This document shows positions 1 through 63,889 of a stretch of 63,889 bases of DNA, one piece after another. The position numbers and the translations under genes were made by a program. A model generated the notes under the pieces. It saw only the letters and a list, made by a program, of their open reading frames with translations. It was not told the origin of the DNA and searched no databases. Every line of letters starts with the position of its first letter. The first letter of the stretch is position 1. Source of the stretch: Candidatus Hadarchaeota archaeon (lineage in GTDB: Archaea; Hadarchaeota; Hadarchaeia; Hadarchaeales; Hadarchaeaceae); the NCBI GenBank assembly GCA_040755315.1, contig JBFMBF010000004.1, positions 1 to 63,889 on the forward strand. Direction: 5' to 3'.

Positions 1-950
1 GGAAGTTGGTAAAAAGTCCAGTTGAAACCATGCTTTTGTCCGTCTGTATGGTTTCCGAAAACGACGGGTGGGCTGTTGGTGAAAACATTTTGAGGTGGGA
101 TGGAACAAGCTGGTCAATTGTGCCCGACCCACCTGGCTTTATTACATACTTATTTTTTTCTGTTCATATGCTTTCTGAGAATGATGGGTGGATAGCAGGG
201 GATTCCGGGAAGATTCTTAGATGGAACGGGTCAAGCTGGTCAACCGTGCCAACCCCGACCAGAGACGGGTTTCCAGATGATTACATGTCAGTTCATGCCA
301 TCTCTGAGAATGCGGCTTGGGTAGTTGCATTGGAAGGCACAATATTAAGGTGGAATGGTTTGAGATGGGAGAATGTTCCAAGTCCAGCAAACAACGGCCT
401 TAGATCGGTTTACATGTTATCCGAAAATCAGGGCTGGGCAGTTGGACACTGGGGGACGATTCTGAGGTGGAATGGATTAACTTGGTCAAAGATGTCCAGC
501 CCCACTGAAAACGAAAACGCCCAGTTCTTCTCAATTTTCATGCTTAATGAGAACAGTGGATGGGCTGTTGGAGGTGGTTATAAAGTGGGAACGATTCTAA
601 AGTGGGATGGATCGAGCTGGCTTGTTGAGCCAAACCACGCTAAAGACTTTCTCACTTCAGTTTTCATGCTTTCTGAGAATGATGGGTGGGCAGTTGGAGG
701 AAGAGAAATCCTTCACTGGGACGGGCGTGGCTGGTCCATTATCTTAGACTCATATGAGAACAATTATACATCGGCACTGACTTCAATTTACATGCTTTCG
801 CCGACGAACGGATGGGCTGTCGGGACAAATGGAATAATTTTACATTACAGTGAAACAGATGCGGTTTCGGCTTGGGCACCAATTGCGCTTGGTGCAACAA
901 TTGCAGCATTGGTTAGTTGTGCCGTGTTTTTAATCAAAAAGCGTTCTTGA
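1..950 (+). CDS. 5'-partial beta-propeller repeat protein (Ycf48/BNR-like blades) with C-terminal transmembrane anchor
   Basis: The frame is open to the window edge. Seven ~45-aa repeats have the consensus S[VI]xMLSENDGWAVG..GxILRW[DN]GxxWS. The C-terminus has a hydrophobic helix, WAPIALGATIAALVSCAVFLI, followed by KKRS. Confidence 0.6.
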   Translation, partial: KLVKSPVETMLLSVCMVSENDGWAVGENILRWDGTSWSIVPDPPGFITYLFFSVHMLSENDGWIAGDSGKILRWNGSSWSTVPTPTRDGFPDDYMSVHAISENAAWVVALEGTILRWNGLRWENVPSPANNGLRSVYMLSENQGWAVGHWGTILRWNGLTWSKMSSPTENENAQFFSIFMLNENSGWAVGGGYKVGTILKWDGSSWLVEPNHAKDFLTSVFMLSENDGWAVGGREILHWDGRGWSIILDSYENNYTSALTSIYMLSPTNGWAVGTNGIILHYSETDAVSAWAPIALGATIAALVSCAVFLIKKRS

Positions 951-1085
951 AAAATCCGGGCCGTTCGAGTACTGGAGCTCGTAGGTGACGCCCGATGGGT
1001 CTTCCACCGGCGACCATTCAAACGTCGGCGTGTTGTCGGTGGCCGAACCGTCCTCGGGTGAAATAACGTAAACCCCGCGGTCTCC
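933..1085 (-). pseudogene. possible relic of a surface-protein domain (no start codon)
   Basis: The tail of minus-strand ORF 930..1355 lies in the gap between two plus-strand genes. It reads GDRGVYVISPEDGSATDNTPTFEWSPVEDPSGVTYELQYSNGPDFS, which looks like an Ig/Fn3-like repeat (P.F.W..V.D.SGV.Y.LQ). Upstream, the ORF is antisense to the carbamoyltransferase and looks non-coding. Confidence 0.25.
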
Positions 1086-1133
1086 AAAAGTTTTTAACCG
1101 CGTCGCTTGGGGATTAATGAAGGAGGTAATGGA

Positions 1134-2156
1134 ATGGTTGAACTGTACGGGAAGGACTTCATCACGACGCAGGACTGGAGCGTCGACGAGCTGGTTTACA
1201 CAATGAACGTGGCAAGAAAGCTGAGAGAAATAGTCCACAAAAAGGACAGACCCAAGAGGGTGCTCGACCGCAGGAACTTCTTCATGATTTTCTACGCCCC
1301 GTCCACCCGCACCAGGGGGGCCTTCGAGGCCGCCACGGCGATACTTGGAGGACACCCGGCCTTCATAGACGTCTCAACGACAAGGATGGAAGAGGCCGTG
1401 AAGGACGCGGCGAAGATGTATGACGCCTACGGCGATGGCATCGGGGTAAGAATACTGGACAAATACATCGACTTTGTCTACGGCGCGGGGCTGAAGGTGG
1501 TCAAGGAGTTCGCTGACGCGGCCAAGGTACCAGTAATAAACATGGCCGACTGCACTTACCACCCGACGCAGGGCCTCGGCGACATCATGACAGTCGAGGA
1601 CAAGCTGGGGGAACTCAAGGGGAAGAAGTACACGATAACCTGGGCCTACTCAAGCAAGCCGCGCGGGAGGTGCAGCATCCAGGAAGAGGTGCTGATTGCC
1701 TCGAGGTTCGGCATGGACGTGACGTTGGCACATCCTGAAGGCTTCGACATCGACCCTGAGATAGTCAAGACCTGCAAGCAGAACGCCAAGGACTCCGGAG
1801 GGAGCTTCGAGGTGAGCAACGACTTCGAGGAGGGCCTTGAGGGGGCGAACGTGGTCTTCCCGAGGAGCTGGGGGACGAACGAGTTCCTGAGGGTCGGAGC
1901 TTCAAAGTTCGGCATGGACAAGGAGGCAGCTATCTACAGCAAATACAAGGACTGGAGGCTGGAGATGCGCCACGTGAAGGACCTGATGGCGAAGCCCGCC
2001 TTCGTGACCCACGTTCTCCCCGTGATGCGGGGGGAGGAGGCCACGAACGCGGTCATGGACAGCCCGAACTCCATAATCTACACTCAGGCCGACGACAACT
2101 TCTTCGCCAAGATGGCCTCGCTCGCCGTGACGATGTCCCGGGAGCCGCCAGTCTGA
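1134..2156 (+). CDS. ATCase/OTCase-family carbamoyltransferase, non-canonical paralog (second substrate unknown)
   Basis: Carbamoyl-phosphate motif FYAPSTRTRGAFE, and HPTQ (CTYHPTQGLGD). HVLP replaces HCLP, and there is no DxxxSMG ornithine motif. ATG 1134 follows AGGAGGT at 1121..1127; the ORF track starts at TTG 1107. Confidence 0.8.
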   Translation: MVELYGKDFITTQDWSVDELVYTMNVARKLREIVHKKDRPKRVLDRRNFFMIFYAPSTRTRGAFEAATAILGGHPAFIDVSTTRMEEAVKDAAKMYDAYGDGIGVRILDKYIDFVYGAGLKVVKEFADAAKVPVINMADCTYHPTQGLGDIMTVEDKLGELKGKKYTITWAYSSKPRGRCSIQEEVLIASRFGMDVTLAHPEGFDIDPEIVKTCKQNAKDSGGSFEVSNDFEEGLEGANVVFPRSWGTNEFLRVGASKFGMDKEAAIYSKYKDWRLEMRHVKDLMAKPAFVTHVLPVMRGEEATNAVMDSPNSIIYTQADDNFFAKMASLAVTMSREPPV

Positions 2157-2200
2157 CGGCGCCCTGATTTAAGCCGGGGCTGAGATGTGGATTTGAGCCC

Positions 2201-3478
2201 ATGCCGAAGAAAGCAGCTGCGAGAAAGAAGGGGGCATACCCAGGGCCGTGGTGGCTCGGCACCCTCATAGTCTACGTGTGTATGCTGAGCACGATGCTCC
2301 TTGTGGGCCTGCTGAGTTCATCTCTGGGCTTCGCGAGTGCCACGGGAAGCATGGAAGTTCTGGTGGACGACAACGTTGTAGCGTCGGCGGTGAATGCTGG
2401 GGGGTGGGACTGGCTTGAAATCAACACCAAAGTTTCGGATTGGAGTGGGCAGCACAATATAACAATCAGGTGGATCACTGTTGACGGCACTCTTGGCTCA
2501 GTTGACTTTGACAACCTCCGCCTTGGCGACAACCTCCTCGAAGACTTTGAGACGGACCCGACAACAAACATGAACGGCTGGGTTTACTCCGAAAACGATA
2601 CGAACAACACCATTGCTGTCCAAAGGCAGTCAGAAATGGTGGCGAGCGGAGCCTACGGCTGGGCGTTCACAGCCCCCTCAAACACTGCGGCCGGAAATTC
2701 CGTCCAAATCACGAAAAGGTTCGAGTTCACGGGCTCGGAAAACCTTCGCCTGTGGACCTGGGCGTCGTGGGACATGAGAGAAGTCTCCGATGTCATCTCA
2801 CACATCGCGACCTACTCAGTGGCGCTGATTATAGTGTTTCTCCATGTGACCAGGTTCGAAAGGAAGAAGTTCTGGCCTTCAGTCGGGGTGAGGCGCGAGG
2901 GCATGATGTCAAGCGTCATCTGGGTCTTCGCCCTCTCGGTCATCTTCACAGGGATTCTCTACATTTACTGGGGTGTTGTGAGCGCCGTGATGGGGGGCGA
3001 CCCCCAGCAGGCCATCAGGGGCTTCTTCGCCCCCGGGCCGGACTGGTACTTTATCTACCTGAGCTTCGCTTTCTTCTTCCCGGTCGCGTTCACTGAAGAG
3101 TTGGTCTTCCGCGGCTTCACGCTTGAGAGGTTCTCCGCTAAGGGCGCCGTGAAGGGAGTAATCCTTGGCGCCTTCCTATTCTCCTCGCTGCACCTCTGGT
3201 ACGCGTCGTTCGGGGGCGCGGCCCTTCCACTCTACGGCGGCCTCTTCCTAGTGGCGGTGTGGTGGGGGATAGTTTACCAGAAGACCAGGAACATCTTCGG
3301 CCTTGTCATCTTCCACGGGCTTTTCAACCTTGGGACAGCGGTGGAGCACTTCTGGGTGTGGGGGCGGGTGATACTCGAGTCCTCGATGTTCATCATAGGC
3401 GTGAGCTGCCTCGGGTATCTGACTTTCAAATACCTCCGGGGGCTGTTCGCCGAGATGGAAGCTCTAGTCAAAAGGTAG
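2201..3478 (+). CDS. CPBP (CAAX/Abi) family intramembrane metalloprotease with N-terminal TM and extracytoplasmic beta-rich domain
   Basis: CPBP motifs FTEELVFRGF (EExxxR), FSSLH and FHGLFN sit in the polytopic C-terminal half. The N-terminal half has a basic stretch, a TM and a ~150-aa ectodomain. Confidence 0.75.
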   Translation: MPKKAAARKKGAYPGPWWLGTLIVYVCMLSTMLLVGLLSSSLGFASATGSMEVLVDDNVVASAVNAGGWDWLEINTKVSDWSGQHNITIRWITVDGTLGSVDFDNLRLGDNLLEDFETDPTTNMNGWVYSENDTNNTIAVQRQSEMVASGAYGWAFTAPSNTAAGNSVQITKRFEFTGSENLRLWTWASWDMREVSDVISHIATYSVALIIVFLHVTRFERKKFWPSVGVRREGMMSSVIWVFALSVIFTGILYIYWGVVSAVMGGDPQQAIRGFFAPGPDWYFIYLSFAFFFPVAFTEELVFRGFTLERFSAKGAVKGVILGAFLFSSLHLWYASFGGAALPLYGGLFLVAVWWGIVYQKTRNIFGLVIFHGLFNLGTAVEHFWVWGRVILESSMFIIGVSCLGYLTFKYLRGLFAEMEALVKR

Positions 3479-6400
3479 ATTTGGAAATGCGCCTCGATCC
3501 GACCGAGATGTACCTCCAAATAACCACCAGTATCACGGCAATGAGTGCTACGGCCGCTACTGCCACCAAGTACACTGGAGGAATCTGAACAGTTGGGACT
3601 GTGGGCAGCGCCGCCGGACTTTTGGTCACCGCAAATGTAGAGAATCCCGGCGTGAACACCTCAATATAAACGTAGTTCTCGTCCTCCCCTGTCTTGCTTG
3701 CGCTCAGCTTGACCCAGTTGTCCTCGAACCTGTAAACATTCACTCCACTCGCGTCTATGTTTAGCTCCTGCAGCCTTGACCTAGACAACCTGATGATGAA
3801 AGACTGCCCGTTGGCGTTCTCGACATTAATTGTGATGTAGGATATCGCTTCTTCAGAAGGGGCCGGTACCCCTGCGGGGGTCTCGGTCTCCTCAGTGACG
3901 GACATAACTGGGGACGCTGCATTTTCCGCTGCCACCCTGACCGCCTTCAGTGACGGAATGTTGCGCCCAGAGAGGTCCACTGCCGTCGCCTGCCCAGCGC
4001 TGAGCACCCCCACCGGCTGCCTCACAAAACCACTGAGGGCGGGCGCGGTAGCCTGGAACTGCTTGTAGCTGTAAACCCCTGTGACATGGAAGTCTGCATC
4101 CATCCAGCCTGCGAGCGGAACCCTCGTTTCACCTACGTCATACCAAAACTCTTCCCCAGAACTCTGGTCGAGCAGCAATATGCCCACCATCATGCTGCCC
4201 CCCACGTTCCTGCTGTATATCTTCCAGCCGTCAAACTCCAGCTTCACGCTCTGCGTCCCAGACTGCAAAGAGACGTTCTTCACCTCCCTGTCTATGAATT
4301 CCCCGCTGTCGCTAATCAGGGCACCAAGAATACTGAAGCTTCCCGCCGTCCGAACATCCAGATTGACTTCCACAGCCAGCTTGTTGTATACCCCGTCGCC
4401 GTCCGTGTCCTCACCGTAATCGGAGTGGGGCGGGGAAATCACCGCGGCGGACTGTTCAAAAGATGTGTACTGGTATGCCGTGCTCGTTGTGTAAAAATCC
4501 ATGTCTGAATTGAACCATGTCCTGAAGTTGTCGACTATCGTGAGCGATATCTGATAAGGTCCGTTCTGGCCAGACTGATAAATCAGTCCTCCAGGGAAGC
4601 GGAGCTGGACAGTCTGGCCGTCGCCGACCCCGAGGGTGACTCGCTCCATCGCCATTATCGGCGCATACCTTGCGGTGGCTGCAGCAACTTTCACGGCGGT
4701 AGTTTGAACGTTAGCCGTCACGTCTGAACCACCGCCAGAAGAAGTTGACGAAGTTGTGGCGGTCTCGGCGGCGGCCTCAAGGTAATAAGAGGGTGTGATT
4801 GTGCCGACAATCAAGTATGTTCCGGCCGTCTTCACGTCCACCTTGACATCCACAGCCAGATACTCGAACAGGTTGTCACTGTCGGTGCTCAAACCCTGAT
4901 CAGAGTGCGGCGGCGAGAAGGATATGGGTGGAGCCTGGAAGTCCGTGTAGTTGTAGGATGCAGTGGTGTGGACATCGTAACCGAGCCAGTTCCAGTCCCC
5001 ATCGCTCAACGACATCGTCACCTGGTAGGGGCCGCTGATGCCCGAGCGGTAAATCTTCGTTCCTTCGAAGAGTAGCTGAATCATCTGCACCCCAGCTGAC
5101 AGTTCCACCTCCGTCCAGGCATCGGCCACATAACCACCATAAATTGGAACGGCTCTGCCGGAGACCGCGACAGTTGAATAAGTTGTCGATGACCCGGAGG
5201 ATGAGGCCGTCGTGGACGCTGCCTCTGCAAATGTCGTTGTTGTTGACGCCGTTGCGGTCGGCATTGGAGCCGTTGACACCGCGGAATACAACTCAGTGGC
5301 GCCGCCTCCCATCAAGGCCCCGCTGAGCCTGTATTTCCCAGGAGTGGTCACGCTGACCAGCGCGTTCACCGCAAGGTAGTTGTGTTTGCCGTCGCCGTCC
5401 GTGTCCGTCCCCTGGTCAGAGTGGGGCGGGGAAAACTGCGCGGCCGGCGGCTGGAACTGGGTGTGCTGGTAGGTGCCGGTGGTGTGTGTCCCGTAGTCGG
5501 ACGTGGCCCACTCCCAGCTGTAAACATTCTGGTCCGTACCGTGGGGACCGTAAACATTCAACTGCACGGTGTATGGACCGTTTATCCCTGCCTGCCGTAT
5601 GCGCGACCCGTTGAAGAGGAGTCGTACGGTTTGGGAACCTGTGGAGAGTTCGGCTTCATTCCAGGCGTAATCTATGTAAGCTCCGTAGTAGGACGCGACT
5701 GTTTCAGTCGCTCCGCCGGATGACGTGGAAGAAGATGTAGCCGTGGTGTCAGTGGCGGCGAAGGAGGCTGTCGAATCAGCCACGACAGTGTTTGAAATGC
5801 TTACTTGGGCTAACTCGCTGGTCAAACTTCCGCTGATGCTGTATTTCCCTGCCTTTGTGACGCTCAAATTAACGTCCACGGCGAGGTAGTCATAGTAGCC
5901 GTCTCCATTGCTGTCAACGCCAGAGTCGGAGTGCGGCGGAGACAGCGCCACGGCAGGGCTCTGGAAGGTAGTGTAATCATAGGCGGTCGTTGTATAGGTG
6001 GCGCTTTCTATCCATTCGTAGTCTTTCTGGAGTGAGAGGTTAACGGTGTATGGGCCATTCAATTTGGACTGCCTTATCCTAGAACCGTCAAATCTGAGTT
6101 TCACCGACTGGCTGCCTGTTGAGAGCTCTTCCTCAACCCACGCGGAATCTATGTACGTGTAGCCCCTGTATGCCGTGCCAGCCGTGAGTATGTCATAGTT
6201 CTCATAGCTGCCGCCCGAAAGTGACCCACTCAAGCTGTACTTCCCCGCCGTGACGACGTTCAGGTTGACCGTGACCTCCAGATAATCGTGGAGGCCGTCG
6301 CCATCGGTGTCCGCGCCTGAATCGCTGTGGGGCGGGGAAAACCCGGTCAAAGCCCGTCCGAACTGAGTGTAATTGTAAGCCGAGGTCGTGTGCTCTCCAT

Positions 6401-6938
6401 ATGCGTAGGAGTAGTAAGTTTCGTCGTAGATGTAAAAGCTCACAATGTACGGGCCATTTATTTGGGCGCGCTTTACCGCCTGGCCGTCGAAGTAAAGTTG
6501 AATCGTCTGGACGCCGGCTGACAGTGAGGCCTCCTGCCAGACGCTGCTGATGTAGTTACCGTATCCAGTGTAAGTGTAATCGCCGTATGTGTAAGTTGTC
6601 ATTCCACCGTAAAGTGAGCCTCCCAAGTAAAACTTGCCCGCCCTCTCGACGTTGACATTCAAATCAATAACTAAGTAGTCATTGAGGCCGTCGCCGTCGT
6701 TGTCGAGACCCCGGTCGGAGTGCGGTGGGGAAAATGAAACCAGATTTGTCACATATTCTGATGTTGCTCCCGATGTCGATGTTGTTAGATTCTCTGATGT
6801 TGTCGTGATAGAAGACGCGCTGCTGACGCTCGATGCATTCTCGGCTGAGACTGGCGGGGCGACAGCTGCCGCCCACGAAAGAACCAGCGCCAGTACTATT
6901 AAAGTCCCGGAAAACTTTTTTGACATCTGCTCTGACAT
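3468..6938 (-). CDS. large secreted repeat surface protein (6 modules, PGF-pre-PGF-like domain, C-terminal TM anchor)
   Basis: Signal peptide ..LIVLALVLSWAAAVAPPVSA. Six modules open with [FLI]SPPHSDxGxDxDGDGxxDYLxVxVNLxV..AGKY and close with NGPYxV....Y.YT.F. Ser/Thr/Ala-rich inserts are present. The C-terminus has ..YRFEDNWVKL..GEDENYVYIEVFTPGFSTFAV followed by a TM helix. Confidence 0.8.
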   Translation of the reverse strand: MSEQMSKKFSGTLIVLALVLSWAAAVAPPVSAENASSVSSASSITTTSENLTTSTSGATSEYVTNLVSFSPPHSDRGLDNDGDGLNDYLVIDLNVNVERAGKFYLGGSLYGGMTTYTYGDYTYTGYGNYISSVWQEASLSAGVQTIQLYFDGQAVKRAQINGPYIVSFYIYDETYYSYAYGEHTTSAYNYTQFGRALTGFSPPHSDSGADTDGDGLHDYLEVTVNLNVVTAGKYSLSGSLSGGSYENYDILTAGTAYRGYTYIDSAWVEEELSTGSQSVKLRFDGSRIRQSKLNGPYTVNLSLQKDYEWIESATYTTTAYDYTTFQSPAVALSPPHSDSGVDSNGDGYYDYLAVDVNLSVTKAGKYSISGSLTSELAQVSISNTVVADSTASFAATDTTATSSSTSSGGATETVASYYGAYIDYAWNEAELSTGSQTVRLLFNGSRIRQAGINGPYTVQLNVYGPHGTDQNVYSWEWATSDYGTHTTGTYQHTQFQPPAAQFSPPHSDQGTDTDGDGKHNYLAVNALVSVTTPGKYRLSGALMGGGATELYSAVSTAPMPTATASTTTTFAEAASTTASSSGSSTTYSTVAVSGRAVPIYGGYVADAWTEVELSAGVQMIQLLFEGTKIYRSGISGPYQVTMSLSDGDWNWLGYDVHTTASYNYTDFQAPPISFSPPHSDQGLSTDSDNLFEYLAVDVKVDVKTAGTYLIVGTITPSYYLEAAAETATTSSTSSGGGSDVTANVQTTAVKVAAATARYAPIMAMERVTLGVGDGQTVQLRFPGGLIYQSGQNGPYQISLTIVDNFRTWFNSDMDFYTTSTAYQYTSFEQSAAVISPPHSDYGEDTDGDGVYNKLAVEVNLDVRTAGSFSILGALISDSGEFIDREVKNVSLQSGTQSVKLEFDGWKIYSRNVGGSMMVGILLLDQSSGEEFWYDVGETRVPLAGWMDADFHVTGVYSYKQFQATAPALSGFVRQPVGVLSAGQATAVDLSGRNIPSLKAVRVAAENAASPVMSVTEETETPAGVPAPSEEAISYITINVENANGQSFIIRLSRSRLQELNIDASGVNVYRFEDNWVKLSASKTGEDENYVYIEVFTPGFSTFAVTKSPAALPTVPTVQIPPVYLVAVAAVALIAVILVVIWRYISVGSRRISKSTF

Positions 6939-6952
6939 AGTCTCCCCAGAAT

Positions 6953-9900
6953 TTATATTTTCCTACGGGCCTCCTGTTTCGCAAGTCCGCGGGTACCTAT
7001 GGAGATGTACCGCCATATCACTGCCAGAATGACCGCCACAAGGACTATCGCGGTTATTATCACAAGATACACCGGCGGGATCTGGACTGTCGGCAGGGTG
7101 GGCAGAGTAGGCGTGATTCCAGGGCCAGCCGTTGTTGCCCCCGCCTTCGAGCCTGAAACTGCAAAGACCGAGAAGCCAGGGGTGGTAGCCGTGAAGTAGA
7201 TGTAGTTGTCGTCCTCGCCGCTCTTCTCGGTGGCCAATGTTTGCCAGCCGGCGGAGGTGTATCTCTTCAGAACAATCGTGGTTATGTCTATGTTCTCCCG
7301 GGAAACCCATGACTTCTCCACCCTGAAGGTGACGAGAGCGGAGCTGATGTCGGAGTTGGGGAGTTTCTCCGCGAGAATCTCAAGGTAAGTGTAAACAGTC
7401 CCGTCCGGGGTTTCTATCTGGGGCGGCTTGTCTATCAGTTGCTTGACTTTCAGGACAATGTTTGAAACTTCTTTGGATACGCTGACGACAATCTGCGTGA
7501 TACTCGTCTCGGAGATTTCTAATACCGCAGGCGCATCTATGTTTATTTTTGAGGCGTAGACCTCCGGAGCAGTTATTGAAACCAAATCTTGGGTGACTGT
7601 TACAAGAGGCGCAACAACGAGCGAGGATGTTTGTCCGGCTATTTGTATGACAAACGTCCCCGTGGCGGTTGGGACGACCTCAAAGCTCACGTTCTGCGAT
7701 TCTCCCGCGGCGAGCGTCAAGTCCCTCGTTTCCATAATCTGGTTGTCCAAACTCAGAATCACCGTGTAAGTCCCGGAAGCACCCCCGGAGTTCCTTATCG
7801 TGAATGTAATGGTGGCTTTTTCCCAGATTTTTATCGAGTCGGGGATGTTGAAGACGCTGAACTCAAATGTCGCCTGGGGCGTTAAGGTTTGCGCGCCGGG
7901 GGGACCGCCTGGCGGGGGGGGCGGAGGAGGTGACTCCTCGCCTTGGGATACTTTCCCTATTATCACAAACCATGAAAAGCCCGGAGTGTTCGCGGAGTAG
8001 TAATAGTACTCGTTGTCCTCGTTCTCCAGAGTGGTTTCCAAGGCTTCCCACACACCCATGTTCTCGTTGTAATGCATCAGATTCAAGTTGTCCGGGTCGA
8101 GGTTGAGGGCAGCTATGACAGACTTTTTAACCTTGAAGTGGATGGTGGCCGTGCGGACATTTTCAGAACCAATCATCGTGATGTCGAGATATCCAAGCGA
8201 TGTGCCAGTGGGGGACGGCGCGCCGGGAGGCTTGTTCTCGTGCTCGGTGACGTCCATCTTCGCTCCGGTGAGGTTGTCCCTCGCGGTGATGTCCACTCTC
8301 ATGACGTTGTTCATATCGTTGTCCTCCACATCCACGGTAGCCGTCTGCCCTGCAGGCACTGTGGGGACGGGCAGGTCGGCCGCAATCGCGAACTTGCCTG
8401 TTTTTGTTGGCTTGAAGCTGGTGTATGAATAGAAGTTAGTCTCATAAGCGGGGATTGTCAGGTCCAGCACAGCGTTGCTCTCGTTGAGCAGAACTATCTC
8501 GGCGTACATCTTTCCTTGGACATTGTTCTTGACAACTCCATACCCGTCAAAGCGCAGCGTGACCTCCCTGTCGCCCGCCGTGAGGTAGACTCTGTTCTCC
8601 CTCCAGTCGATCGGCTGCCGCTCCATGGCGCTCCAATTCTCGTACCAAATCTGCCCCGCCAAAGTGAATGTGCCGTTCTCCTTTATCTTCACCCGAACCT
8701 TGATCTCTATGAAATCAAACCTGTTGTCGTTGTCCGAGGGATTGTTGTCTATGCCGTAGTCCGAGTGGGGCGGGTTCAGTTCCGCAATCGGTTGCTCGAA
8801 CTGGTTGTAGGTGTAGGCTGGCGTGGTTGCCTCGGTGCGCGTGATTGGGTTGAAATTGTTATCAAACAGACCTATGCCGACAAAGTACGGACCATTTTCC
8901 CTAGAGCTGTATATTCGAGAGGCGTCAAATGTCAGCTGGACTATCTGGTTGTCTCCGGCGCTGAGATTGACCTCGGTGATGGCAAAGCTCATGAACCGAT
9001 CCGGGCCTCCCCACTGGGACATTGTTGCTATCACTCCTCCAATCCTGTAATTGCCGGCCCTGTTGACCTTCACCCTGATGTTCTCCACAAGATAGTTGTA
9101 CAGCCCATCGTTGTCTGTGTCCAGCGCTGAAGTGGCGTGCGGAGAGGAGAACTCTATTGAGGGCGCCTGGAAGTTGTTGTAGTTGAAGCCAGCGATGTCT
9201 ATTTTGTTTTCGCCATACCATTCCCAGTTGGGCCCGTAGAGAAAGACCTTGACTTCGTACGGGGCGTTTTCACCGCTGTTGTATATCTGCGGGCCGCGAA
9301 AGAGGAGCGTGACAGTCGGAGTCCCGGCGCTCAGGTAGACACTGGTCTCGGCCCAGTCTATCCACTTGCGGTCCCACGGGTTCGCGCCGACCTGCTTGGA
9401 AAGGTCGGCGAAAATCCTGTATGTGCCTGCGGTCGTTATGTTGAGATTGACATTGGCCGCCAGATATTCGTATTTAGTATCGCCGTCATTGTCTACGCCG
9501 GCGTAAGTGTGGCCAGTTCCAAAGGCGGCGGGCGGCTGGACGAAGCCTGACGGGCTGTAGCTGCCGCTCAGGAAATATTCTTTCCACCCCAGCCACTGCC
9601 AGTTTGCTCCCAAGAGATTGAAATTGGCCCTGCTCGGGGTCTTCCCGCTGACCCGGATCTGCTGCCCACTGAACCTCAGCCTGACTTCGTTGTCGCTTGT
9701 GGTGAGGTACAACGTGTTTTCGGCCCAGCCGATGAAGTCCCAGGTGGAGGAGTTCAAGGAACCGTTGACTGTGTAGATCCCATTCTCCTTCACTTTGACT
9801 TTCACAACCACTACCAAGTAGTCATTGTCGGCGGCGCCACCTGTGTCTTCAGCGTAATCGCTGTGACCGCTGTCCTCTATGTAGGCGGCCGGCTCCTCGA

Positions 9901-12220
9901 ATTTATTGTAAGTGTAAGCGCCGCCAACCGTGTAGGTATCCTGGCCGCTAACAAAGATGGTGCCACCGCTGGACGGAACCTCACCCCATAACCAGAGCTT
10001 TACCTGATATGGTGCGTTCTCCTGCTTGAGGCGTATTTCGGAGCCCGGGAACTGCAAAGCAATCGTGTAGTTGTCAGCGCTGTTGTTTTCCAGCCAGTTG
10101 TCGGTCCAAGCGTTGGATATTACATACCAGCCGGTGCTGTCGCTCAGCCCGGCGGCGATATGGTACATGCCCGATCTCCTGACGTTCACCTTAGCGTTGA
10201 CCACCAGCCAGTCATAAAGACTGTCGTTGTCTGAATCTATGTTTTCAGTCGTGTGCTGGCCTACGACGAATGAAGCAAATGGCGGGCTGAAGTTGTCGTA
10301 CTTGTAAGGCGTCGCGATCGTGTAATCATCCGAGCCGATTGTTTCCCAGGTTTGGGTGTTTAACCCGATGTACACTTTGTAAGGGGCATTTTCTTGCGAG
10401 TTTCGGATGGCGGAGCCGCTGAAGAAGAGGTCTATTGTGTATATGTTGCCGTTTTCCAGAGTGATAACGTTGTCTGCCCAAGTTATCCATTGCCAGTTGT
10501 TGCTGTGAATGCTCCCGTTGATGATGTAAGTGCCTGGTACCATGACCTGCACCTTGGCCGTCACGCGTAGATAGTCAAACTTCCCATCGCTGTCTGTGTC
10601 TATGCCCACATCGGTATGGTCTCCACGAATCAGAACAGCTGGCGACGGCTCGAACATGTCGTATTTGTACCCCAATATTGTGAGTGCATTGACATTTTCG
10701 TCCCACCACTGTGTGCTCGGGTCGTTCACGTTTAACTGCAGTTCATACTGGTCGTTTTCCCACGACTGGTAGATTTGGTAACCAGTAAACTTCAACTCAA
10801 CCTGGTATGTTCCAGATGTGGAGTAATAATTATCGGCCCAGGCCTCTGCGATCTTGTAGGACCTGCCGGCGTTGAACAGGTCCCCGTGGACATTGTACTG
10901 GCCGGGCTGATACACATCTATTTTGGCTTTCACCACCAGATAATCGAACTTGTTATCATTGTCTGTGTCTATGCTCTCCGAGGTGTGTGGCGAGTTTTCC
11001 TCCGTTCTGATTTCCACAGGAGGAGCCTGGAAACTTGACCATTGATATGGCTGGGTCCACGAGTTGTCAAAGCTCAGCTGAACGTTGTTCTGATCGTTGA
11101 GCCGAACCTCGACGAAATAGGGGCCGTTGGCTTTATTGCTGAAAATCCTGCGGCCATCGAATGATATCGTGATTGTATTTTCAGTGGGCGAGAAACTTAC
11201 GGTTTTGTCCTTTATCTCTATGTTAAATCTGTTCTGATTGTTCCAGCTGTCCGTCCAAAGCTCGGCGTGGATGTTGTATGTGGCGGGGATATTTACTTTT
11301 GCCTGTACGGTCACAATCAAATTTTCATTTTCATCGTCGGTGTCCCCATTAAATGGTGCATGAGTTACAGAGAGGATTTTCGCCGGTAGGACCTCGAAAC
11401 TTCCGTAAAAGTATGGGTAGTTTATGAAATAATCAGAACGATCTATGAACACATTGTTGCTGTTATCCACAAATATTTCTGCAAAGTATGGGCCGTTTTC
11501 CTCAAAGTCGTTTATGTGGCGGCCGTCGAAGTTCACGAACGTGGTGTTGATGCCAGGAGACATCCAGACCGTGTTGTCAAACGATGTTATTTTTGTGCGG
11601 TTGTCAACGTTGTCGTTGTCGTACAAATCCGCGCGCACCTTGTAGTTGTCATACTTTTTGACTTCAATCGGGACGGTCAACCTCAAATAGTCCTGCAAAT
11701 TATCCACGTCGATATCCAGGACGTTGTCAGTGACCCCCTGCAATATTTTCGCCGACACGACCGCCGTGTTTTCATACTTTGTGAATGTGCTGGATGCACT
11801 GTCAATTGTGGTTACAGCCCACGTGTAGTCCCATCTTGATGGCGACGAAAGCGGCGGCGGCCGGGCATAGAACCTGAAAGGCGGACTCCACTGCCCTGAA
11901 CCGACCGTGGAGCCTGAGCTCCCGTAACGAACGTTTTCGCCGTCGTAGCCCTGCCATTGCCACCCCACAGGGGTGTCATTCTCAGATATATTGTCAAAGC
12001 CGAACGGCACCTTTATGATGATGTTTTCTACATTGTCCGGCCCATTGTTTAAAAATTGGACCGTTATGATGTTGGTATTGTTTTCAAGGAGCGTGTCGGG
12101 TTGAATGGCGTCCTGCTCGCCAATGCTATGGACTGCCACAGTCAGCGGAGAAAACAGTAAAGTCGAAATTATTACGAGCGCGAACGCCGCGGTTGCCTTT
12201 TTCAGTGGACCTTCGCCCAT
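6953..12220 (-). CDS. giant secreted repeat surface protein (9 modules, two PGF-pre-PGF-like domains, CARDB-like domain, C-terminal TM anchor)
   Basis: Signal peptide. Nine modules paralogous to those of 3468..6938, e.g. GDHTDVGIDTDSDGKFDYLRVTAKVQV..PGTY...NAPYKV. Two segments end in NTPGFSWFVI and TTPGFSVFAV. A poly-Pro linker (PPPPPPPGGPPG) and a CARDB-like segment (ATITFTIRNSGGASGTYTV) are present. The C-terminal anchor matches that of the downstream paralog. Only 14 nt separate it from the next gene, so the two are probably co-transcribed. Confidence 0.8.
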   Translation of the reverse strand: MGEGPLKKATAAFALVIISTLLFSPLTVAVHSIGEQDAIQPDTLLENNTNIITVQFLNNGPDNVENIIIKVPFGFDNISENDTPVGWQWQGYDGENVRYGSSGSTVGSGQWSPPFRFYARPPPLSSPSRWDYTWAVTTIDSASSTFTKYENTAVVSAKILQGVTDNVLDIDVDNLQDYLRLTVPIEVKKYDNYKVRADLYDNDNVDNRTKITSFDNTVWMSPGINTTFVNFDGRHINDFEENGPYFAEIFVDNSNNVFIDRSDYFINYPYFYGSFEVLPAKILSVTHAPFNGDTDDENENLIVTVQAKVNIPATYNIHAELWTDSWNNQNRFNIEIKDKTVSFSPTENTITISFDGRRIFSNKANGPYFVEVRLNDQNNVQLSFDNSWTQPYQWSSFQAPPVEIRTEENSPHTSESIDTDNDNKFDYLVVKAKIDVYQPGQYNVHGDLFNAGRSYKIAEAWADNYYSTSGTYQVELKFTGYQIYQSWENDQYELQLNVNDPSTQWWDENVNALTILGYKYDMFEPSPAVLIRGDHTDVGIDTDSDGKFDYLRVTAKVQVMVPGTYIINGSIHSNNWQWITWADNVITLENGNIYTIDLFFSGSAIRNSQENAPYKVYIGLNTQTWETIGSDDYTIATPYKYDNFSPPFASFVVGQHTTENIDSDNDSLYDWLVVNAKVNVRRSGMYHIAAGLSDSTGWYVISNAWTDNWLENNSADNYTIALQFPGSEIRLKQENAPYQVKLWLWGEVPSSGGTIFVSGQDTYTVGGAYTYNKFEEPAAYIEDSGHSDYAEDTGGAADNDYLVVVVKVKVKENGIYTVNGSLNSSTWDFIGWAENTLYLTTSDNEVRLRFSGQQIRVSGKTPSRANFNLLGANWQWLGWKEYFLSGSYSPSGFVQPPAAFGTGHTYAGVDNDGDTKYEYLAANVNLNITTAGTYRIFADLSKQVGANPWDRKWIDWAETSVYLSAGTPTVTLLFRGPQIYNSGENAPYEVKVFLYGPNWEWYGENKIDIAGFNYNNFQAPSIEFSSPHATSALDTDNDGLYNYLVENIRVKVNRAGNYRIGGVIATMSQWGGPDRFMSFAITEVNLSAGDNQIVQLTFDASRIYSSRENGPYFVGIGLFDNNFNPITRTEATTPAYTYNQFEQPIAELNPPHSDYGIDNNPSDNDNRFDFIEIKVRVKIKENGTFTLAGQIWYENWSAMERQPIDWRENRVYLTAGDREVTLRFDGYGVVKNNVQGKMYAEIVLLNESNAVLDLTIPAYETNFYSYTSFKPTKTGKFAIAADLPVPTVPAGQTATVDVEDNDMNNVMRVDITARDNLTGAKMDVTEHENKPPGAPSPTGTSLGYLDITMIGSENVRTATIHFKVKKSVIAALNLDPDNLNLMHYNENMGVWEALETTLENEDNEYYYYSANTPGFSWFVIIGKVSQGEESPPPPPPPGGPPGAQTLTPQATFEFSVFNIPDSIKIWEKATITFTIRNSGGASGTYTVILSLDNQIMETRDLTLAAGESQNVSFEVVPTATGTFVIQIAGQTSSLVVAPLVTVTQDLVSITAPEVYASKINIDAPAVLEISETSITQIVVSVSKEVSNIVLKVKQLIDKPPQIETPDGTVYTYLEILAEKLPNSDISSALVTFRVEKSWVSRENIDITTIVLKRYTSAGWQTLATEKSGEDDNYIYFTATTPGFSVFAVSGSKAGATTAGPGITPTLPTLPTVQIPPVYLVIITAIVLVAVILAVIWRYISIGTRGLAKQEARRKI

Positions 12221-12283
12221 GTCATGCCTCCATCTTCAATCCCTATAGCTGGCAGGGAGTAAAAGTGTAGTCTGGAACCGGCT

Positions 12284-12300
12284 GTTTCACTGACTGAAAC
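12284..12300. promoter_or_regulatory. inverted repeat GTTTCA-N5-TGAAAC in the divergent intergenic region
   Basis: A perfect 6-5-6 palindrome read directly. It lies ~13 nt upstream of the TATA-like element of the wHTH regulator gene, between that gene and the giant surface-protein operon. Confidence 0.25.
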
Positions 12301-12312
12301 GGTGAAAAACCG

Positions 12313-12319
12313 TTTATTA
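12313..12319 (+). promoter_or_regulatory. TATA-like box (TTTATTA) preceded by a purine-rich BRE-like GAAAAAC
   Basis: Centred ~31 nt upstream of ATG 12347. This is consistent with a leaderless or short-leader archaeal transcript. Confidence 0.3.
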
Positions 12320-12346
12320 GTTTATGCTTAGCTCTATTGGTGGCCT

Positions 12347-13333
12347 ATGAGGCTAAAAACGGCTCTGCCAGCAGTATTCCTGGCCGTTCTGCTCGTCCCC
12401 GCGGTCGGCGCACAGACGCAGTTCCAGATAAACTGGTTTGACTCCGGCGTGGAGATTTCTGATAACTCCGGGCTGGAAAAAGCCGCGATGGAATACACAA
12501 TACTGCAGCAGGGCGAGAATTTGAGCGACATCCTCGAGATATGGGCGCCAATTTCCAATGTCAGCGTCAGAGACTCTGCAGGGATTCTAACGCACACAGA
12601 TAACAGCTCCGAAAACTGGTCTAGGGTGACCTTCTACTTCCGGAGTGGACTGGCAGCAGGGGACCGCTCGACCGTGACGATTGAGTTCACAAAGACAGTC
12701 ACGCCTGCAGAAAATGGAAAGTCGTACACTGTTGGATACAGGTGGAGCAGGGCGCCGCTGACTTCCCGCACCATAACCAAGCTTCCCAGAAACAGCGCGC
12801 TGCTTGGCACGGAAGTAACTCCATCTTCTGTATACACATCTGACGGCGCCCTTAATGTCCGGTGGTTCAAGGTTTTGGAGAACTCTTTCAAAAGCTGGGT
12901 AACTTTTGAAGAAAGCGTCGCGCCCCCAAGCGAAAATTCTGCAACACCGCCACAAACAGGGGATGATGTCCCTGTCCCCGCGCTGATTGCGGCGATTATC
13001 TTGTCGTTTCTGTTAGCTGGAGTAATCATTTACAAGGCAAGGCCGAAGCCGCAACCCGGCAGAGTGGCCGAGCAAAAGTTGCCAGTTTCTCCTGAAGAAG
13101 TAAAGAAAATACTGACGCTTCTGACGGACAACGAGCGGGCTGTTACCAACCATCTTCTGAGGCAAGACGACATGGCGCAGAAGGTTTTGTGCGAGAAGAC
13201 CGGAATACCAAAGGCCACAATGTCGCGCACGATAAAAAGCCTTGAAGCCAAGAAAATAGTCAAGCAGACAGGACACGGTGCTTGGAAGAGGGTGCACCTG
13301 ACAAGATGGGCAAAGCAGTGGAAGTCCGAATGA
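12347..13333 (+). CDS. membrane-anchored winged-helix transcription regulator (signal peptide, ectodomain, TM, cytoplasmic wHTH)
   Basis: N-terminal signal LPAVFLAVLLVPAVGAQ, a ~190-aa ectodomain, a Pro-rich linker and the TM ALIAAIILSFLLAGVIIY. The C-terminus is a MarR/ArsR-like wHTH: ERAVTNHLLRQDDMAQKVLCEKTGIPKATMSRTIKSLEAKKIVKQ. Confidence 0.7.
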   Translation: MRLKTALPAVFLAVLLVPAVGAQTQFQINWFDSGVEISDNSGLEKAAMEYTILQQGENLSDILEIWAPISNVSVRDSAGILTHTDNSSENWSRVTFYFRSGLAAGDRSTVTIEFTKTVTPAENGKSYTVGYRWSRAPLTSRTITKLPRNSALLGTEVTPSSVYTSDGALNVRWFKVLENSFKSWVTFEESVAPPSENSATPPQTGDDVPVPALIAAIILSFLLAGVIIYKARPKPQPGRVAEQKLPVSPEEVKKILTLLTDNERAVTNHLLRQDDMAQKVLCEKTGIPKATMSRTIKSLEAKKIVKQTGHGAWKRVHLTRWAKQWKSE

Positions 13334-13342
13334 CGGCCCTGC

Positions 13343-14464
13343 TCACGGGATTATCTCGCAGCCATTATACCTAGTGAACTCGAAATCTTTCAGTGAAACC
13401 ACTTCATCCTCGATGAGCCTGTTTATCCTTGGCAGCTGTTCGGCCACCGAGTCTGCGAGAGCACGAACTGTGCTGCAGACCAAGCTGTATTCCTCATCAC
13501 CCCACCTCTTGAAAACGTTCGAGTAAAGGCACCGGCCGCCACAGAAGTTGAAAACATCACACGACTGGCACTTGCCCCCAACAAAAACTTTTTTCAATTT
13601 TAATGGGTCGGCGTCCGAAATATGGCCCAGGTAGAAGTCCCTCATTCCCCACATGCTCGGGCATGGGATTATCCTGCCGTCTGTTTGCACAGCGTAGTTG
13701 ATCCACCCTGAGCCGCACGGCAGCACCCCTCTCCCATCCGCAAACATGAGAAATCTGAGCGCGCCCAAGAATGGATAAAGCTTCGGCACAGTTCCGCCGC
13801 TTTCTATTTTGTCAACCCAGGAGCCGGCGAGCCTGCGTATTCCGGGGTTGTAGCTCTGCTCAACCCACCTCTTGAAGTCCCTCCTCCTAAAATCATCCCA
13901 GAAGCCGGCGTTGAGCTGCCAGTGAACAGAGGAAAAGCTGAACTCGTCGTTATCCAGCAGCCACTCTACCTGGCGGCGAATGTCGGTCTGCTCCATCACG
14001 GTCATCCTGGCGATCAGCTCTCCTCCAAAACCCTCGCGTTTTATTCGATGCAGGTTTTCCACAACTTTTTTGAAAGTTCCTTTTCCCCTGTAAAAATCCG
14101 TAAGCGCCTCGTCTCCGTCTACTGAAACTGCAATCGTGTGAAGCCTGTTGATGTACTCCGGGCCCAAGCGGTCAAGAAGCATGCCGTTTGTTTGGATTAA
14201 GAAACGCTTGGCGTTTACATTATCCATTATTTTTTTGACATCTTCTGTGCAGAGCAAAGGTTCTCCACCGTAAAAAATCAGGGAGCAATCCAGATCCTGC
14301 CTGCAGAACTTGTCCAACTCTTCAACACTGTAGGTTATCCTTTCAGGCAGATGGTGGTCAACTGGACCATGTGGAGCAAGGCCGAAGTCCATGTTGGCCT
14401 CCCCAAAGCAGTATTTGCACTGCAGGTTGCATTGGGTCGTCAATATCAGGTGAAAAAACATCAC
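13343..14464 (-). CDS. radical SAM enzyme with C-terminal SPASM/twitch-like Cys cluster
   Basis: CxxxCxxC near the N-terminus (TTQCNLQCKYCFGE). C-terminal Cys-rich region ..IIPCPSMWG...GGKCQSCDVFNFCGGRC. I recall archaeal AF0577-type putative peptide-modifying rSAM enzymes looking like this, but I could not verify it. Confidence 0.8.
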   Translation of the reverse strand: MMFFHLILTTQCNLQCKYCFGEANMDFGLAPHGPVDHHLPERITYSVEELDKFCRQDLDCSLIFYGGEPLLCTEDVKKIMDNVNAKRFLIQTNGMLLDRLGPEYINRLHTIAVSVDGDEALTDFYRGKGTFKKVVENLHRIKREGFGGELIARMTVMEQTDIRRQVEWLLDNDEFSFSSVHWQLNAGFWDDFRRRDFKRWVEQSYNPGIRRLAGSWVDKIESGGTVPKLYPFLGALRFLMFADGRGVLPCGSGWINYAVQTDGRIIPCPSMWGMRDFYLGHISDADPLKLKKVFVGGKCQSCDVFNFCGGRCLYSNVFKRWGDEEYSLVCSTVRALADSVAEQLPRINRLIEDEVVSLKDFEFTRYNGCEIIP

Positions 14465-14478
14465 ATCACTGAACTGTG

Positions 14479-14820
14479 TTAACGGCTAGGCCTGCGGTTT
14501 TTGACCATGCCGTATTTCAGCTTTGCAGTGAGAAGCAGGGAAAGAAGAAGCATGTTTGCGCTGTTCCACAGGGTCACCGATGCTAAACCAAGCAATATCC
14601 CGTAACTCAACCAGCATATGACACCTGCCAAGACCAACACTGTGAATGGGAGGCTTATCTCGCGCGCGCTCTTGAGCCTCCAGACGCGGATTACCTGGGG
14701 GATGTACCCGAGCGCCACGATTGCGCCCGCCACCAATCCAAGGAGCTCTACCTCTGACATTTTATTCGCCAAACAAACTTGTTTTGTTCCAGATAAAAGT
14801 TGGGTGACGACACCAGCCAT
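14479..14820 (-). CDS. SemiSWEET / PQ-loop 3-TM sugar transporter
   Basis: PQ motif LGYIPQVIRVWRLKSAREIS and three predicted TM helices. An alternative ATG at 14760 would give a 93-aa protein, the typical SemiSWEET size. Confidence 0.65.
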   Translation of the reverse strand: MAGVVTQLLSGTKQVCLANKMSEVELLGLVAGAIVALGYIPQVIRVWRLKSAREISLPFTVLVLAGVICWLSYGILLGLASVTLWNSANMLLLSLLLTAKLKYGMVKNRRPSR

Positions 14821-14830
14821 ACTACAATTG

Positions 14831-15454
14831 TTAAGAATCCTTGTCCAAAAGTCCCTTAACTTTACTGATTACCTTTTCCACTTCTTCTTCCCGCTTTTCA
14901 AAGTCAGCATTTTCATTTTCCGCAATCAGGACCGGAATCTTGACGTGCTTCTGCAGCGCCTTGTAATCGTCGCGAGAGTAAGTCTTTTCCATTTCTTCCC
15001 GTGAAACAAGGTGGGAATCCAGCCCGCGCTCGCGCTCCTCCTGCACCCGGCGGACATTGCGCGCCCAGCAGGCTTCAAACGAGGCATTGATGTAGATGAT
15101 CAAAGAATTTTCCATGACCTTAGGACTGAAGTTCTTGAATGCGCGGACATAGCTGTCCCGCGAGAACTCGATGAAAAGAAGGCGGTCGGGGCGCTGAAAC
15201 TCCAAGGCCTGTTTGTCGAGTCCTTTTATGAGATCATCCCACACGGTGTCGTCTGTGACCTTCAGCCCGCCACCCGGGGCAGGGCGCGAACGCTTGTGCT
15301 CCGTGTCTGTGTCAAAAATGTTCTTGAGAATCGGAAAGTCGTCGATCCTCTTGAACTCTCCCTTGAACCCGCTGTCGCGGAGTTTTTTTTCAATTGCCCG
15401 GAAGACGGCCGACTTCCCGCATCCAGGCCTGCCAATCAAAAAGATGTTGGGCAA
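14831..15454 (-). CDS. P-loop NTPase / small-molecule kinase-like protein
   Basis: Walker A motif at the N-terminus (IFLIGRPGCGKSAV). Length of 207 aa. Only 4 nt lie between it and the upstream TIM-barrel gene. Confidence 0.6.
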   Translation of the reverse strand: MPNIFLIGRPGCGKSAVFRAIEKKLRDSGFKGEFKRIDDFPILKNIFDTDTEHKRSRPAPGGGLKVTDDTVWDDLIKGLDKQALEFQRPDRLLFIEFSRDSYVRAFKNFSPKVMENSLIIYINASFEACWARNVRRVQEERERGLDSHLVSREEMEKTYSRDDYKALQKHVKIPVLIAENENADFEKREEEVEKVISKVKGLLDKDS

Positions 15455-15458
15455 AACT

Positions 15459-16430
15459 TCACCCTAGAATCTGGCGCAAAAATTCGTTCTCGCAGCGCAT
15501 GATTTCGTTCCGACGCAATATCTGATCCTTCGTCTTGACCGCGGTTTCAATCACTATCAGCTCCGCGCCTTTCTCCTTCACCAGCTGCGCGTAGCGGATC
15601 AAGTTGTCCCGCTTGAGGAGCCCGACCTCCTCCTGCAGCGGCGGGTGGAAAAGTTTCTTGACTGGCACATAGTCGTTCAGGTGGAGCTCCTTGAACATGC
15701 CGTCAGGTATTTTTTTGATGACATCCTCGGGCGGGTCAGGGACAGGCCTGCCGACATCGGCGCGGGTGAACCAGTGGCCTATGTCAAGGTTGAAGTAAAT
15801 CTTTACGCCATTCTGCCTGACTTCGTCTACCACGCTGCACACATCCTCTGGCTCGAAGAATGCCCCGTCGAAGGCCGTGTTGTTCTCGAGGTGAAACGAA
15901 ATCCCCTTTGAAGATGCGAGGCTCCCGAGCTCAATCATACTCTTCACCAGACTTGACCTGATCATGTCGTGATACTTGCCGACAGCGTGATAGAATGGCA
16001 CGACGCCCGGGTGGATGACGCAGTACTTGCATCCTATGCCGGCGGCGAACTCGAGGTACTTCTTGTGAAGCTCGACGGATGCCTTGCGGTCCTCATTGTA
16101 TGGGGCACAGACGCTTCCACCTACGTATGTATATGGATGGTGGAGCGAGAGGGTTATCCCGGCCTTCTTTGCCGCCTCCTTGGCGTTTTTCTTTTGCTCT
16201 TCCGTGAAGCCCAGATAAGGGTTGGGAACGGCACCATCCAGCTCCACATGGTCCAGTCCCTGCCTTTTGGCCTCGGCGACCTGCCCGGCTATGTCTCCCT
16301 TGGCGGGGACCTGCACTGTGGCGTCCATGTCCGCCACGGAGATCTCCCCAGCTTCAAGCTTTCTCTGGTCGTCCGGGCTTAGGTACCCGAAATACAGAAG
16401 GTTTGTAAAGTCCCTTCCGAGCTTCATCAT
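15459..16430 (-). CDS. sugar phosphate isomerase/epimerase (xylose isomerase-like TIM barrel)
   Basis: Family-like motifs: HVELDG near the N-terminus, CVIHPG, FHLENN and LDIGHWF. Confidence 0.7.
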   Translation of the reverse strand: MMKLGRDFTNLLYFGYLSPDDQRKLEAGEISVADMDATVQVPAKGDIAGQVAEAKRQGLDHVELDGAVPNPYLGFTEEQKKNAKEAAKKAGITLSLHHPYTYVGGSVCAPYNEDRKASVELHKKYLEFAAGIGCKYCVIHPGVVPFYHAVGKYHDMIRSSLVKSMIELGSLASSKGISFHLENNTAFDGAFFEPEDVCSVVDEVRQNGVKIYFNLDIGHWFTRADVGRPVPDPPEDVIKKIPDGMFKELHLNDYVPVKKLFHPPLQEEVGLLKRDNLIRYAQLVKEKGAELIVIETAVKTKDQILRRNEIMRCENEFLRQILG

Positions 16431-16515
16431 CTCAAAGTGAGTCTGAGCGAGGTTTTAATAGCCTTCCGAGTGGGCCACGGGGCGGCAAAACTTTTGATAC
16501 CGCGCTTGGAAGGAT

Positions 16516-18087
16516 GTGGTGAGGATGATGCCTAAAACTGCCTGTGCTCTGGCCCTCGCGGGGATTTTTCTCCTAGCCGCCATGCCGATTGCCGGCGCTC
16601 AGGAAGCACCGGTCGAGCAGGAGATCATGTATGACTTCACGTCCCCGGAAAACGTGGCGCTCCACGTTCGCTCAGTTTATTACGATGAATTTCTGGTCCA
16701 GGATGTCTACTGGAGGGCCAAGATAGACTTGCTCAGGTACATCGAAGAAATGGAGAACTCGTGCAGGGTAGCTTGGTGGAGCATTGAAAATATTGATGTT
16801 AAGTTCGAAAACTTCATGTTCGACGCGTTTCCCCTGACCCAGGAGCTGGTGATAAGGGGCCGCCTGCGCCTGGAAAACACCAGCGACAATCTACCCAAGC
16901 TCAAGATCCGTAAAACCGAAGAAGGAAGGAAGGGCACTATCACGCTGAAGTTTCCGGCCGGTTACCTCGCGCTTGGTGACCCGCTACCTAAAGAAAGGCG
17001 CAGGGAGGCCAATCGCGACATCCTGGTGTACAGTTTTGAAAACTTGGTGGAGCTTACCGCTTTTTTCAGCTACGAAAACTCTGGTCTAGGAAAGGCGTAC
17101 TTGGGACACAAAAGCAGCGGCGACGGGATTTTGCTCCTGCTCCAAGTGGTCGGGATAGTAGCTCTGACTGTTCTCAGGGTAACCATAGTGAAGAAACGGG
17201 AGAAAAGCGGGGCTGCGAAGTTCCTCAAGTCCAAATTCATTGGTATGGTCGTGGCTCTGAACGGCCTTCTTCTCGTCGCCGTCGGGCTTGTCAGGCTGAG
17301 CATCCTTAGCACCATCCCCTTTTTCTTTGGGGCACTCGTTCTTCTGCTGGCTCTCAATCCAAACACAATTTTCAACTTGCTGCTGAAGGCCAGGGCGAAT
17401 CTTGACCCTACCAAGCCTGCCCACCACATCCTTGTTTTAATTTACCTGAACCTTTTGTGGCCATTCGTGTCCCTGACCGCGATGGTTTTGACAAACGCGG
17501 AGTTCCGGAGGGCGCTCGCTCTTGTTGTGTCTTGGCATGAAATCTGGACTCTGATGCCATTCGCGGTGGTGATTCTTTCCCTGGCTTTCTTCGTGAAATT
17601 GGGGTTCAGCTTTTCGCTCCGCAAGAGAAAGCGCACGGCAAAGCTCAGGGAGAATGTCCTGGCCCTAGTGAACAAGCTGAGCCTGGCGAGGAAAAAAAAG
17701 CTGCGCAAGGATTTCCTGCTTGGATTTTCCGGCGCGTTCATTCTCTTCATCCCGGTGGCCATAACCCTGTTTATCTTGGGCCGAGCTTCTGTTTACGAAG
17801 GCCTCCTGAGCGGACCTGGCGTTGCTAACGCTGTGGTGATTGCCATTTGCGCCGGCTTCGGAGGTGAATTCCTTTTCAGGGGATTGCTCCAGCCAAAGCT
17901 TGGAATGGCGCTGACATCACTCCTCTTCGGGGTTTTCCACGGCGTCTACGGTTTCTTCCCCAACGTTGTCCTAGCCGCATTCGCTGGAGTGGTGTTGGGC
18001 AGCATTTACAAAAAAAGGCAGAACATCTGGAGCCCCGCCATTGCCCACTCCATTTTCATTTTCCTTTTTCTGATGGTTCTAATTTGA
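16516..18087 (+). CDS. CPBP (CAAX/Abi) family intramembrane protease with N-terminal secreted domain
   Basis: Signal peptide, a ~190-aa ectodomain and multiple TMs. C-terminal CPBP motifs GGEFLFRGLLQ, FGVFHG and AHSIFIF. Starts at GTG 16516, or ATG 16525. Confidence 0.7.
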   Translation: MVRMMPKTACALALAGIFLLAAMPIAGAQEAPVEQEIMYDFTSPENVALHVRSVYYDEFLVQDVYWRAKIDLLRYIEEMENSCRVAWWSIENIDVKFENFMFDAFPLTQELVIRGRLRLENTSDNLPKLKIRKTEEGRKGTITLKFPAGYLALGDPLPKERRREANRDILVYSFENLVELTAFFSYENSGLGKAYLGHKSSGDGILLLLQVVGIVALTVLRVTIVKKREKSGAAKFLKSKFIGMVVALNGLLLVAVGLVRLSILSTIPFFFGALVLLLALNPNTIFNLLLKARANLDPTKPAHHILVLIYLNLLWPFVSLTAMVLTNAEFRRALALVVSWHEIWTLMPFAVVILSLAFFVKLGFSFSLRKRKRTAKLRENVLALVNKLSLARKKKLRKDFLLGFSGAFILFIPVAITLFILGRASVYEGLLSGPGVANAVVIAICAGFGGEFLFRGLLQPKLGMALTSLLFGVFHGVYGFFPNVVLAAFAGVVLGSIYKKRQNIWSPAIAHSIFIFLFLMVLI

Positions 18088-18140
18088 CCGCGAGCGGCCC
18101 CAAACTTATTAAGCCACATGCTTTATCAAAAAGTGGTGAT

Positions 18141-19325
18141 ATGAAAGTAGTTCTGGCCTACTCCGGAGGTCTGGATACCTCGGTCGTCATCCGCCTCCTC
18201 CAGGACAAGTGGCATGCTGATGTCGTGACCGTCTCTGTGGACGTCGGGCAGGACCAGAAGGAGCTCAAGGAGATTGGCGAAAAAGCCGAAAAGCTTGGAG
18301 TAATCAAGCACGTTCACGTCGATGCGAAAAAGGAATTTGTGGAGAACTACCTGTTCCCCAGCATCAAGGCCAATGGGATATACGAGGGCTACCCGCTCTC
18401 CACGGCCCTGGCCCGGTACCCAATCGCTGCTGCGACCGTCAAGGTGGCAAAGAAGGTGAAAGCCGATGCCGTTGCCCACGGCTGCACAGGAAAAGGAAAC
18501 GACCAGTTCCGCTTCGACACGACAATCTCAATGCTCGCCCCGAACATGAAGATAATCGCGCCTGTCAGGGAGCTCAACCTTGACAGGAAGTGGGAGATAG
18601 ACTACGCGAAGCAGCACGGAATTCCCGTCCCTGTGGATATGGGCAAGCCGTACAGCATTGACGAAAACATGTGGGGCCGCTCGATAGAGGGCGGGATACT
18701 CGAGAACCCGGAGCAGGCCCCGCCGGAGGATATCTATGCCTGGACAAAGTCTCCCGAAAGCGCCCCGGCAAAGCCAAGGGTTGTGAAGATAACTTTCAAA
18801 AATGGTGTGCCAGTCGGACTGGACGGAGGGAAGATTGACGGAATAAAGCTCATCAGCAGGATGAACCACTTGGCCGGGGAGCATGGAATCGGCAGGATAG
18901 ACATGATGGAGGACCGGGTGCTTGGGCTGAAGGCCAGGGAAAACTACGAGGCACCAGCCGCGACCGTCATCCTCCAGGCCCACAAGGCCCTCGAGCAGCT
19001 TGTGCTGACAAAACAGGAGCTGGCATTCAAGACTGTTGTGGATCAACTGTGGGCCGACCTCGCCTACAGCGGACTCTGGTTTGACCCATTGAGGGAGGAC
19101 CTTGACGCGTTCATAGGTTTTACCCAGAAGCGGGTGACGGGGAAGGTTGGTGTGGAGTTCAACCGCGGCTTCTCCCGCGTGGTCATGAGGAGCTCTCCCT
19201 TCTCACTTTATGATGAGGAGCTTGTGTCGTTCGAGAAGTTCGGGTTCGACCAGAGGGACGCCGCAGGGATGATAAAGTTCCACGCGCTGCAGGGGAAAAT
19301 CCTGCGGAAGAGGAAGGGTGCCTGA
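18141..19325 (+). CDS. argG: argininosuccinate synthase
   Basis: MKVVLAYSGGLDTSV N-terminal ATP-PPase motif with family-wide similarity along the length. ATG 18141 is preceded by GGTGAT. The ORF track extends to 18084. Confidence 0.95.
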   Translation: MKVVLAYSGGLDTSVVIRLLQDKWHADVVTVSVDVGQDQKELKEIGEKAEKLGVIKHVHVDAKKEFVENYLFPSIKANGIYEGYPLSTALARYPIAAATVKVAKKVKADAVAHGCTGKGNDQFRFDTTISMLAPNMKIIAPVRELNLDRKWEIDYAKQHGIPVPVDMGKPYSIDENMWGRSIEGGILENPEQAPPEDIYAWTKSPESAPAKPRVVKITFKNGVPVGLDGGKIDGIKLISRMNHLAGEHGIGRIDMMEDRVLGLKARENYEAPAATVILQAHKALEQLVLTKQELAFKTVVDQLWADLAYSGLWFDPLREDLDAFIGFTQKRVTGKVGVEFNRGFSRVVMRSSPFSLYDEELVSFEKFGFDQRDAAGMIKFHALQGKILRKRKGA

Positions 19326-20806
19326 TGCTCCGCCGCGGGAGGTTCGGGGGGGAAAAGGATCCACTCGCCGAAGAATTTACCTCCTCAATGAAGGCGGATC
19401 CCCGGATTTTTTGTCAGGTTGTCCAGATTAACATCGCGCATGTGATGATGCTGGCCGAGAGAGGAATAATCCCTGCCAAGGACGCGTCAGCTATTCTGAA
19501 GGCGCTTCTTGAGCTCCACGGGAAAAAGATGCAGGAGCTTGACCTGAGGCCAGAGCTTGAGGACGTTCACATTGTGGTGGAGAAGTTCGTGAGCGACGCC
19601 GTCGGGGAGGAGGTCGGCGGGAGGATGCACACGGCAAAAAGCAGGAACGACCAGGTCTCGACCGCCATCAGGATGGCCCTGAGGAAGGAGCTGCTTGAAG
19701 TGGAGGAGAAAGCGCTTGGGCTGGTGAAGGCCCTGCTGCAGCTCGCGGACAAAAACATCAACACAATCATGCCGGGTTACACCCACACGCAGATCGCCCA
19801 GCCCACGACTTTCTCGCATTGGCTAGCCGCCCATGCCTTCGCCATTCTGAGGGACGCCGGGAGACTCGAAAGGGCCTACGAGACGGCGAACTCATGCCCG
19901 CTGGGGGCCTGCGCCTTCGCCGGCACAAGCTTCCCGATCGACAGGGCGAGGGTCTCCCACATGCTCGGGTTCAAACGGGTGACGGAGAACACCATGGATT
20001 CTGTTGGGTCGCGCGACTTTGCCCTCGAAGCCATGGGCGCCCTGGCCATCGCTGCGGCAGACCTTAGCAGATTGGCGTCGGAGCTGATACTCTGGAGCAC
20101 GCCCGAGTTCAACCTGATCTCGCTACCCGACGAGTTCTCGGCCACGAGCAGCATCATGCCGCAGAAGAAGAACGCGGAGGTGGCGGAGATTGCCCGGGCC
20201 AAGGCCGGCGCCGTCATTGGCAACCTCGCGGGGGGGATTGCTCTGATGAAAGCCCTCCCTCAGGCTTACAACTTGGACTTCCAAGAACTCACTCCAGTGC
20301 TGTGGAGCTCCGTGGATGGGGTGAAAGATACTTTTGCAGTCATGGCGAAGCTCATGGAGAAAATCACGCCAAACAAGGAGGTCATGAGGAAGCGGGCGGA
20401 GGAAGGGTTTTCAACCGCTACAGAACTGGCGGACCTCTTGGTTAAGGGGGCCGGCCTGCCGTTCAGGAGCGCCCACGCCGTCGTCGGGAAGGTCGTCGCT
20501 GACGCCATGGATGCTGGGAAAAACATCAGAGAAATCGGGGCCGAGGAACTGAAGGCCGCGTCGAAGGAGGTTCTTAAGAAAGAAATTAGTTTGGATCCTA
20601 CAGAGCTCAAGGCCGCGCTCGACCCGGCGGAGTGCGTCCGTGCGAGGGTGCTGCCGGGAGGGCCTGCTCCGAAGGCCATGCAGGTGCAGGTGGGGGAGAT
20701 CAGGCGCCAGATCAAGTACCTCGAAAAGATCGTCAACGCGAGAAATAAGGCGCTTAAGAAGGCTGAAACCAAGCTCCTCAAGGAGGCAAAGGGGCGGGCA
20801 AAATGA
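19325..20806 (+). CDS. argH: argininosuccinate lyase
   Basis: Fumarate-lyase signature region GSSIMPQKKN-like (TSSIMPQKKNAEVAE). The start overlaps the argG stop (TGATG). Confidence 0.95.
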   Translation: MLRRGRFGGEKDPLAEEFTSSMKADPRIFCQVVQINIAHVMMLAERGIIPAKDASAILKALLELHGKKMQELDLRPELEDVHIVVEKFVSDAVGEEVGGRMHTAKSRNDQVSTAIRMALRKELLEVEEKALGLVKALLQLADKNINTIMPGYTHTQIAQPTTFSHWLAAHAFAILRDAGRLERAYETANSCPLGACAFAGTSFPIDRARVSHMLGFKRVTENTMDSVGSRDFALEAMGALAIAAADLSRLASELILWSTPEFNLISLPDEFSATSSIMPQKKNAEVAEIARAKAGAVIGNLAGGIALMKALPQAYNLDFQELTPVLWSSVDGVKDTFAVMAKLMEKITPNKEVMRKRAEEGFSTATELADLLVKGAGLPFRSAHAVVGKVVADAMDAGKNIREIGAEELKAASKEVLKKEISLDPTELKAALDPAECVRARVLPGGPAPKAMQVQVGEIRRQIKYLEKIVNARNKALKKAETKLLKEAKGRAK

Positions 20807-21828
20807 TAAAAGTCTCTATCATCGGGGCCTCGGGGTATACTGGTGGGGAACTGCTCCGGCTGCTGGCGACTCACCCTGAAGTTGAAATGGAAGGCGTATA
20901 CGGCTTCAGCAGCATCGGGAAATCATTGTTGGACGTCCATCCGCACCTCCGCGGAATTTATGATTTGGCGATTGCCGAGCCGGATTACGGGAAGATAGGG
21001 AAGCAGGCCGACTTAGTTTTTGTGGCCGCGCCGCACGGTGTCGCCATGAAGTTCGTTCCGAAGCTTCTTGAGGGTGGGGCCAGGGTGGTCGACCTTGGCG
21101 CCGACTACCGGCTGGAAGATGTCAAGGTGTTCGAGAAATACTACACGAAGCATGAAAGCCCTGATTTGAAGGGAGTCTACGGGCTGCCAGAGTTGCACCG
21201 CGAGGAGATAAAGAGGGCTAAGCTGGTCGCGAACCCGGGCTGCTTTTCGGTGGGCGCCATTCTTAGTCTGGCGCCTCTCGTCAAAAAGGGACTGGTGGAT
21301 CTGGACCACATCGTCATAGACTCAAAGACCGGGACATCGGGCGCGGGGGGAACGCCGAGCGAGCGGACGCACCACCCTGTGGCCGGGGTAAACGTCCAGG
21401 TCTATGCCGCAACCACGCACAGGCACACCCCGGAGATAAATCAGGAGCTGGGGAAGCTGGCGGGGCAGAAAGTCACGGCCCACTTCACGCCGCACCTCAT
21501 CCCAATCGTCAGGGGGATCCTTTCAACGGCACACGTTTTCATGAAGAAGCCGCTGGACGTGAAGGCGCTGCAGGACATCTACAAGGACTTTTACTCGAAC
21601 GAGCCTTTCGTGAGGGTGGTGGATGGGCTGCCTCAGGTCAACTTCGTTGTGGGCTCCAACTACTGTGACATCGGGATGGAACTGGAAGCGCAGGGCGACA
21701 GGCTGGTGGCTGTAGCGGCGATAGACAACCTCGTGAAGGGCGCGGCTGGGCAAGCCGTACAAAATATGAATGTGATGTTCGGGTTTGACGAGAGAGAAGG
21801 ACTCAGGGGGGCGCCGCTCCGGCCCTGA
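20803..21828 (+). CDS. argC: N-acetyl-gamma-glutamyl-phosphate reductase
   Basis: N-terminus KVSIIGASGYTGGELLRLL, active-site region ANPGCFS, and a 4-nt overlap with argH. Confidence 0.9.
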   Translation: MIKVSIIGASGYTGGELLRLLATHPEVEMEGVYGFSSIGKSLLDVHPHLRGIYDLAIAEPDYGKIGKQADLVFVAAPHGVAMKFVPKLLEGGARVVDLGADYRLEDVKVFEKYYTKHESPDLKGVYGLPELHREEIKRAKLVANPGCFSVGAILSLAPLVKKGLVDLDHIVIDSKTGTSGAGGTPSERTHHPVAGVNVQVYAATTHRHTPEINQELGKLAGQKVTAHFTPHLIPIVRGILSTAHVFMKKPLDVKALQDIYKDFYSNEPFVRVVDGLPQVNFVVGSNYCDIGMELEAQGDRLVAVAAIDNLVKGAAGQAVQNMNVMFGFDEREGLRGAPLRP

Positions 21829-21842
21829 CCAACCTCTTTGGA

Positions 21843-22733
21843 TTATTCTTTGTTTTTTTCAGGTGTCTCTCGTCTCAGGAGCTTTCTAAAAAACCTGTGG
21901 ACACGCTGTTTCAGGGTGCTTTCTCCACCTTCCAAAAACTTTTCCACAAGTTCTGGCTCTTTCATCCCCGGCTTCAGGAAAGAGATGAAGACCATCCCAG
22001 CCAGGAACCCCGTGATGTGGGCCCAGTAGCCAACCCCCTTAAGGACGACCACGCCCTGGGCGACCTCCACCCCCTCGAATCCCTTCAGCAGCTGGTAGGC
22101 AAGGTAGGCTAGGGAAAATGGCCAAATCGGCACCGGGATGAGGAAGAGGATGAGGAACACCACGAGGTATGTGGTTATTATTGTCGAGATTGCCGCCCAG
22201 CCCGGCAGAAAGAGTGCTATAATGGGCCAAATCAGAATTATCAGGTAGCCAAGCGGGCCCGTCTGCCAGGGGTAAGCAAGGTAGGCCGCGCCAATTATTC
22301 CAGAGATTGCGGCGGAGGCCCCGACCATCGGGACATCGTAACCCGGGCTTATGGCGGTGGTGAGCAGGAGGGCCATCACGTGGGTGGCGAAATAAATGAA
22401 AACAAACCTCCTGAACCCGATCTTCTTCTCCAGGATGAAGCCGAACGCCAGCAGGGAGACGACATTTCCAAGGAGATGGACCAGATTCACGTGGATGAAG
22501 ACGGACGCCAGCACTGACGGGATGGCCTCGCCGCGGGCCAGCGCCGCCGGGCGGAAGCCGTAGTCCTGGGCGGCCTGCGAGAGGAGCCCGCCGCTCTCGA
22601 GCAGCAGGAAGACAATCACGTTCGCCGCCGTGAGGATCAGCGTCGCCATGGGGATGGACTTGATCACCCGCAGTATCGACGTCAGCTGATGCTTGAGCCT
22701 GGCCTTCATCAAAACTACTTTGGGCCTCTGCAA
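21843..22733 (-). CDS. rhomboid family intramembrane serine protease (catalytic residues intact)
   Basis: TM2 motif FIHVNLVHLLGN, catalytic GxSxxxxG (VGASAAISGIIGA) and catalytic His (GYWAHITGFLAG). Confidence 0.85.
   Translation of the reverse strand: MQRPKVVLMKARLKHQLTSILRVIKSIPMATLILTAANVIVFLLLESGGLLSQAAQDYGFRPAALARGEAIPSVLASVFIHVNLVHLLGNVVSLLAFGFILEKKIGFRRFVFIYFATHVMALLLTTAISPGYDVPMVGASAAISGIIGAAYLAYPWQTGPLGYLIILIWPIIALFLPGWAAISTIITTYLVVFLILFLIPVPIWPFSLAYLAYQLLKGFEGVEVAQGVVVLKGVGYWAHITGFLAGMVFISFLKPGMKEPELVEKFLEGGESTLKQRVHRFFRKLLRRETPEKNKE
21853..21859 (+). terminator. oligo-T tract (T7) 25 nt after the argC stop
   Basis: TGTTTTTTTC read directly. Archaeal termination commonly uses oligo-T. 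The tract also lies inside the 3' end of the convergent rhomboid gene. Confidence 0.3.
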
Positions 22734-22768
22734 TTAACGGTTGCTTACGAGACTTTCGCGCCGGACGC

Positions 22769-23443
22769 TCAGGTGAACCTGAAGCTCTGGACCATATTTT
22801 CAAACTCCATCTCAAGATTGCGGAAATCTCCCATTTTGTACACCTGGGTTGGGGCATATTGCGGATTTACGGAAGGATCCAGGTAAGGTGCCGTGAAAAC
22901 CAAAGCGTAAAAGTACCCTCCTTTCGATGCAACTTTCGCCTTGACATTTCCAACGATGTAATCTGGATAAGGTTTAAAGCAAATGTTTGCAGCGGACTCC
23001 AAGGCGTTTTCTCCTCCAAGCTGGCCCCACTGCGTGGAAATGTCTCCCAAAGTGAAATGTGTGGCAGAATACACTTCCAATGTGGTGTTCTCGACTTGTA
23101 AAGCAAAACTCTCAGGCGACGCATTTTCTTCTGCTCTTTGTGTAATCACAAACAAGTAACCTCCAAAGACACTGTTTGGGTAATCTTTCTCAAACACCGT
23201 GAACAACGTTGAGCCGGGATAGTCCCTTTCATAACTTTTCTTCCAGCCCTCCGCTACATCAAACGTGAAACCCCAAGCTGGTTTGGAGTAAACACTTGAA
23301 GCTGCTGAAATCTGCCGTACCGCAGGAATCGTTAGAACCAGAACCACCACGATTATTCCTATGATTAACGCGAGCACAAGATACGGCTTGATATTGCGCT
23401 GCTTTAGGTCATAATATTCTGTTGGAGGAATGTACTGATTCAC
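22769..23443 (-). CDS. single-pass (N-in) membrane protein, paralog A, unknown ectodomain
   Basis: The short N-terminus MNQYIPPTEYYDLKQRNIKPY is followed by the TM LVLALIIGIIVVVLVLTIP and then YSKPAWGF... It is a clear paralog of 24237..24902, sharing NQY.PP, YSKPAWG, GGEN.LE and MVQS.RF. Confidence 0.6.
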   Translation of the reverse strand: MNQYIPPTEYYDLKQRNIKPYLVLALIIGIIVVVLVLTIPAVRQISAASSVYSKPAWGFTFDVAEGWKKSYERDYPGSTLFTVFEKDYPNSVFGGYLFVITQRAEENASPESFALQVENTTLEVYSATHFTLGDISTQWGQLGGENALESAANICFKPYPDYIVGNVKAKVASKGGYFYALVFTAPYLDPSVNPQYAPTQVYKMGDFRNLEMEFENMVQSFRFT

Positions 23444-23490
23444 AGATACTCCAAATAATGTTCTGAAAACTTTGTAATTAGCTTAACTGA

Positions 23491-24165
23491 TTAATGGGGT
23501 TTTGGACCACTCTCCGCCGCCTTTTCCGGCCCCTTCTGCCTCAGCAGCAGATAAGCGGGAATTCCAACCAGCCCCAAAAGGTTCACCAGAACCCCGCCCG
23601 CCAAAACCTGGGCGCTCATCCAGTAGAGTCCTATGCCAAGCTGGAGCACCGTCCATGCGACAAGAAACGGGAGCAACGGAACTTCCGTGTCTGGAAATAG
23701 GACGAATATGACAATGGGCGGCGCGAACGCCAAGGTTATGTAACTAATCAGAGTTCCGAAAGTCGCCGACGACCCCAAAAAAGCAAAATATGCCATCCCT
23801 GGAAGAGCCAGCAGAAGCGCGGGGAGCAGAGAAATTTCGTCGCTCGGGCAGGCCAGTATGCAGGCCCAGGCCACACCTGACACGGCCACAAGCGCCCCGA
23901 ATGTGGCATAAGGCGCGCCCGGAACCAACGCAAACGCAAGGAGCGAAGCAACCAAGCCTGAGAGTATGTAGACAGCGACGGACTTTACCGGGCCGATCTT
24001 CCGCTCAAGAAGCGACGCGAGCACCAGCAAGTAAAGCGTGCCAAGCCCTTGGACAACAACTTCAAGAGTTCCAGGCAACGGGGACAATGCAAGGATCACG
24101 ATGTTGGCGATTGCAAGCCCCAACGCGGCGATTGGAAACCCAGTTATTCTCTTCAAGTCGACCAC
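23491..24165 (-). CDS. rhomboid-like pseudoprotease (both catalytic-dyad residues replaced)
   Basis: It aligns with the neighbouring rhomboids (LLERKIGP...). However, GASAAISG becomes GALVAVSG (Ser to Leu) and WAHLSG becomes LVNLLG (His to Asn). The HxxxxHxxxN segment of TM2 is missing. Confidence 0.65.
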   Translation of the reverse strand: MVDLKRITGFPIAALGLAIANIVILALSPLPGTLEVVVQGLGTLYLLVLASLLERKIGPVKSVAVYILSGLVASLLAFALVPGAPYATFGALVAVSGVAWACILACPSDEISLLPALLLALPGMAYFAFLGSSATFGTLISYITLAFAPPIVIFVLFPDTEVPLLPFLVAWTVLQLGIGLYWMSAQVLAGGVLVNLLGLVGIPAYLLLRQKGPEKAAESGPKPH

Positions 24166-24236
24166 AACTAAACTTCTGGCGGGCGTATTTAGCTTTCTAC
24201 ACGTGGCCCACTTTTTGATTCAGATACGCCGAACCG

Positions 24237-24902
24237 TCAGATGAACCTCACGCTCTGTACCATGCTTTTGAAATCTGACTCGAACTGCTGATAAAATTCG
24301 TACGCCGACGTGGAGGTATATGGAGGTTTGACGTAGACGTGATACGCATGAAAAACGAACGAGTAAAAGCGGTTGTCGTGCGATATGGTTTTAGAAATTG
24401 CTTTCCCTAGCGACTCTGTGTAAAAAGATATATCCGCAGACCACTCTAAGCCGTTCTCGCCGCCGACTGTACACGGTAGCTCTAAAATAGTGGTAACATT
24501 TATGGACGATGTTCCCCACCCGGTCTTTATGTAATTAATCAGCATGTTTCTTGCATTGTTCTCAAAATTTTCTAACGCTGTGTTTTCCCACACCGGCTCC
24601 GCCAGAATCCATGCCTCGCCCATGATGTACCCTTGACTGAACATCACGTATTTTGTTAACAGCTGGATGTTTGGGGAGTCTTCTTCAGACCATTTTTCCC
24701 AGCTCGAGGGGAACCGAAGCTCGAGGCCCCACGCGGGTTTTGAGTAAATTTGCCAAACGCTTATTCCTTTCATTAGCGGGATTATGAGTACGAGGACGGC
24801 GACGAGAACCGCAGCTACTAACACAAGCTTGGTGTATGGTCTGATGCGGCGCTTCACCTCATAATCTTCCACCGGAGGGAAGTACTGGTTCACAATCACC
24901 AA
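24237..24902 (-). CDS. single-pass (N-in) membrane protein, paralog B, unknown ectodomain
   Basis: N-terminus VNQYFPPVEDYEVKRRIRPY, a TM, then YSKPAWGL..., with the C-terminus FKSMVQSVRFI. Paralogous to 22769..23443. Confidence 0.6.
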   Translation of the reverse strand: MVIVNQYFPPVEDYEVKRRIRPYTKLVLVAAVLVAVLVLIIPLMKGISVWQIYSKPAWGLELRFPSSWEKWSEEDSPNIQLLTKYVMFSQGYIMGEAWILAEPVWENTALENFENNARNMLINYIKTGWGTSSINVTTILELPCTVGGENGLEWSADISFYTESLGKAISKTISHDNRFYSFVFHAYHVYVKPPYTSTSAYEFYQQFESDFKSMVQSVRFI

Positions 24903-24928
24903 AATAAATTAAAACTAACGTAATTAAC

Positions 24929-25705
24929 TTAACCAATCACCGGGATTTCGGCCTCGTGCTCCGTCACCTTTTTTCGGCCTTTTGGTATCAGCAGCAGGAA
25001 AAGCAGTAAACCCGCGATGAGGCCGGAGAGGTGCGCCCAGATTCCGCCCGCAAGACGGCCTACGCTTGTATAAAAAAGCCCCGCCCCTAGCTGAAACACC
25101 ATCCACGTGACAAGGAAAGGAAAGAGGATTACCGTGGTAAAGGGGGCTACAACAAAGGTAAGAATCGGAATTGCTGTGGAGAATATTATGTAAAGGCCAA
25201 TGGTTTCCACTGTCGCCGGAAAGGCGATAGAAATCATGAACGCCAGCCCAGGTAAAACCATCATAAGCGCGAACCCCAGCGGGATCCTGTCTGACATACA
25301 GCACAAAAAACATGCTCCAGCGATTCCTGAGATGGCAGCTGACGCGCCGAACATTACCGCGTTGTATCCCCACGCCATGGCGAGGACGAATACCGATGCG
25401 GCGAGGTCGGATGCAAAGTAGATTATGAGAAATTTTGCCGGGCCAATCTTTCGCTCCAGCAGATAACCTAGAACTGACAAGTACAGCATGTTTCCAAGAA
25501 GGTGACTTAAGTCGCCGTGAATAAATGAGGAAGTAATCAAAGTATGCAAGTCTTCGCCCCGCGCGATCGCCGGCGGCTTGAGGCCCCAAGTTTCTATAGC
25601 TGTCTCGAGTGTGCCAGAATTGTAGAACGCAGCAAAGACTACCACATTGATTAAAATCAGCACAAGCGTCGCCGTGGGTAGGTTCAGCTTTTCTATCCTC
25701 TCCAA
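24929..25705 (-). CDS. rhomboid family intramembrane serine protease (catalytic residues intact)
   Basis: Motifs FIHGDLSHLLGN, FGASAAISGIAGA and IWAHLSGLIAG. Confidence 0.85.
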   Translation of the reverse strand: MERIEKLNLPTATLVLILINVVVFAAFYNSGTLETAIETWGLKPPAIARGEDLHTLITSSFIHGDLSHLLGNMLYLSVLGYLLERKIGPAKFLIIYFASDLAASVFVLAMAWGYNAVMFGASAAISGIAGACFLCCMSDRIPLGFALMMVLPGLAFMISIAFPATVETIGLYIIFSTAIPILTFVVAPFTTVILFPFLVTWMVFQLGAGLFYTSVGRLAGGIWAHLSGLIAGLLLFLLLIPKGRKKVTEHEAEIPVIG

Positions 25706-25749
25706 GTCATCCTCCTGTTTTATTCATTTGCCAAACCAAACTATATAGT

Positions 25750-26610
25750 GTGGTGATGCACTCTCCAAACTGTAGCGTGGCGGGTCCCCAAAAATCACGA
25801 GCCCTATTCAGCGCGAGCGGGTGGGCCTATTTGAAGTTATTGGTTGTAATATTATTTGTCGGAATTTTCGTGGCTGCTCCTGTTTTAACAATTTTAGGGC
25901 GTTATCCTAACTCGGGAAAGCGTACATGGACCTGGCAAGATACAATGCAGGAGAATAATTTAATAACTGGAGAAAAAACTGCCAAAACAATAACTGTTGT
26001 GGGGGGGCACCTTGAAAATAGAACTGTTAGCGGCGAGAACTATGAAGTTTACAAGTTTGTTTACATGGACCGTTCAAACGATTATGTTTTAGTGTATTAT
26101 TCTCCTCCCAACGACAATAGGGTTTTTTGGCAAAAATTTGAAGAAATTTACCGCGATGGATCAAAAATATCCGAGAGAGTTTGGAGCAAACCTCTTTTGG
26201 AATATGAACTGCCTCCGCAGCCGGGAAACACTTTCTCGGATTCTACAGACTACACGTTCACTTATTTTGGCTATGGAGGATATTCCGGAAGCGGCCAAAT
26301 GATGATTTCCGTGGAGGTGGTTCGTAAAGAAAACGTGACTGTCCCTGCCGGCACCTTTGAATGTTATTTATTGCGCGCTTCCGTCTCCAGAACTTATAGT
26401 TCGACTGTTTCCGGCTCAACGATTCAAGGAAACGTAAGCTATGTGGAAAATATCTGGATTTCACCACAAAACCTTACTCAAGCAACTGAGTATCAAACCA
26501 CCTACGTTAAAACAGTGCGTGATGAGACAGACACGGCAACTAAGGGGGACCAAACCACTTACAATACGACAAGACACTACGAATCTGTATTGACTAATTA
26601 TGCTCCTTAA
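25750..26610 (+). CDS. membrane-anchored beta-rich protein of unknown function
   Basis: N-terminal TM LKLLVVILFVGIFVAAPVLTIL followed by a ~230-aa Tyr/Thr/Ser-rich ectodomain. By eye the gene is A/T-rich relative to the flanking arg genes. Confidence 0.5.
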   Translation: MVMHSPNCSVAGPQKSRALFSASGWAYLKLLVVILFVGIFVAAPVLTILGRYPNSGKRTWTWQDTMQENNLITGEKTAKTITVVGGHLENRTVSGENYEVYKFVYMDRSNDYVLVYYSPPNDNRVFWQKFEEIYRDGSKISERVWSKPLLEYELPPQPGNTFSDSTDYTFTYFGYGGYSGSGQMMISVEVVRKENVTVPAGTFECYLLRASVSRTYSSTVSGSTIQGNVSYVENIWISPQNLTQATEYQTTYVKTVRDETDTATKGDQTTYNTTRHYESVLTNYAP

Positions 26611-26737
26611 TGAATCAATGGATAAATTTACGTAGAAGCAAAACTTGGTTACGGCACACACAACTTTAAAATCACATTTGCGATGGGCCGACAAGACCAA
26701 CCTTTAAGAAAGCTGCGCCCATTTGAAATTTGAGCAG

Positions 26738-27970
26738 ATGATAACCGTTCTGGAGGGTGGAATAACAGAAGCCCCCGGCTTCAAGGCCGCCGGGGTCAGG
26801 GCAGGGATAAAGAAGCGCGGCCTAGACATCATGCTTTTGGTTTCCGAAGACGGCCCCGTCACGGCCGCGGGGGCTTTCACAACCAACCGCGTCCAAGGCG
26901 CTCCGGTCATTGTAACCAAGGAACACCTGAAGAAGGGAAAACTTGGGGCAATCGTGGCCAACTCCGGGATATCGAACGCATACACTGGAAAGAGGGGCCT
27001 CAGGGATGCATACAAGATGGCGCAGGTCGCCGCGCGGCTGCTCAAAATCAGGGCCGCGAATGTCGGGGTCGCCTCGACTGGCCTGATCGGCGCCTACATG
27101 CCGATGAAAAGAGTGGAGGCGGGTATCAAGGCTGCGGCGAATGAGCTTTCAAACTCGCGGGAGGCCAGCCTCAACGCCGTGAAGGCAATAATGACGACCG
27201 ACACCATCCCGAAGGAAGTGGCGCTCCGCGTGGATCTGGAGGACGGCATGACCGCGACGATAGCCGGAATCGCGAAGGGTGCCGGGATGATCTGCCCGAA
27301 GATGAAAACGGCGACCATGCTGACATTCGCCGTCACGGACGTCTCGATAACTTCCGATGCCCTGAAGGCTATGCTGCAGAAGGCTGTCGACAAAAGCTTC
27401 AATATGGTCAACATCGACAACGACACCAGCACAAGCGACATGGTGGTTGTGATGGCCAACGGGCGGGCAAAGAACCGCCGCATAACACTCGACCGCATGG
27501 ACCGGCAGTTCCAGGCGGGCTTCGAGCATGCGCTAACAGAGCTGGCGTGGATGATAGCTGGGGACGGCGAGGGGGCGACGCGCCTGATAGAGGTGCAGGT
27601 CACCGGAGCCCGCAACATCGCGGAGGCCAGGCTGGCGGCGAGGGCGGTGGCCGGCTCCAACCTGGTCAAGTCGGCGGTGTTCGGCAAGGACCCCAACTGG
27701 GGGAGGGTAGTGGCGGCCCTAGGTTACTCGGGGGCAGTCTTCGACCCAAAGGACCTCAGCTTGGAGCTCGAGGGCGAGAGGGGGAGCGTGGAGCTCGTGC
27801 ACAGGGGGAGGCCGGCCCCGAAGAGGGCGCTGGCGAGAGGCAGGGACATCATGAAAGGCAAGGAGATAGAAATCATAGTCAACCTGGGCGCAGGTAAGGC
27901 ATCTGCCACCGCCTGGGGTTGCGACCTGACATACGACTACGTCAGGATAAATTCCAAATACACGACCTGA
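26738..27970 (+). CDS. argJ: bifunctional ornithine acetyltransferase / N-acetylglutamate synthase
   Basis: N-terminus GGITEAPGF, and the autoproteolysis site KTATMLTFAVTD. ATG 26738; the ORF track starts at TTG 26723. Confidence 0.9.
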   Translation: MITVLEGGITEAPGFKAAGVRAGIKKRGLDIMLLVSEDGPVTAAGAFTTNRVQGAPVIVTKEHLKKGKLGAIVANSGISNAYTGKRGLRDAYKMAQVAARLLKIRAANVGVASTGLIGAYMPMKRVEAGIKAAANELSNSREASLNAVKAIMTTDTIPKEVALRVDLEDGMTATIAGIAKGAGMICPKMKTATMLTFAVTDVSITSDALKAMLQKAVDKSFNMVNIDNDTSTSDMVVVMANGRAKNRRITLDRMDRQFQAGFEHALTELAWMIAGDGEGATRLIEVQVTGARNIAEARLAARAVAGSNLVKSAVFGKDPNWGRVVAALGYSGAVFDPKDLSLELEGERGSVELVHRGRPAPKRALARGRDIMKGKEIEIIVNLGAGKASATAWGCDLTYDYVRINSKYTT

Positions 27971-28016
27971 GTGTCAAATTTAATAACATGCAACGCGTGG
28001 AGTCTTTTGTGGTGGA

Positions 28017-28901
28017 ATGCAGGAACGCGCCAAGGTGATGCTGGAGGCCCTCCCCTTCATTAGGGAGTTCCACGGCAAGGTCATAATCATAAAGATAGGC
28101 GGGAGCATCATGGGCGAGGAGAAGCTGCTTGACTCCCTCCTCCAGGATGTCGTCCTCCTCAACCTCTTCGGAATGAAGACAGTGCTGGTCCACGGCGGCG
28201 GCCCAGAGATAAGTGAGGAGATGAAGAAGATGGGGGTGAAGCCGAAGTTCATAGAAGGGCTGCGCGTCACCGACGAGCAAACGATGGAGATCCTGCACGA
28301 GCAGCTGGCCGGGAAGATAAACAAGCAGGTGGTGCTGGGGATAAACCACCACGGCGGGAAGGCCTTCGGGATTTCTGGTATGGACGGAAGCCTCATCCGC
28401 GCGCGCAAGCTTCTCTACAAGACCACCACCAGCAAGGGAAAGGAAGTCGAGATAGACCTGGGGCTGGTCGGAGAGGTGGAGAGGATTGACCCGAGCATCA
28501 TCAACAACTTGGTCAAGGCTGGATGCATCCCCGTGATCGCCCCGATTGGAATAGACATGGAAGGGCACAGCCTGAACATAAACGCAGACACCGTCGCCGC
28601 GGAGATTGCCGTGGCCATGCATGCGAAGAAACTAGTCCTGATCACCGATGTGCTTGGAGTCATGCGCGACCCGAACGATGAAAAAACACTGATTTCAGTT
28701 ATGACGACAGGGGAGGCGCAGAAGCTCATCCAGGAGGGCGTGATCAAGAAAGGAATGATTCCAAAGATAGAGGCTTGCCTCAGGGCTGTACAGAGCGGCG
28801 TCGACCGCGCCCATATCCTGAAAGGCACGGCCCCGCACGTCCTTCTGCTGGAACTCCTGACGGAGAGCGGCGTCGGCACAATGATTGAACGGGGCAAGTA
28901 A
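28017..28901 (+). CDS. argB: acetylglutamate kinase
   Basis: Amino-acid kinase fold motifs KVIIIKIGGS, LVHGGGP and NINADT. Confidence 0.9.
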   Translation: MQERAKVMLEALPFIREFHGKVIIIKIGGSIMGEEKLLDSLLQDVVLLNLFGMKTVLVHGGGPEISEEMKKMGVKPKFIEGLRVTDEQTMEILHEQLAGKINKQVVLGINHHGGKAFGISGMDGSLIRARKLLYKTTTSKGKEVEIDLGLVGEVERIDPSIINNLVKAGCIPVIAPIGIDMEGHSLNINADTVAAEIAVAMHAKKLVLITDVLGVMRDPNDEKTLISVMTTGEAQKLIQEGVIKKGMIPKIEACLRAVQSGVDRAHILKGTAPHVLLLELLTESGVGTMIERGK

Positions 28902-30086
28902 ATGGACGTCGAGAAGCTGACCGGGCGCTACATCGCGCGGACCTACAAGCGCCAGCCTCTGACGCTGGTGAAGGGGCGTGGGATGCATGTCTGGGACACG
29001 CGCGGAAAGAAGTACTTGGACTTTGTCGGTGGGATAGCCGTCTGCGCGCTTGGCCACTCGCACCCTGACCTTGTGAAAGCCATTTCAAAACAGGCGGGGC
29101 AGCTAATCCACACTTCAAACCTTTACTACATACAGAGGCAGGCAGAGCTGGCGGAGCTTCTGGTCACGGTGACGCCGGCCGAAATAGACAAGTTCTTCTT
29201 CTGCAACTCGGGCGCCGAGGCGAACGAGGGTGCTCTGAAGCTTGCAGTTAAACGAACGAAGCGCTCGCGCATAGTTGCAATGATGGGCGCTTTCCACGGC
29301 CGTACGGCGCTGACGGTGGGGGCCACCTGGAAAGCCCAATACCACGAGCCATACCGGGCGATCATCCCGGATGCAATAGCCTTCATACAGTACAACAACC
29401 TCGACGCCGCCGAGAGCGCCATTGATGAAGACACTGCCGCGGTGATAGTCGAGCCTGTCCAGGGCGAGAGCGGCGTCAACATCCCGTCGAACGATTACCT
29501 GCCGGGGCTGCGGAAGATATGCGACGATCAGGGCGCGCTCCTGATTTGCGACGAAGTCCAGACTGGGATGGGCCGCACGGGAAAATGGTTCGCCTGCCAG
29601 CACTGGAAGGTTGAGCCGGACATCATGACGATGGCCAAAGCGCTGGGCGGCGGTTTTCCAATCGGGTGCATGGGGGCGAAAGAAAAAATCATGAACTCGT
29701 TCGCTCCGGGGGATCATGCGTCTACCTTCGGGGGGAACCCGCTCGCCTGCTCCGCAGCTATTGCCGTCATCAAAACAATGAAGAAACTGAAGTTGCCGGA
29801 AAGGGCCGCAAAGATGGGTGGTTACTTCACGGAGCGGCTGCAGGAGCTGGAAGAAAAGCACGGCTGCGTGAAGGATGTGAGAGGGCTCGGGCTGATAATC
29901 GGGATGGAGCTCGACGAGAAAAAGAAAGCCGAGAGAGCCGTGGAGATGGCTCGCGGGCATGGCTTCCTGATAAACTGCACGGCCGATAAAGTTCTGAGGT
30001 TTGTCCCGCCGTTGATTGTGGAGCGGCAGCAAATAGACAAGCTTATAGATGCTCTTGACGGCATCCTGACGGAGGTGGAAAAGTGA
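28902..30086 (+). CDS. argD: acetylornithine aminotransferase (class III PLP aminotransferase)
   Basis: Motifs [27 protein letters not shown] and [12 protein letters not shown] (PLP lysine). It starts immediately after the argB stop. Confidence 0.9.
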
Positions 30087-31012
30087 AGGTCAAGCATGTG
30101 CTCAGCATACAGGATTTGAGCGGCGCCGAGATTGAAAAAATCCTGGACATTTCGGACAAACTCAAGAAAGAGGTGAAGGCTGGGAAGCCGCACGAGCTCC
30201 TCCACGGCAAGACGCTCGGCATGATCTTCGCCAAGCCGTCAACCCGCACGAGGGTCAGCTTCGAGGCTGGCATGACCCAGCTTGGCGGGCATGCACTTTA
30301 CCTCGGAATTAACGATTTGCAGCTGGGCCGTGGCGAGACGATAGGCGACACTTCCAGAACTCTATCAAGATATGTCGATGCGGTGATGGCTAGGCTCTTT
30401 GCACACAAGGACATCGAAGAACTAGCGAAGCACTCTTCTGTTCCCGTGATAAACGGCCTTACCGATAAGCACCACCCATGCCAAACTCTGGCCGACCTGA
30501 TGACAATCCGCGAGAAAATTGGACGCCTGAAAGGTGTCAACGTGGCTTGGGTGGGCGACGGCAACAATGTTTGCAACTCCCTGATGCTTGGCTGCTCTCT
30601 CGTCGGGGCAAACTTCCGCGCAGCCTGCCCCAAGGGCTACGAACCATCAAAAGATGTCGTGGCCCAGGCGGTTGAAAATTCCAAAAAATCCAGCAGCAAG
30701 ATTGAAATTTTAAACGAGCCGGAAAAAGCCGTGAGGGGCGCGGATGTCATCTATACAGATGTGTGGATATCAATGGGCCAAGAAAAGGAGACTGAGCAGA
30801 AAATGAAAGTCTTCGGCCCCTACCAGGTGAACGCCAAGCTGGTGAAGCTGGCCAAGCCAAAGGCCATAGTCATGCACTGCCTGCCCGCCCACCGCGGCCT
30901 CGAAATAACCGACGAAGTGATCGACGGCCCGCACTCCGTCGTCTGGGACCAGGCAGAGAACAGGATGCACGCACAGAATGGGCTGCTTGTCCACCTCCTG
31001 AGCAAAAAGTAA
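30083..31012 (+). CDS. argF: ornithine carbamoyltransferase
   Basis: Canonical motifs FAKPSTRTR, HPCQTLAD, DVWISMGQE and HCLPAHRG. It overlaps argD by 4 nt. Confidence 0.9.
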   Translation: MKVKHVLSIQDLSGAEIEKILDISDKLKKEVKAGKPHELLHGKTLGMIFAKPSTRTRVSFEAGMTQLGGHALYLGINDLQLGRGETIGDTSRTLSRYVDAVMARLFAHKDIEELAKHSSVPVINGLTDKHHPCQTLADLMTIREKIGRLKGVNVAWVGDGNNVCNSLMLGCSLVGANFRAACPKGYEPSKDVVAQAVENSKKSSSKIEILNEPEKAVRGADVIYTDVWISMGQEKETEQKMKVFGPYQVNAKLVKLAKPKAIVMHCLPAHRGLEITDEVIDGPHSVVWDQAENRMHAQNGLLVHLLSKK

Positions 31013-31048
31013 TGTTTTTATGTATAGCGTAAATCGAGGTTTGAGAGG

Positions 31049-32014
31049 ATGAGACTGCTGGTAGCCCTGGGCGGAAACGCGATAAAGCAAGGAAAAGAAA
31101 CTGGAACAACTCTTGAACAGTTCTTGAACTGCAAAAAGACGGCCGTCCTTCTGGCGAAGGTGGTCAAGCGCATGGGGGCAAACGACAGGCTGATCATCAC
31201 CCACGGCAATGGCCCGCAGGTCGGAAACCTTGCCGTGCAACAGGACCTAGCAAAAGCGGCGATTCCTCCTCAGGACCTTGACATCCTCGGGGCGATGACG
31301 CAGGGCCAGATAGGCTACATGCTTGTGCAGATGCTTGACAACCAGATGAAGGAGCTGGGAGTCAAAATGCCTGTAATCTCTGTGGTTAACCGGGTGCAGG
31401 TCAGCAAGAGCGACCCAGAGTTCACGGGCGAAAATGCATCCAAGCCTGTTGGAAACTTCCTTTCTGAGGAAGAGGCCAAAGATGTGAAGGCCAAGCACCC
31501 GGAGTACATCTTCAAGAAGGTCAAGCCCGGCGAGGGCAAGGTGTGGCGGAGGGTGGTCCCGTCTCCGGATCCAATAGTGAATGTTGAGGCAGATGCCATA
31601 AGGAAACTGGTGGACGCCGGCGTCATCGTCGTGGCCTCGGGCGGCGGAGGGATTCCCGTGGTCTTGGACCTGGACGGCCACAACCGCGGCGTCGAGGCGG
31701 TCATAGACAAGGACCTGGCCGGGGAGAAGCTGGCGGAAGTGGTGAGCGCCGACACTTTTCTGATCCTGTCGGATGTGGAGAAGGTCAAGCTGAACTTTGG
31801 GAAGCCTAACGAGAAGAGCATCGACCGCATGACCGTCTCGGAGGCCGAGAAATACCTGAAGGAGGGCCACTTCCTCGCGGGCAGCATGGGGCCGAAGGTC
31901 AAGGCCTGCATCCGCTTCATAAAGTGGGGCGGTAAGCGGGCGATCATCTCCGCCCTAGACAAGGTCACGGAGGCCCTCGACGGGAAGACCGGTACCGAGA
32001 TAATTCCGGGGTAG
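31049..32014 (+). CDS. arcC: carbamate kinase
   Basis: N-terminus MRLLVALGGNAI, with ITHGNGPQVG and the family length of 321 aa. Confidence 0.85.
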   Translation: MRLLVALGGNAIKQGKETGTTLEQFLNCKKTAVLLAKVVKRMGANDRLIITHGNGPQVGNLAVQQDLAKAAIPPQDLDILGAMTQGQIGYMLVQMLDNQMKELGVKMPVISVVNRVQVSKSDPEFTGENASKPVGNFLSEEEAKDVKAKHPEYIFKKVKPGEGKVWRRVVPSPDPIVNVEADAIRKLVDAGVIVVASGGGGIPVVLDLDGHNRGVEAVIDKDLAGEKLAEVVSADTFLILSDVEKVKLNFGKPNEKSIDRMTVSEAEKYLKEGHFLAGSMGPKVKACIRFIKWGGKRAIISALDKVTEALDGKTGTEIIPG

Positions 32015-32018
32015 CCTG

Positions 32019-32201
32019 ATGCCGTCCGAAGAAGCGGGGCTGACGGCGTTTCTGATCATGGTTCCTTTGTCTGTGATATTGTTCATCCTGGCGCTCGCAA
32101 GCTATTTGCTAATCAAAGGCTTGACTGGGATGTTGTTTGCCGCCCTTTTCATATGCACGTGGTTCCTCATCTTGGGGGCGCTCACGAAGCGCCGCATGTG
32201 A
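32019..32201 (+). CDS. small two-TM membrane protein
   Basis: 60 aa with two hydrophobic helices. It starts 4 nt after the carbamate kinase stop. Confidence 0.4.
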   Translation: MPSEEAGLTAFLIMVPLSVILFILALASYLLIKGLTGMLFAALFICTWFLILGALTKRRM

Positions 32202-32205
32202 CCCG

Positions 32206-32213
32206 TTTTATAT
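32206..32213 (+). promoter_or_regulatory. TATA-like box TTTTATAT
   Basis: Centred ~31 nt upstream of ATG 32241, which favours that start over TTG 32232. Confidence 0.3.
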
Positions 32214-32240
32214 CCTCGCCACCGTTAGAATTTGGAGAAC

Positions 32241-32810
32241 ATGCCCCGGAGAGGACCACTGCCCTGCTTCATGGAGATCCACGTCTGGAAGGCTCTCGAG
32301 CTGATAGGGGAATACAGAAGGATTGGACGCAAGCGGCTGGTTGAGAAGCTGGGGGTGGGGGAGGGCAGCACCAGAACGATCCTGAACAAGCTGAAAGTCA
32401 AACGGCTAATCACATCTTCCAAGGGTGGGCATTCAATCACAAAAAATGGGCTGAAGCTGCTGAAAACTCTCCCAAAGTATGTACGGGTTGACGCGGGGGA
32501 CCTGACGGTGGGGAAGTTTGATGTGGCCGCTTCCGTCCGGGAGGCCGCCAGAAGAGTGAAGTCTGGGGTGGAGCAGCGGGATGAAGCCATCAAGGCCGGT
32601 GCGGACGGGGCCACCGTGTTGGTATTTTTCAAGGGAAAGCTCAGGTTTCCAGACAGCTCAGTGGAGGCGGAGGGAAGCGTGGCGAGGAGGCTTATAGGCG
32701 CCCTTCATCCCGAAGAAGGAGACGCCGTGGTGATTGGCTCCGGAAGAACGATTGAGCTGGCCGAGAATGGGGCCAGGTGCGCCGCGCGTAGCCTCACCAT
32801 GAAGCCTTGA
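32241..32810 (+). CDS. winged-helix protein with C-terminal domain of unknown function (archaeal DUF4443-like)
   Basis: N-terminal wHTH-like segment WKALELIGEYRRIGRKRLVEKLGVGEGSTRTILNKLKVKRLI. The family name is from memory only. Confidence 0.5.
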   Translation: MPRRGPLPCFMEIHVWKALELIGEYRRIGRKRLVEKLGVGEGSTRTILNKLKVKRLITSSKGGHSITKNGLKLLKTLPKYVRVDAGDLTVGKFDVAASVREAARRVKSGVEQRDEAIKAGADGATVLVFFKGKLRFPDSSVEAEGSVARRLIGALHPEEGDAVVIGSGRTIELAENGARCAARSLTMKP

Positions 32811-33189
32811 GGATCTCGAGGTTGTCCCCGTCCCTGAGCTGGTAGTCCTGCATTCCCACGGGCGGCACCAAACCGTTCACCTTGTAGACCCAGCTCTGCT
32901 GCACTCCGCTTATTTTTGTGATAATTGAAGAGCCGAAGCTCGGGTAATATGTTGTCTCAAGGCTGGCGGCCCTCAGCAGGACATCGAAAGGAGTCATCCC
33001 TTTATAGACTGTGACCTGGCTGTTTATGCCGAGGTTGTCGATTCTAAGGTTCACTCTGATGTTCTCCCCGTACACGAACTGCTCTACTTGCCTCGTGATT
33101 CCACCGGTCACGGCATAACCTCCTGCGAAGGAGAGAAAGCCGACCACCGCGATCAATGCCGCAGCTTGGGTCAGCGCAAGTTCCTTCAA
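32794..33189 (-). CDS. membrane-anchored DUF4430-like beta-grasp protein
   Basis: N-terminal TM. The C-terminus ..WVYKVNGLVPPVGMQDYQLRDGDNLEI resembles the DUF4430 signature. Confidence 0.5.
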   Translation of the reverse strand: MKELALTQAAALIAVVGFLSFAGGYAVTGGITRQVEQFVYGENIRVNLRIDNLGINSQVTVYKGMTPFDVLLRAASLETTYYPSFGSSIITKISGVQQSWVYKVNGLVPPVGMQDYQLRDGDNLEILKASW

Positions 33190-33193
33190 CTTC

Positions 33194-33871
33194 TCACCTC
33201 CATTGGCTGCTTTTCACAGATGTTTTGACCGCGACAGAGACCGGGACCCTGACCCTTACGAGCGCCTTGCCCAGCCCCACCATAGGCGGGATGAAAATCA
33301 GCGACGAAAGGTGGTAGAGGGTGAACGGGATTTGGCCAAGGAAGGCCGCCCACAGGGACATCCCCGTCGTCAAGGTGTGGCCCAAAAGTCCGGTCCAGAT
33401 GTCGAACGCAATTATCGCAACAGCACCCGTGAGCATGGTGTGCCCGAGTAGTTTGCTTGTCCTGTCGAACGGAGAGAGCCTGTTCCGCAACCCGATGAAC
33501 CAGCAAAGGGCGAGGCCCGACCAGGTGAAGATGTAAATGGGGAGCGGGCCCCAGAAAACTAGGTCTATGACCATGACAGTGACCATCGCGACAAGGCCAA
33601 AGTACCTAGTGAGCCACCTGCCGAGTCGGCTGGAACCCAAGGGGAGGGAAAAGGAGCCTATCACAACAAGGGAGGGGATTACCAGCTCAAAGTTTGGGTA
33701 GGTGACCCCGCCGAGGTAGAAAAGCTTGCTCAACGCCATGAGCAAGGCTCCCAAAATCACGAATATCTTGATCCTTCTCGCCAGCACCCGGCTCGATTCA
33801 GGGGTCAGCCTCATCAAAGTTGGATAGTATATCCAACATATAAAAGTACCGAAAATCAAGCGCACGATCAA
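33194..33871 (-). CDS. polytopic membrane protein (about 6 TM), unknown function
   Basis: Hydrophobic throughout. The start is uncertain: TTG 33871 overlapping the glycosyltransferase stop, GTG 33865 or ATG 33814. The ORF track's 33961 start would overlap the upstream gene by 94 nt. Confidence 0.5.
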   Translation of the reverse strand: MIVRLIFGTFICWIYYPTLMRLTPESSRVLARRIKIFVILGALLMALSKLFYLGGVTYPNFELVIPSLVVIGSFSLPLGSSRLGRWLTRYFGLVAMVTVMVIDLVFWGPLPIYIFTWSGLALCWFIGLRNRLSPFDRTSKLLGHTMLTGAVAIIAFDIWTGLLGHTLTTGMSLWAAFLGQIPFTLYHLSSLIFIPPMVGLGKALVRVRVPVSVAVKTSVKSSQWR

Positions 33872-35295
33872 GCCAGCTTGTCGTAAAGCTTCACATACTC
33901 CTTCGCAATCTTTTCCCAGGAGAAGTTCCTTACGACGTGGTTCCTTGCATTCCTGCCCCACGTCTCCCTGTTGTCCACGGCCTTTGCAAGCCCGGCTGCC
34001 AGCAGCTCCGTTGACTTAGCGTCCACCCTCAACCCCACACGGCCGTTGATCTCGTCCTTAATGACCTCTTTAAGTCCGCCCACGTCACCCACCACCACGG
34101 GCTTCGCGCAAGCCATGGCCTCCAAGGCCACAATCCCGAATGCCTCCTCGAGTGAAGGGAAGCAGCATATGTCGCTGGCCTTGTAGAGCATCGCGACGTC
34201 CTGCCTGAGATCCGCATTTTGGATAACCACTTTGTGCCTCATTTTATCAGGCATTTCCTCCCGGATTTTAACGAGCTCGTCGTAAGTGTAGCCGTCAAAA
34301 CCCATGATTGCAAGGGAGTAGTCTGGGTGGGACTTGTGGAAAATCTTGAATGCTTCCATCAGGTTCTTGTGGTTTTTCTCCCAAACAAACCGTCCAGTCG
34401 AAAGGATGTATGGTTTGGTTATCCCGTACTTGTGGATGACTTTTTCCATTTCCTTGTGTTCCTTTGGGGCTGGCGGAGCGTAAGCTGTTGTGTCGACGCC
34501 GTTGTAAATCACCTTCACCTTGTTCTTCGGTAGGTCGTAAGCCTTGATCACGGACTCTGCTGTGGCGTTCGAGACGCAGTGGACAACGTCCGCCTCCTTG
34601 CAGCCCTGGGCTTCGAAGAAGAGCCGCCTGTCGATGGCGTGGACCCTGGAGCGCAGGTCTGGCGAAAACCCGTATTCCTCCGCGACTTTCAGGATGTCGA
34701 GGTAGTTGGCGGGCGGCCTCGGGACGCTCATGTGAACGGAAAAAACGGCTGGGACATCCGAGTGCTGTTTTATTATCGGGATTGCCTTGGCAGTAAGCCA
34801 GTCGTGGCAGTGAAGGATCAGGGTTTCAGGCTCCATCAGGTGCAGCGTTGGGAGAATCCTCTCGTGGGCCACCGCGGAGACAAAATCCAGGGCGTCCACC
34901 AGATCCTGCGAGCCCTCTGCCACCCGGAACATCCTATCGTCGGGGCTCCTGTGGCGCTCCAGAGGGACCGCGTTAACGTGAACATTCTTCCTGTAATCAA
35001 AGCTTATTGTCTTCGTTCCTGTGGTTGCCCGGACGAAAATCGTGCTGTCGAGGGGGACGTTCGGGTAAAGGCTCGTCACCACCACATCCAGCCCGCCAGT
35101 ATAGAGGACGTTGGGGACGGACGCCTGGAACCCCAGCCCCACGACCAGTAGCTTCGGCTTATGATTTTCCCTGTTTCGCCTGTGCCTGACATTTTCAGGT
35201 GATTTTGCGCTAGCGCCTCCTTTGCTAACTCTTTTCATCGTCTCAATCCACTTCTCAAGCTGGTTAATAACTGTTAATCTCCGCCTCTTAAACAT
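33868..35295 (-). CDS. GT4-family (GT-B fold) glycosyltransferase
   Basis: C-terminal GT1/GT4 signature ..FPSLEEAFGIVALEAMACAKPVVVGDVGGLKEVI.. and the family length. Confidence 0.8.
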   Translation of the reverse strand: MFKRRRLTVINQLEKWIETMKRVSKGGASAKSPENVRHRRNRENHKPKLLVVGLGFQASVPNVLYTGGLDVVVTSLYPNVPLDSTIFVRATTGTKTISFDYRKNVHVNAVPLERHRSPDDRMFRVAEGSQDLVDALDFVSAVAHERILPTLHLMEPETLILHCHDWLTAKAIPIIKQHSDVPAVFSVHMSVPRPPANYLDILKVAEEYGFSPDLRSRVHAIDRRLFFEAQGCKEADVVHCVSNATAESVIKAYDLPKNKVKVIYNGVDTTAYAPPAPKEHKEMEKVIHKYGITKPYILSTGRFVWEKNHKNLMEAFKIFHKSHPDYSLAIMGFDGYTYDELVKIREEMPDKMRHKVVIQNADLRQDVAMLYKASDICCFPSLEEAFGIVALEAMACAKPVVVGDVGGLKEVIKDEINGRVGLRVDAKSTELLAAGLAKAVDNRETWGRNARNHVVRNFSWEKIAKEYVKLYDKLA

Positions 35296-35339
35296 CGCGC
35301 GGCGTCCCGATGTCTGGGATGTCTGCCCTGCACCGATGG

Positions 35340-35345
35340 TTTTAA
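35340..35345 (+). promoter_or_regulatory. TATA-like TTTTAA upstream of the tRNA
   Basis: Lies 28-33 nt upstream of tRNA position +1 (35373). Confidence 0.25.
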
Positions 35346-35372
35346 CGGATGAAGATGAAAATTAAACTCGGT

Positions 35373-35474
35373 AGCCCCGTGGTGTAGATCCGTTTAGAAA
35401 AAGCGGAGCACAATGGTCAAGCATCCGGGCCTTTGGAGCCCGTGACGTCGGTTCGAATCCGACCGGGGCTACCA
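35373..35474 (+). tRNA. tRNA-Gln (anticodon UUG) with a 26-nt intron in the D-loop and a genomically encoded CCA
   Basis: Acceptor stem AGCCCCG/CGGGGCT is 7/7 paired. D-stem is GTGT/GCAT. Anticodon arm is CGGGC-CTTTGGA-GCCCG. T-arm is GTCGG-TTCGAAT-CCGAC. Discriminator A is followed by CCA. The span is 102 nt, or 76 nt after removing 26 nt. Confidence 0.85.
35388..35413 (+). other. non-canonical tRNA intron (D-loop, about position 15/16) in a bulge-helix-bulge fold
   Basis: The central 4-bp helix is GTGT (35382-85) with GCAC (35408-11). The 3-nt bulges are AGA (35386-88) and AAT (35412-14), and the inner helix is TCCG/CGGA. Symmetric cleavage leaves the D-loop AGTGGTCAA. The exact cut sites could shift by 1 nt. 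Confidence 0.6.
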
Positions 35475-35512
35475 TCTGATGGCCGCACAATTCCTGAAAA
35501 AACCTTCGCACA

Positions 35513-36196
35513 TCAGGACAGGACAAGGGCGCTCAGCTCGGCCAAGTTGCCGGCCCGTTCGATCGGTAGGTCCGAGAAGTATTGGTAACTCCTGGAATCG
35601 CTTTTGGATATCACAAAAAGAGAATAAGCTCCTGCCTCCCTCACCGCGTTGTACTTCTCGGGTATTTCCCCTACAATCTTGAGATTTCCTGTGGAGTCTA
35701 TGCTGGCCGTTACTACCGCGCTCTGGTTGACCATGTTGGGGACCCTGTTCTCCGCAGCATTGATAGAGGCAACCATTAGCACCGCCGCGGCAGCACTGGC
35801 CGATGGCCCTGCAATCGTCGTGAGGGGGCCGATGTTGTCTATTGAAATAAATATATCCACGGCGTCCAGGTTCCTGCCAGTGTAAAGGCTGGCCGCTGCC
35901 CTCGCATCCCTGGCCGCCTGCTGTGTGTCCTCGTTTTCATAAGGCGGGACCTCGATCAGGAGGCGCCCGCTCCCTGGCCTGACCTCCACGCTCAAGTCCG
36001 CGAGCTGCCCCATCCCGGTACTCTTGTCCACGCCAACTATCGTGATTGAGCGGGTTTGGGCGGCTCCATAAGATATCTGGAGAACTGGATAACCCTGAAT
36101 CCAGATTGCGGCAACCGTGACGCCGAGCAGTACCCCCAAGGTGAAAGAGACCGCGAGCAGGGGCATGATGATGTCTTTCTTTTTCTTGCGCGCCAT
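35513..36196 (-). CDS. membrane-anchored Lon-like (S16) serine peptidase domain protein
   Basis: N-terminal basic stretch plus a TM. Lon proteolytic-domain motifs IAGPSASAAAA (Ser) and VGEIPEKYNAVREAG (Lys). The start is uncertain (GTG 36205, ATG 36196 or ATG 36166). Confidence 0.6.
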   Translation of the reverse strand: MARKKKKDIIMPLLAVSFTLGVLLGVTVAAIWIQGYPVLQISYGAAQTRSITIVGVDKSTGMGQLADLSVEVRPGSGRLLIEVPPYENEDTQQAARDARAAASLYTGRNLDAVDIFISIDNIGPLTTIAGPSASAAAAVLMVASINAAENRVPNMVNQSAVVTASIDSTGNLKIVGEIPEKYNAVREAGAYSLFVISKSDSRSYQYFSDLPIERAGNLAELSALVLS

Positions 36197-36255
36197 TTTC
36201 CACACCAGATATAAAAAACCTCTCGACTTTATAGGCTTGGCCTAAAGATAATCTG

Positions 36256-37248
36256 GTGAAATCTACGACATCTGCCCAAGAAAAAACGGCTCAAAAGCTG
36301 GGCCAGAAGGTGTTCATAACCGGGGTGGCTGGGTTCATAGGGGGCCACTTTAGCGAAAGGCTGCTAAAGATGGGACTGGAAGTCTCAGGAATAGACAACC
36401 TTTCAAATGGGCTTGAGGACAACATCTCGGCGGCGATGGGCAGCTCGAAATTCAAGCTCTTGCGCGGGGACATTATGAACCCGCGGGATCTTTCCAACTG
36501 CTGCAGGGGGGCAAACACCATCGTCCACCTCGCGGCGCAGCCGAGCGTGGCGAAGTCTGTCGAGAACCCGCTCTGGGACTTCGAGCAGAACGTTACCGCA
36601 ACACTCAAGGTGCTTGAGGAAGCCAGGAAAAACGACTCAGCATTCATCTTCGCCAGCTCCTCGACGGTCTATGGAGATGCCCCTCTCCCAACCCCGGAGG
36701 ACCACCCGCTCAAGCCGATATCCAACTACGGGGCGGCAAAGGCCGCGGGTGAAATCTACTCCAGCACCTACTCACACCTCTACGGGATTGACACGGTGTC
36801 GCTCAGGTTTTACAACATCTACGGGCCGCGCGCCAGGAAAGGGGTGATGTTCGACCTGCTGAGGAAGCTGCAGAACAACAACCTCAAGCTGGAAGTGCTG
36901 GGGACGGGGGCTCAAGAGAAGGACTACATCCACATAGACGACGCCCTCGACGCTTTGCTCATCGCCGTGGGCAAGGGAAAAATGAAGGGCGAAAGCTACA
37001 ATGTTGGGTCCGGTGAAAGCTACAACGTGAAGCAGCTCGTCAAGATAATTCTAGACAAGCTGGGGCTGGAAGGCAATACCAAGGTGTTCTACAAGGGCGG
37101 GTTATCATGGCCTGGCGACGTGCAGAAGACCAGGGCCGACATCTCACGGATTATGAAGCTTGGATTCTCTCCGAACGTCGGCATTGAGGAAGGGCTGCAC
37201 AAGTTCATGAAGTGGTACGAGGGAGAATACGGGGAAATCCTGAGCTGA
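36256..37248 (+). CDS. NAD-dependent nucleotide-sugar epimerase/dehydratase (extended SDR)
   Basis: Rossmann motif VFITGVAGFIGGH, catalytic YGAAKAAGE (YxxxK), and RFYNIYGPR. Confidence 0.85.
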   Translation: MKSTTSAQEKTAQKLGQKVFITGVAGFIGGHFSERLLKMGLEVSGIDNLSNGLEDNISAAMGSSKFKLLRGDIMNPRDLSNCCRGANTIVHLAAQPSVAKSVENPLWDFEQNVTATLKVLEEARKNDSAFIFASSSTVYGDAPLPTPEDHPLKPISNYGAAKAAGEIYSSTYSHLYGIDTVSLRFYNIYGPRARKGVMFDLLRKLQNNNLKLEVLGTGAQEKDYIHIDDALDALLIAVGKGKMKGESYNVGSGESYNVKQLVKIILDKLGLEGNTKVFYKGGLSWPGDVQKTRADISRIMKLGFSPNVGIEEGLHKFMKWYEGEYGEILS

Positions 37249-37251
37249 GCT

Positions 37252-38844
37252 TCATCTGCCGGCTTTGATCTCTTCTATCTGGCTCGTGAACTTCCTGTAA
37301 GCCTCGGTCGCCTTCAGCTTCTCCACGTCCCTCTTGTACAGGTCGTCCCTCATCTTCCTTCCGACCTTGGCCTCCCACTCTTCAAAGGATATGCCCTGGT
37401 CCTTCTGGCTTTTGTCCCTGTACCACTCGGGGATGACGTTGAAGGCACAGAATGGAATCACCCTGCTGTCTGCCATGGTGTAGTGGATGCAGCACCGCTT
37501 GACTCTTTCGATATCATAGTTGTAAAGGTCTTGAAAATGCATCATTCCTATGAAAAGAGACTTCATGTGAAACTGCCCGACCGCGCCGTAGTCGTGCTTC
37601 ACGAACGCGTTGAAGATTAGCTTGTCAACGTCCAGGTTCTTCGGCTTTTTCTTCTTGTCAATGAACTTTCCGATGTTGTAAAGCAGCTTTGTCCCGACGA
37701 GGAGCTTGCTCTTCCCGGCCTTGAGCTCCTGGGTTTTTTCATCGAGATACTCCAGGAATCCTTCGACATCTATGAAGCTGGTCAGGGGCACCAGCCTGCC
37801 ATCGGCCTCAAACACATACGTGGCCGCCCCGCACGCGAAGTGGCTACTCAAGTCGTACATCGGCTTGCTGGTCAATGCCTCCACAAACTCGCTGATCGTC
37901 ATTGCCGCCGGAACTGGGAAGAAATCTTTCATGGTTATCTCACCGTTCGTCTGCTCCTCGATGCACTTGATGACGTCCGCTATTGTTATCCTGTAGCGCT
38001 CGCGCTCTTCCTTGGGCATCCTTCCCACCAGGGAGACCGGCTGGAAGTTCACTCCCCGGATGACGTCCATGTTCTTGAACCCGTACTTCAGGATATCGCC
38101 TACCTCGTGATCGTTCACCGACTTTATCACGGTCGGGACTAGCACCACCCCGAGCCCTACTTTCCTAGCGTTCTCTATCACCTGCGGGATTTCCCAGTGG
38201 TTCTTCGGGTTTGTCTTCTCGGTGACGCCGTCGAAGCTCAGGTAGAGAGTGTTGACGCCGGCGTCCCTCACCCGCCCGACCAGCTCCGGGTCGCTGGCGA
38301 GCCTTATGCCGTCCGTGTTCAGCTGGATGTGGTCGAAGCCGTACGACCTTGCCAGCTTTATGATGTCTATCAAGTCTTTACGGAGTGTCGGCTCCCCGCC
38401 TGTGAGCTGCAAAGCGTTGCATGGGACGGGGCGCTCGTCTTTCAGGATCTTCAACATTTTGTCTATGTCTTCTATCGACGGCTCGTAGACGTAACCGACC
38501 CTGCCAGCGTAGAAGAAACAGTACCAGCAGGTCAGGTCGCAGCGATTTGTCAGCACCACGTTCGCCAAGGCCGTATGGCTCAGGTGGATCGTGCAAAGCC
38601 CGCAGTCCTTCGGGCACACGATGGCGTCCTTCTCTACCTGCGGGTTCTCCACCCCTTTGCCATCGTGCGCGTAGCCCTCGGCGCGCTTGTACCACTCGTA
38701 TGAACCGGAGTAAAGGTCCTCGAACTCACCGTGCTCTCCACAGGTCTTTTTTATCCAGACCTTCCCGTCGCGCTCGAAAATCGTCGCCGGGAGTATTTTC
38801 AAACACTCTGGACAAATCGAGCCAGTCTTAGCCAACTCCTTCAT
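37252..38844 (-). CDS. radical SAM enzyme, class-D methyltransferase / tetraether lipid synthase (Tes, GDGT-MAS)-like
   Basis: N-terminal zinc-ribbon-like CPECL...CGEHG, an extra Cys motif CPKDCGLCTIH, and the radical SAM motif NRCDLTCWYCFF. Length of 530 aa. It is divergently adjacent to CDP-archaeol synthase. The functional call comes from remembered similarity to MJ0619-type proteins. Confidence 0.55.
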   Translation of the reverse strand: MKELAKTGSICPECLKILPATIFERDGKVWIKKTCGEHGEFEDLYSGSYEWYKRAEGYAHDGKGVENPQVEKDAIVCPKDCGLCTIHLSHTALANVVLTNRCDLTCWYCFFYAGRVGYVYEPSIEDIDKMLKILKDERPVPCNALQLTGGEPTLRKDLIDIIKLARSYGFDHIQLNTDGIRLASDPELVGRVRDAGVNTLYLSFDGVTEKTNPKNHWEIPQVIENARKVGLGVVLVPTVIKSVNDHEVGDILKYGFKNMDVIRGVNFQPVSLVGRMPKEERERYRITIADVIKCIEEQTNGEITMKDFFPVPAAMTISEFVEALTSKPMYDLSSHFACGAATYVFEADGRLVPLTSFIDVEGFLEYLDEKTQELKAGKSKLLVGTKLLYNIGKFIDKKKKPKNLDVDKLIFNAFVKHDYGAVGQFHMKSLFIGMMHFQDLYNYDIERVKRCCIHYTMADSRVIPFCAFNVIPEWYRDKSQKDQGISFEEWEAKVGRKMRDDLYKRDVEKLKATEAYRKFTSQIEEIKAGR

Positions 38845-38938
38845 GTTGCGTCAATTACAACTGAAATGGACTCTTCTTAAAGTTTGCCAAAAATTTTGAG
38901 CTCACGCTGCGGTGGTTAAATGTGGTCCTGTGGAATAG

Positions 38939-39454
38939 TTGGTGGGGTGGAAAGTGGAGCTGCTAGAGCTGCTCGGCGTCGCCATCTGGTTCATCCTGCC
39001 AGCATACGTGGCTAACGGAGCCCCGGTGGTGTTGGGAGGCGGCCGACCGATAGACGGCAAAAGGAAATTTAGTGACGGCCGCCCGATTTTCGGCCCCGGG
39101 AAAACCGTGAGGGGGTTCATGGCGGGGCTGGTGGCAGGCTCCGTCCTAGGGCTGCTGCAAGCGTTGCCCTCCGGAAGCCACTCCCGCGCGGCGGCAGGTT
39201 TAATGCTTTCTCTCGGGGCTCTCACTGGCGACCTGTTCGGGAGCTTCCTCAAGCGCAGGCTGGACATCCCGAGGGGGGGCGCTGCGCCTCTCCTGGATCA
39301 GCTGGGATTCGTGGTTTTCGCGATGGCCTTCTCAAGCATTGTGGAGTTTCCGGGCTGGACCGTCACGGCCGCCATCCTGATTATGACTCCAATCATCCAC
39401 CTAGGCACGAACTACTGCGCCTACAGGCTAGGGCTGAAGGACAGGCCCTACTGA
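38939..39454 (+). CDS. carS: CDP-archaeol synthase
   Basis: Hallmark N-terminal region WFILPAYVANGAPVVLGGGRPIDGKRKFSDGRPIFGPGKTVRG, about 5 TM helices, and a size of 171 aa. The start may be TTG 38939 or GTG 38954. Confidence 0.8.
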   Translation: MVGWKVELLELLGVAIWFILPAYVANGAPVVLGGGRPIDGKRKFSDGRPIFGPGKTVRGFMAGLVAGSVLGLLQALPSGSHSRAAAGLMLSLGALTGDLFGSFLKRRLDIPRGGAAPLLDQLGFVVFAMAFSSIVEFPGWTVTAAILIMTPIIHLGTNYCAYRLGLKDRPY

Positions 39455-39463
39455 GGTGATTCC

Positions 39464-40414
39464 ATGAAGAAGTATGATGTCTTTGGAATCGGGACGGCCC
39501 TCGTGGATTACTTCGCGAAGTGCACTGAGGAGTTCTTAACAAAAAACAACCTTATCAAGGGCGCCACGAACATGGTCCCGCGGGAGAGGCTTGATGAGCT
39601 ACACTCCAAACTATCGGACTCCATATTCCTGCAACTCCCCGGGGACAACGCGCGCAACACCTGCGAGGGGGTAGCGTACCTTGGCGGAAAAACAGCGTAC
39701 GCCAGCTCTGTGGGGGAAGACCCGGAGGGAGAATTCTTCGAGAAGAGCATGGCCGCGCGGGGGATAGACTCCTACATCGTGAGGAAGCCGGGCAGGACCG
39801 GAAAAATCATCGCGCTAATAACAAGGGACGGCCAGAGGACATTCGCCGTTGACCTTGGGAACGGCAGGGACTTGGACTCTGTGCCGACAGAGGAGATAAA
39901 GAACTCAAGTTATCTCTACCTCACGTCGATTACCCTGCTCGCCCCAGGAAGCATCTCTGGGGTGGCGAGGGATGCCATGGAAACCGCCCGGCAACACGAC
40001 GTGAAGCTCGCGCTTTCTCTGGAGAGCCCGCCCATGATAGCCGAAAACAGAGCGAGGCTGCAGAGGACCGTGGAACTGGCAGACGTCCTATTCGCAAACT
40101 TGGAGGAGCTGGAGGCCTTGGCCGGAGAGCCTATCGAGGAAAATGCAAAGAATGTGACAGATCATGTCGGCTTGATGTTCTTGAAAAGAGACCGGAACGG
40201 TTCGACCGTCTTTTCACAGGAAAAAAAATTCCTCATCCCCGCATACTCCAAAAAGGCCGTCGACACCACTGGGGCTGGAGACTTCTACGCTGCGGGAGTC
40301 ATCTTTGCCCTTGGCCGGGAAAAAACTCCTGAGGAAGCGGGCCACATGGGGGCAAAACTTGCGGCAAAGGTTGTGGAAAGGTTCGGCGCTACCGCCTACG
40401 AGCAGCCGCTCTGA
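39464..40414 (+). CDS. PfkB-family carbohydrate/nucleoside kinase
   Basis: N-terminus DVFGIGTALVD and the C-terminal PfkB signature VDTTGAGDFYAAG. Confidence 0.8.
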   Translation: MKKYDVFGIGTALVDYFAKCTEEFLTKNNLIKGATNMVPRERLDELHSKLSDSIFLQLPGDNARNTCEGVAYLGGKTAYASSVGEDPEGEFFEKSMAARGIDSYIVRKPGRTGKIIALITRDGQRTFAVDLGNGRDLDSVPTEEIKNSSYLYLTSITLLAPGSISGVARDAMETARQHDVKLALSLESPPMIAENRARLQRTVELADVLFANLEELEALAGEPIEENAKNVTDHVGLMFLKRDRNGSTVFSQEKKFLIPAYSKKAVDTTGAGDFYAAGVIFALGREKTPEEAGHMGAKLAAKVVERFGATAYEQPL

Positions 40415-40835
40415 CTTCCCAAGGAAAAATCACCCACTTGTCGGTAGCGAACGTGAAGTAGTCTGGTTTGAACTTCGAGCAGGGCTTGCAAGCTATCGTG
40501 GCTACCTTCACCTTTGCACCTTTTTTCTTCAGGTGGTTCACGATGAACGCGAGGCTTGTGCCCGTGTCCGCGACATCGTCCACGACAAGCACTTTCCCCT
40601 TGAGCGGGCCGGAATCTGAAATCAGCGTGGGCGCTTTCATGCGCTGGCGGCCGTTGTAGTACCTTATGTGGATAACCCGGAACTCGCTGTCCAGGATGTG
40701 GGAAATCCTCACGGCCGGGACGAGCCCTCCCCTCGCCACCCCGACGACGAAGTCTGGAGTAAAGTCCTTCCTCACCATCCTCACCAGCTTCTGGATGGCC
40801 TTTTCCACCCTCTGCCAGCTCATCAAAAGCTCCAT
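40389..40835 (-). CDS. type I purine phosphoribosyltransferase (Gpt/Hpt-like)
   Basis: PRPP-binding motif VLVVDDVADTGTSL and the C-terminus WVIFPWE. Confidence 0.8.
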   Translation of the reverse strand: MELLMSWQRVEKAIQKLVRMVRKDFTPDFVVGVARGGLVPAVRISHILDSEFRVIHIRYYNGRQRMKAPTLISDSGPLKGKVLVVDDVADTGTSLAFIVNHLKKKGAKVKVATIACKPCSKFKPDYFTFATDKWVIFPWEVRAAARRR

Positions 40836-40880
40836 GCAATCACGGTGATTAACTCTGGAAGGCTTCGCTAAAAACAGTTG

Positions 40881-41795
40881 CTAGTGGTCCTTCTTCTTGA
40901 CCAAGCTGCAGATGAACGGGTCCTTGCAGGTCTTGCACTCCAGCTGGATAGTTGTGTGGAAAATGTCGAACTTCCTCATTCTGGAGGTTATCCCGTCAAG
41001 GACCTGGCCAGCTCTGCTCACCATCTGGTCCTCTATCATCACGTGGGTGCTCATGGCGTTTATCTCGGTGCTTATGGACCAGAAGTGGAAGTCGTGAACT
41101 TCGATAACCCCTTTCACCTTCTTTATCTCACGAATCACCTCGCCCGCATCTATCCCTTCTGGAGTCGACTCCAAGAGGACGCTGCTCGACTCATGGATCA
41201 AGCCAATCGCCCCCCGCAGGATTATCGCTCCTATAAAAATACCCATCAGGGAGTCCACCAAGAAGTATCCCGTCAAAATAATCACCAGCGCGGAGACGAT
41301 GACTCCTATTGAAGATATCGTGTCTCCGAGAACATGTAGAAATGCTCCTTTCACGTTCAAACTTTCCTTTTTAATATTCCTCATCAGATAAAGAGCAATC
41401 AGGTTGGCAAACAGTCCGATGAAAGCCACGGCCAGCATCAGCACTCCCCTGACCTCTGGGGGGCCTGTGAGCCTGTGGTAGGCCTCAAAAAACACGAAAA
41501 ACGACACAAATATTAGGAGGATGCCGTTCGCGAGCGCCGCTAGGATCTCCAGCCTGTAGAACCCGTAAGTCCTGCGCGTGGTCGGATCCCTCGTGGCGAA
41601 CTTGAGCGCCGCTATGCTCATGCCAAGAGCAAGGGCGTCCATGAACATGTGGGCGGCGTCCCCTATTAGGGCGAGGCTGTTGCTCAGAAGCCCGCCAACA
41701 ATCTCAGCTAACATTATCACCACCACCACTGAAAAAGCCAGCATCAGGGCGCGCTGGGTCCCCGCATATCCCCGGCCTGTGAAGCGATGCGACAT
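40881..41795 (-). CDS. cation diffusion facilitator (CzcD/ZitB-type) metal efflux transporter
   Basis: Six TMs with the HxxxD-type sites DAAHMFMD and LHVLGD, plus a C-terminal cytoplasmic domain. Confidence 0.85.
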   Translation of the reverse strand: MSHRFTGRGYAGTQRALMLAFSVVVVIMLAEIVGGLLSNSLALIGDAAHMFMDALALGMSIAALKFATRDPTTRRTYGFYRLEILAALANGILLIFVSFFVFFEAYHRLTGPPEVRGVLMLAVAFIGLFANLIALYLMRNIKKESLNVKGAFLHVLGDTISSIGVIVSALVIILTGYFLVDSLMGIFIGAIILRGAIGLIHESSSVLLESTPEGIDAGEVIREIKKVKGVIEVHDFHFWSISTEINAMSTHVMIEDQMVSRAGQVLDGITSRMRKFDIFHTTIQLECKTCKDPFICSLVKKKDH

Positions 41796-41834
41796 GCGAC
41801 CTCCAAAAATGTTTAATTCTCAGCCGATAAAACA

Positions 41835-42023
41835 ATGTCTGGGGTCAAGATGGGGCGATACAGCGGGACATGCCCGATATGCGGGCGGGACAACGAGGAC
41901 CTTCACCACTGCAAGGTCTGCGGCGCCGATGTTTGCCATGGATGCTTTGTTTCAGATGTCCACACCTGCACCGGATGCATGAGGAAGGGGCTGTGGGTGG
42001 GGCCGCTCAAGCACGAAGAGTGA
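41835..42023 (+). CDS. small Cys-rich double zinc-ribbon protein
   Basis: A 62-aa protein with four CxxC-type pairs: CPIC, CKVC, CHGC and CTGC. Confidence 0.5.
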   Translation: MSGVKMGRYSGTCPICGRDNEDLHHCKVCGADVCHGCFVSDVHTCTGCMRKGLWVGPLKHEE

Positions 42024-42433
42024 GACCCGGTGGAAAATTGCCGCTGACGGAAGAAGCAGTGAATGAAATCGAAGAAATCCTGCTTCAGGTTAAAGAGCTG
42101 GCATCCGAAGGCGCTACGATTCTTGTTGAGGGGGGCACAGACGTGAGGGGGCTCAGGAACCTCGGTATCTCTGGCGACATTAGGAAAATAACCGGTGGGA
42201 AGAGCCTTTTGAACTTTCTGGAAGGACTCTCTGGGGTACATGCTGTTGTAATCCTAACTGATTTCGACCGGACCGGTGAGCGACTCAGCAAGTTCTGCTC
42301 GAAACAGCTGGCGAGTCTCGGTGTGAAAACCATAAGCGAACCGAGGAGAATGCTGAAAGGCATTGCCGGAAGGGAGGTAAAAGAAATCGCAGACTTGTCG
42401 AAGGCCCTGCTGAAGCGTCGCGAGGCAGGCTAA
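42020..42433 (+). CDS. small Toprim-domain protein
   Basis: Toprim-like E...DxD pattern: ILVEGGTDVRGL ... VVILTDFDRTGERL. GTG 42020 overlaps the zinc-ribbon stop (GTGA). The upstream part of ORF 41870..42433 is an alternate frame of the zinc-ribbon gene. Confidence 0.65.
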   Translation: MRPGGKLPLTEEAVNEIEEILLQVKELASEGATILVEGGTDVRGLRNLGISGDIRKITGGKSLLNFLEGLSGVHAVVILTDFDRTGERLSKFCSKQLASLGVKTISEPRRMLKGIAGREVKEIADLSKALLKRREAG

Positions 42434-43029
42434 CTTTTTGAAATCCAGGAAAGGAACTTTTCTACTATCATCGGCTTTATCCCGATCGCGAGAAGCTCCT
42501 CTTGTATCTCCTTGCGGCTCCTGCCCTGCTTCCTGAGCTTTATGTAGACCTTCTTCATCGTCTCGTAGACCTCGTGGGGGAACCATATCCAGGCGTCGGT
42601 CTTTCGGGCGCAGAACTCTGGAGTTATCACAGACCAAGGCTTGCAGTAGAGCGCGCAGATTTTTACCTCTTTTGCTCCCTGCTTCACGAGATGATCCCTC
42701 ACCATCTTCAGACTCTTCCCAGAATCTGCGATGTCGTCCACCAGGAGTATCTTCTTCCCCTTCACGTCTATCGGGAGCGGTTGGGTTATCTCCGGCTTCT
42801 CGAGGGTCTTGTAGATGTCGATGTAGTGCTCCACCCTGATTGTCGCGATGTTCTCGTTCTCAAGAAGGTCAGAGAGTATCCTGCCGGGTATCCAGCCTCC
42901 TCTGGCCAGCGCCACCAAAAGATTCGGATTGTACCGGCTCCGCCTTATCTGCTCGGAGACCTGGATGCAGAGCTCGTAAATGAAGTCCCAGCTCGGCACC
43001 TCATACTTCTTCGGTTTTTTTGACGTCAT
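42430..43029 (-). CDS. type I phosphoribosyltransferase with C-terminal helical extension
   Basis: PRPP motif ILLVDDIADSGKSL, and WIWFPHE. It is paralogous to 40389..40835. ATG 43029 is preferred over the ORF-track start at 43101. Confidence 0.75.
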   Translation of the reverse strand: MTSKKPKKYEVPSWDFIYELCIQVSEQIRRSRYNPNLLVALARGGWIPGRILSDLLENENIATIRVEHYIDIYKTLEKPEITQPLPIDVKGKKILLVDDIADSGKSLKMVRDHLVKQGAKEVKICALYCKPWSVITPEFCARKTDAWIWFPHEVYETMKKVYIKLRKQGRSRKEIQEELLAIGIKPMIVEKFLSWISKS

Positions 43030-43121
43030 GATGACGTTATAAACCTTATTTTTGTGGGGGTTTAACCCTGACGGAGACGACATGCGCAGCGGGGCGGACA
43101 CTTAAGAAACAAGTGCAAGTC

Positions 43122-43757
43122 CTAAATGTAATCTAAAAGCTGGGGAAAGTGCTCGAAATCCTTTATGATCACGTCCGCGACCTTGGCGAGCTCAGGGTTT
43201 TCCCCGATTGCGACGCCGAGCCCAGCCTTTTCCAAAAATCTCGCGTCATACTTGCTGTCCCCCACAGCCACGCACTCGTTCGTGGTTATCCAGAGATCTG
43301 CCGCCAGCTTTTCAAGCACTTTGTCCTTCCTGCTCGGTTCAACTTTGAATATGCCCTCGCCCGTCAAGCGCCCGTCGCTCCCGACCTCCAAGCCGTTCGC
43401 AAGGACAAGCGGAATCCCGAGCTCGCGCGCGACCTCGTCGGCGAGCAGGTCGAGCCCGCCAGTGACTATTGCAGTCTTGTATCCGCGGCGCTGTATCTCT
43501 CCGACTACTTCTCTGACGTTCGGTGCGATTTTGTAGGAGGCCAGCGCTTCCCTGAGCTCTTCTATCTTGGGGAGTGGTCGCCAGAGGGCTATGTCCCGAC
43601 GCATGAATTCCGGATAGTCTATCTCCCCTCGCTCGTAAGCCGCAACGTTTGGGCAGGCCGCATCGTGGGTGCCAAAGCGCCTGTGCAGCACGGCCCAGCA
43701 GCTGTCCTCAACTACTAAGGTGCCGTCCATATCGAAGGCTATCAGCCGGTATTTCAT
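43122..43757 (-). CDS. HAD-IB hydrolase, phosphoserine phosphatase-like
   Basis: Motif I is LIAFDMDGTLV, motif II is TAIVTGG, and motif IV is AVGDSKYDARF. Confidence 0.75.
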   Translation of the reverse strand: MKYRLIAFDMDGTLVVEDSCWAVLHRRFGTHDAACPNVAAYERGEIDYPEFMRRDIALWRPLPKIEELREALASYKIAPNVREVVGEIQRRGYKTAIVTGGLDLLADEVARELGIPLVLANGLEVGSDGRLTGEGIFKVEPSRKDKVLEKLAADLWITTNECVAVGDSKYDARFLEKAGLGVAIGENPELAKVADVIIKDFEHFPQLLDYI

Positions 43758-43805
43758 GCGACCATCAACTGATTTATCCCCTGGTTAATATCGATTGGTG
43801 AGACC

Positions 43806-44258
43806 GTGCAGTGGATTGCATTCCTAATAACGCTGCTCCCGTTTGTTGAACTTAGGGGGGGAATACCGCTAGCAGTTGCGGCGGGGTATGATCCTGCTGT
43901 GGCATTCTTGGTATGCGTGCTCCTCAACATCCTCGCGATACCTCTTGCGTTCGCCATTCTGGATGTCTTGGTGCCGCCCATCCGGCGCAGGTCCAAGACC
44001 GTGAGGCGGCTGTATGGGTGGGCAGTCAGGAGGGTGAAAAAACACGAGAACCTGAGCATGGCTGGGCTCGCCGTCTTCGTCGGGGTGCCTCTGCCGGGGA
44101 CGGGGGCTTACGCAGGTGCCCTTCTGGCAGACCTCATCGGCATGAAGAGAAAGAGGGCGGCGCTGGCCATTGCCGTGGGGGTGGTGATTGCCGGCGTGCT
44201 CCTGTGGCTGCTGGCAGTCGTCGGCCTGTTCTTCATCAGAGGGCTGACTCCGACGTGA
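43806..44258 (+). CDS. small polytopic membrane protein (COG2426 small multidrug-export-like)
   Basis: N-terminus LLPFVELRGGIPLAVAAGYDP and 4 TMs. The family name is from memory. Confidence 0.5.
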   Translation: MQWIAFLITLLPFVELRGGIPLAVAAGYDPAVAFLVCVLLNILAIPLAFAILDVLVPPIRRRSKTVRRLYGWAVRRVKKHENLSMAGLAVFVGVPLPGTGAYAGALLADLIGMKRKRAALAIAVGVVIAGVLLWLLAVVGLFFIRGLTPT

Positions 44259-44289
44259 GTTGTTATAATTATAACAACGGCAGCTTTTT
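44259..44289 (+). terminator. perfect 20-bp palindrome GTTGTTATAATTATAACAAC followed by T5
   Basis: Read directly. The palindrome begins at the base after the TGA of 43806..44258. The T-run at 44285..44289 follows 6 nt later. It could instead be a TA-rich operator or promoter element for dnaG. Confidence 0.35.
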
Positions 44290-44367
44290 AGGCCCCGAAC
44301 AACAGGGAAGATTGTTCACAAATCAAGCCAGAATCACGCTCAACTTATTCTGGCAAAAAGGGGCGTT

Positions 44368-45582
44368 TTGCCCTTGGAAGAGAAAGACATTCAAGCAATG
44401 GTTGCCGAAAGGCTAGGCAAGAAAGAAGAGGTGCCGCTCGGGAAGGAAGATACGGGTACCACCAAGTACCTGATCCACGCCAAGCTGGAGGCCAACGGAG
44501 TCGTGGAGCGCCCAGATGTCGTCGGTGCTGTTTTTGGCCAGACCGAAGGACTGCTTGGGGAAGACTTGGACCTCAGGGAGCTTCTGAAGAGCGGGAGGAT
44601 AGGCAGGATCAAGGTGGACATCAATTCTGTCCAGGGAAAGACTGCCGGGACCGTGACAATCCCATCAAGCCTGGATAGATTTGAAACATCCATAATCGCC
44701 GCGGCGCTCGAAACCGTCGAGAGGATCGGCCCATGCGAGGCCACGATAAAGGTTGAGAAAATCGAGGACGTCAGGGACACGAAGAGGAAGTTCATCATAG
44801 GGCGGGCCAAGGAGATACTGCAGAAGTTCGGGGAGACTGCGACCGAGACCCAAGAAATAACTGACAGGGTAAAGGAGACCACGCGGGTCGAGGAAATATC
44901 GGAGTACAAGGGGCTGCCGGCGGGGCCAGCGATTACGGAATCTGATGCTATTATCATTGTCGAGGGCAGGGCCGATGTACTCAACCTTCTCAGGGCAGGG
45001 ATAAAGAACACCGTTGCAATAGAGGGAACCAGCGTGCCACAAGCGGTGATAGAGCTCAGCAAAGAAAAGACGGTTACGGCCTTTGTCGACAACGATCGGG
45101 GCGGAGACCTGATTATGAAGGAGCTGCTCCAGGTGGCAGAGCTGGACTTCGTAGCGCGTCCCCCGCCTGGCAGGAGCGTGGAAGACCTCACAAGGAAAGA
45201 AATCATCAAGGCGTTGAGGAGCAAGGTTCCCGTGGAGCTGGCGTTGGCCGAGCACAGGGGCGCAGAACACGCCGAAAACCGGGAAACTGAGGAGCTGGGG
45301 CGCGCTCTAAACAAGCTCAGGGGAAGCCTAAAGGCCCTGCTGCTGGACGGCGGGCTCAGGCCCATCGCCGAAATTCAGGTGAGGGAGCTGAAGGAGAAGC
45401 TGGTGGAGGCCCACGGCGCGAAGGCGGTGGTATTCGACGGCATTATCACTCAGGACTTGGCCGAGATGGCCGCGGCCAGGGGGATAAAGTACCTGGTCGG
45501 AATGCGCTCAAGGATTGAGTCTGTGCCGAAAAACATTGAGGTGCTGACCCTGGACGACCTTCAGAGGTCAAGACACAGGTGA
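44368..45582 (+). CDS. dnaG: archaeal DnaG primase (Toprim)
   Basis: Conserved N-terminal region [32 protein letters not shown] and Toprim motifs [12 protein letters not shown] ... [12 protein letters not shown] start at 44368, or ATG 44398. Confidence 0.9.
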
Positions 45583-46047
45583 CCCGCCGAGCGGGAGCTC
45601 CATTGTTAAGGCTGTTTCCCCGTCCTCGTAATAATAAGGGACTTCCATCCTGTCTTTAAACCCCAGCCTCCGGTAAAACTGATGGGCGCCGACGTTGCTC
45701 TTCCTGGCCTCAAGCCTGACCAGCCTCGCGCCCTTCCTTGCGAACCTCTCAATCATCTTCTGGACCATCGCTGAGCCTATGCCGTGTCTCCTGAACGCCG
45801 GGTCAACACCTATGGCCAAGATGTGGCCGATGGGACCCCACCTGACGGCCCCGATGAGATAGCCGATTACTTTGCTGCCTACCTCGGCCACCAGGAAGCC
45901 GTCCGGGTGGGTAGTGTGGAGGCGGTTGAGCAGGCTGAGTGGGTAGGGGTCTGGAAAGCACTTGTACTCAATGGCCAGAATCTCTGACATGTCCTCCGGC
46001 CTTGCGTCCCTTATCAGGAATACTTGCTGGGCAACCATTTGCACCAA
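45568..46047 (-). CDS. rimI: GNAT N-acetyltransferase (RimI-like)
   Basis: GNAT motif A region [18 protein letters not shown]. The size of 159 aa and the N-terminus [16 protein letters not shown] are typical of RimI/Ard1 homologs. Confidence 0.7.
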
Positions 46048-46076
46048 ATTAGGTTATATGGGGGCGATAAAATCAT

Positions 46077-46475
46077 TTGGAAACCATGACCACGAGCAAG
46101 CATCGAGGCACCATGTTTGAATACCGCGTATCCTATCTTCTTGAGGGCCTCGGCTTCAGCTGGGACCGCTCAGGCAGCTCCCTCGGCATCGACCTGAAAA
46201 TCTCGAAGAAGGGCCGGCTCAGCTATCTCATCTCGTGCAAAAAAACCTCAAAGCTCGGACCTATCTATATGCCCAAGGCGGAGGTCGAGAAACTCCGCGC
46301 CTCTGCCAAAGAGAGCGGGGCGGAGGGGATAGTCTGCTTCGGATTCCGGAGAACCCCGGTCATGGCCTTGGGGCTAAAAGATATCTCAAAGCTCCCCAGC
46401 ACCCGCCTCTACTACAAGATCCAGCTGGGGGACGGCAGACCACTAAAAGAGATGCTTAAAGCGGCGGGCTTTTAG
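46077..46475 (+). CDS. Hjc-like PD-(D/E)XK protein with substituted catalytic Glu
   Basis: It aligns by eye to the archaeal Holliday junction resolvase Hjc (RGTMFEYRV.., RSGSSLGIDL, YLISCKK versus Hjc YLCIEVK). The ExK motif reads SCK here. Confidence 0.5.
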   Translation: METMTTSKHRGTMFEYRVSYLLEGLGFSWDRSGSSLGIDLKISKKGRLSYLISCKKTSKLGPIYMPKAEVEKLRASAKESGAEGIVCFGFRRTPVMALGLKDISKLPSTRLYYKIQLGDGRPLKEMLKAAGF

Positions 46476-46505
46476 GCTGCAAACGTCAGCCTGAATTGGT
46501 GAAAA

Positions 46506-46787
46506 ATGGATTTAGCTTGGCTAGTGCCGCTGGTTGTCCCGTTCGTCATAGGCTTGCTGGTCGGTGCCGTAATCAAGCATGCGCTGAAGTTAATCATGGT
46601 CCTCATTGCTCTCGTCGTCGTCTTGGTCGTGACGGGCGTTTTGAGCATAGGAATCAGCGACCTCTGGGGAAGGGCGGTGGCAGCTCTGCCGCAGCTCTTC
46701 GGCACCGGGTCGGGCCTGATCAACTTGCTGCCGTATACCTCGGTGTCATTTCTGGTCGGGCTGGCAATCGGGTTCCTGGCGCTCTAA
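46506..46787 (+). CDS. small membrane protein (3 TM)
   Basis: 93 aa, hydrophobic throughout (VPLVVPFVIGLLVGAVI.., IMVLIALVVVLVVTGVL..). Confidence 0.4.
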   Translation: MDLAWLVPLVVPFVIGLLVGAVIKHALKLIMVLIALVVVLVVTGVLSIGISDLWGRAVAALPQLFGTGSGLINLLPYTSVSFLVGLAIGFLAL

Positions 46788-46857
46788 ACCAGCGGGAACC
46801 TCGGGCAAGAGTTGATGAAAGCAATCAACTGCCGCAACAGCAGGTTTTGAGATTGGT

Positions 46858-47691
46858 TTAAATCATCTCTCTACGGTTGGCCATCCACAAGCTGGCTAAA
46901 AACAAGCCTGCTGAGTAAACTATCAGCACGAAAAAGCCGAGCGTTGGGTTTTGGTTGGCCCGCAGCAAGCCTGTTATCCCCTGGCCCCCTCCCACAAAGC
47001 CCCCGAACGCGTTTTCAAGCGGGATGGAATATGTCGCGCCCATGGAATCTCCGGCCCGGTCAGGCATGAACCAAGGATCGTAGCCAGCGTATGCCAGGCT
47101 AGTCGAGACTATCCCGAAGACGACCATGTATGTAAGAAGGGCGGCTATCGTCGCACCCATCCCGCCCTTTAGCACGGAACTGAATGAGAAAGACAAGCTG
47201 ATGACAAAGCTGGCCAGCGCCAGCGCAATTGCCAGCGACCCCAGCATCCCGCCAGGTATAGAGCCGTAGGATATGAGAACCGAGACGGCCGAAATAAGGA
47301 AGGCTATGGCAAGTATGGCGGCGGTTGCCATGAAGCAGGCAAGGTACTTCCCAACTATCAGAGTCCTTCGTTTCACCGGGTTCGGCAAAAGCACGTAGCC
47401 TGTCCCGCGCTCGAACTCGCCAGCTATGGCATCGCCCGAGAAAAACACGGCGGCCAAGATTGCAAGCGCGCCCATCTGTGTGGTCATCATGGCAAACAAC
47501 TCGGCCCCGTATTGATTTATGAAAACCTGCGTGAGGCCAATCCTTTGCGGCAGGCCCAACCCATGATAAAGCCCGACTGTTAAAAGCACAGCAAGAACGG
47601 TGACTATCAGCCCGCCGTAGAACCTTTTCCTACGCAACTGCTTCAGCAGCTCGTATCGTGCGACAACTTTTAATTTCCCAAACTCGCTCAA
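46858..47691 (-). CDS. ABC-2 type transporter permease
   Basis: Six TMs. It overlaps the upstream ABC ATPase gene by 4 nt. Confidence 0.7.
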   Translation of the reverse strand: MSEFGKLKVVARYELLKQLRRKRFYGGLIVTVLAVLLTVGLYHGLGLPQRIGLTQVFINQYGAELFAMMTTQMGALAILAAVFFSGDAIAGEFERGTGYVLLPNPVKRRTLIVGKYLACFMATAAILAIAFLISAVSVLISYGSIPGGMLGSLAIALALASFVISLSFSFSSVLKGGMGATIAALLTYMVVFGIVSTSLAYAGYDPWFMPDRAGDSMGATYSIPLENAFGGFVGGGQGITGLLRANQNPTLGFFVLIVYSAGLFLASLWMANRREMI

Positions 47692-48410
47692 ACAGATGCC
47701 TCCGTCAGCCTCAGGTAGGCGCGTTCAAATGATTTGTATTTCTTCTTCAGGCGGGAGATGTCGTCGAAGGCGCGAAGTCTTCCGTGGTCGATTATCGCGA
47801 CTTTCTTGCATACCTGGGCGACCTCCGTGAGCAAATGGGAGGCAAAAAATATCGTCTTCTCATTCCTGGCTTCCCGCAAAATATCTCTGAATTCCACCAT
47901 GCCGCGGGGGTCGAGACCAAGCGACGGCTCGTCAAGAATAAGAATGTGCGGGTCGTGAAGAAGCGCCTGCGCGAGCGCGAGACGCTGCTTCATTCCGCGC
48001 GAGAACTTCCCTACTTTCACGTTCATCCATTTTTCGAGCCGCACGGTTTTCATGACTTCTTTTATCCTTTTTTCAAGATTTTTTTTCTCCATGCCCCTCA
48101 AGAGGCCAAGATATCTAAGGGTCTCGTCGGGAGTGAAGAAAGGGTAGAATTCTGGAGTTTCCAAGATTGCTCCAACATGGGAAATCGCTTGCTCCCGCTC
48201 ATGCACGACATCGAACCCCGCTACTTTTGCTGTCCCCGACGTCGGCTTGATCAATCCACACAAAATCTTGAGAGTCGTTGTTTTTCCAGCGCCGTTTGGA
48301 CCAAGCAGGGCAACATCTTCATTTACCCCAATCTTGAGCGAAAGATTGTCCAACGCCAAGAAGCCGTTGTAGTTCCTGCTCAACCCTTTAATTTCTATTG
48401 AATCGTGCAT
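47688..48410 (-). CDS. ABC transporter ATP-binding protein
   Basis: Walker A is GPNGAGKTT, the signature is FSRGMKQRLALA, and Walker B is ILILDEPSLGLD. Confidence 0.9.
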   Translation of the reverse strand: MHDSIEIKGLSRNYNGFLALDNLSLKIGVNEDVALLGPNGAGKTTTLKILCGLIKPTSGTAKVAGFDVVHEREQAISHVGAILETPEFYPFFTPDETLRYLGLLRGMEKKNLEKRIKEVMKTVRLEKWMNVKVGKFSRGMKQRLALAQALLHDPHILILDEPSLGLDPRGMVEFRDILREARNEKTIFFASHLLTEVAQVCKKVAIIDHGRLRAFDDISRLKKKYKSFERAYLRLTEASV

Positions 48411-48627
48411 GGTTTGCTTATTTAGCTATATAGCACCACTACATAAATAGGGTCCAAATTGATTTGGTTAAACCACTTGCGGTAACGCTGGGTTTTGACT
48501 TCTCACGTTTTCATTTGGCCGCTTTGGACCTGCGGTTTTCATCTTCGGCGTGGCCCTCCATTTTTCATTTACTCTATAATCGCCGACCAAACGGAGATAT
48601 AAACATTTAGCATAATAAAATGGAAAG

Positions 48628-49425
48628 ATGACCGCCGTTCCAGTTTATGGCCACCCTGCCCTGATGGTGAAAGCGGGGGGGACGCGCGCGCTGGTCGTGT
48701 CAGACCTGCACCTGGGGATTGAGGGAGAGTTTGCAACGAAGGGTATTTCGTTGCCGAGCCAGGTCCCCCGTGTGGAGGCAAGGCTCACAGAACTAATCAA
48801 AAAGAAGAAACCCGATCGGCTAATCATGCTGGGGGACGTGAAACACAACATCCCCGTGGCCAGCTGGCAGGAGTGGCGAGAACTCCCAAAGCTCTTCGAG
48901 GACCTGCTCAAGCTCATTCCAGTAGACATCGTGATTGGTAACCACGACGGTGACATAAGAGGGATGTTGCCAGAAGGAGTGGCAGTCCATGGGTCCGGTG
49001 GAATTGTGATAGGGAAAAGAAAGCTTGTGGGTCTGATGCACGGCCACGCCTGGCCCTCACCAGAACTCATGAAGTCGGAGCTGATAGTCATGGGGCACAA
49101 CCATCCGGCCGTTGAGTTCAGAGACGAGCTTGGCGGGAGAATCGTTGAGCCTGTATGGGTGAGGCTGAAGCTCAGGAAAGATCGGCTGCCCAAGAAGCTC
49201 AAGATTGCCGTGCAAAAGCCGCCTGAGCTTCTGCTGGTTCCGGCCTTTGGGGAGCTGGTCGGCGGCGCCCCCGTCAACAGGAAGGTGCCGACTGAACTCA
49301 TAGGGCCTATTTTCAGGGCTGGGGCCGCCAGACTTGAAGACGGAGAAATCTATCTTCTGAACGGGACTTTTCTGGGGACTGTGAAAGCCTCGCGCAAATT
49401 CTTAGGTGTCACTTCGAGAGCTTGA
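48628..49425 (+). CDS. calcineurin-like metallophosphoesterase (archaeal SbcD/Mre11-related small phosphoesterase)
   Basis: Motifs VVSDLHLG, MLGDVKHN, IGNHD, MHGH and MGHNH. Confidence 0.8.
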   Translation: MTAVPVYGHPALMVKAGGTRALVVSDLHLGIEGEFATKGISLPSQVPRVEARLTELIKKKKPDRLIMLGDVKHNIPVASWQEWRELPKLFEDLLKLIPVDIVIGNHDGDIRGMLPEGVAVHGSGGIVIGKRKLVGLMHGHAWPSPELMKSELIVMGHNHPAVEFRDELGGRIVEPVWVRLKLRKDRLPKKLKIAVQKPPELLLVPAFGELVGGAPVNRKVPTELIGPIFRAGAARLEDGEIYLLNGTFLGTVKASRKFLGVTSRA

Positions 49426-50302
49426 GCCTCGATGGCATCTCGATGAGACTGGCCATGGTCTTTGCCAAGTCCATGTCGAGTTTCTTCCCTTTCCTCAGCT
49501 TATCTACTAGCACCAGGGTGTCCAGCCCAATCTCGATCATGTTCTTCTCAAGCTTCGGCTTGTCGACCTGGCTGACGTCTATCGCCCCCTCCTTCTCAGG
49601 GGCCGCCAGTATGGCCAGGATTTCTCCCACCAGGATTCTGTCGTCACGCCTCCCCTCGTAGAAGTCCCGCATCGTGCAGTAGACCGAGAATTCCATTGAA
49701 CTCGCGAGGACTCCCATGCGCTTGTATGACTCCAGCTTCGGCGTGACCATCTCAGTGATTGGCGAGAACTGCGGGGTCTCGGCGAAATAAAGGTCGTCCT
49801 TGACGTGGGTGATTCCGACCCATAGGTTCTTCAAGAGGTTGTAGCCGTGCTTCTCCGACGCTGCCACCATCAGGGGAATCAACTCCGGGTTGGCTATGGC
49901 CGGATACTCCGGGCCGACAGCCGCCCTGGTCGTCCCCTCGTCCCTGACAGACGCCGTGCTGATGACTAGATCCCCGATGTTTATGAACGGCTGAAGCGCC
50001 CCGGCCGTTCCGAGCCTCAGCATCGTGACCGGCCCCTGCGCCAACTCCATGGCCTCTGGCAGTATTATCGCGGTGCTCGCCGGCCCCATGCCGGTCGCGA
50101 AAGCCGAGACATTTATCCCCTCGTACTCGCCGTGGACCACAGTGTAGCCGCGGTCCCCTTCCTCGATTTCAGAATTCTTCAAGTACTTGGCTATTTTTTT
50201 TATTCTCCCTGAGGAGCCCCCGCTGAGAATGTTCGGGTGAAGCTTGTCCACACCAAGGTGATATGCCTCGCCGCTCGACGTCTTGAAAGTTATCGGTTCC
50301 AT
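49409..50302 (-). CDS. PNP/UDP-1 family nucleoside phosphorylase
   Basis: Family-like motifs ..SAFATGMGPASTAI.., RLGTAGAL and SVRDEGT. Confidence 0.75.
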   Translation of the reverse strand: MEPITFKTSSGEAYHLGVDKLHPNILSGGSSGRIKKIAKYLKNSEIEEGDRGYTVVHGEYEGINVSAFATGMGPASTAIILPEAMELAQGPVTMLRLGTAGALQPFINIGDLVISTASVRDEGTTRAAVGPEYPAIANPELIPLMVAASEKHGYNLLKNLWVGITHVKDDLYFAETPQFSPITEMVTPKLESYKRMGVLASSMEFSVYCTMRDFYEGRRDDRILVGEILAILAAPEKEGAIDVSQVDKPKLEKNMIEIGLDTLVLVDKLRKGKKLDMDLAKTMASLIEMPSRLKLSK

Positions 50303-50420
50303 TGTTCTGCCTCCTAGGTCGGTTCTGGCTGGGCGCCTTTAAAAGTTGTGGAATTGGGGCCTGGTTGGCGGCCCACCCAAAAGCTAAAAACTTGCGGGGC
50401 CCGGCGATAGATGGGACAGG

Positions 50421-50993
50421 ATGAGAAAAAACGAGAAAAATTGGACCGAGGTGATCTCAAACCTCGCGATTGTGCTGGTCTCGCTGGCCTCCCTGTTCGC
50501 AACGGTCAGCTGGATTGCATCAAGCAAGGCAAGCGGACCCGCAAGCGACTACAAGACCGCAGCCCTAGGGATAATGATTCTGAGGCTGGAATCAGAAACC
50601 GACGCCTCCAACTATTTGACGCAGGCCCAGATGAGCACAACTCTGGCGAGCATTTCCTTTGCGAGGGCGGAGGCGACAGACAACCTTGAGCTCAAGGAAT
50701 ATTTGGACAACATAGGATACACTCAAATTTCATTTGCGAACTTTTACGCGGCAGCGGCGGAAAACGCGAAAAACAAGGCAAACTCGTACTATGACAACTA
50801 CTCCCAGAGGATGGCGGACGCCGCTAAGCTGGGCAACGTGGCGGACTCGAGGTCGACCGCTGCGCTGATATTTACGGCTACGGCAATAGTGAGCTCAAGC
50901 GGCACCCTCCTCAAGCGGAGGGAGGTCGTGTACCTTGCAGTCCCGACTTTCATAATAGCTGCCGGTTTCTTCGTCTGGTCTTTTTTAATCTGA
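50421..50993 (+). CDS. membrane protein of unknown function (N- and C-terminal TMs, helical middle)
   Basis: The TM helix NLAIVLVSLASLFATVSWI lies near the N-terminus and two TMs lie at the C-terminus. No catalytic motif was recognised. Confidence 0.4.
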   Translation: MRKNEKNWTEVISNLAIVLVSLASLFATVSWIASSKASGPASDYKTAALGIMILRLESETDASNYLTQAQMSTTLASISFARAEATDNLELKEYLDNIGYTQISFANFYAAAAENAKNKANSYYDNYSQRMADAAKLGNVADSRSTAALIFTATAIVSSSGTLLKRREVVYLAVPTFIIAAGFFVWSFLI

Positions 50994-51000
50994 CGGGCGC

Positions 51001-52449
51001 TCAGAACTCGTAGGCCTTCCCAACTTCAATCTTCTCGTGGACTCCCTTGACCAGGCCGTGAAACAGCTCCGGGTGCTCAGAGTGGATTGGGAAGAGGTGT
51101 TTAGGGTTGACCTCCCTGACTATCTTCTCTATCTCCCTCCTCGAACAGTGCCCGGATGAGTGAACTTGGTGGAAGCGCAGCTTGAAGTGCCTCAGCCAGT
51201 TGAGCATTACTTGGGTCTCAAATTCTTCCTCCGGATAGGGTTCGGACATGGAGTATACGAAATGGCTTCCCTGGTCTGGTTTTATGTCGACAAATTCGGC
51301 AAAGTGGTAAAAGTCCAGATTCAGCAGAAAATCTTTCTGGCGCTTGTGGATGTCATCGGCTTTGAGCGCGCCATCGATGAACGGCCTCTCCCATTTGTCG
51401 TAGTCCTTATCCAGATAACCGCCGCTCTCCTTCCTGCGGGCATAGACGAGGTAGTCCCTGCCGATTTTTGGAACATCCAGCCCTTCTTTGGCGAGACTTG
51501 TGAGAAGCAGCGCGGCCCTGGGAGAAAGCACAAGCTTCCTGCCGATGTCTTTCGCAACATGCACGAACGTGGCCATCCTATCTACATCTCTCGGGTAGAA
51601 TGTCGCTGCGGCAAGCTTTTTTGCATCCGATAGGAACTCGCGGCTCTTGACCCGGACATCCTTCTCGCCTCCAACATATCTCTGTCTTTCCGCGACAGAC
51701 ATTCTCGTCCCCTCGCATATCATGGCCGACGGTTTTTCCCTAACCATTGCCGAGACGAACTTCTCCGTCAGCTCGGCGCTCGGACCGTGCATGCGGAAGT
51801 CGCCGGTGTAAACTACTGTGCCTCCCGAGGTGTGGATGATGAAGCCGCACGCCCCCGGGGCCGAGTGGTCGACGCTCATGGGGATGACCTCAATTGAGCC
51901 AACCTTTATCTTCTTCCCCGGATCGAACGGCCGGTAGTCGTGTTCTCCGAACTTTATCTGTGAGCTTTGTTCTATTGCGTTGACTGCAACCTTCGCCACC
52001 CTGCTGATGTGGACTGGAATTGAACTATCCACCAAATCTAGGCGGGCGATGTGGTCGTAGTGTGGATGGGAGATGAAGATGGCGTCGAAAGCCGGCTTGC
52101 TGTACTTCAGGTCTGTGAACCTCAGCGCCTCTTTTGAGTACAGGCCTGGTGTCTTGGGCACCAAACCAAACTCGAAATAATCCTTCGCCCCCGCTACGCT
52201 GCGCGGCTGGAGCCATCCCGTGAAGTAGTCCTCGCCGCTGCCGAAACTTTGCCCGAACTCCAGCCATACCTTGGTGTCGCCGTCCTCAAGCAGTATCTTG
52301 CTGCCGCCTATCTCGCCTATTCCGCCGTAAAAGCGAACGTCTGCCACAGTTATTTCTGTTCCCGCAGCGGTAAAAACCTGCACAGTGTGTTGGAAGACAT
52401 CTCGCTCAAATATTGATTTTTTGTGCGCCGCAGATGATAATGCCGTCAA
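51001..52449 (-). CDS. metallo-beta-lactamase / beta-CASP ribonuclease, archaeal RNase J-like
   Basis: RNase J-like GGIGEIGGSK, the MBL motif ISHPHYDHI, and the C-terminal beta-CASP His region HSSGHCS...LFPIHSEHP. Confidence 0.65.
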   Translation of the reverse strand: MTALSSAAHKKSIFERDVFQHTVQVFTAAGTEITVADVRFYGGIGEIGGSKILLEDGDTKVWLEFGQSFGSGEDYFTGWLQPRSVAGAKDYFEFGLVPKTPGLYSKEALRFTDLKYSKPAFDAIFISHPHYDHIARLDLVDSSIPVHISRVAKVAVNAIEQSSQIKFGEHDYRPFDPGKKIKVGSIEVIPMSVDHSAPGACGFIIHTSGGTVVYTGDFRMHGPSAELTEKFVSAMVREKPSAMICEGTRMSVAERQRYVGGEKDVRVKSREFLSDAKKLAAATFYPRDVDRMATFVHVAKDIGRKLVLSPRAALLLTSLAKEGLDVPKIGRDYLVYARRKESGGYLDKDYDKWERPFIDGALKADDIHKRQKDFLLNLDFYHFAEFVDIKPDQGSHFVYSMSEPYPEEEFETQVMLNWLRHFKLRFHQVHSSGHCSRREIEKIVREVNPKHLFPIHSEHPELFHGLVKGVHEKIEVGKAYEF

Positions 52450-52474
52450 AATAGGGAATTTTTGAACCTTTCTC

Positions 52475-52921
52475 CTAACCAGATTTCACAATGATTATTC
52501 CCCCGATAACGAGGCTGATTACAACGACGGCGATAGTAATCCAGGTTTGAATCTGGCTTCCCGGCCCAACTGAAATCTCGGCCAACGGCACGCTTATTGA
52601 ATCTAAAGAGCTGATGTGTTTGCTTCCCCCATAAAGACCGTCAGCGGTTTTGAAAAACAGGGGGTTGCCGGAAGAGTCCAGTACTATTGAAGTATACCCG
52701 CCAACGTGCTCCACGGAGTCGACGGTCTGAATGTCCCACTCGAAGCTTGGACTGGCGTCCATTTGCTTCCTTACTAATTCAGCTGACGGCGGCACTGGCG
52801 ACAAGATAATAGTTGAATCTATCGCCCCGCGTAAATCTCCTGTAAAAATAAATGACGAAACCAACGCTAGCGCCGACACCAGTAAAACAGCCGGTCCGAT
52901 TTTTACCATGCCCGCCCTCAA
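52475..52921 (-). CDS. small secreted/membrane protein
   Basis: N-terminal signal-like helix and the C-terminal TM ITIAVVVISLVIGGIIIV. No recognisable family. Confidence 0.35.
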   Translation of the reverse strand: MRAGMVKIGPAVLLVSALALVSSFIFTGDLRGAIDSTIILSPVPPSAELVRKQMDASPSFEWDIQTVDSVEHVGGYTSIVLDSSGNPLFFKTADGLYGGSKHISSLDSISVPLAEISVGPGSQIQTWITIAVVVISLVIGGIIIVKSG

Positions 52922-53064
52922 TCAATAATCCTAAACTCGTCGCTTAAAATCTCCCATTTCACATCTGGCCAAAAACGAGTATTACATACTTTCATACGGC
53001 GCCACATTTTTGTGCTGTAAAACATAAATGCTGGCGTGCAGCATTCATCATGTGACTGTGGAGG

Positions 53065-55344
53065 ATGATCCATCTGGCTCTTGAAGGACTGGACGGAAGG
53101 TACGTGGACATCGGGCTTTCTGGTGCCCTGCTGATGGTCCTGCTGGCGCTCGTCGTCTGCCTCCCGGCTTACTACATCCTCAGGAAAAGGTTGGAGAAGA
53201 AACTGGTTCTGGCAATGCTAGCACTGTTTCTCGCTGGCTATGCTTTCAGGCTGTTCTTCATGCTGAGAAACCCGCTAGTCTACGGGATTGACGGCCCCTA
53301 CTACGTTGGACAGGTGAAGAGCATCGTGGCGACCGGCGTCCCGTCTGAGCCAGCCGTGGAGCCCCTCATTCTTTACTTGGCGAGTGGCGCATCTGTCTTC
53401 ACAAACGACGCGACCCTCGGCATAAAAATCACCCAGGCCTTCTTCTCCGCGTTGCCGATCCTTACAATATGGCTGCTTGTGTTTTACCTGACCAGAAACA
53501 AGTTTGCAAGTTTTGCGGCGGCGTTGCTGATGACTTTTTCAGCCATAAGCCTGGGCATTTCGGACGCCCTCAGGAATGCCGGCGCGCTGGCTTTTCTCCC
53601 TTCATTTTACCTGTTCTTTCTGAAATTTGTCAACGGCGAGGGACCAGAGTGGAATTTGAAGGCCTTGATAATATGGAAAAGAAAAATCAACCTGTCTCTG
53701 AACCTCAACCTCTTGCTTTCCTTTATAATCTACCTCTTAATCATCGGTAGTCACTTCCTCACCGCAGGTTTCGCAATAATGACTGTTGTTGCGTACATCG
53801 CGTTCTTCACGGGCTATAGGAGAAAACTCCCATGGAAAGAGCTCAAGTTCATGACTGCTTTGGGGATTGCCGTCCTGCTCGGCATGGCGGCATCCAGCAC
53901 AGTCCGGGGGAAGATATTCTCGGTGTCTAACGACCTCGCCAAAAGCGACCCTGTCCCTGCAAATCTTTTCCCTTTTTCAGAGAGTTCTGTACCTGTACCT
54001 CCCGGCGCAGAAGGTGGAATGCCTCCAACGAGCTTGTTCACGCTTATGTTGCCGTTGATTCTCCTTGCTCTCCCGGCGATGTTTTTCTCGCTTCACCACA
54101 AAGATAGGAGGTATCTGTTATTCACCGCCACGATTCCTTTGGTAATACTCTGCATGCAAACTTGGATAGTCAACTACATGTACGGCTTCAGATTTTTCAT
54201 AATGGTTTACATTGCGCTTTATGTTTTGAGCGGGGTTTCCATATGGTTCCTGCGGCCCCGATCCAAAAAGGTCGCCACGGCAATCCTTGTGGCAGGGATC
54301 GCTTTTTCCCTAATATCGGTTGTAGGCATGGCTGGCGCGACCTCAAGTTGGATTTCCATGGAAACTTGGGAGCAGCTGCGGTGGATTGGCCAGCGGCTCC
54401 CGGAAAACTCAATAATCACAACTTCCGAGGGCGGGCTTTTCTATTGGGGTACGCTTGTATTCGGAAAGGAGATGGGGTCTACATTCCTGCCAGGGTGGAC
54501 TTCATCTTTAGGCAACCTAGCGGAGCAGATGAGGCAATTCCAAAACCAGGATAATATTGTTCTGGCCGTCGTGAACAAGAACCTCACCGTTGGACAGAAC
54601 CTCGAAAACCTTGGCCTTGGATTCTACGACAACCTGCAGACCGAGAACTACATCGTGCTAAAGCTGGCTGAAAACTCCGACAACACCGTTGGAGGATACA
54701 GCGGCCCAAGGCAGCTGGGCGCCGCCCAGGACAACGGGCCTGGGGGGCTGCCAGTATATCCGGGCGCCACCCAGTTACAGCTGAGCCAAGCCGAGCTGGA
54801 AAACACTCTCTTTCGTGATTGGCACCCTCCCGAAGGCACTTCCATGGCAGCATACAGTACAACTGCGACCCCCGCTACGGTTGTGAGCTGGTACAAAACA
54901 CAGATGACGGGATGGACTTTGCAGGCGGAAAATTTAAACGAATACTCCGGCTTCCTCCACTATAGTAACACGGAGGCGGGAAGGTCGGCGCAGATTTCGG
55001 TGTTTGACAATTACGGCATCAACAGGATTCTGAGCATTGCCGAATGGCCTGCAAGCACCTTCGGGGGACCTGGCGGTACACAGGGGGGCCCGCAGGGCTC
55101 CTCAGGACCGACCGCCACGAACGAAATCAGGTTCAACTACAATCCTCTCTTTGCCTTCATCCTTCTGCCAATCGAGCTGGTCCAGGCACTCTACGGAACG
55201 GCGCTATACGGGGTGTTGAAGTTAGTGGTCGCCATCCCCCTATCGGTTGGGTTGATTGGATTTTTAGTGGGGTTGATTGCCCCAGCTTGGCGCAGACTCG
55301 GACCTGCCCATCCCAAAAAGCTGAAACGGAAACGCGGGGGTTGA
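53065..55344 (+). CDS. large polytopic membrane protein with extracytoplasmic C-terminal domain (possible GT-C-fold glycosyltransferase)
   Basis: More than 12 predicted TMs in the first ~430 aa, with an early loop containing YGIDGPYY. A soluble ~280-aa domain and a final TM plus basic tail follow. The functional assignment is weak. Confidence 0.55.
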   Translation: MIHLALEGLDGRYVDIGLSGALLMVLLALVVCLPAYYILRKRLEKKLVLAMLALFLAGYAFRLFFMLRNPLVYGIDGPYYVGQVKSIVATGVPSEPAVEPLILYLASGASVFTNDATLGIKITQAFFSALPILTIWLLVFYLTRNKFASFAAALLMTFSAISLGISDALRNAGALAFLPSFYLFFLKFVNGEGPEWNLKALIIWKRKINLSLNLNLLLSFIIYLLIIGSHFLTAGFAIMTVVAYIAFFTGYRRKLPWKELKFMTALGIAVLLGMAASSTVRGKIFSVSNDLAKSDPVPANLFPFSESSVPVPPGAEGGMPPTSLFTLMLPLILLALPAMFFSLHHKDRRYLLFTATIPLVILCMQTWIVNYMYGFRFFIMVYIALYVLSGVSIWFLRPRSKKVATAILVAGIAFSLISVVGMAGATSSWISMETWEQLRWIGQRLPENSIITTSEGGLFYWGTLVFGKEMGSTFLPGWTSSLGNLAEQMRQFQNQDNIVLAVVNKNLTVGQNLENLGLGFYDNLQTENYIVLKLAENSDNTVGGYSGPRQLGAAQDNGPGGLPVYPGATQLQLSQAELENTLFRDWHPPEGTSMAAYSTTATPATVVSWYKTQMTGWTLQAENLNEYSGFLHYSNTEAGRSAQISVFDNYGINRILSIAEWPASTFGGPGGTQGGPQGSSGPTATNEIRFNYNPLFAFILLPIELVQALYGTALYGVLKLVVAIPLSVGLIGFLVGLIAPAWRRLGPAHPKKLKRKRGG

Positions 55345-55419
55345 AATTGGTTTTAAATCAGCCTCGCTGCAACCGAATGATAACTTGAAAAAGGAAGTGA
55401 CGAAATTAAGTTTGAAACT

Positions 55420-55836
55420 ATGAAGCTCAAGCTCAAACAAGGGGATTTAAAAGCGATTGCCGCCCATGCTCTGAAAAGCTACCCGAAGGAGGGCTGCGGC
55501 GTTCTTCTTGGAAACTTTAAGAAAAATGCAATCGATGTCATGGAAGTCGTGGAGGCGAAGAATGTCAAGGGCTCGCCAGTGGAGTTCGAGGCAGACCCAC
55601 AGCTGGTGTTTGAGGCATTCAAACGGGGGGAAAAGAAGGGGCTGGACCTCGTTGGGATTTACCACTCACACCCGAATATGGGCGCATTTGTAAGCTCAAG
55701 AGACGCCGAAATTATGAAGCTATGGCCGGGGACGGCGTGGCTGATCCTCGGTGTTGCAAAAAACAAGGTTGATGAACAAAAGGCCTACATTTTGAAAAAC
55801 GGCGTTATAGAAGAACTTGACATTGAAGTCAGCTGA
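55420..55836 (+). CDS. JAMM/MPN+ metalloprotease (ubiquitin-like protein/sulfur-carrier C-terminal peptidase type)
   Basis: Upstream Glu in YPKEGCGVLLG, and the JAMM motif HSHPNMGAFVSSRD (HxHx7Sx2D). Size of 138 aa. Confidence 0.85.
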   Translation: MKLKLKQGDLKAIAAHALKSYPKEGCGVLLGNFKKNAIDVMEVVEAKNVKGSPVEFEADPQLVFEAFKRGEKKGLDLVGIYHSHPNMGAFVSSRDAEIMKLWPGTAWLILGVAKNKVDEQKAYILKNGVIEELDIEVS

Positions 55837-55861
55837 AGCGCACACATGAAAATTATCTTGG

Positions 55862-56614
55862 CTAGGCACCATAGTTTTTGTGCTGCTCAAAAGTTTCAGA
55901 GAAAATTTTGGATGAAGACGGCGGGCCGAACAGCTCTGGGATTTTACCGAAAGCGCCAAAATATTTTTCCCTGATAACCAAGCACCCCTTTATTTCAGGA
56001 ATGAGCTTTGCCCGTTCAAGCCCGCGCCCCACCGACTCTGCCAGGTCGCTGCCCTTCACGGCGTTAGCTATCGAGGTCGCGGCGGCGTCGGCCAAGGCAG
56101 CATCCCTAGCGACCACGGTCACTGCATCGGCCTCTCCAAAGCTCATGGAGTGACCAACCGTGCCCGAACTCGTGCAAATCCCTATCGGCAACTCGGCTGG
56201 GCGAACCAAGAATCCTATTTTTCCAGGTCCATCCGCGCCGCCGGCGAAAATCCCGACTCGAAACTCCTGGTTACCCGCGATTGCTATGTCTCCTCCGTTT
56301 TCAATTATCACGTTTTTGGCGCCGACGCTCAGAGCCGCTTCGGCCGCCACCTGCGAAATTGCACCGGCGACAGCTGCAAACGGCCCTACCTCAGCAAGCC
56401 CAGCTGCCTTTAGCATGAGTTCGATGACACGCGGATACTTTCTTCCAAGTTCCAAGGGCTCAAGCGACCACCGGAATTCTGGGTTCGTTACAATGAGCCC
56501 TTCGACTTCCCGCCTAGCCTGCAAGCTGGCATCGATTGCAGCGTCAATCGCCCGCTCCTCGTCGCACTTTATGAGCAGGCTGGTCTCCTTGAACGACCAC
56601 CTTTTCTCGTACAA
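55862..56614 (-). CDS. UPF0280 / COG2122 ApbE-related protein
   Basis: Sequence ..GPFAAVAGAISQVAAE..NGGDIAI..ICTSSGTVGHSMSFGEADAVTVV.. The TTG start at 56614 is preceded by GGTGG. The ORF-track start at 56779 would overlap the upstream gene by 157 nt. Confidence 0.6.
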   Translation of the reverse strand: MYEKRWSFKETSLLIKCDEERAIDAAIDASLQARREVEGLIVTNPEFRWSLEPLELGRKYPRVIELMLKAAGLAEVGPFAAVAGAISQVAAEAALSVGAKNVIIENGGDIAIAGNQEFRVGIFAGGADGPGKIGFLVRPAELPIGICTSSGTVGHSMSFGEADAVTVVARDAALADAAATSIANAVKGSDLAESVGRGLERAKLIPEIKGCLVIREKYFGAFGKIPELFGPPSSSKIFSETFEQHKNYGA

Positions 56615-56622
56615 ATGACCAC

Positions 56623-57024
56623 CTAGAACTTCTGCAGCTCCAGCGCCCTGACGGGACAGGACGGCAGGCAGAGCTCGCAGTAGATGCACTTGTCCTCGTC
56701 CAAGTCTATCGAGTTGTCGCCAGTCAGGTGAAGTGCCCCCGTAGGACAGAGGGACAGGCAGGCCCCGCAGTCCATGCACGATTTCCTGTCAAGCTGTATC
56801 GCCTGCTTGATTTCCCTGAGTTCAACTCCCTTTTTCCTGAACAGCTCTATCGCCGCGTCCACTTCTTTGTTTGGGGCGTCCACCGCGAGCAGAATCTTGC
56901 CCCCGGCAGAGTCGAACTCGGCGTAGAGAATGTTGAAAAGCAGCCCTGTCTCCTTGATGACCGACGACAGGACGGGCTCGGCTGCCCTTTGCGGGCTGTA
57001 CTCGATGAGCATCTTTCTTGTCAT
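56623..57024 (-). CDS. NIL domain + 2x[4Fe-4S] ferredoxin protein (MA1822-type partner of the COG1900 homocysteine enzyme)
   Basis: N-terminal NIL-like domain, then CMDCGACLSLCP and CIYCELCLPSCP. It overlaps the upstream gene by 4 nt. Confidence 0.8.
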   Translation of the reverse strand: MTRKMLIEYSPQRAAEPVLSSVIKETGLLFNILYAEFDSAGGKILLAVDAPNKEVDAAIELFRKKGVELREIKQAIQLDRKSCMDCGACLSLCPTGALHLTGDNSIDLDEDKCIYCELCLPSCPVRALELQKF

Positions 57025-58526
57025 CTCTCTCCCTTCTCCAGCAGTCTCGAAAGGTCGCTGCTTGTTATTATTCCCTTGAGCTCACCTTTCTGGCCGACGA
57101 CAGGCACCCCGGATATCCAGTGCTTGTCAAGCTTCCTCGCCACCGAGTCCACCGGCTCATCCTCCAACGCCGTGATCACCTTGTGAGTCATTATCTCCGC
57201 CAGCCTCTCCTTCCCGGTGCCGACTGCCGCAGTTATGTCCCATGACGTAACTATCCCGACCAAACGCCCGACATCATCGACGATTGGAAGATGGTCAAAC
57301 TTGCGTTCTGTCATTGTCTTCGCCGCGCTGAAGATGGTGTCTGAAGGCTTGGCTGTGACTACATCCCGCGTCATCAGGTCCTTGACGGACGGGGCTGCCG
57401 CGGCCTGCTTCATCGGCCTGAAGACCTGAGTCGCCGACAGCAGGCGGGCTGGCTGTGACAGGACAAACTTGCCCTCGCCAATCCATTTCTCAAGCTCCGC
57501 TGCAATTTCTCGCGCCATCTTCAGGCTGCTCAATGGACTCACCTTAACTTTTTTGCCATTGATATCTATGCTCCCGGACTTCAGCTCGGCGTAAGTCACT
57601 TCCCTGAGCACTGGCCTGTCCCTTCTCGGGACGCCGTAGTCCAGCAGGTTTGTCTTTATGTCCTCATCGCCAGCGCCCGCAGTCTTCGCGACCCGCTCGT
57701 TTATCACTGGGATCGGGATGCCCAGCCCGACGTAGAGCGTGGTGCCGTACTTCTCGACCGTCGCGCCCCTGATGTATCGCGGACTCATCTCCTTGAGGTC
57801 GCCGACGGTCATGATGGTCCCCATGGCCTCCTTCGGGGCGTGCTGCGTCCCTTCCCAGAAGATGAAACCTTGGGCGCCGCCGAGGAAAATCCTTGTCCCG
57901 ACCCCAACCGTCTCGTAGTTCAGGTCCTTGTGGAGGGGGCTCAGGCAGCCGGCGCCGGAAAATGTAACGTTGCCGTGGTCGGGCAGAAGCGTCCCCATGT
58001 ATGTGTAGATGGTCTCGCGCCTAGAGTTCGTGCCCGCGGCATATCTCTGGTATGAATTGCGTGGGTTGCATAGAACGGCCTGGTTCAGATCATCGATGGT
58101 GAACTTGACGTTAATATCCCTCCGCGAGTAGCAGTCCGTCCCGTAAGCGCTGCCCCTCAGCTCCACCTCCATTCCTTTGAGAAGGTCTTCCATCACGTGG
58201 CCCCCTCCGTACTCAAAACCAAGCGTTCTGGACATGGAGGTCGCGCCGAGATAAGTGTCAACGGCGGCCAGGCCAGCGTAAGCCGGGACATCGTTGAGGT
58301 AGACCTCCCCCCCGCCCAGCTTTATCGGCGGGTCAGCGTGCCCAAAGTTCAAAAAGGCGCCGGAGCTGCACATTGCCCCGAATGTGCCCGTGGTCACGAC
58401 GTCGACCTCCTTCGCGGCCCCGACCTCCCCCTTGCTTCTGACGATCTCTACCATTTCCTCTGCCGTGACCACGACTGCGTCGCCACGCCTGATTTTTTCA
58501 TTTATATCCGCCACAGACTTGTTCAC
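57021..58526 (-). CDS. COG1900 (DUF39) + tandem CBS protein, L-aspartate semialdehyde sulfurtransferase-like (MA1821-type)
   Basis: N-terminus ..INEKIRRGDAVVVTAEEM..VDVVTTGTFGAMCSSGAFLNFGH.. is typical of DUF39. The C-terminus has two CBS repeats (..MTRDVVTA.., ..MTHKVITA..). Confidence 0.8.
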   Translation of the reverse strand: MNKSVADINEKIRRGDAVVVTAEEMVEIVRSKGEVGAAKEVDVVTTGTFGAMCSSGAFLNFGHADPPIKLGGGEVYLNDVPAYAGLAAVDTYLGATSMSRTLGFEYGGGHVMEDLLKGMEVELRGSAYGTDCYSRRDINVKFTIDDLNQAVLCNPRNSYQRYAAGTNSRRETIYTYMGTLLPDHGNVTFSGAGCLSPLHKDLNYETVGVGTRIFLGGAQGFIFWEGTQHAPKEAMGTIMTVGDLKEMSPRYIRGATVEKYGTTLYVGLGIPIPVINERVAKTAGAGDEDIKTNLLDYGVPRRDRPVLREVTYAELKSGSIDINGKKVKVSPLSSLKMAREIAAELEKWIGEGKFVLSQPARLLSATQVFRPMKQAAAAPSVKDLMTRDVVTAKPSDTIFSAAKTMTERKFDHLPIVDDVGRLVGIVTSWDITAAVGTGKERLAEIMTHKVITALEDEPVDSVARKLDKHWISGVPVVGQKGELKGIITSSDLSRLLEKGER

Positions 58527-58542
58527 TTGTGTCGCCGTGCCA

Positions 58543-58791
58543 TCACCCCTTCTGGATTAAAATCCTCCACTCGTGCGCCCCAGTCTTTTCCACATTGAGA
58601 ACCTTGTGGCCCTCGTTCTCCATGCTCCGCGGGACGTTCTCGATCGCTGGGGCGTGGTCCACAATCACCTCGAGCACCTGGTCTCTCTCAAGCTCTTCTA
58701 TGGCAAGCTTGGACTTTACGAAGGTGTACGGGCAGACCTCGCCGCGGATGTCTATTGTGCGGTCAACCTTTGTCAGAACCTCACCTCGCAT
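58543..58791 (-). CDS. TusA/SirA-like sulfurtransferase
   Basis: An 82-aa protein with the conserved Cys-Pro motif in IDIRGEVCPYTFVKSK. It overlaps the E1 gene by 19 nt. Confidence 0.8.
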   Translation of the reverse strand: MRGEVLTKVDRTIDIRGEVCPYTFVKSKLAIEELERDQVLEVIVDHAPAIENVPRSMENEGHKVLNVEKTGAHEWRILIQKG

Positions 58792-59669
58792 ACGTGACCG
58801 TAGTCCACCTTTGAGAGGTCAGTGATTGCCGGTTTGTCTCCGCAGGATGGGCAGCCCTTGTTTCTCTGAAGCTCGAACTCCTCGAACTTCATGCTTGCGG
58901 CGTCGAAGAAGAGCACCCGGCCCACGAGAAGGTCGCCCGCGCCCAGCAGGTACTTTATCGCCTCGGTGGCCTGGATTGCGCCCACCACTCCCGGCACCAC
59001 CCCGATCACCCCGGCCTCCTGACATGTCGGAATCATCCCAGCTGGCGGCGCCTCCGGCGTCAGGCACCTGTAGCAGGGGCCCTTCCTTGGTACCACCGTG
59101 AGCGCCATGCCAGTGAAGCGCAGCACCCCCGCGTGGGAAAATGGAACACCTCCCAGGACACATGCGTCGTTGACGAGGAATTTCGTGGGGAAATTGTCGC
59201 TGCCGTCCACAACAAAGTCCCAGCCCTTGATTACGTCGAGAGCGTTGTCCGGGCCGAAGCGCTGGTTGTGCGTAACGACTTCGACTTCTGGATTAAGCTT
59301 AGCGATTGTCTCCTTGGCAGACTCAACCTTCGGCCTGTCGATGGTGGGTGTGGAGTGGATAATCTGTCTCTGGAGGTTGCTCAGGTCAACATTGTCGCAG
59401 TCGATTATGCCGAGCCTTCCGACGCCCGCCGCCGCCAAGTAAAGGGCCGCTGGCGAGCCAAGACCTCCAGCACCTACAACAAGGACTTTGGAGTTCAGGA
59501 GCTTGCGCTGCCCCCTGCCGCCTACTTCCTTCAGGATTATCTGGCGGCTGTATCTCCTGATTTGCTCCTCGCTGAAACCTTGAAAGTCCCCAACTGCCAC
59601 TTTTTTATTTGCCAATCGCTTCACCCTCACCAAACAGTCTCTTGCTAAAACCCTAAAAATCTCAGCCAC
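58773..59669 (-). CDS. MoeB/ThiF/UbaA-type E1-like adenylyltransferase (no rhodanese domain)
   Basis: Motifs RYSRQI, the ATP loop VLVVGAGGLGSPAALYLAAAGVG, DLSNLQRQ, the Zn pairs CYRC and CPSC, and the catalytic-Cys region PTCQEAGVIG. The GTG start overlaps the carrier's GGTGGCTGA. Confidence 0.9.
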   Translation of the reverse strand: MAEIFRVLARDCLVRVKRLANKKVAVGDFQGFSEEQIRRYSRQIILKEVGGRGQRKLLNSKVLVVGAGGLGSPAALYLAAAGVGRLGIIDCDNVDLSNLQRQIIHSTPTIDRPKVESAKETIAKLNPEVEVVTHNQRFGPDNALDVIKGWDFVVDGSDNFPTKFLVNDACVLGGVPFSHAGVLRFTGMALTVVPRKGPCYRCLTPEAPPAGMIPTCQEAGVIGVVPGVVGAIQATEAIKYLLGAGDLLVGRVLFFDAASMKFEEFELQRNKGCPSCGDKPAITDLSKVDYGHVCEVRF

Positions 59670-59952
59670 CTGCGACCGCCGGGATCAGCCTGACCTCGGC
59701 TCCCTCCTCGAGCCTGGTGTCCAGCCCCTGCAGGATCCTTATGTCCTTGCCGTTGACGAAGACATTCACGAACCTGCGCAGCCCCCCAGTCTTGGGGTCG
59801 AGCACCCGCTCGCCGAATGGCGGGCCGAACTTTTTAATCAAGGCGTCGACGAGGCCTTTCACCGTGTCGTCTACCAAGTCAACATTGGTCTCCGTGACCC
59901 CGACGAAGTCCTTAAACATCACGGAAAACTTCACATTCACTCCTACCATCAC
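59662..59952 (-). CDS. ThiS/MoaD-family beta-grasp sulfur-carrier (ubiquitin-like) protein ending in Gly-Gly
   Basis: A 96-aa protein whose C-terminus ..VRLIPAVAGG is followed directly by TGA. It overlaps both neighbouring genes. Confidence 0.8.
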   Translation of the reverse strand: MMVGVNVKFSVMFKDFVGVTETNVDLVDDTVKGLVDALIKKFGPPFGERVLDPKTGGLRRFVNVFVNGKDIRILQGLDTRLEEGAEVRLIPAVAGG

Positions 59953-61214
59953 GCCACCTCTAACCAGTTCACTCCTGGAGTTTTAAGCTTCGACACCAGC
60001 TCCTTGAAGCTCTCTAACGTCGGCTCGATCTTGAAAGGTTTTGGAAGGGAAGGAGCGATGCTCTCCTGCGTCTTGAGGCCGTTGCCGGTGATGTAGAGAA
60101 CCACCTGCTCGTCGCGGTCGACCTCGCCGTCCTCGACAAGCTGCTTGAGCGCTGCCACTGTCGTCCCGCCAGCGGGCTCCGTGAAGACTCCCTCGGTCCT
60201 GGCCAGCAGCCTTATACCCTCGATTATTTTCTCGTCGCTGGGCGCCCTTCCGCTTCCCTTGGTATCGCGCACGGCCTGGATGGCGTAGTAGCCGTCTGCG
60301 GGGTCGCCTATGGCCAATGACTTGCAGATGGTCTCTGGCTTTTCCACGGGGATTATTCCGTTCGACCCCCGCAGGAGGGCCTGCACCACCGGGGAACACC
60401 CCTCGGGCTGGGCGGCCGAAAGCCTCGTGCTCCACCCGTCTATCAGACCAACCTCCTTGAGCTCGTTCAGCCCACGCAGGGCCGCGTGGAGCAGGGCGCC
60501 GGAAGCAACCGGGACAATTATGTGGCCCGGCGCCTTCCATCCCAGCTGCTCGCAGACCTCGAAAGCCAGCGTTTTCGATCCCTCCACATAGTATGGGCGG
60601 ACGTTGATGTTGGCGAAGGCGATGTTGCTGGAGACAGCGATCTCGGTGGCGAGCCTGTTGGCCTGGTCGTAGGTGCCAGCGACTTGGATGACGTTGGCCC
60701 CGTAGGCGAGCGTCTGGGCGATCTTGGAAGTCTCGAGGCCCTCCGGGATGAAGATGAAGCAAGGCAGGCGGGCCTTCGCGGCGTGCGCAGCCATCGCCCC
60801 TGAAAGGTTCCCTGTGGACGCCGCGCCTACAGCGGGAGAGCCGAACTCTATGGTCCTTGAAACCGCCACGCTGGAGGGGCGATCCTTGAATGAAAAGGTG
60901 GGGTTTACCGAGTCGTTCTTGACGTAGACTTCCCTCAGGCCGAGTTCATGTGCGAGATTGTCCGCCTTCAAGAGGGGGGTGTACCCCGCCCCGATGTCGA
61001 CAATGGACTTTTCATTCTCAACTGGCAGGAGATCCTTGTAGCGCCAGATGGTCGGGGGGCCGCGGGCAATGGACTCTCTCGACACTTTCTCGGCGATAGC
61101 CGCATAGTCGTAGGCGACGTCGAGCGGCCCAAAGCACAGGCTACAGGCGTGGACTATCTTCTTCGGGTAAGTCTCGCCGCACTCCCGACACCTCAGTCCG
61201 GTCACTTCCGTCAT
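59949..61214 (-). CDS. threonine synthase-family PLP enzyme with N-terminal zinc ribbon (ThrC, cysteate synthase or MetM-like; not resolved)
   Basis: N-terminal Cys motif LRCRECG...CSLCFG, the PLP-lysine motif PTFSFKDRP, and a Gly-rich loop ..PVASGALL.. Length of 421 aa. Confidence 0.85.
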   Translation of the reverse strand: MTEVTGLRCRECGETYPKKIVHACSLCFGPLDVAYDYAAIAEKVSRESIARGPPTIWRYKDLLPVENEKSIVDIGAGYTPLLKADNLAHELGLREVYVKNDSVNPTFSFKDRPSSVAVSRTIEFGSPAVGAASTGNLSGAMAAHAAKARLPCFIFIPEGLETSKIAQTLAYGANVIQVAGTYDQANRLATEIAVSSNIAFANINVRPYYVEGSKTLAFEVCEQLGWKAPGHIIVPVASGALLHAALRGLNELKEVGLIDGWSTRLSAAQPEGCSPVVQALLRGSNGIIPVEKPETICKSLAIGDPADGYYAIQAVRDTKGSGRAPSDEKIIEGIRLLARTEGVFTEPAGGTTVAALKQLVEDGEVDRDEQVVLYITGNGLKTQESIAPSLPKPFKIEPTLESFKELVSKLKTPGVNWLEVA

Positions 61215-61345
61215 TTTGCCACCTCAAAACCCAGTGAAATTTCTAGTTATACTTTAAAAGGATGTTCATTACTGGAGGTTGTATAACGCAGAGTGCTTAA
61301 AACCAAAGTATTTTTGGAAGAAGGACAACATTTTCATGGTGAACC

Positions 61346-61968
61346 TTGCCAAAAGACGGGGGTACAAGGGAACGCTGGGACTTCATTTACAGGACTCTCC
61401 CTCCGGAGGAGATCCCTTGGGAGGCTGGCAGGCCGGACCCGGACCTGGTGACGCTTGTGAGGAAAAAGAAGATAAAGAAGGGAAGGGTCCTCGACACCTG
61501 CGCGGGGCTGGGCACTCACTCAATTTACCTGGCCAAAAGGGGCTTCGAGGTGAGCGGAATAGACATCTCCCCCCCGCCGTCAAGAAGGCTGGCGAACGGT
61601 GCAGGGCGGAGGGGCTGAAGTGCAAGTTCATCTCTGGGGACGCCACGCGCCTGAAGTAGCCGAGCAACCACTTCACCTTCGTCTTCGACCGGGGCTGCTT
61701 CCACCACATCCCTGTTGAAAAGAGGGAGGGGTTCATAAGAGGGGTCCACCGCGTCCTGGCGCCCGGCGGCGGATACCACTTGAGCTGCTTCAGCTACAAG
61801 AACGGCCCCGGGTGGAACCGCTTCACAGAGAAGCAGTTGCGTGACTACTTCGGTTCTTATTTCAAGATAGAGTACATCAAGGAGGCGGTCTACGTCGAGC
61901 CGCCCACTCGTCAGAAGATTTACTTTTACAAAGCTTTCATGACAAAACTGCTGCTCCCCATCAAATAA
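61346..61968 (+). pseudogene. class I SAM-dependent methyltransferase disrupted by a frameshift in a C7 run and an in-frame TAG
   Basis: Frame A gives ..VLDTCAGLGTHSIYLAKRGFEVSGIDIS (motif I). After the C-run at 61569..61575 the homology continues in the -1 frame (AVKKAGERCRAEGLKCKFISGDATRLK). TAG at 61657..61659 follows, and the same frame then continues PSNHFTFVFDRGCFHHI...LAPGGGY... to TAA at 61966..61968. Confidence 0.6.
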
Positions 61969-62057
61969 TGTAGTGCTAAAAAAAAAGACGCGGCTATCAA
62001 AATTTTTGGCACTGCAAAACTGGGCTTATAAAATCGCGAGTTTTTGGAGAAGGCTAG

Positions 62058-62618
62058 TCACTTCTCGCGCCAGGACTTGATTTCCCCGCCGTACTCGGCC
62101 AACCTGCGCCTTATGTGGAAGTTGCGGAACTTCACCCAGAGCCGCGGGTCCATCCCGTCAAGAATCGCCCGGACCTTCATCCCGCGCTCAAGGGTGGCCT
62201 GGCACTTCATGCTGTGCGGGATGTATCCCATTGAGCCGAGGTAAAACTCGTCGGGGATGCTCTCGCCCTTGTCCATTATCTTGACCTCTTCCAGGGACAG
62301 CCTCTTGCGAAGCTCCTCCTTGTCCTTCCCTTGGTAGTTCTGGATGCAGCACTCGGGGATGCCGAACCAGCGACCGCGCGAGACCGAGTCCGCCCCCCGC
62401 TTTCCAATGTCATTCTCATCGCGGGCGACAATGTAACACCGGCCTTCCAGCTTGAAAACCAGCCCCAGCTTGGCCATCAGGCCCTCAAGCTCCCTGTCAA
62501 CGCCGCGGCAAATCTCAGACCCTGTTTTCAGTCCGTTGGCCGTCATCAAGATATCAACCACGGTTGTGGGTGGCTGCTTCAGCAACAGGTCCACAAGTTC
62601 TTTGTTCATCCTGACCAT
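62058..62618 (-). CDS. hypothetical protein (Cys-containing, no recognised family)
   Basis: The ORF has ordinary globular composition (..WFGIPECCIQNY.., ..GYIPHSMKCQ..). The start is uncertain (ATG 62654, 62618 or 62609). It is divergent from SepCysS. Confidence 0.45.
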   Translation of the reverse strand: MVRMNKELVDLLLKQPPTTVVDILMTANGLKTGSEICRGVDRELEGLMAKLGLVFKLEGRCYIVARDENDIGKRGADSVSRGRWFGIPECCIQNYQGKDKEELRKRLSLEEVKIMDKGESIPDEFYLGSMGYIPHSMKCQATLERGMKVRAILDGMDPRLWVKFRNFHIRRRLAEYGGEIKSWREK

Positions 62619-62688
62619 CTTTCCTTCGGCGGGGGAGTTTTTAACTCTGCACATATATGGATTTTAGAACTGTTCAAGAGTGAGTGGA

Positions 62689-63882
62689 ATGGCCCAAATA
62701 AACCTAGACAAATACAAGAACCTGCGGAGGCTGGTGGACGAGACGTGGATAAATGTCCACCCGATCCAGCGAGGGGGAATACTGCCGCCTGAATCCAGAA
62801 AAACACTGCAGACCTTCGCCGACGGCTACAGCACCTGCGACCTCTGCATTGAGGGAAAAATAGATCTGGTCAAGACGCCGCCGGTCCTGGATTTCGCGGG
62901 CGACCTCGCGAAGTTCCTAAACATGGACGAGGTCAGGTTCACCCCAGGGGCGCGCGGCGCAAAGCAGGCTGTGCTCAGGAGCATAGCCGAGCCGGGCGAC
63001 ACCCTGATCCTGGACTCGTTGGCCCACTACACATCTTACATCGCGGCCGAGGTAAACGACTTGAAAATCGCCGAGGTCCCCCACAGCGGCTACCCGGAAT
63101 TCAAAATAAACGTGGACGACTACGCCGCGAAGATAGAAGAGGTGAAGCGCCAGACTGGAAAGCTGCCCGCGGCCGTCCTCCTGACGCATGTCGACTACCG
63201 CTATGGGAACCTCGCCGACGCCGAGAAGGTGGGGAAGATAGCTAAAGACTACGGAGTGCCCTACATACTGAACGCCGCCTACACGGCGGGGGTAATGCCT
63301 GTCGACGGGAAGAAGATTGGCGCTGATTTCCTCGTCTGTAGCGGTCACAAGTCTTGGGCCGCCAGTGGTCCAATAGGAATTTTGGCTACCACTTACGAGT
63401 TTTCGGGAAAGGTCTTCAGGACATCCTCAATCAAGGGGCCGTGGTCGGGCCGCGCCTTCCTTAAGAAAGATGTTTTTCTCTACGGCTGCCCGCCTGTCTT
63501 CGGGGCGCCTATCACTACCCTCATGGCCAGCTTCCCACACGTCTACAAGAGGGTGCAGCACTGGGGCGAGGAGGTCGACAAGGCCAAGTGGTTCGTCAAG
63601 GAGCTAGAGCGCATAAAGGACTTTTACCAGCTGGGGGAGCGCCCGAGACGGCATACACTCATGACGTTCGAGACGCCGTCATTCCACAAAATATCTAAAA
63701 CCCACTCCCGGAAGGGCTTCTTCCTTTACGAGGAGCTGAAGAAGAGAAAAATTTCTGGAGTTCAGCCCGGGCTGTCGAAAATAATCAAGATGAACACGTA
63801 CGGGCTGAAAAAGGAAGAAATTCAAAAAGTTATCGACGCCTTCCACGAGATTGCCAAATCAAACAAAATCGCGGTGGAGTGA
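62689..63882 (+). CDS. pscS: O-phosphoseryl-tRNA(Cys):Cys-tRNA synthase (SepCysS)
   Basis: N-terminus ..NLDKYKNL...INVHPIQRGGILPPE.., the PLP-lysine motif CSGHKSWAASGPIGIL, and the family length. ATG 62689; the ORF track starts at GTG 62680. Confidence 0.8.
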   Translation: MAQINLDKYKNLRRLVDETWINVHPIQRGGILPPESRKTLQTFADGYSTCDLCIEGKIDLVKTPPVLDFAGDLAKFLNMDEVRFTPGARGAKQAVLRSIAEPGDTLILDSLAHYTSYIAAEVNDLKIAEVPHSGYPEFKINVDDYAAKIEEVKRQTGKLPAAVLLTHVDYRYGNLADAEKVGKIAKDYGVPYILNAAYTAGVMPVDGKKIGADFLVCSGHKSWAASGPIGILATTYEFSGKVFRTSSIKGPWSGRAFLKKDVFLYGCPPVFGAPITTLMASFPHVYKRVQHWGEEVDKAKWFVKELERIKDFYQLGERPRRHTLMTFETPSFHKISKTHSRKGFFLYEELKKRKISGVQPGLSKIIKMNTYGLKKEEIQKVIDAFHEIAKSNKIAVE

Positions 63883-63889
63883 TGAAAAA

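Follow-up and report, generated by a model that had tools for sequence, protein, structure and literature searches.

Two homocysteine modules probably joined in one operon of a Hadarchaeota archaeon

The analyzed window, a stretch of 63,889 nucleotides, lies on a contig from a Hadarchaeota archaeon. A sequence-only reading of this DNA had described seven tightly spaced minus-strand genes, a convergent JAMM gene and a nearby SepCysS gene, and ORF checks and profile searches confirmed all of these gene calls, their domains and their spacing. Read 5' to 3' on the minus strand, the operon order was ThrC-like, ThiS-like, E1, TusA, COG1900-CBS, NIL-ferredoxin and COG2122. Start codons were refined from relatives and Shine-Dalgarno sites, and the features of the locus are as follows.

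55420..55836, plus: JAMM/MPN+ metalloprotease, Mec/HcyD/desampylase-like (Prok-JAB 1.6e-20)
55862..56614, minus: COG2122/UPF0280, predicted MA1715-like sulfur-trafficking helper, ApbE-related (PRK04334 236.8 bits)
56623..57024, minus: NIL domain plus 2x[4Fe-4S] ferredoxin, predicted MA1822-like electron-supplying subunit (NIL 2e-9; two Fer4 stretches)
57021..58526, minus: COG1900a (HcyBio/DUF39) plus CBS pair, predicted L-ASST large subunit, MA1821/MJ0100-like (HcyBio 3.5e-139; CBS 6e-31)
58543..58791, minus: TusA/SirA-like sulfurtransferase (TusA 2.1e-23)
58773..59615, minus: E1-like adenylyltransferase, ThiF/MoeB/UbaA family (ThiF 1e-82)
59662..59949, minus: ThiS/MoaD-fold sulfur carrier, MetO-like (PF02597 3e-11; ends AVAGG-stop)
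59949..61214, minus: ThrC-fold PLP enzyme of MetM type, predicted thiocarboxylate-dependent homocysteine synthase (PALP 3e-71; TIGR00260 293.8 bits)
61248..61259, minus: TATA-like box TTTTAAAGTATA, candidate operon promoter seen in the sequence itself, with the ThrC-like ATG ~34 nt downstream
61346..61947, plus: TPMT-like SAM methyltransferase, inactivated (the intact L166 gene aligns to it by tblastn as two HSPs in different frames)
62058..62654, minus: DUF483-family protein (PF04467 26.3 bits, cut-off 25), divergent from SepCysS
62680..63882, plus: SepCysS, Sep-tRNA:Cys-tRNA synthase (PRK09331 567 bits; TIGR02539 502 bits)

The TATA-like box upstream of the ThrC-like gene was the single clear one among the cistrons and was followed by a GAGGTG Shine-Dalgarno site, and each of the seven cistrons had its own GGTG-type site. 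The longest ThiS-like ORF starts at GTG 59952 (59662..59952); comparison with L166 and L001 makes ATG 59949 the most likely start, in which case the ThrC stop and ThiS start overlap as TGATG. The longest E1 ORF (58773..59669) overlaps the ThiS gene by 8 nt, and the most likely E1 start, TTG 59615 with its Shine-Dalgarno site, leaves a 46-nt gap. The COG1900 stop and NIL-ferredoxin start overlap as ATGA, COG2122 starts at TTG 56614, and the JAMM gene converges on the operon end across a 25-nt gap. From this layout, we infer that the seven genes are co-transcribed: the one TATA-like promoter would yield a polycistronic mRNA with stop/start overlaps.

Beyond the promoter, the TPMT-like gene carried two lesions, a frameshift from the loss of 1 nt in a C-run and a premature stop where TAC became TAG. 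DUF483 homologues were kept at the same position in the Hadarchaeota relatives L001, L086-089 and L166 (53-88% identity). SepCysS adjoined ThrC-like or E1 modules in L001, L004, L086-088, L090, L097, L099, L104, L111, L166 and L169-177.

The ThrC-like protein has an N-terminal four-cysteine zinc ribbon (C9, C12, C24 and C27). A phylogeny against canonical ThrC had been set as a check beforehand, and grouping with housekeeping threonine synthases was not seen: the protein fell within a zinc-ribbon, ThiS-linked clade, split with 100/100 bootstrap support from the solved ThrCs 2zsj, 6cgq and 2d1f and from second ThrC paralogues (same-locus copies in L013, L083 and L085). The tree was built without any verified S. 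albulus MetM/MetO sequence, a point against the MetM reading. A small ThiS-like ORF lay directly downstream of the clade's ThrC-like gene in 79 of 85 genome loci and in 63 of 80 metagenome loci, many of the contigs behind the latter count being truncated, and the carrier gene was linked to the ThrC-like gene in both bacteria and archaea. In 9 of the 11 bacterial loci tested, the SAM riboswitch RF00162 directly preceded the ThrC-like gene in the same orientation (55-91 bits), and the window protein shared 50-57% identity with bacterial homologues that have such riboswitches upstream. Twenty residues are fixed in the ThiS-linked clade and different in canonical ThrC, including the substitutions STGNT>STGNL and GNAGN>ASGAL; they fall in ThrC motifs that are otherwise invariant, and the window protein has all 20.

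The MetM/MetO/Mec/MoeZ system makes homocysteine, the precursor of methionine, from O-phosphohomoserine, and annotations often mistake MetM for a threonine synthase (GapMind 2026 preprint). One cyanobacterial ThrC, whose gene neighbors a metO-like gene, shares 51.6% identity with S. albulus MetM, and a Microcystis homologue had threonine-synthase and deaminase activity in vitro (PMC12172450). That threonine-synthase activity and the NCBIfam threonine-synthase scores of the window protein are points against a homocysteine-synthase reading. Judged by its sequence, this is no housekeeping threonine synthase but an enzyme matching the MetM/MetO-type thiocarboxylate route, an analogy that the sequence-only reading had drawn and that the clade and the riboswitches of its bacterial members bear out.

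The products of the adjoining genes would be the partners of this enzyme. The E1 was 69-93% identical to its Hadarchaeota orthologues; it has CYRC...CPSC zinc motifs and a PTCQEAG loop cysteine, and no rhodanese domain was found in it by domain search. The only cysteine of the TusA-like protein, Cys20, lies in a CP motif, and the protein is presumed to be the persulfide donor in place of the missing rhodanese domain, as SirA replacing rhodanese has been described (Iyer et al. 2006, PMC1779556). The JAMM motif was present (E...HSHPx7Sx2D; E24...HSHPNMGAFVSSRD), and since the carrier already ends in GG-stop, JAMM would be unneeded for carrier maturation in the window. The same study described a neighborhood of ThiS, E1 without rhodanese, SirA and JAB tied to sulfur assimilation, and the relay gene set proposed for the window is of that type. 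Across Hadarchaeota loci, the E1-TusA pair followed by a convergent JAMM gene was conserved; JAMM came after TusA in L001, L086, L088, L089 and L169-174, and after COG2122 in L166.

The ThrC-like protein might instead be a housekeeping threonine synthase, with ThiS, E1 and JAMM forming a general SAMP/UbaA or MoaD/MoeB system (tRNA thiolation, tungsten/molybdenum cofactor or protein conjugation) that simply lies beside sulfur-metabolism genes. The protein passed two threonine-synthase models (TIGR00260, 293.8 bits, cut-off 167; PRK08197, 311.8, cut-off 303), the carrier passed moaD_arch (52.9 bits, cut-off 49.5), the E1 passed the MoeB subfamily model PRK05690 (287, cut-off 266), and no second ThrC-family or ThiS-family gene was found within the 64-kb window. 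The E1-TusA-JAMM set kept in L169-174 without a nearby ThrC or ThiS gene would also suit a general-purpose E1. However, the 100/100 split holds against canonical paralogues coexisting in the same loci, all 20 clade-specific substitutions are present, the bacterial orthologues are under SAM riboswitches and not threonine control, and bacterial and archaeal loci alike pair the carrier gene with the ThrC-like gene. The carrier and the E1 also missed the SAMP1 (54.5 bits, cut-off 60) and UbaA (355.6, cut-off 450) equivalog cut-offs, and no MoaE gene was found near the operon. We consider this explanation very improbable.

It is similarly improbable that the ThrC-like/carrier pair makes another thiol, for example cysteine from O-phosphoserine as in CysM/CysO, and complements SepCysS. 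SepCysS is a recurrent neighbor of archaeal ThrC-like/ThiS modules, two homocysteine routes in one operon look redundant, and motifs invariant in canonical ThrC are remodeled; yet the characterized family member, MetM, uses O-phosphohomoserine, the protein comes closest in fold and sequence to ThrC, an O-phosphohomoserine user, and not to CysM/CysK, and the riboswitches point to methionine, not cysteine. A point against the MetM-type route itself is that homoserine kinase, homoserine dehydrogenase and methionine synthase genes were not found within the 64-kb window.

The last three genes of the operon, COG1900-CBS, NIL-ferredoxin and COG2122, correspond to the methanogen-type L-ASST route, a gene trio that has been documented (PMC5764234, PMC12068725). 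The CBS pair matched the MJ0100 CBS structures 3kpb/3kpc at 5e-31, and Cys53 and Cys132 of the COG1900 protein may correspond to the conserved Cys54/Cys131 (PMC12068725). COG2122 matched PDB 2o34 at 2.8e-31 and ApbE weakly (24 bits); relatives' copies are called PF27030 AbpE_bact. The data suggest, with a probability of about 0.65, that the locus is a sulfur-amino-acid island in which one operon now unites two homocysteine modules that are conserved separately.

We infer the following chemistry for the two modules. In the MetM/MetO-type route, the E1 would adenylate the ThiS-like carrier at its C-terminal Gly-Gly, and the TusA Cys20 persulfide, standing in for the rhodanese, would turn the acyl-adenylate into a thiocarboxylate. 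The ThrC-fold enzyme would then eliminate phosphate from O-phosphohomoserine and add the carrier thiocarboxylate at C-gamma, and JAMM would free homocysteine from its adduct with the carrier; where relatives have the carrier fused to E1 or tailed, JAMM would also mature it. In the L-ASST route, COG1900 (Cys53/Cys132) and the NIL-[4Fe-4S] ferredoxin would form homocysteine from aspartate semialdehyde and reduced sulfur, with COG2122 helping sulfur trafficking and the CBS pair possibly providing SAM-type feedback.

The seven-gene fusion was found only in the window and in the close relative L166 (GCA_040757795.1), which has the same 11-gene layout at 90-94% protein identity, and neither five other Hadarchaeota loci nor ~160 other ThrC-like loci had it. 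Conservation of the unit is lineage-specific: the full gene order was kept in L166 alone, and the COG1900 trio was placed elsewhere in other Hadarchaeota, away from the ThrC-like module. This confinement to two close genomes was counted against the two-module operon reading. Divergence was similar across all genes, which argues for internal rearrangement and not foreign DNA.

Other layouts in Hadarchaeota and relatives place COG1900 or SepCysS genes beside ThiS/E1 genes, the clearest being L177, where COG1900-CBS, NIL-ferredoxin, COG2122, ThiS (GG-stop), ThiF and SepCysS form a same-strand run of six genes, each junction a gap or overlap of <=15 nt, without a ThrC-like gene. In L167, the trio is followed by a ThiS ending GG+KVR; L169-174 have the trio, SepCysS, TusA, convergent JAMM and an E1 that shares 72-74% identity with that of the window, and neither a ThrC-like nor a ThiS gene lies within 6 kb; and in L175/176, COG1900, NIL-ferredoxin, a ThiF-family gene and SepCysS all overlap. 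These layouts speak for a single pathway unit in place of two parallel routes, in which the carrier thiocarboxylate or a TusA/E1 persulfide would be the physiological sulfur donor for COG1900/NIL-ferredoxin, SepCysS and the ThrC-like enzyme, and how L-ASST obtains its sulfur in vivo is still under discussion (PMC12068725). We regard this as possible but doubtful. The ThiS and E1 beside COG1900 in L167 and L177 are paralogues, not orthologues, of the window pair (29-35% and 46% identity, respectively), the L175 ThiF-like protein is without zinc motifs and loop cysteine, and in L168 and L178/179 no E1 adjoins the trio. The Methanosarcina and Desulfovibrio L-ASST pathway runs on sulfide with no reported carrier (PMC5764234, PMC12068725), and loci L167-L179, chosen as the nearest COG1900 relatives, are not phylogenetically independent. 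Of the earlier proposal that one relay feeds both enzymes, the window locus alone was insufficient support; what plausibly stands comes from the relatives' layouts (L167, L169-174, L177), with partly different ThiS/E1 paralogues.

On the reading of two joined modules, the window is a novel arrangement of already known systems, not a new system. None of the papers searched joined COG1900/SepCysS with ThiF/TusA, consistent with the novelty proposed for the joint unit. A sulfur supply common to COG1900 and SepCysS is a plausible hypothesis. The main interest of the locus lies in the hint from relatives' gene layouts that cysteine and homocysteine enzymes may both draw on a ubiquitin-like sulfur carrier.

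The best-supported reading of the locus is that a single operon, under one promoter and next to SepCysS, would unite a MetM/MetO-type thiocarboxylate route to homocysteine with an L-ASST route (that of L-aspartate semialdehyde sulfurtransferase), by analogy with characterised systems. The ORF listing of the window placed seven close-packed minus-strand genes at 55862-61214, in the order ThrC-like enzyme, ThiS-like carrier, E1, TusA, COG1900-CBS, NIL-ferredoxin and COG2122, with SepCysS on the upstream side, 1.47 kb from the operon start. The convergent JAMM gene and the carrier gene were read as follows:

55420-55836, plus strand, JAMM peptidase (Prok-JAB), convergent on the operon, metal motif intact
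59662-59949, minus strand, ThiS-like carrier, start probably ATG 59949, C-terminus AVAGG-stop

Pfam and NCBIfam assigned PALP/ThrC, ThiS, ThiF-type E1, TusA, HcyBio (COG1900) with two CBS domains, NIL with two Fer4 stretches, COG2122 (PRK04334, ApbE weak), Prok-JAB and SepCysS, and confirmed the ORF and domain identifications of the sequence-only reading throughout. From the junctions and the relatives, the ATG at 59949 gives ThiS a TGATG overlap with ThrC, the E1 probably starts at TTG 59615 after the Shine-Dalgarno site GGTGAGGGTGA, which leaves a ThiS-E1 gap of 46 nt, and COG2122 starts at TTG 56614. Each cistron has a Shine-Dalgarno-like site of its own, and the only obvious TATA-like box, TTTTAAAGTATA, lies ~34 nt upstream of the ThrC-like ATG. 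Bacterial-type promoter and terminator models, applied here to an archaeal host, gave matches at or below the shuffle expectation. An Rfam scan found no riboswitch or other regulatory RNA in the window or the Hadarchaeota loci, the sole match being one tRNA at locus L167. No second ThrC-family or ThiS-family gene was found within the window, and the window ORFs compared with Pfam included no homoserine kinase, homoserine dehydrogenase or methionine synthase. The closest homologues came from Hadarchaeota/Hadesarchaea MAGs (94% identity for the ThrC-like protein, 90% for COG1900).

The ThrC-like protein is a fold-type II PLP enzyme (PALP 3.4e-71) with its Schiff-base lysine, K110, in an SFKDR motif that is invariant in the clade alignment. 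No exact match to it is on record; homologues of 50-60% identity are widespread in cyanobacteria, Chloroflexota, Acidimicrobiia, Nitrospirota, Nitrososphaerota, Bathyarchaeia and others. When a genome collection was scanned with the clade alignment, the matches listed were mostly bacterial and thaumarchaeal loci, not Hadarchaeota. By tblastn, a ThiS-like ORF lay directly downstream of the homologue in 79 of the 85 genome-derived loci listed and in 63 of 80 metagenome loci, where many contigs end early. A SAM riboswitch was located immediately upstream, on the same strand, in 9/11 bacterial loci scanned with Rfam, which puts the family under methionine/SAM control. At the Chloroflexi locus L013, which has no SAM riboswitch, a T-box leader (7116-7542, 104 bits) was observed just downstream of the ThrC-like/ThiS pair, and a PYLIS_3 match was observed at 5418-5517 of L007, another homologous locus.

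At three loci there is also a second ThrC paralogue, which is shorter, 35-38% identical and without the N-terminal extension. In a neighbour-joining tree these second paralogues grouped with the threonine synthases solved from Aquifex, Bacillus and Mycobacterium, and the window protein formed one group with all ThiS-linked proteins, split from the solved ThrCs with 100/100 bootstrap support. The comparison with canonical ThrC had been set beforehand; no firm grouping with housekeeping threonine synthases was found, and the MetM/MetO analogy drawn from the window sequence proved apt. The window protein is ~40% identical to 2zsj, 6cgq, 2d1f and 1uim, in alignments that begin only at residue ~55. 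An N-terminal four-cysteine ribbon is invariant in the ThiS-linked clade, where 20 positions are fixed differently from canonical ThrC. Motifs invariant in ThrC are changed in the clade (STGNT to STGNL, VNPxRxEGQ to VRPYYxEGS, GNAGN to ASGAL and GNPASW to GDPADGYY), and the canonical STGNT, VNPxRxEGQKT, GNAGN and GNPxSW are all four replaced in the window protein. In Thermus ThrC, Thr88, Ser155, Arg160 and Asn188 are what we take to be the phosphate-binding residues. The protein passed the curated ThrC models TIGR00260 (293.8 bits, cut-off 167.1) and PRK08197 (311.8 bits, cut-off 303); evidently, the NCBIfam threonine-synthase models do not discriminate MetM-type enzymes from ThrC, and 'threonine synthase' is the label given to the clade by the sources naming these proteins. 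A PDB sequence search returned no solved MetM or COG1900 domain; its matches were confined to canonical ThrCs, the MJ0100 CBS pair and, for COG2122, 2o34.

According to the GapMind 2026 preprint, MetM of Streptomyces albulus is a ThrC homologue that makes homocysteine from O-phosphohomoserine and the MetO thiocarboxylate, assisted by the JAMM peptidase Mec and the E1 MoeZ, and MetM is often misannotated as threonine synthase. PMC12172450 describes a SAM riboswitch upstream of S. albulus metM and a cyanobacterial ThrC homologue, adjoining a metO-like gene, with 51.6% identity to MetM; the link to MetM runs through this identity, the tree having been built without S. albulus MetM/MetO. Because of the ThiS linkage, the SAM riboswitches, the tree split, the motif changes and the MetM literature, the window protein was filed as MetM-type, a predicted homocysteine synthase. 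As in the S. albulus MetM/MetO/Mec/MoeZ system (Hasebe et al. 2024, as cited in these two sources), the gene for a ThrC-fold PLP enzyme is followed directly downstream in the window by one for a ThiS-type carrier, with an E1 and a JAMM peptidase also present, and bacterial members of the clade share the upstream SAM riboswitch of metM. Unlike that system, the window module has an archaeal host, has no riboswitch that we could find, is co-operonic with the COG1900 pathway and pairs TusA with an E1 that lacks the rhodanese domain of MoeZ. A further difference is the GG-stop end of the window carrier.

The gene for the rhodanese-less window E1 is followed by TusA, and the JAMM gene converges on the operon from beyond the trio of COG1900-CBS, NIL-ferredoxin and COG2122. 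The same four-part set is found in sulfur-assimilation neighbourhoods in which SirA was proposed to replace rhodanese (Iyer et al. 2006, PMC1779556), and the window genes correspond to type 4e of that paper (rhodanese-less E1, SirA/TusA, JAB peptidase and ThiS/MoaD carrier). Wolinella HcyS/HcyF/HcyD/MetY and the type 4e neighbourhoods (PMC1779556; Krishnamoorthy & Begley 2011) share with the window a carrier, a rhodanese-less E1, SirA/TusA and JAMM. MetY uses O-acetylhomoserine, whereas the window PLP enzyme has the ThrC fold, its presumed substrate being O-phosphohomoserine, and the window carrier, unlike HcyS, has no C-terminal tail to remove. A further point in common is that sulfite reductase genes lie near the modules of relatives. 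Genes for NIR_SIR sulfite-reductase-like proteins, DUF169, extra TusA, DsrE and glutaredoxin recur round the modules at L001, L002, L004 and L168-L174, which are of the ThrC-like/ThiS or the COG1900/SepCysS kind and come from different lineages of archaea.

In the CysO/CysM/Mec+ system of Mycobacterium, a phosphorylated amino acid gives rise to the PLP-bound intermediate that the carrier thiocarboxylate attacks, and the Mec+ JAMM hydrolyses the CysO adduct. By this precedent, the window JAMM would hydrolyse a carrier-homocysteine adduct. Operons of the CysO/CysM/Mec+ type are type 4d in PMC1779556; the window differs from them in that its product would be homocysteine, not cysteine, and in that its PLP enzyme, unlike CysM, belongs to the ThrC-like family. 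In five Hadarchaeota relatives (L001 at 11268-12371, L086, L087, L088 and L089) carrier and E1 are joined in frame as a 367-residue fusion (AVAGG-SEFLGF), whose Gly-Gly end a protease would have to expose; a Ubl-E1 fusion was noted earlier in Thaumarchaeota (PMC2948915). Carrier and E1 are separate genes in the window and in L166, a close relative. Since the window carrier is split from its E1 and ends GG-stop, adduct hydrolysis is the more likely role of JAMM there. Across Hadarchaeota, the most constant unit was E1-TusA followed by a convergent JAMM (L001, L086, L088, L089, L166 and L169-174). A third ThiS-family paralogue, without a C-terminal Gly-Gly and ending in PPGASD or PPEETTGKSASV, was seen at L001 (15214-15498), L088 and L177 (9252-9554), and in several Hadarchaeota is kept near the module and beside the argG cluster.

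Like Haloferax SAMP/UbaA/HvJAMM1, the window has an archaeal rhodanese-less E1, a beta-grasp carrier ending in GG and a JAMM. The best NCBIfam matches of these proteins were the SAMP/UbaA/desampylase models, all below the equivalog cut-offs (SAMP1 54.5 bits against 60, UbaA 355.6 against 450, desampylase 65.4 against 130). Unlike Haloferax SAMP/UbaA, the window genes are set among amino-acid biosynthesis genes and show no sign of a role in protein conjugation. Subfamily models for MoaD/MoeB were passed (moaD_arch 52.9 bits, cut-off 49.5; PRK05690 287 bits, cut-off 266) and the equivalog models were failed (moaD 17.4 bits, cut-off 66; moeB 217 bits, cut-off 377); a MoaE was likewise absent from the window ORFs compared with Pfam.

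The COG1900a domain of the window matched HcyBio at 3.5e-139, with Cys53 in GAMCSSG and Cys132 in GTDCYS as the two conserved cysteines (Cys54/Cys131 in MA1821), and scored 149.5 bits on the MMP16 model (cut-off 364); its CBS pair closely resembles the MJ0100 pair. The NIL + 2x[4Fe-4S] protein and COG2122 adjoin it, and the trio is kept as a unit in L166-L179. Genetic work in Methanosarcina and Desulfovibrio shows that homocysteine synthesis there requires these NIL-ferredoxin and COG2122 partners (PMC5764234, PMC12068725); neither of the two papers mentions a carrier/E1 link to the L-ASST genes. The window has the same three proteins, with the two conserved cysteines, as MA1821/MA1822 + MA1715 and Desulfovibrio DUF39/NIL-ferredoxin/COG2122; unlike MA1821/MA1822 + MA1715, its trio lies directly downstream of TusA, in the carrier/E1 operon. 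From the chemistry of these characterised homologues, we infer that the window trio would provide an L-ASST-type route, with homocysteine made from aspartate semialdehyde and reduced sulfur.

The full window layout recurred in one close relative only, L166 (GCA_040757795.1), as SepCysS, DUF483, methyltransferase, ThrC-like, ThiS, E1, TusA, COG1900-CBS, NIL-Fd, COG2122 and convergent JAMM. In L001, L086, L088 and L089, JAMM directly follows TusA and no COG1900 gene was found within 10 kb; in the genome of L001 the trio is ~24 kb away, at L167. The gene order of the sequence-only reading thus stood in L166 but was absent from the other loci compared, with COG1900 or COG2122 nearby in 0 of ~160 other ThrC-like loci, and the physical fusion of the trio with the ThrC-like module is lineage-specific. 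The trio diverges from its relatives as much as the flanking genes do, so the simplest history would be an internal rearrangement that placed it between TusA and JAMM; insertion of the trio as foreign DNA was set aside on the same ground.

Context look-ups of COG1900 homologues gave eight arrangement groups, the loci being related, not independent.

Arrangement groups of COG1900 homologues, with presence of ThiS/E1 within 7 kb
Window and L166: ThrC-like, ThiS, E1 and TusA, with the trio fused on after them; yes
L167: trio, with a second ThiS paralogue (C-terminus GG+KVR) following; yes
L168: trio alone, with an L167-type ThiS paralogue 4 kb upstream; yes
L169-171: trio, DUF169, SepCysS, orthologous E1, TusA and convergent JAMM, without ThrC-like/ThiS; yes
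L172-174: layout as L169-171; yes
L175/176: overlapping run of COG1900, NIL-Fd, divergent ThiF-family gene and SepCysS; yes
L177, 3086-8005 (GCA_038851075.1): COG1900-CBS, NIL-ferredoxin, COG2122, ThiS (GG-stop), ThiF and SepCysS; yes
L178/179: trio with SepCysS close by; no

A ThiS or E1 gene was present within 7 kb in seven of the eight groups, in varying order. The tightest carrier/E1 link to methanogen-type Cys and Hcy enzymes was seen at L177, where the six genes lie on the same strand with gaps or overlaps of at most 15 nt and without a ThrC-like gene. The ThiF-like protein of L175 lacks zinc motifs. One possibility, at odds well below even, is that in Hadarchaeota, and perhaps in further archaea with SepCysS, the E1/TusA relay makes a ubiquitin-like carrier thiocarboxylate from which COG1900/NIL-ferredoxin (for homocysteine) and SepCysS (for cysteine) would draw their sulfur physiologically. 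The recurrent pairing of COG1900/SepCysS with ThiS/E1 is the main support for such a shared donor, under which the window and L177 operons would be two solutions to the same wiring. The single coupled relay proposed from the window sequence is plausible as a hypothesis, and the fusion is confined to one lineage. The ThiS and E1 proteins of L167 and L177 are paralogous to the window pair. No report linking COG1900/SepCysS with carrier/E1 (ThiF/TusA) genes was found in the literature searched, which is consistent with the sequence-only reading that the two homocysteine routes had not been described as one unit. Mukai et al. (2017) describes clade VII SepCysS as accompanied by 'a few sulfur metabolism genes', nothing more specific, and the searchable text of its supplements has no mention of ThiF, MoeB or DUF39 near SepCysS.

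Between SepCysS/DUF483 and the operon lies an inactivated TPMT-like SAM methyltransferase gene (61346-61947, plus strand), in which, relative to the intact 203-aa gene of L166, a C-run has lost 1 nt and a TAC has become the stop TAG; at L168, a methyltransferase 27% identical to it lies next to the second ThiS paralogue. The DUF483-family gene (62058-62654, minus strand) is divergent from SepCysS, 25 nt apart, in a position kept in Hadarchaeota relatives, and its product could act as a regulator or as a partner of SepCysS. An arginine cluster at 18084-31012 (argG, argH, argC-like semialdehyde dehydrogenase, argJ, argB-like, argD-like and argF) is broken at 21843-25705 by several minus-strand genes, three of the rhomboid family. 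Since L001 and L177 keep the arginine cluster only a few kb from the sulfur module, the region is rearranged in the window. Two adjacent very large ORFs at 3468-12220 on the minus strand (1156 and 1755 aa), with DUF4785 C-terminal-domain and CARDB matches, probably encode surface proteins.

Both homocysteine routes are recent discoveries and poorly annotated, and the window locus places the ThrC-fold route firmly in archaea, in Hadarchaeota, Bathyarchaeia and Nitrososphaerota among others. Of the leads, the most valuable is that in Hadarchaeales carrier/E1 genes are repeatedly paired with COG1900 and SepCysS. Carrier, E1, TusA and JAMM recurring beside COG1900/SepCysS yield a concrete hypothesis on the sulfur supply to L-ASST and SepCysS. 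If the shared-supply hypothesis is wrong, the locus would still be a clear example of two redundant homocysteine modules under common control.
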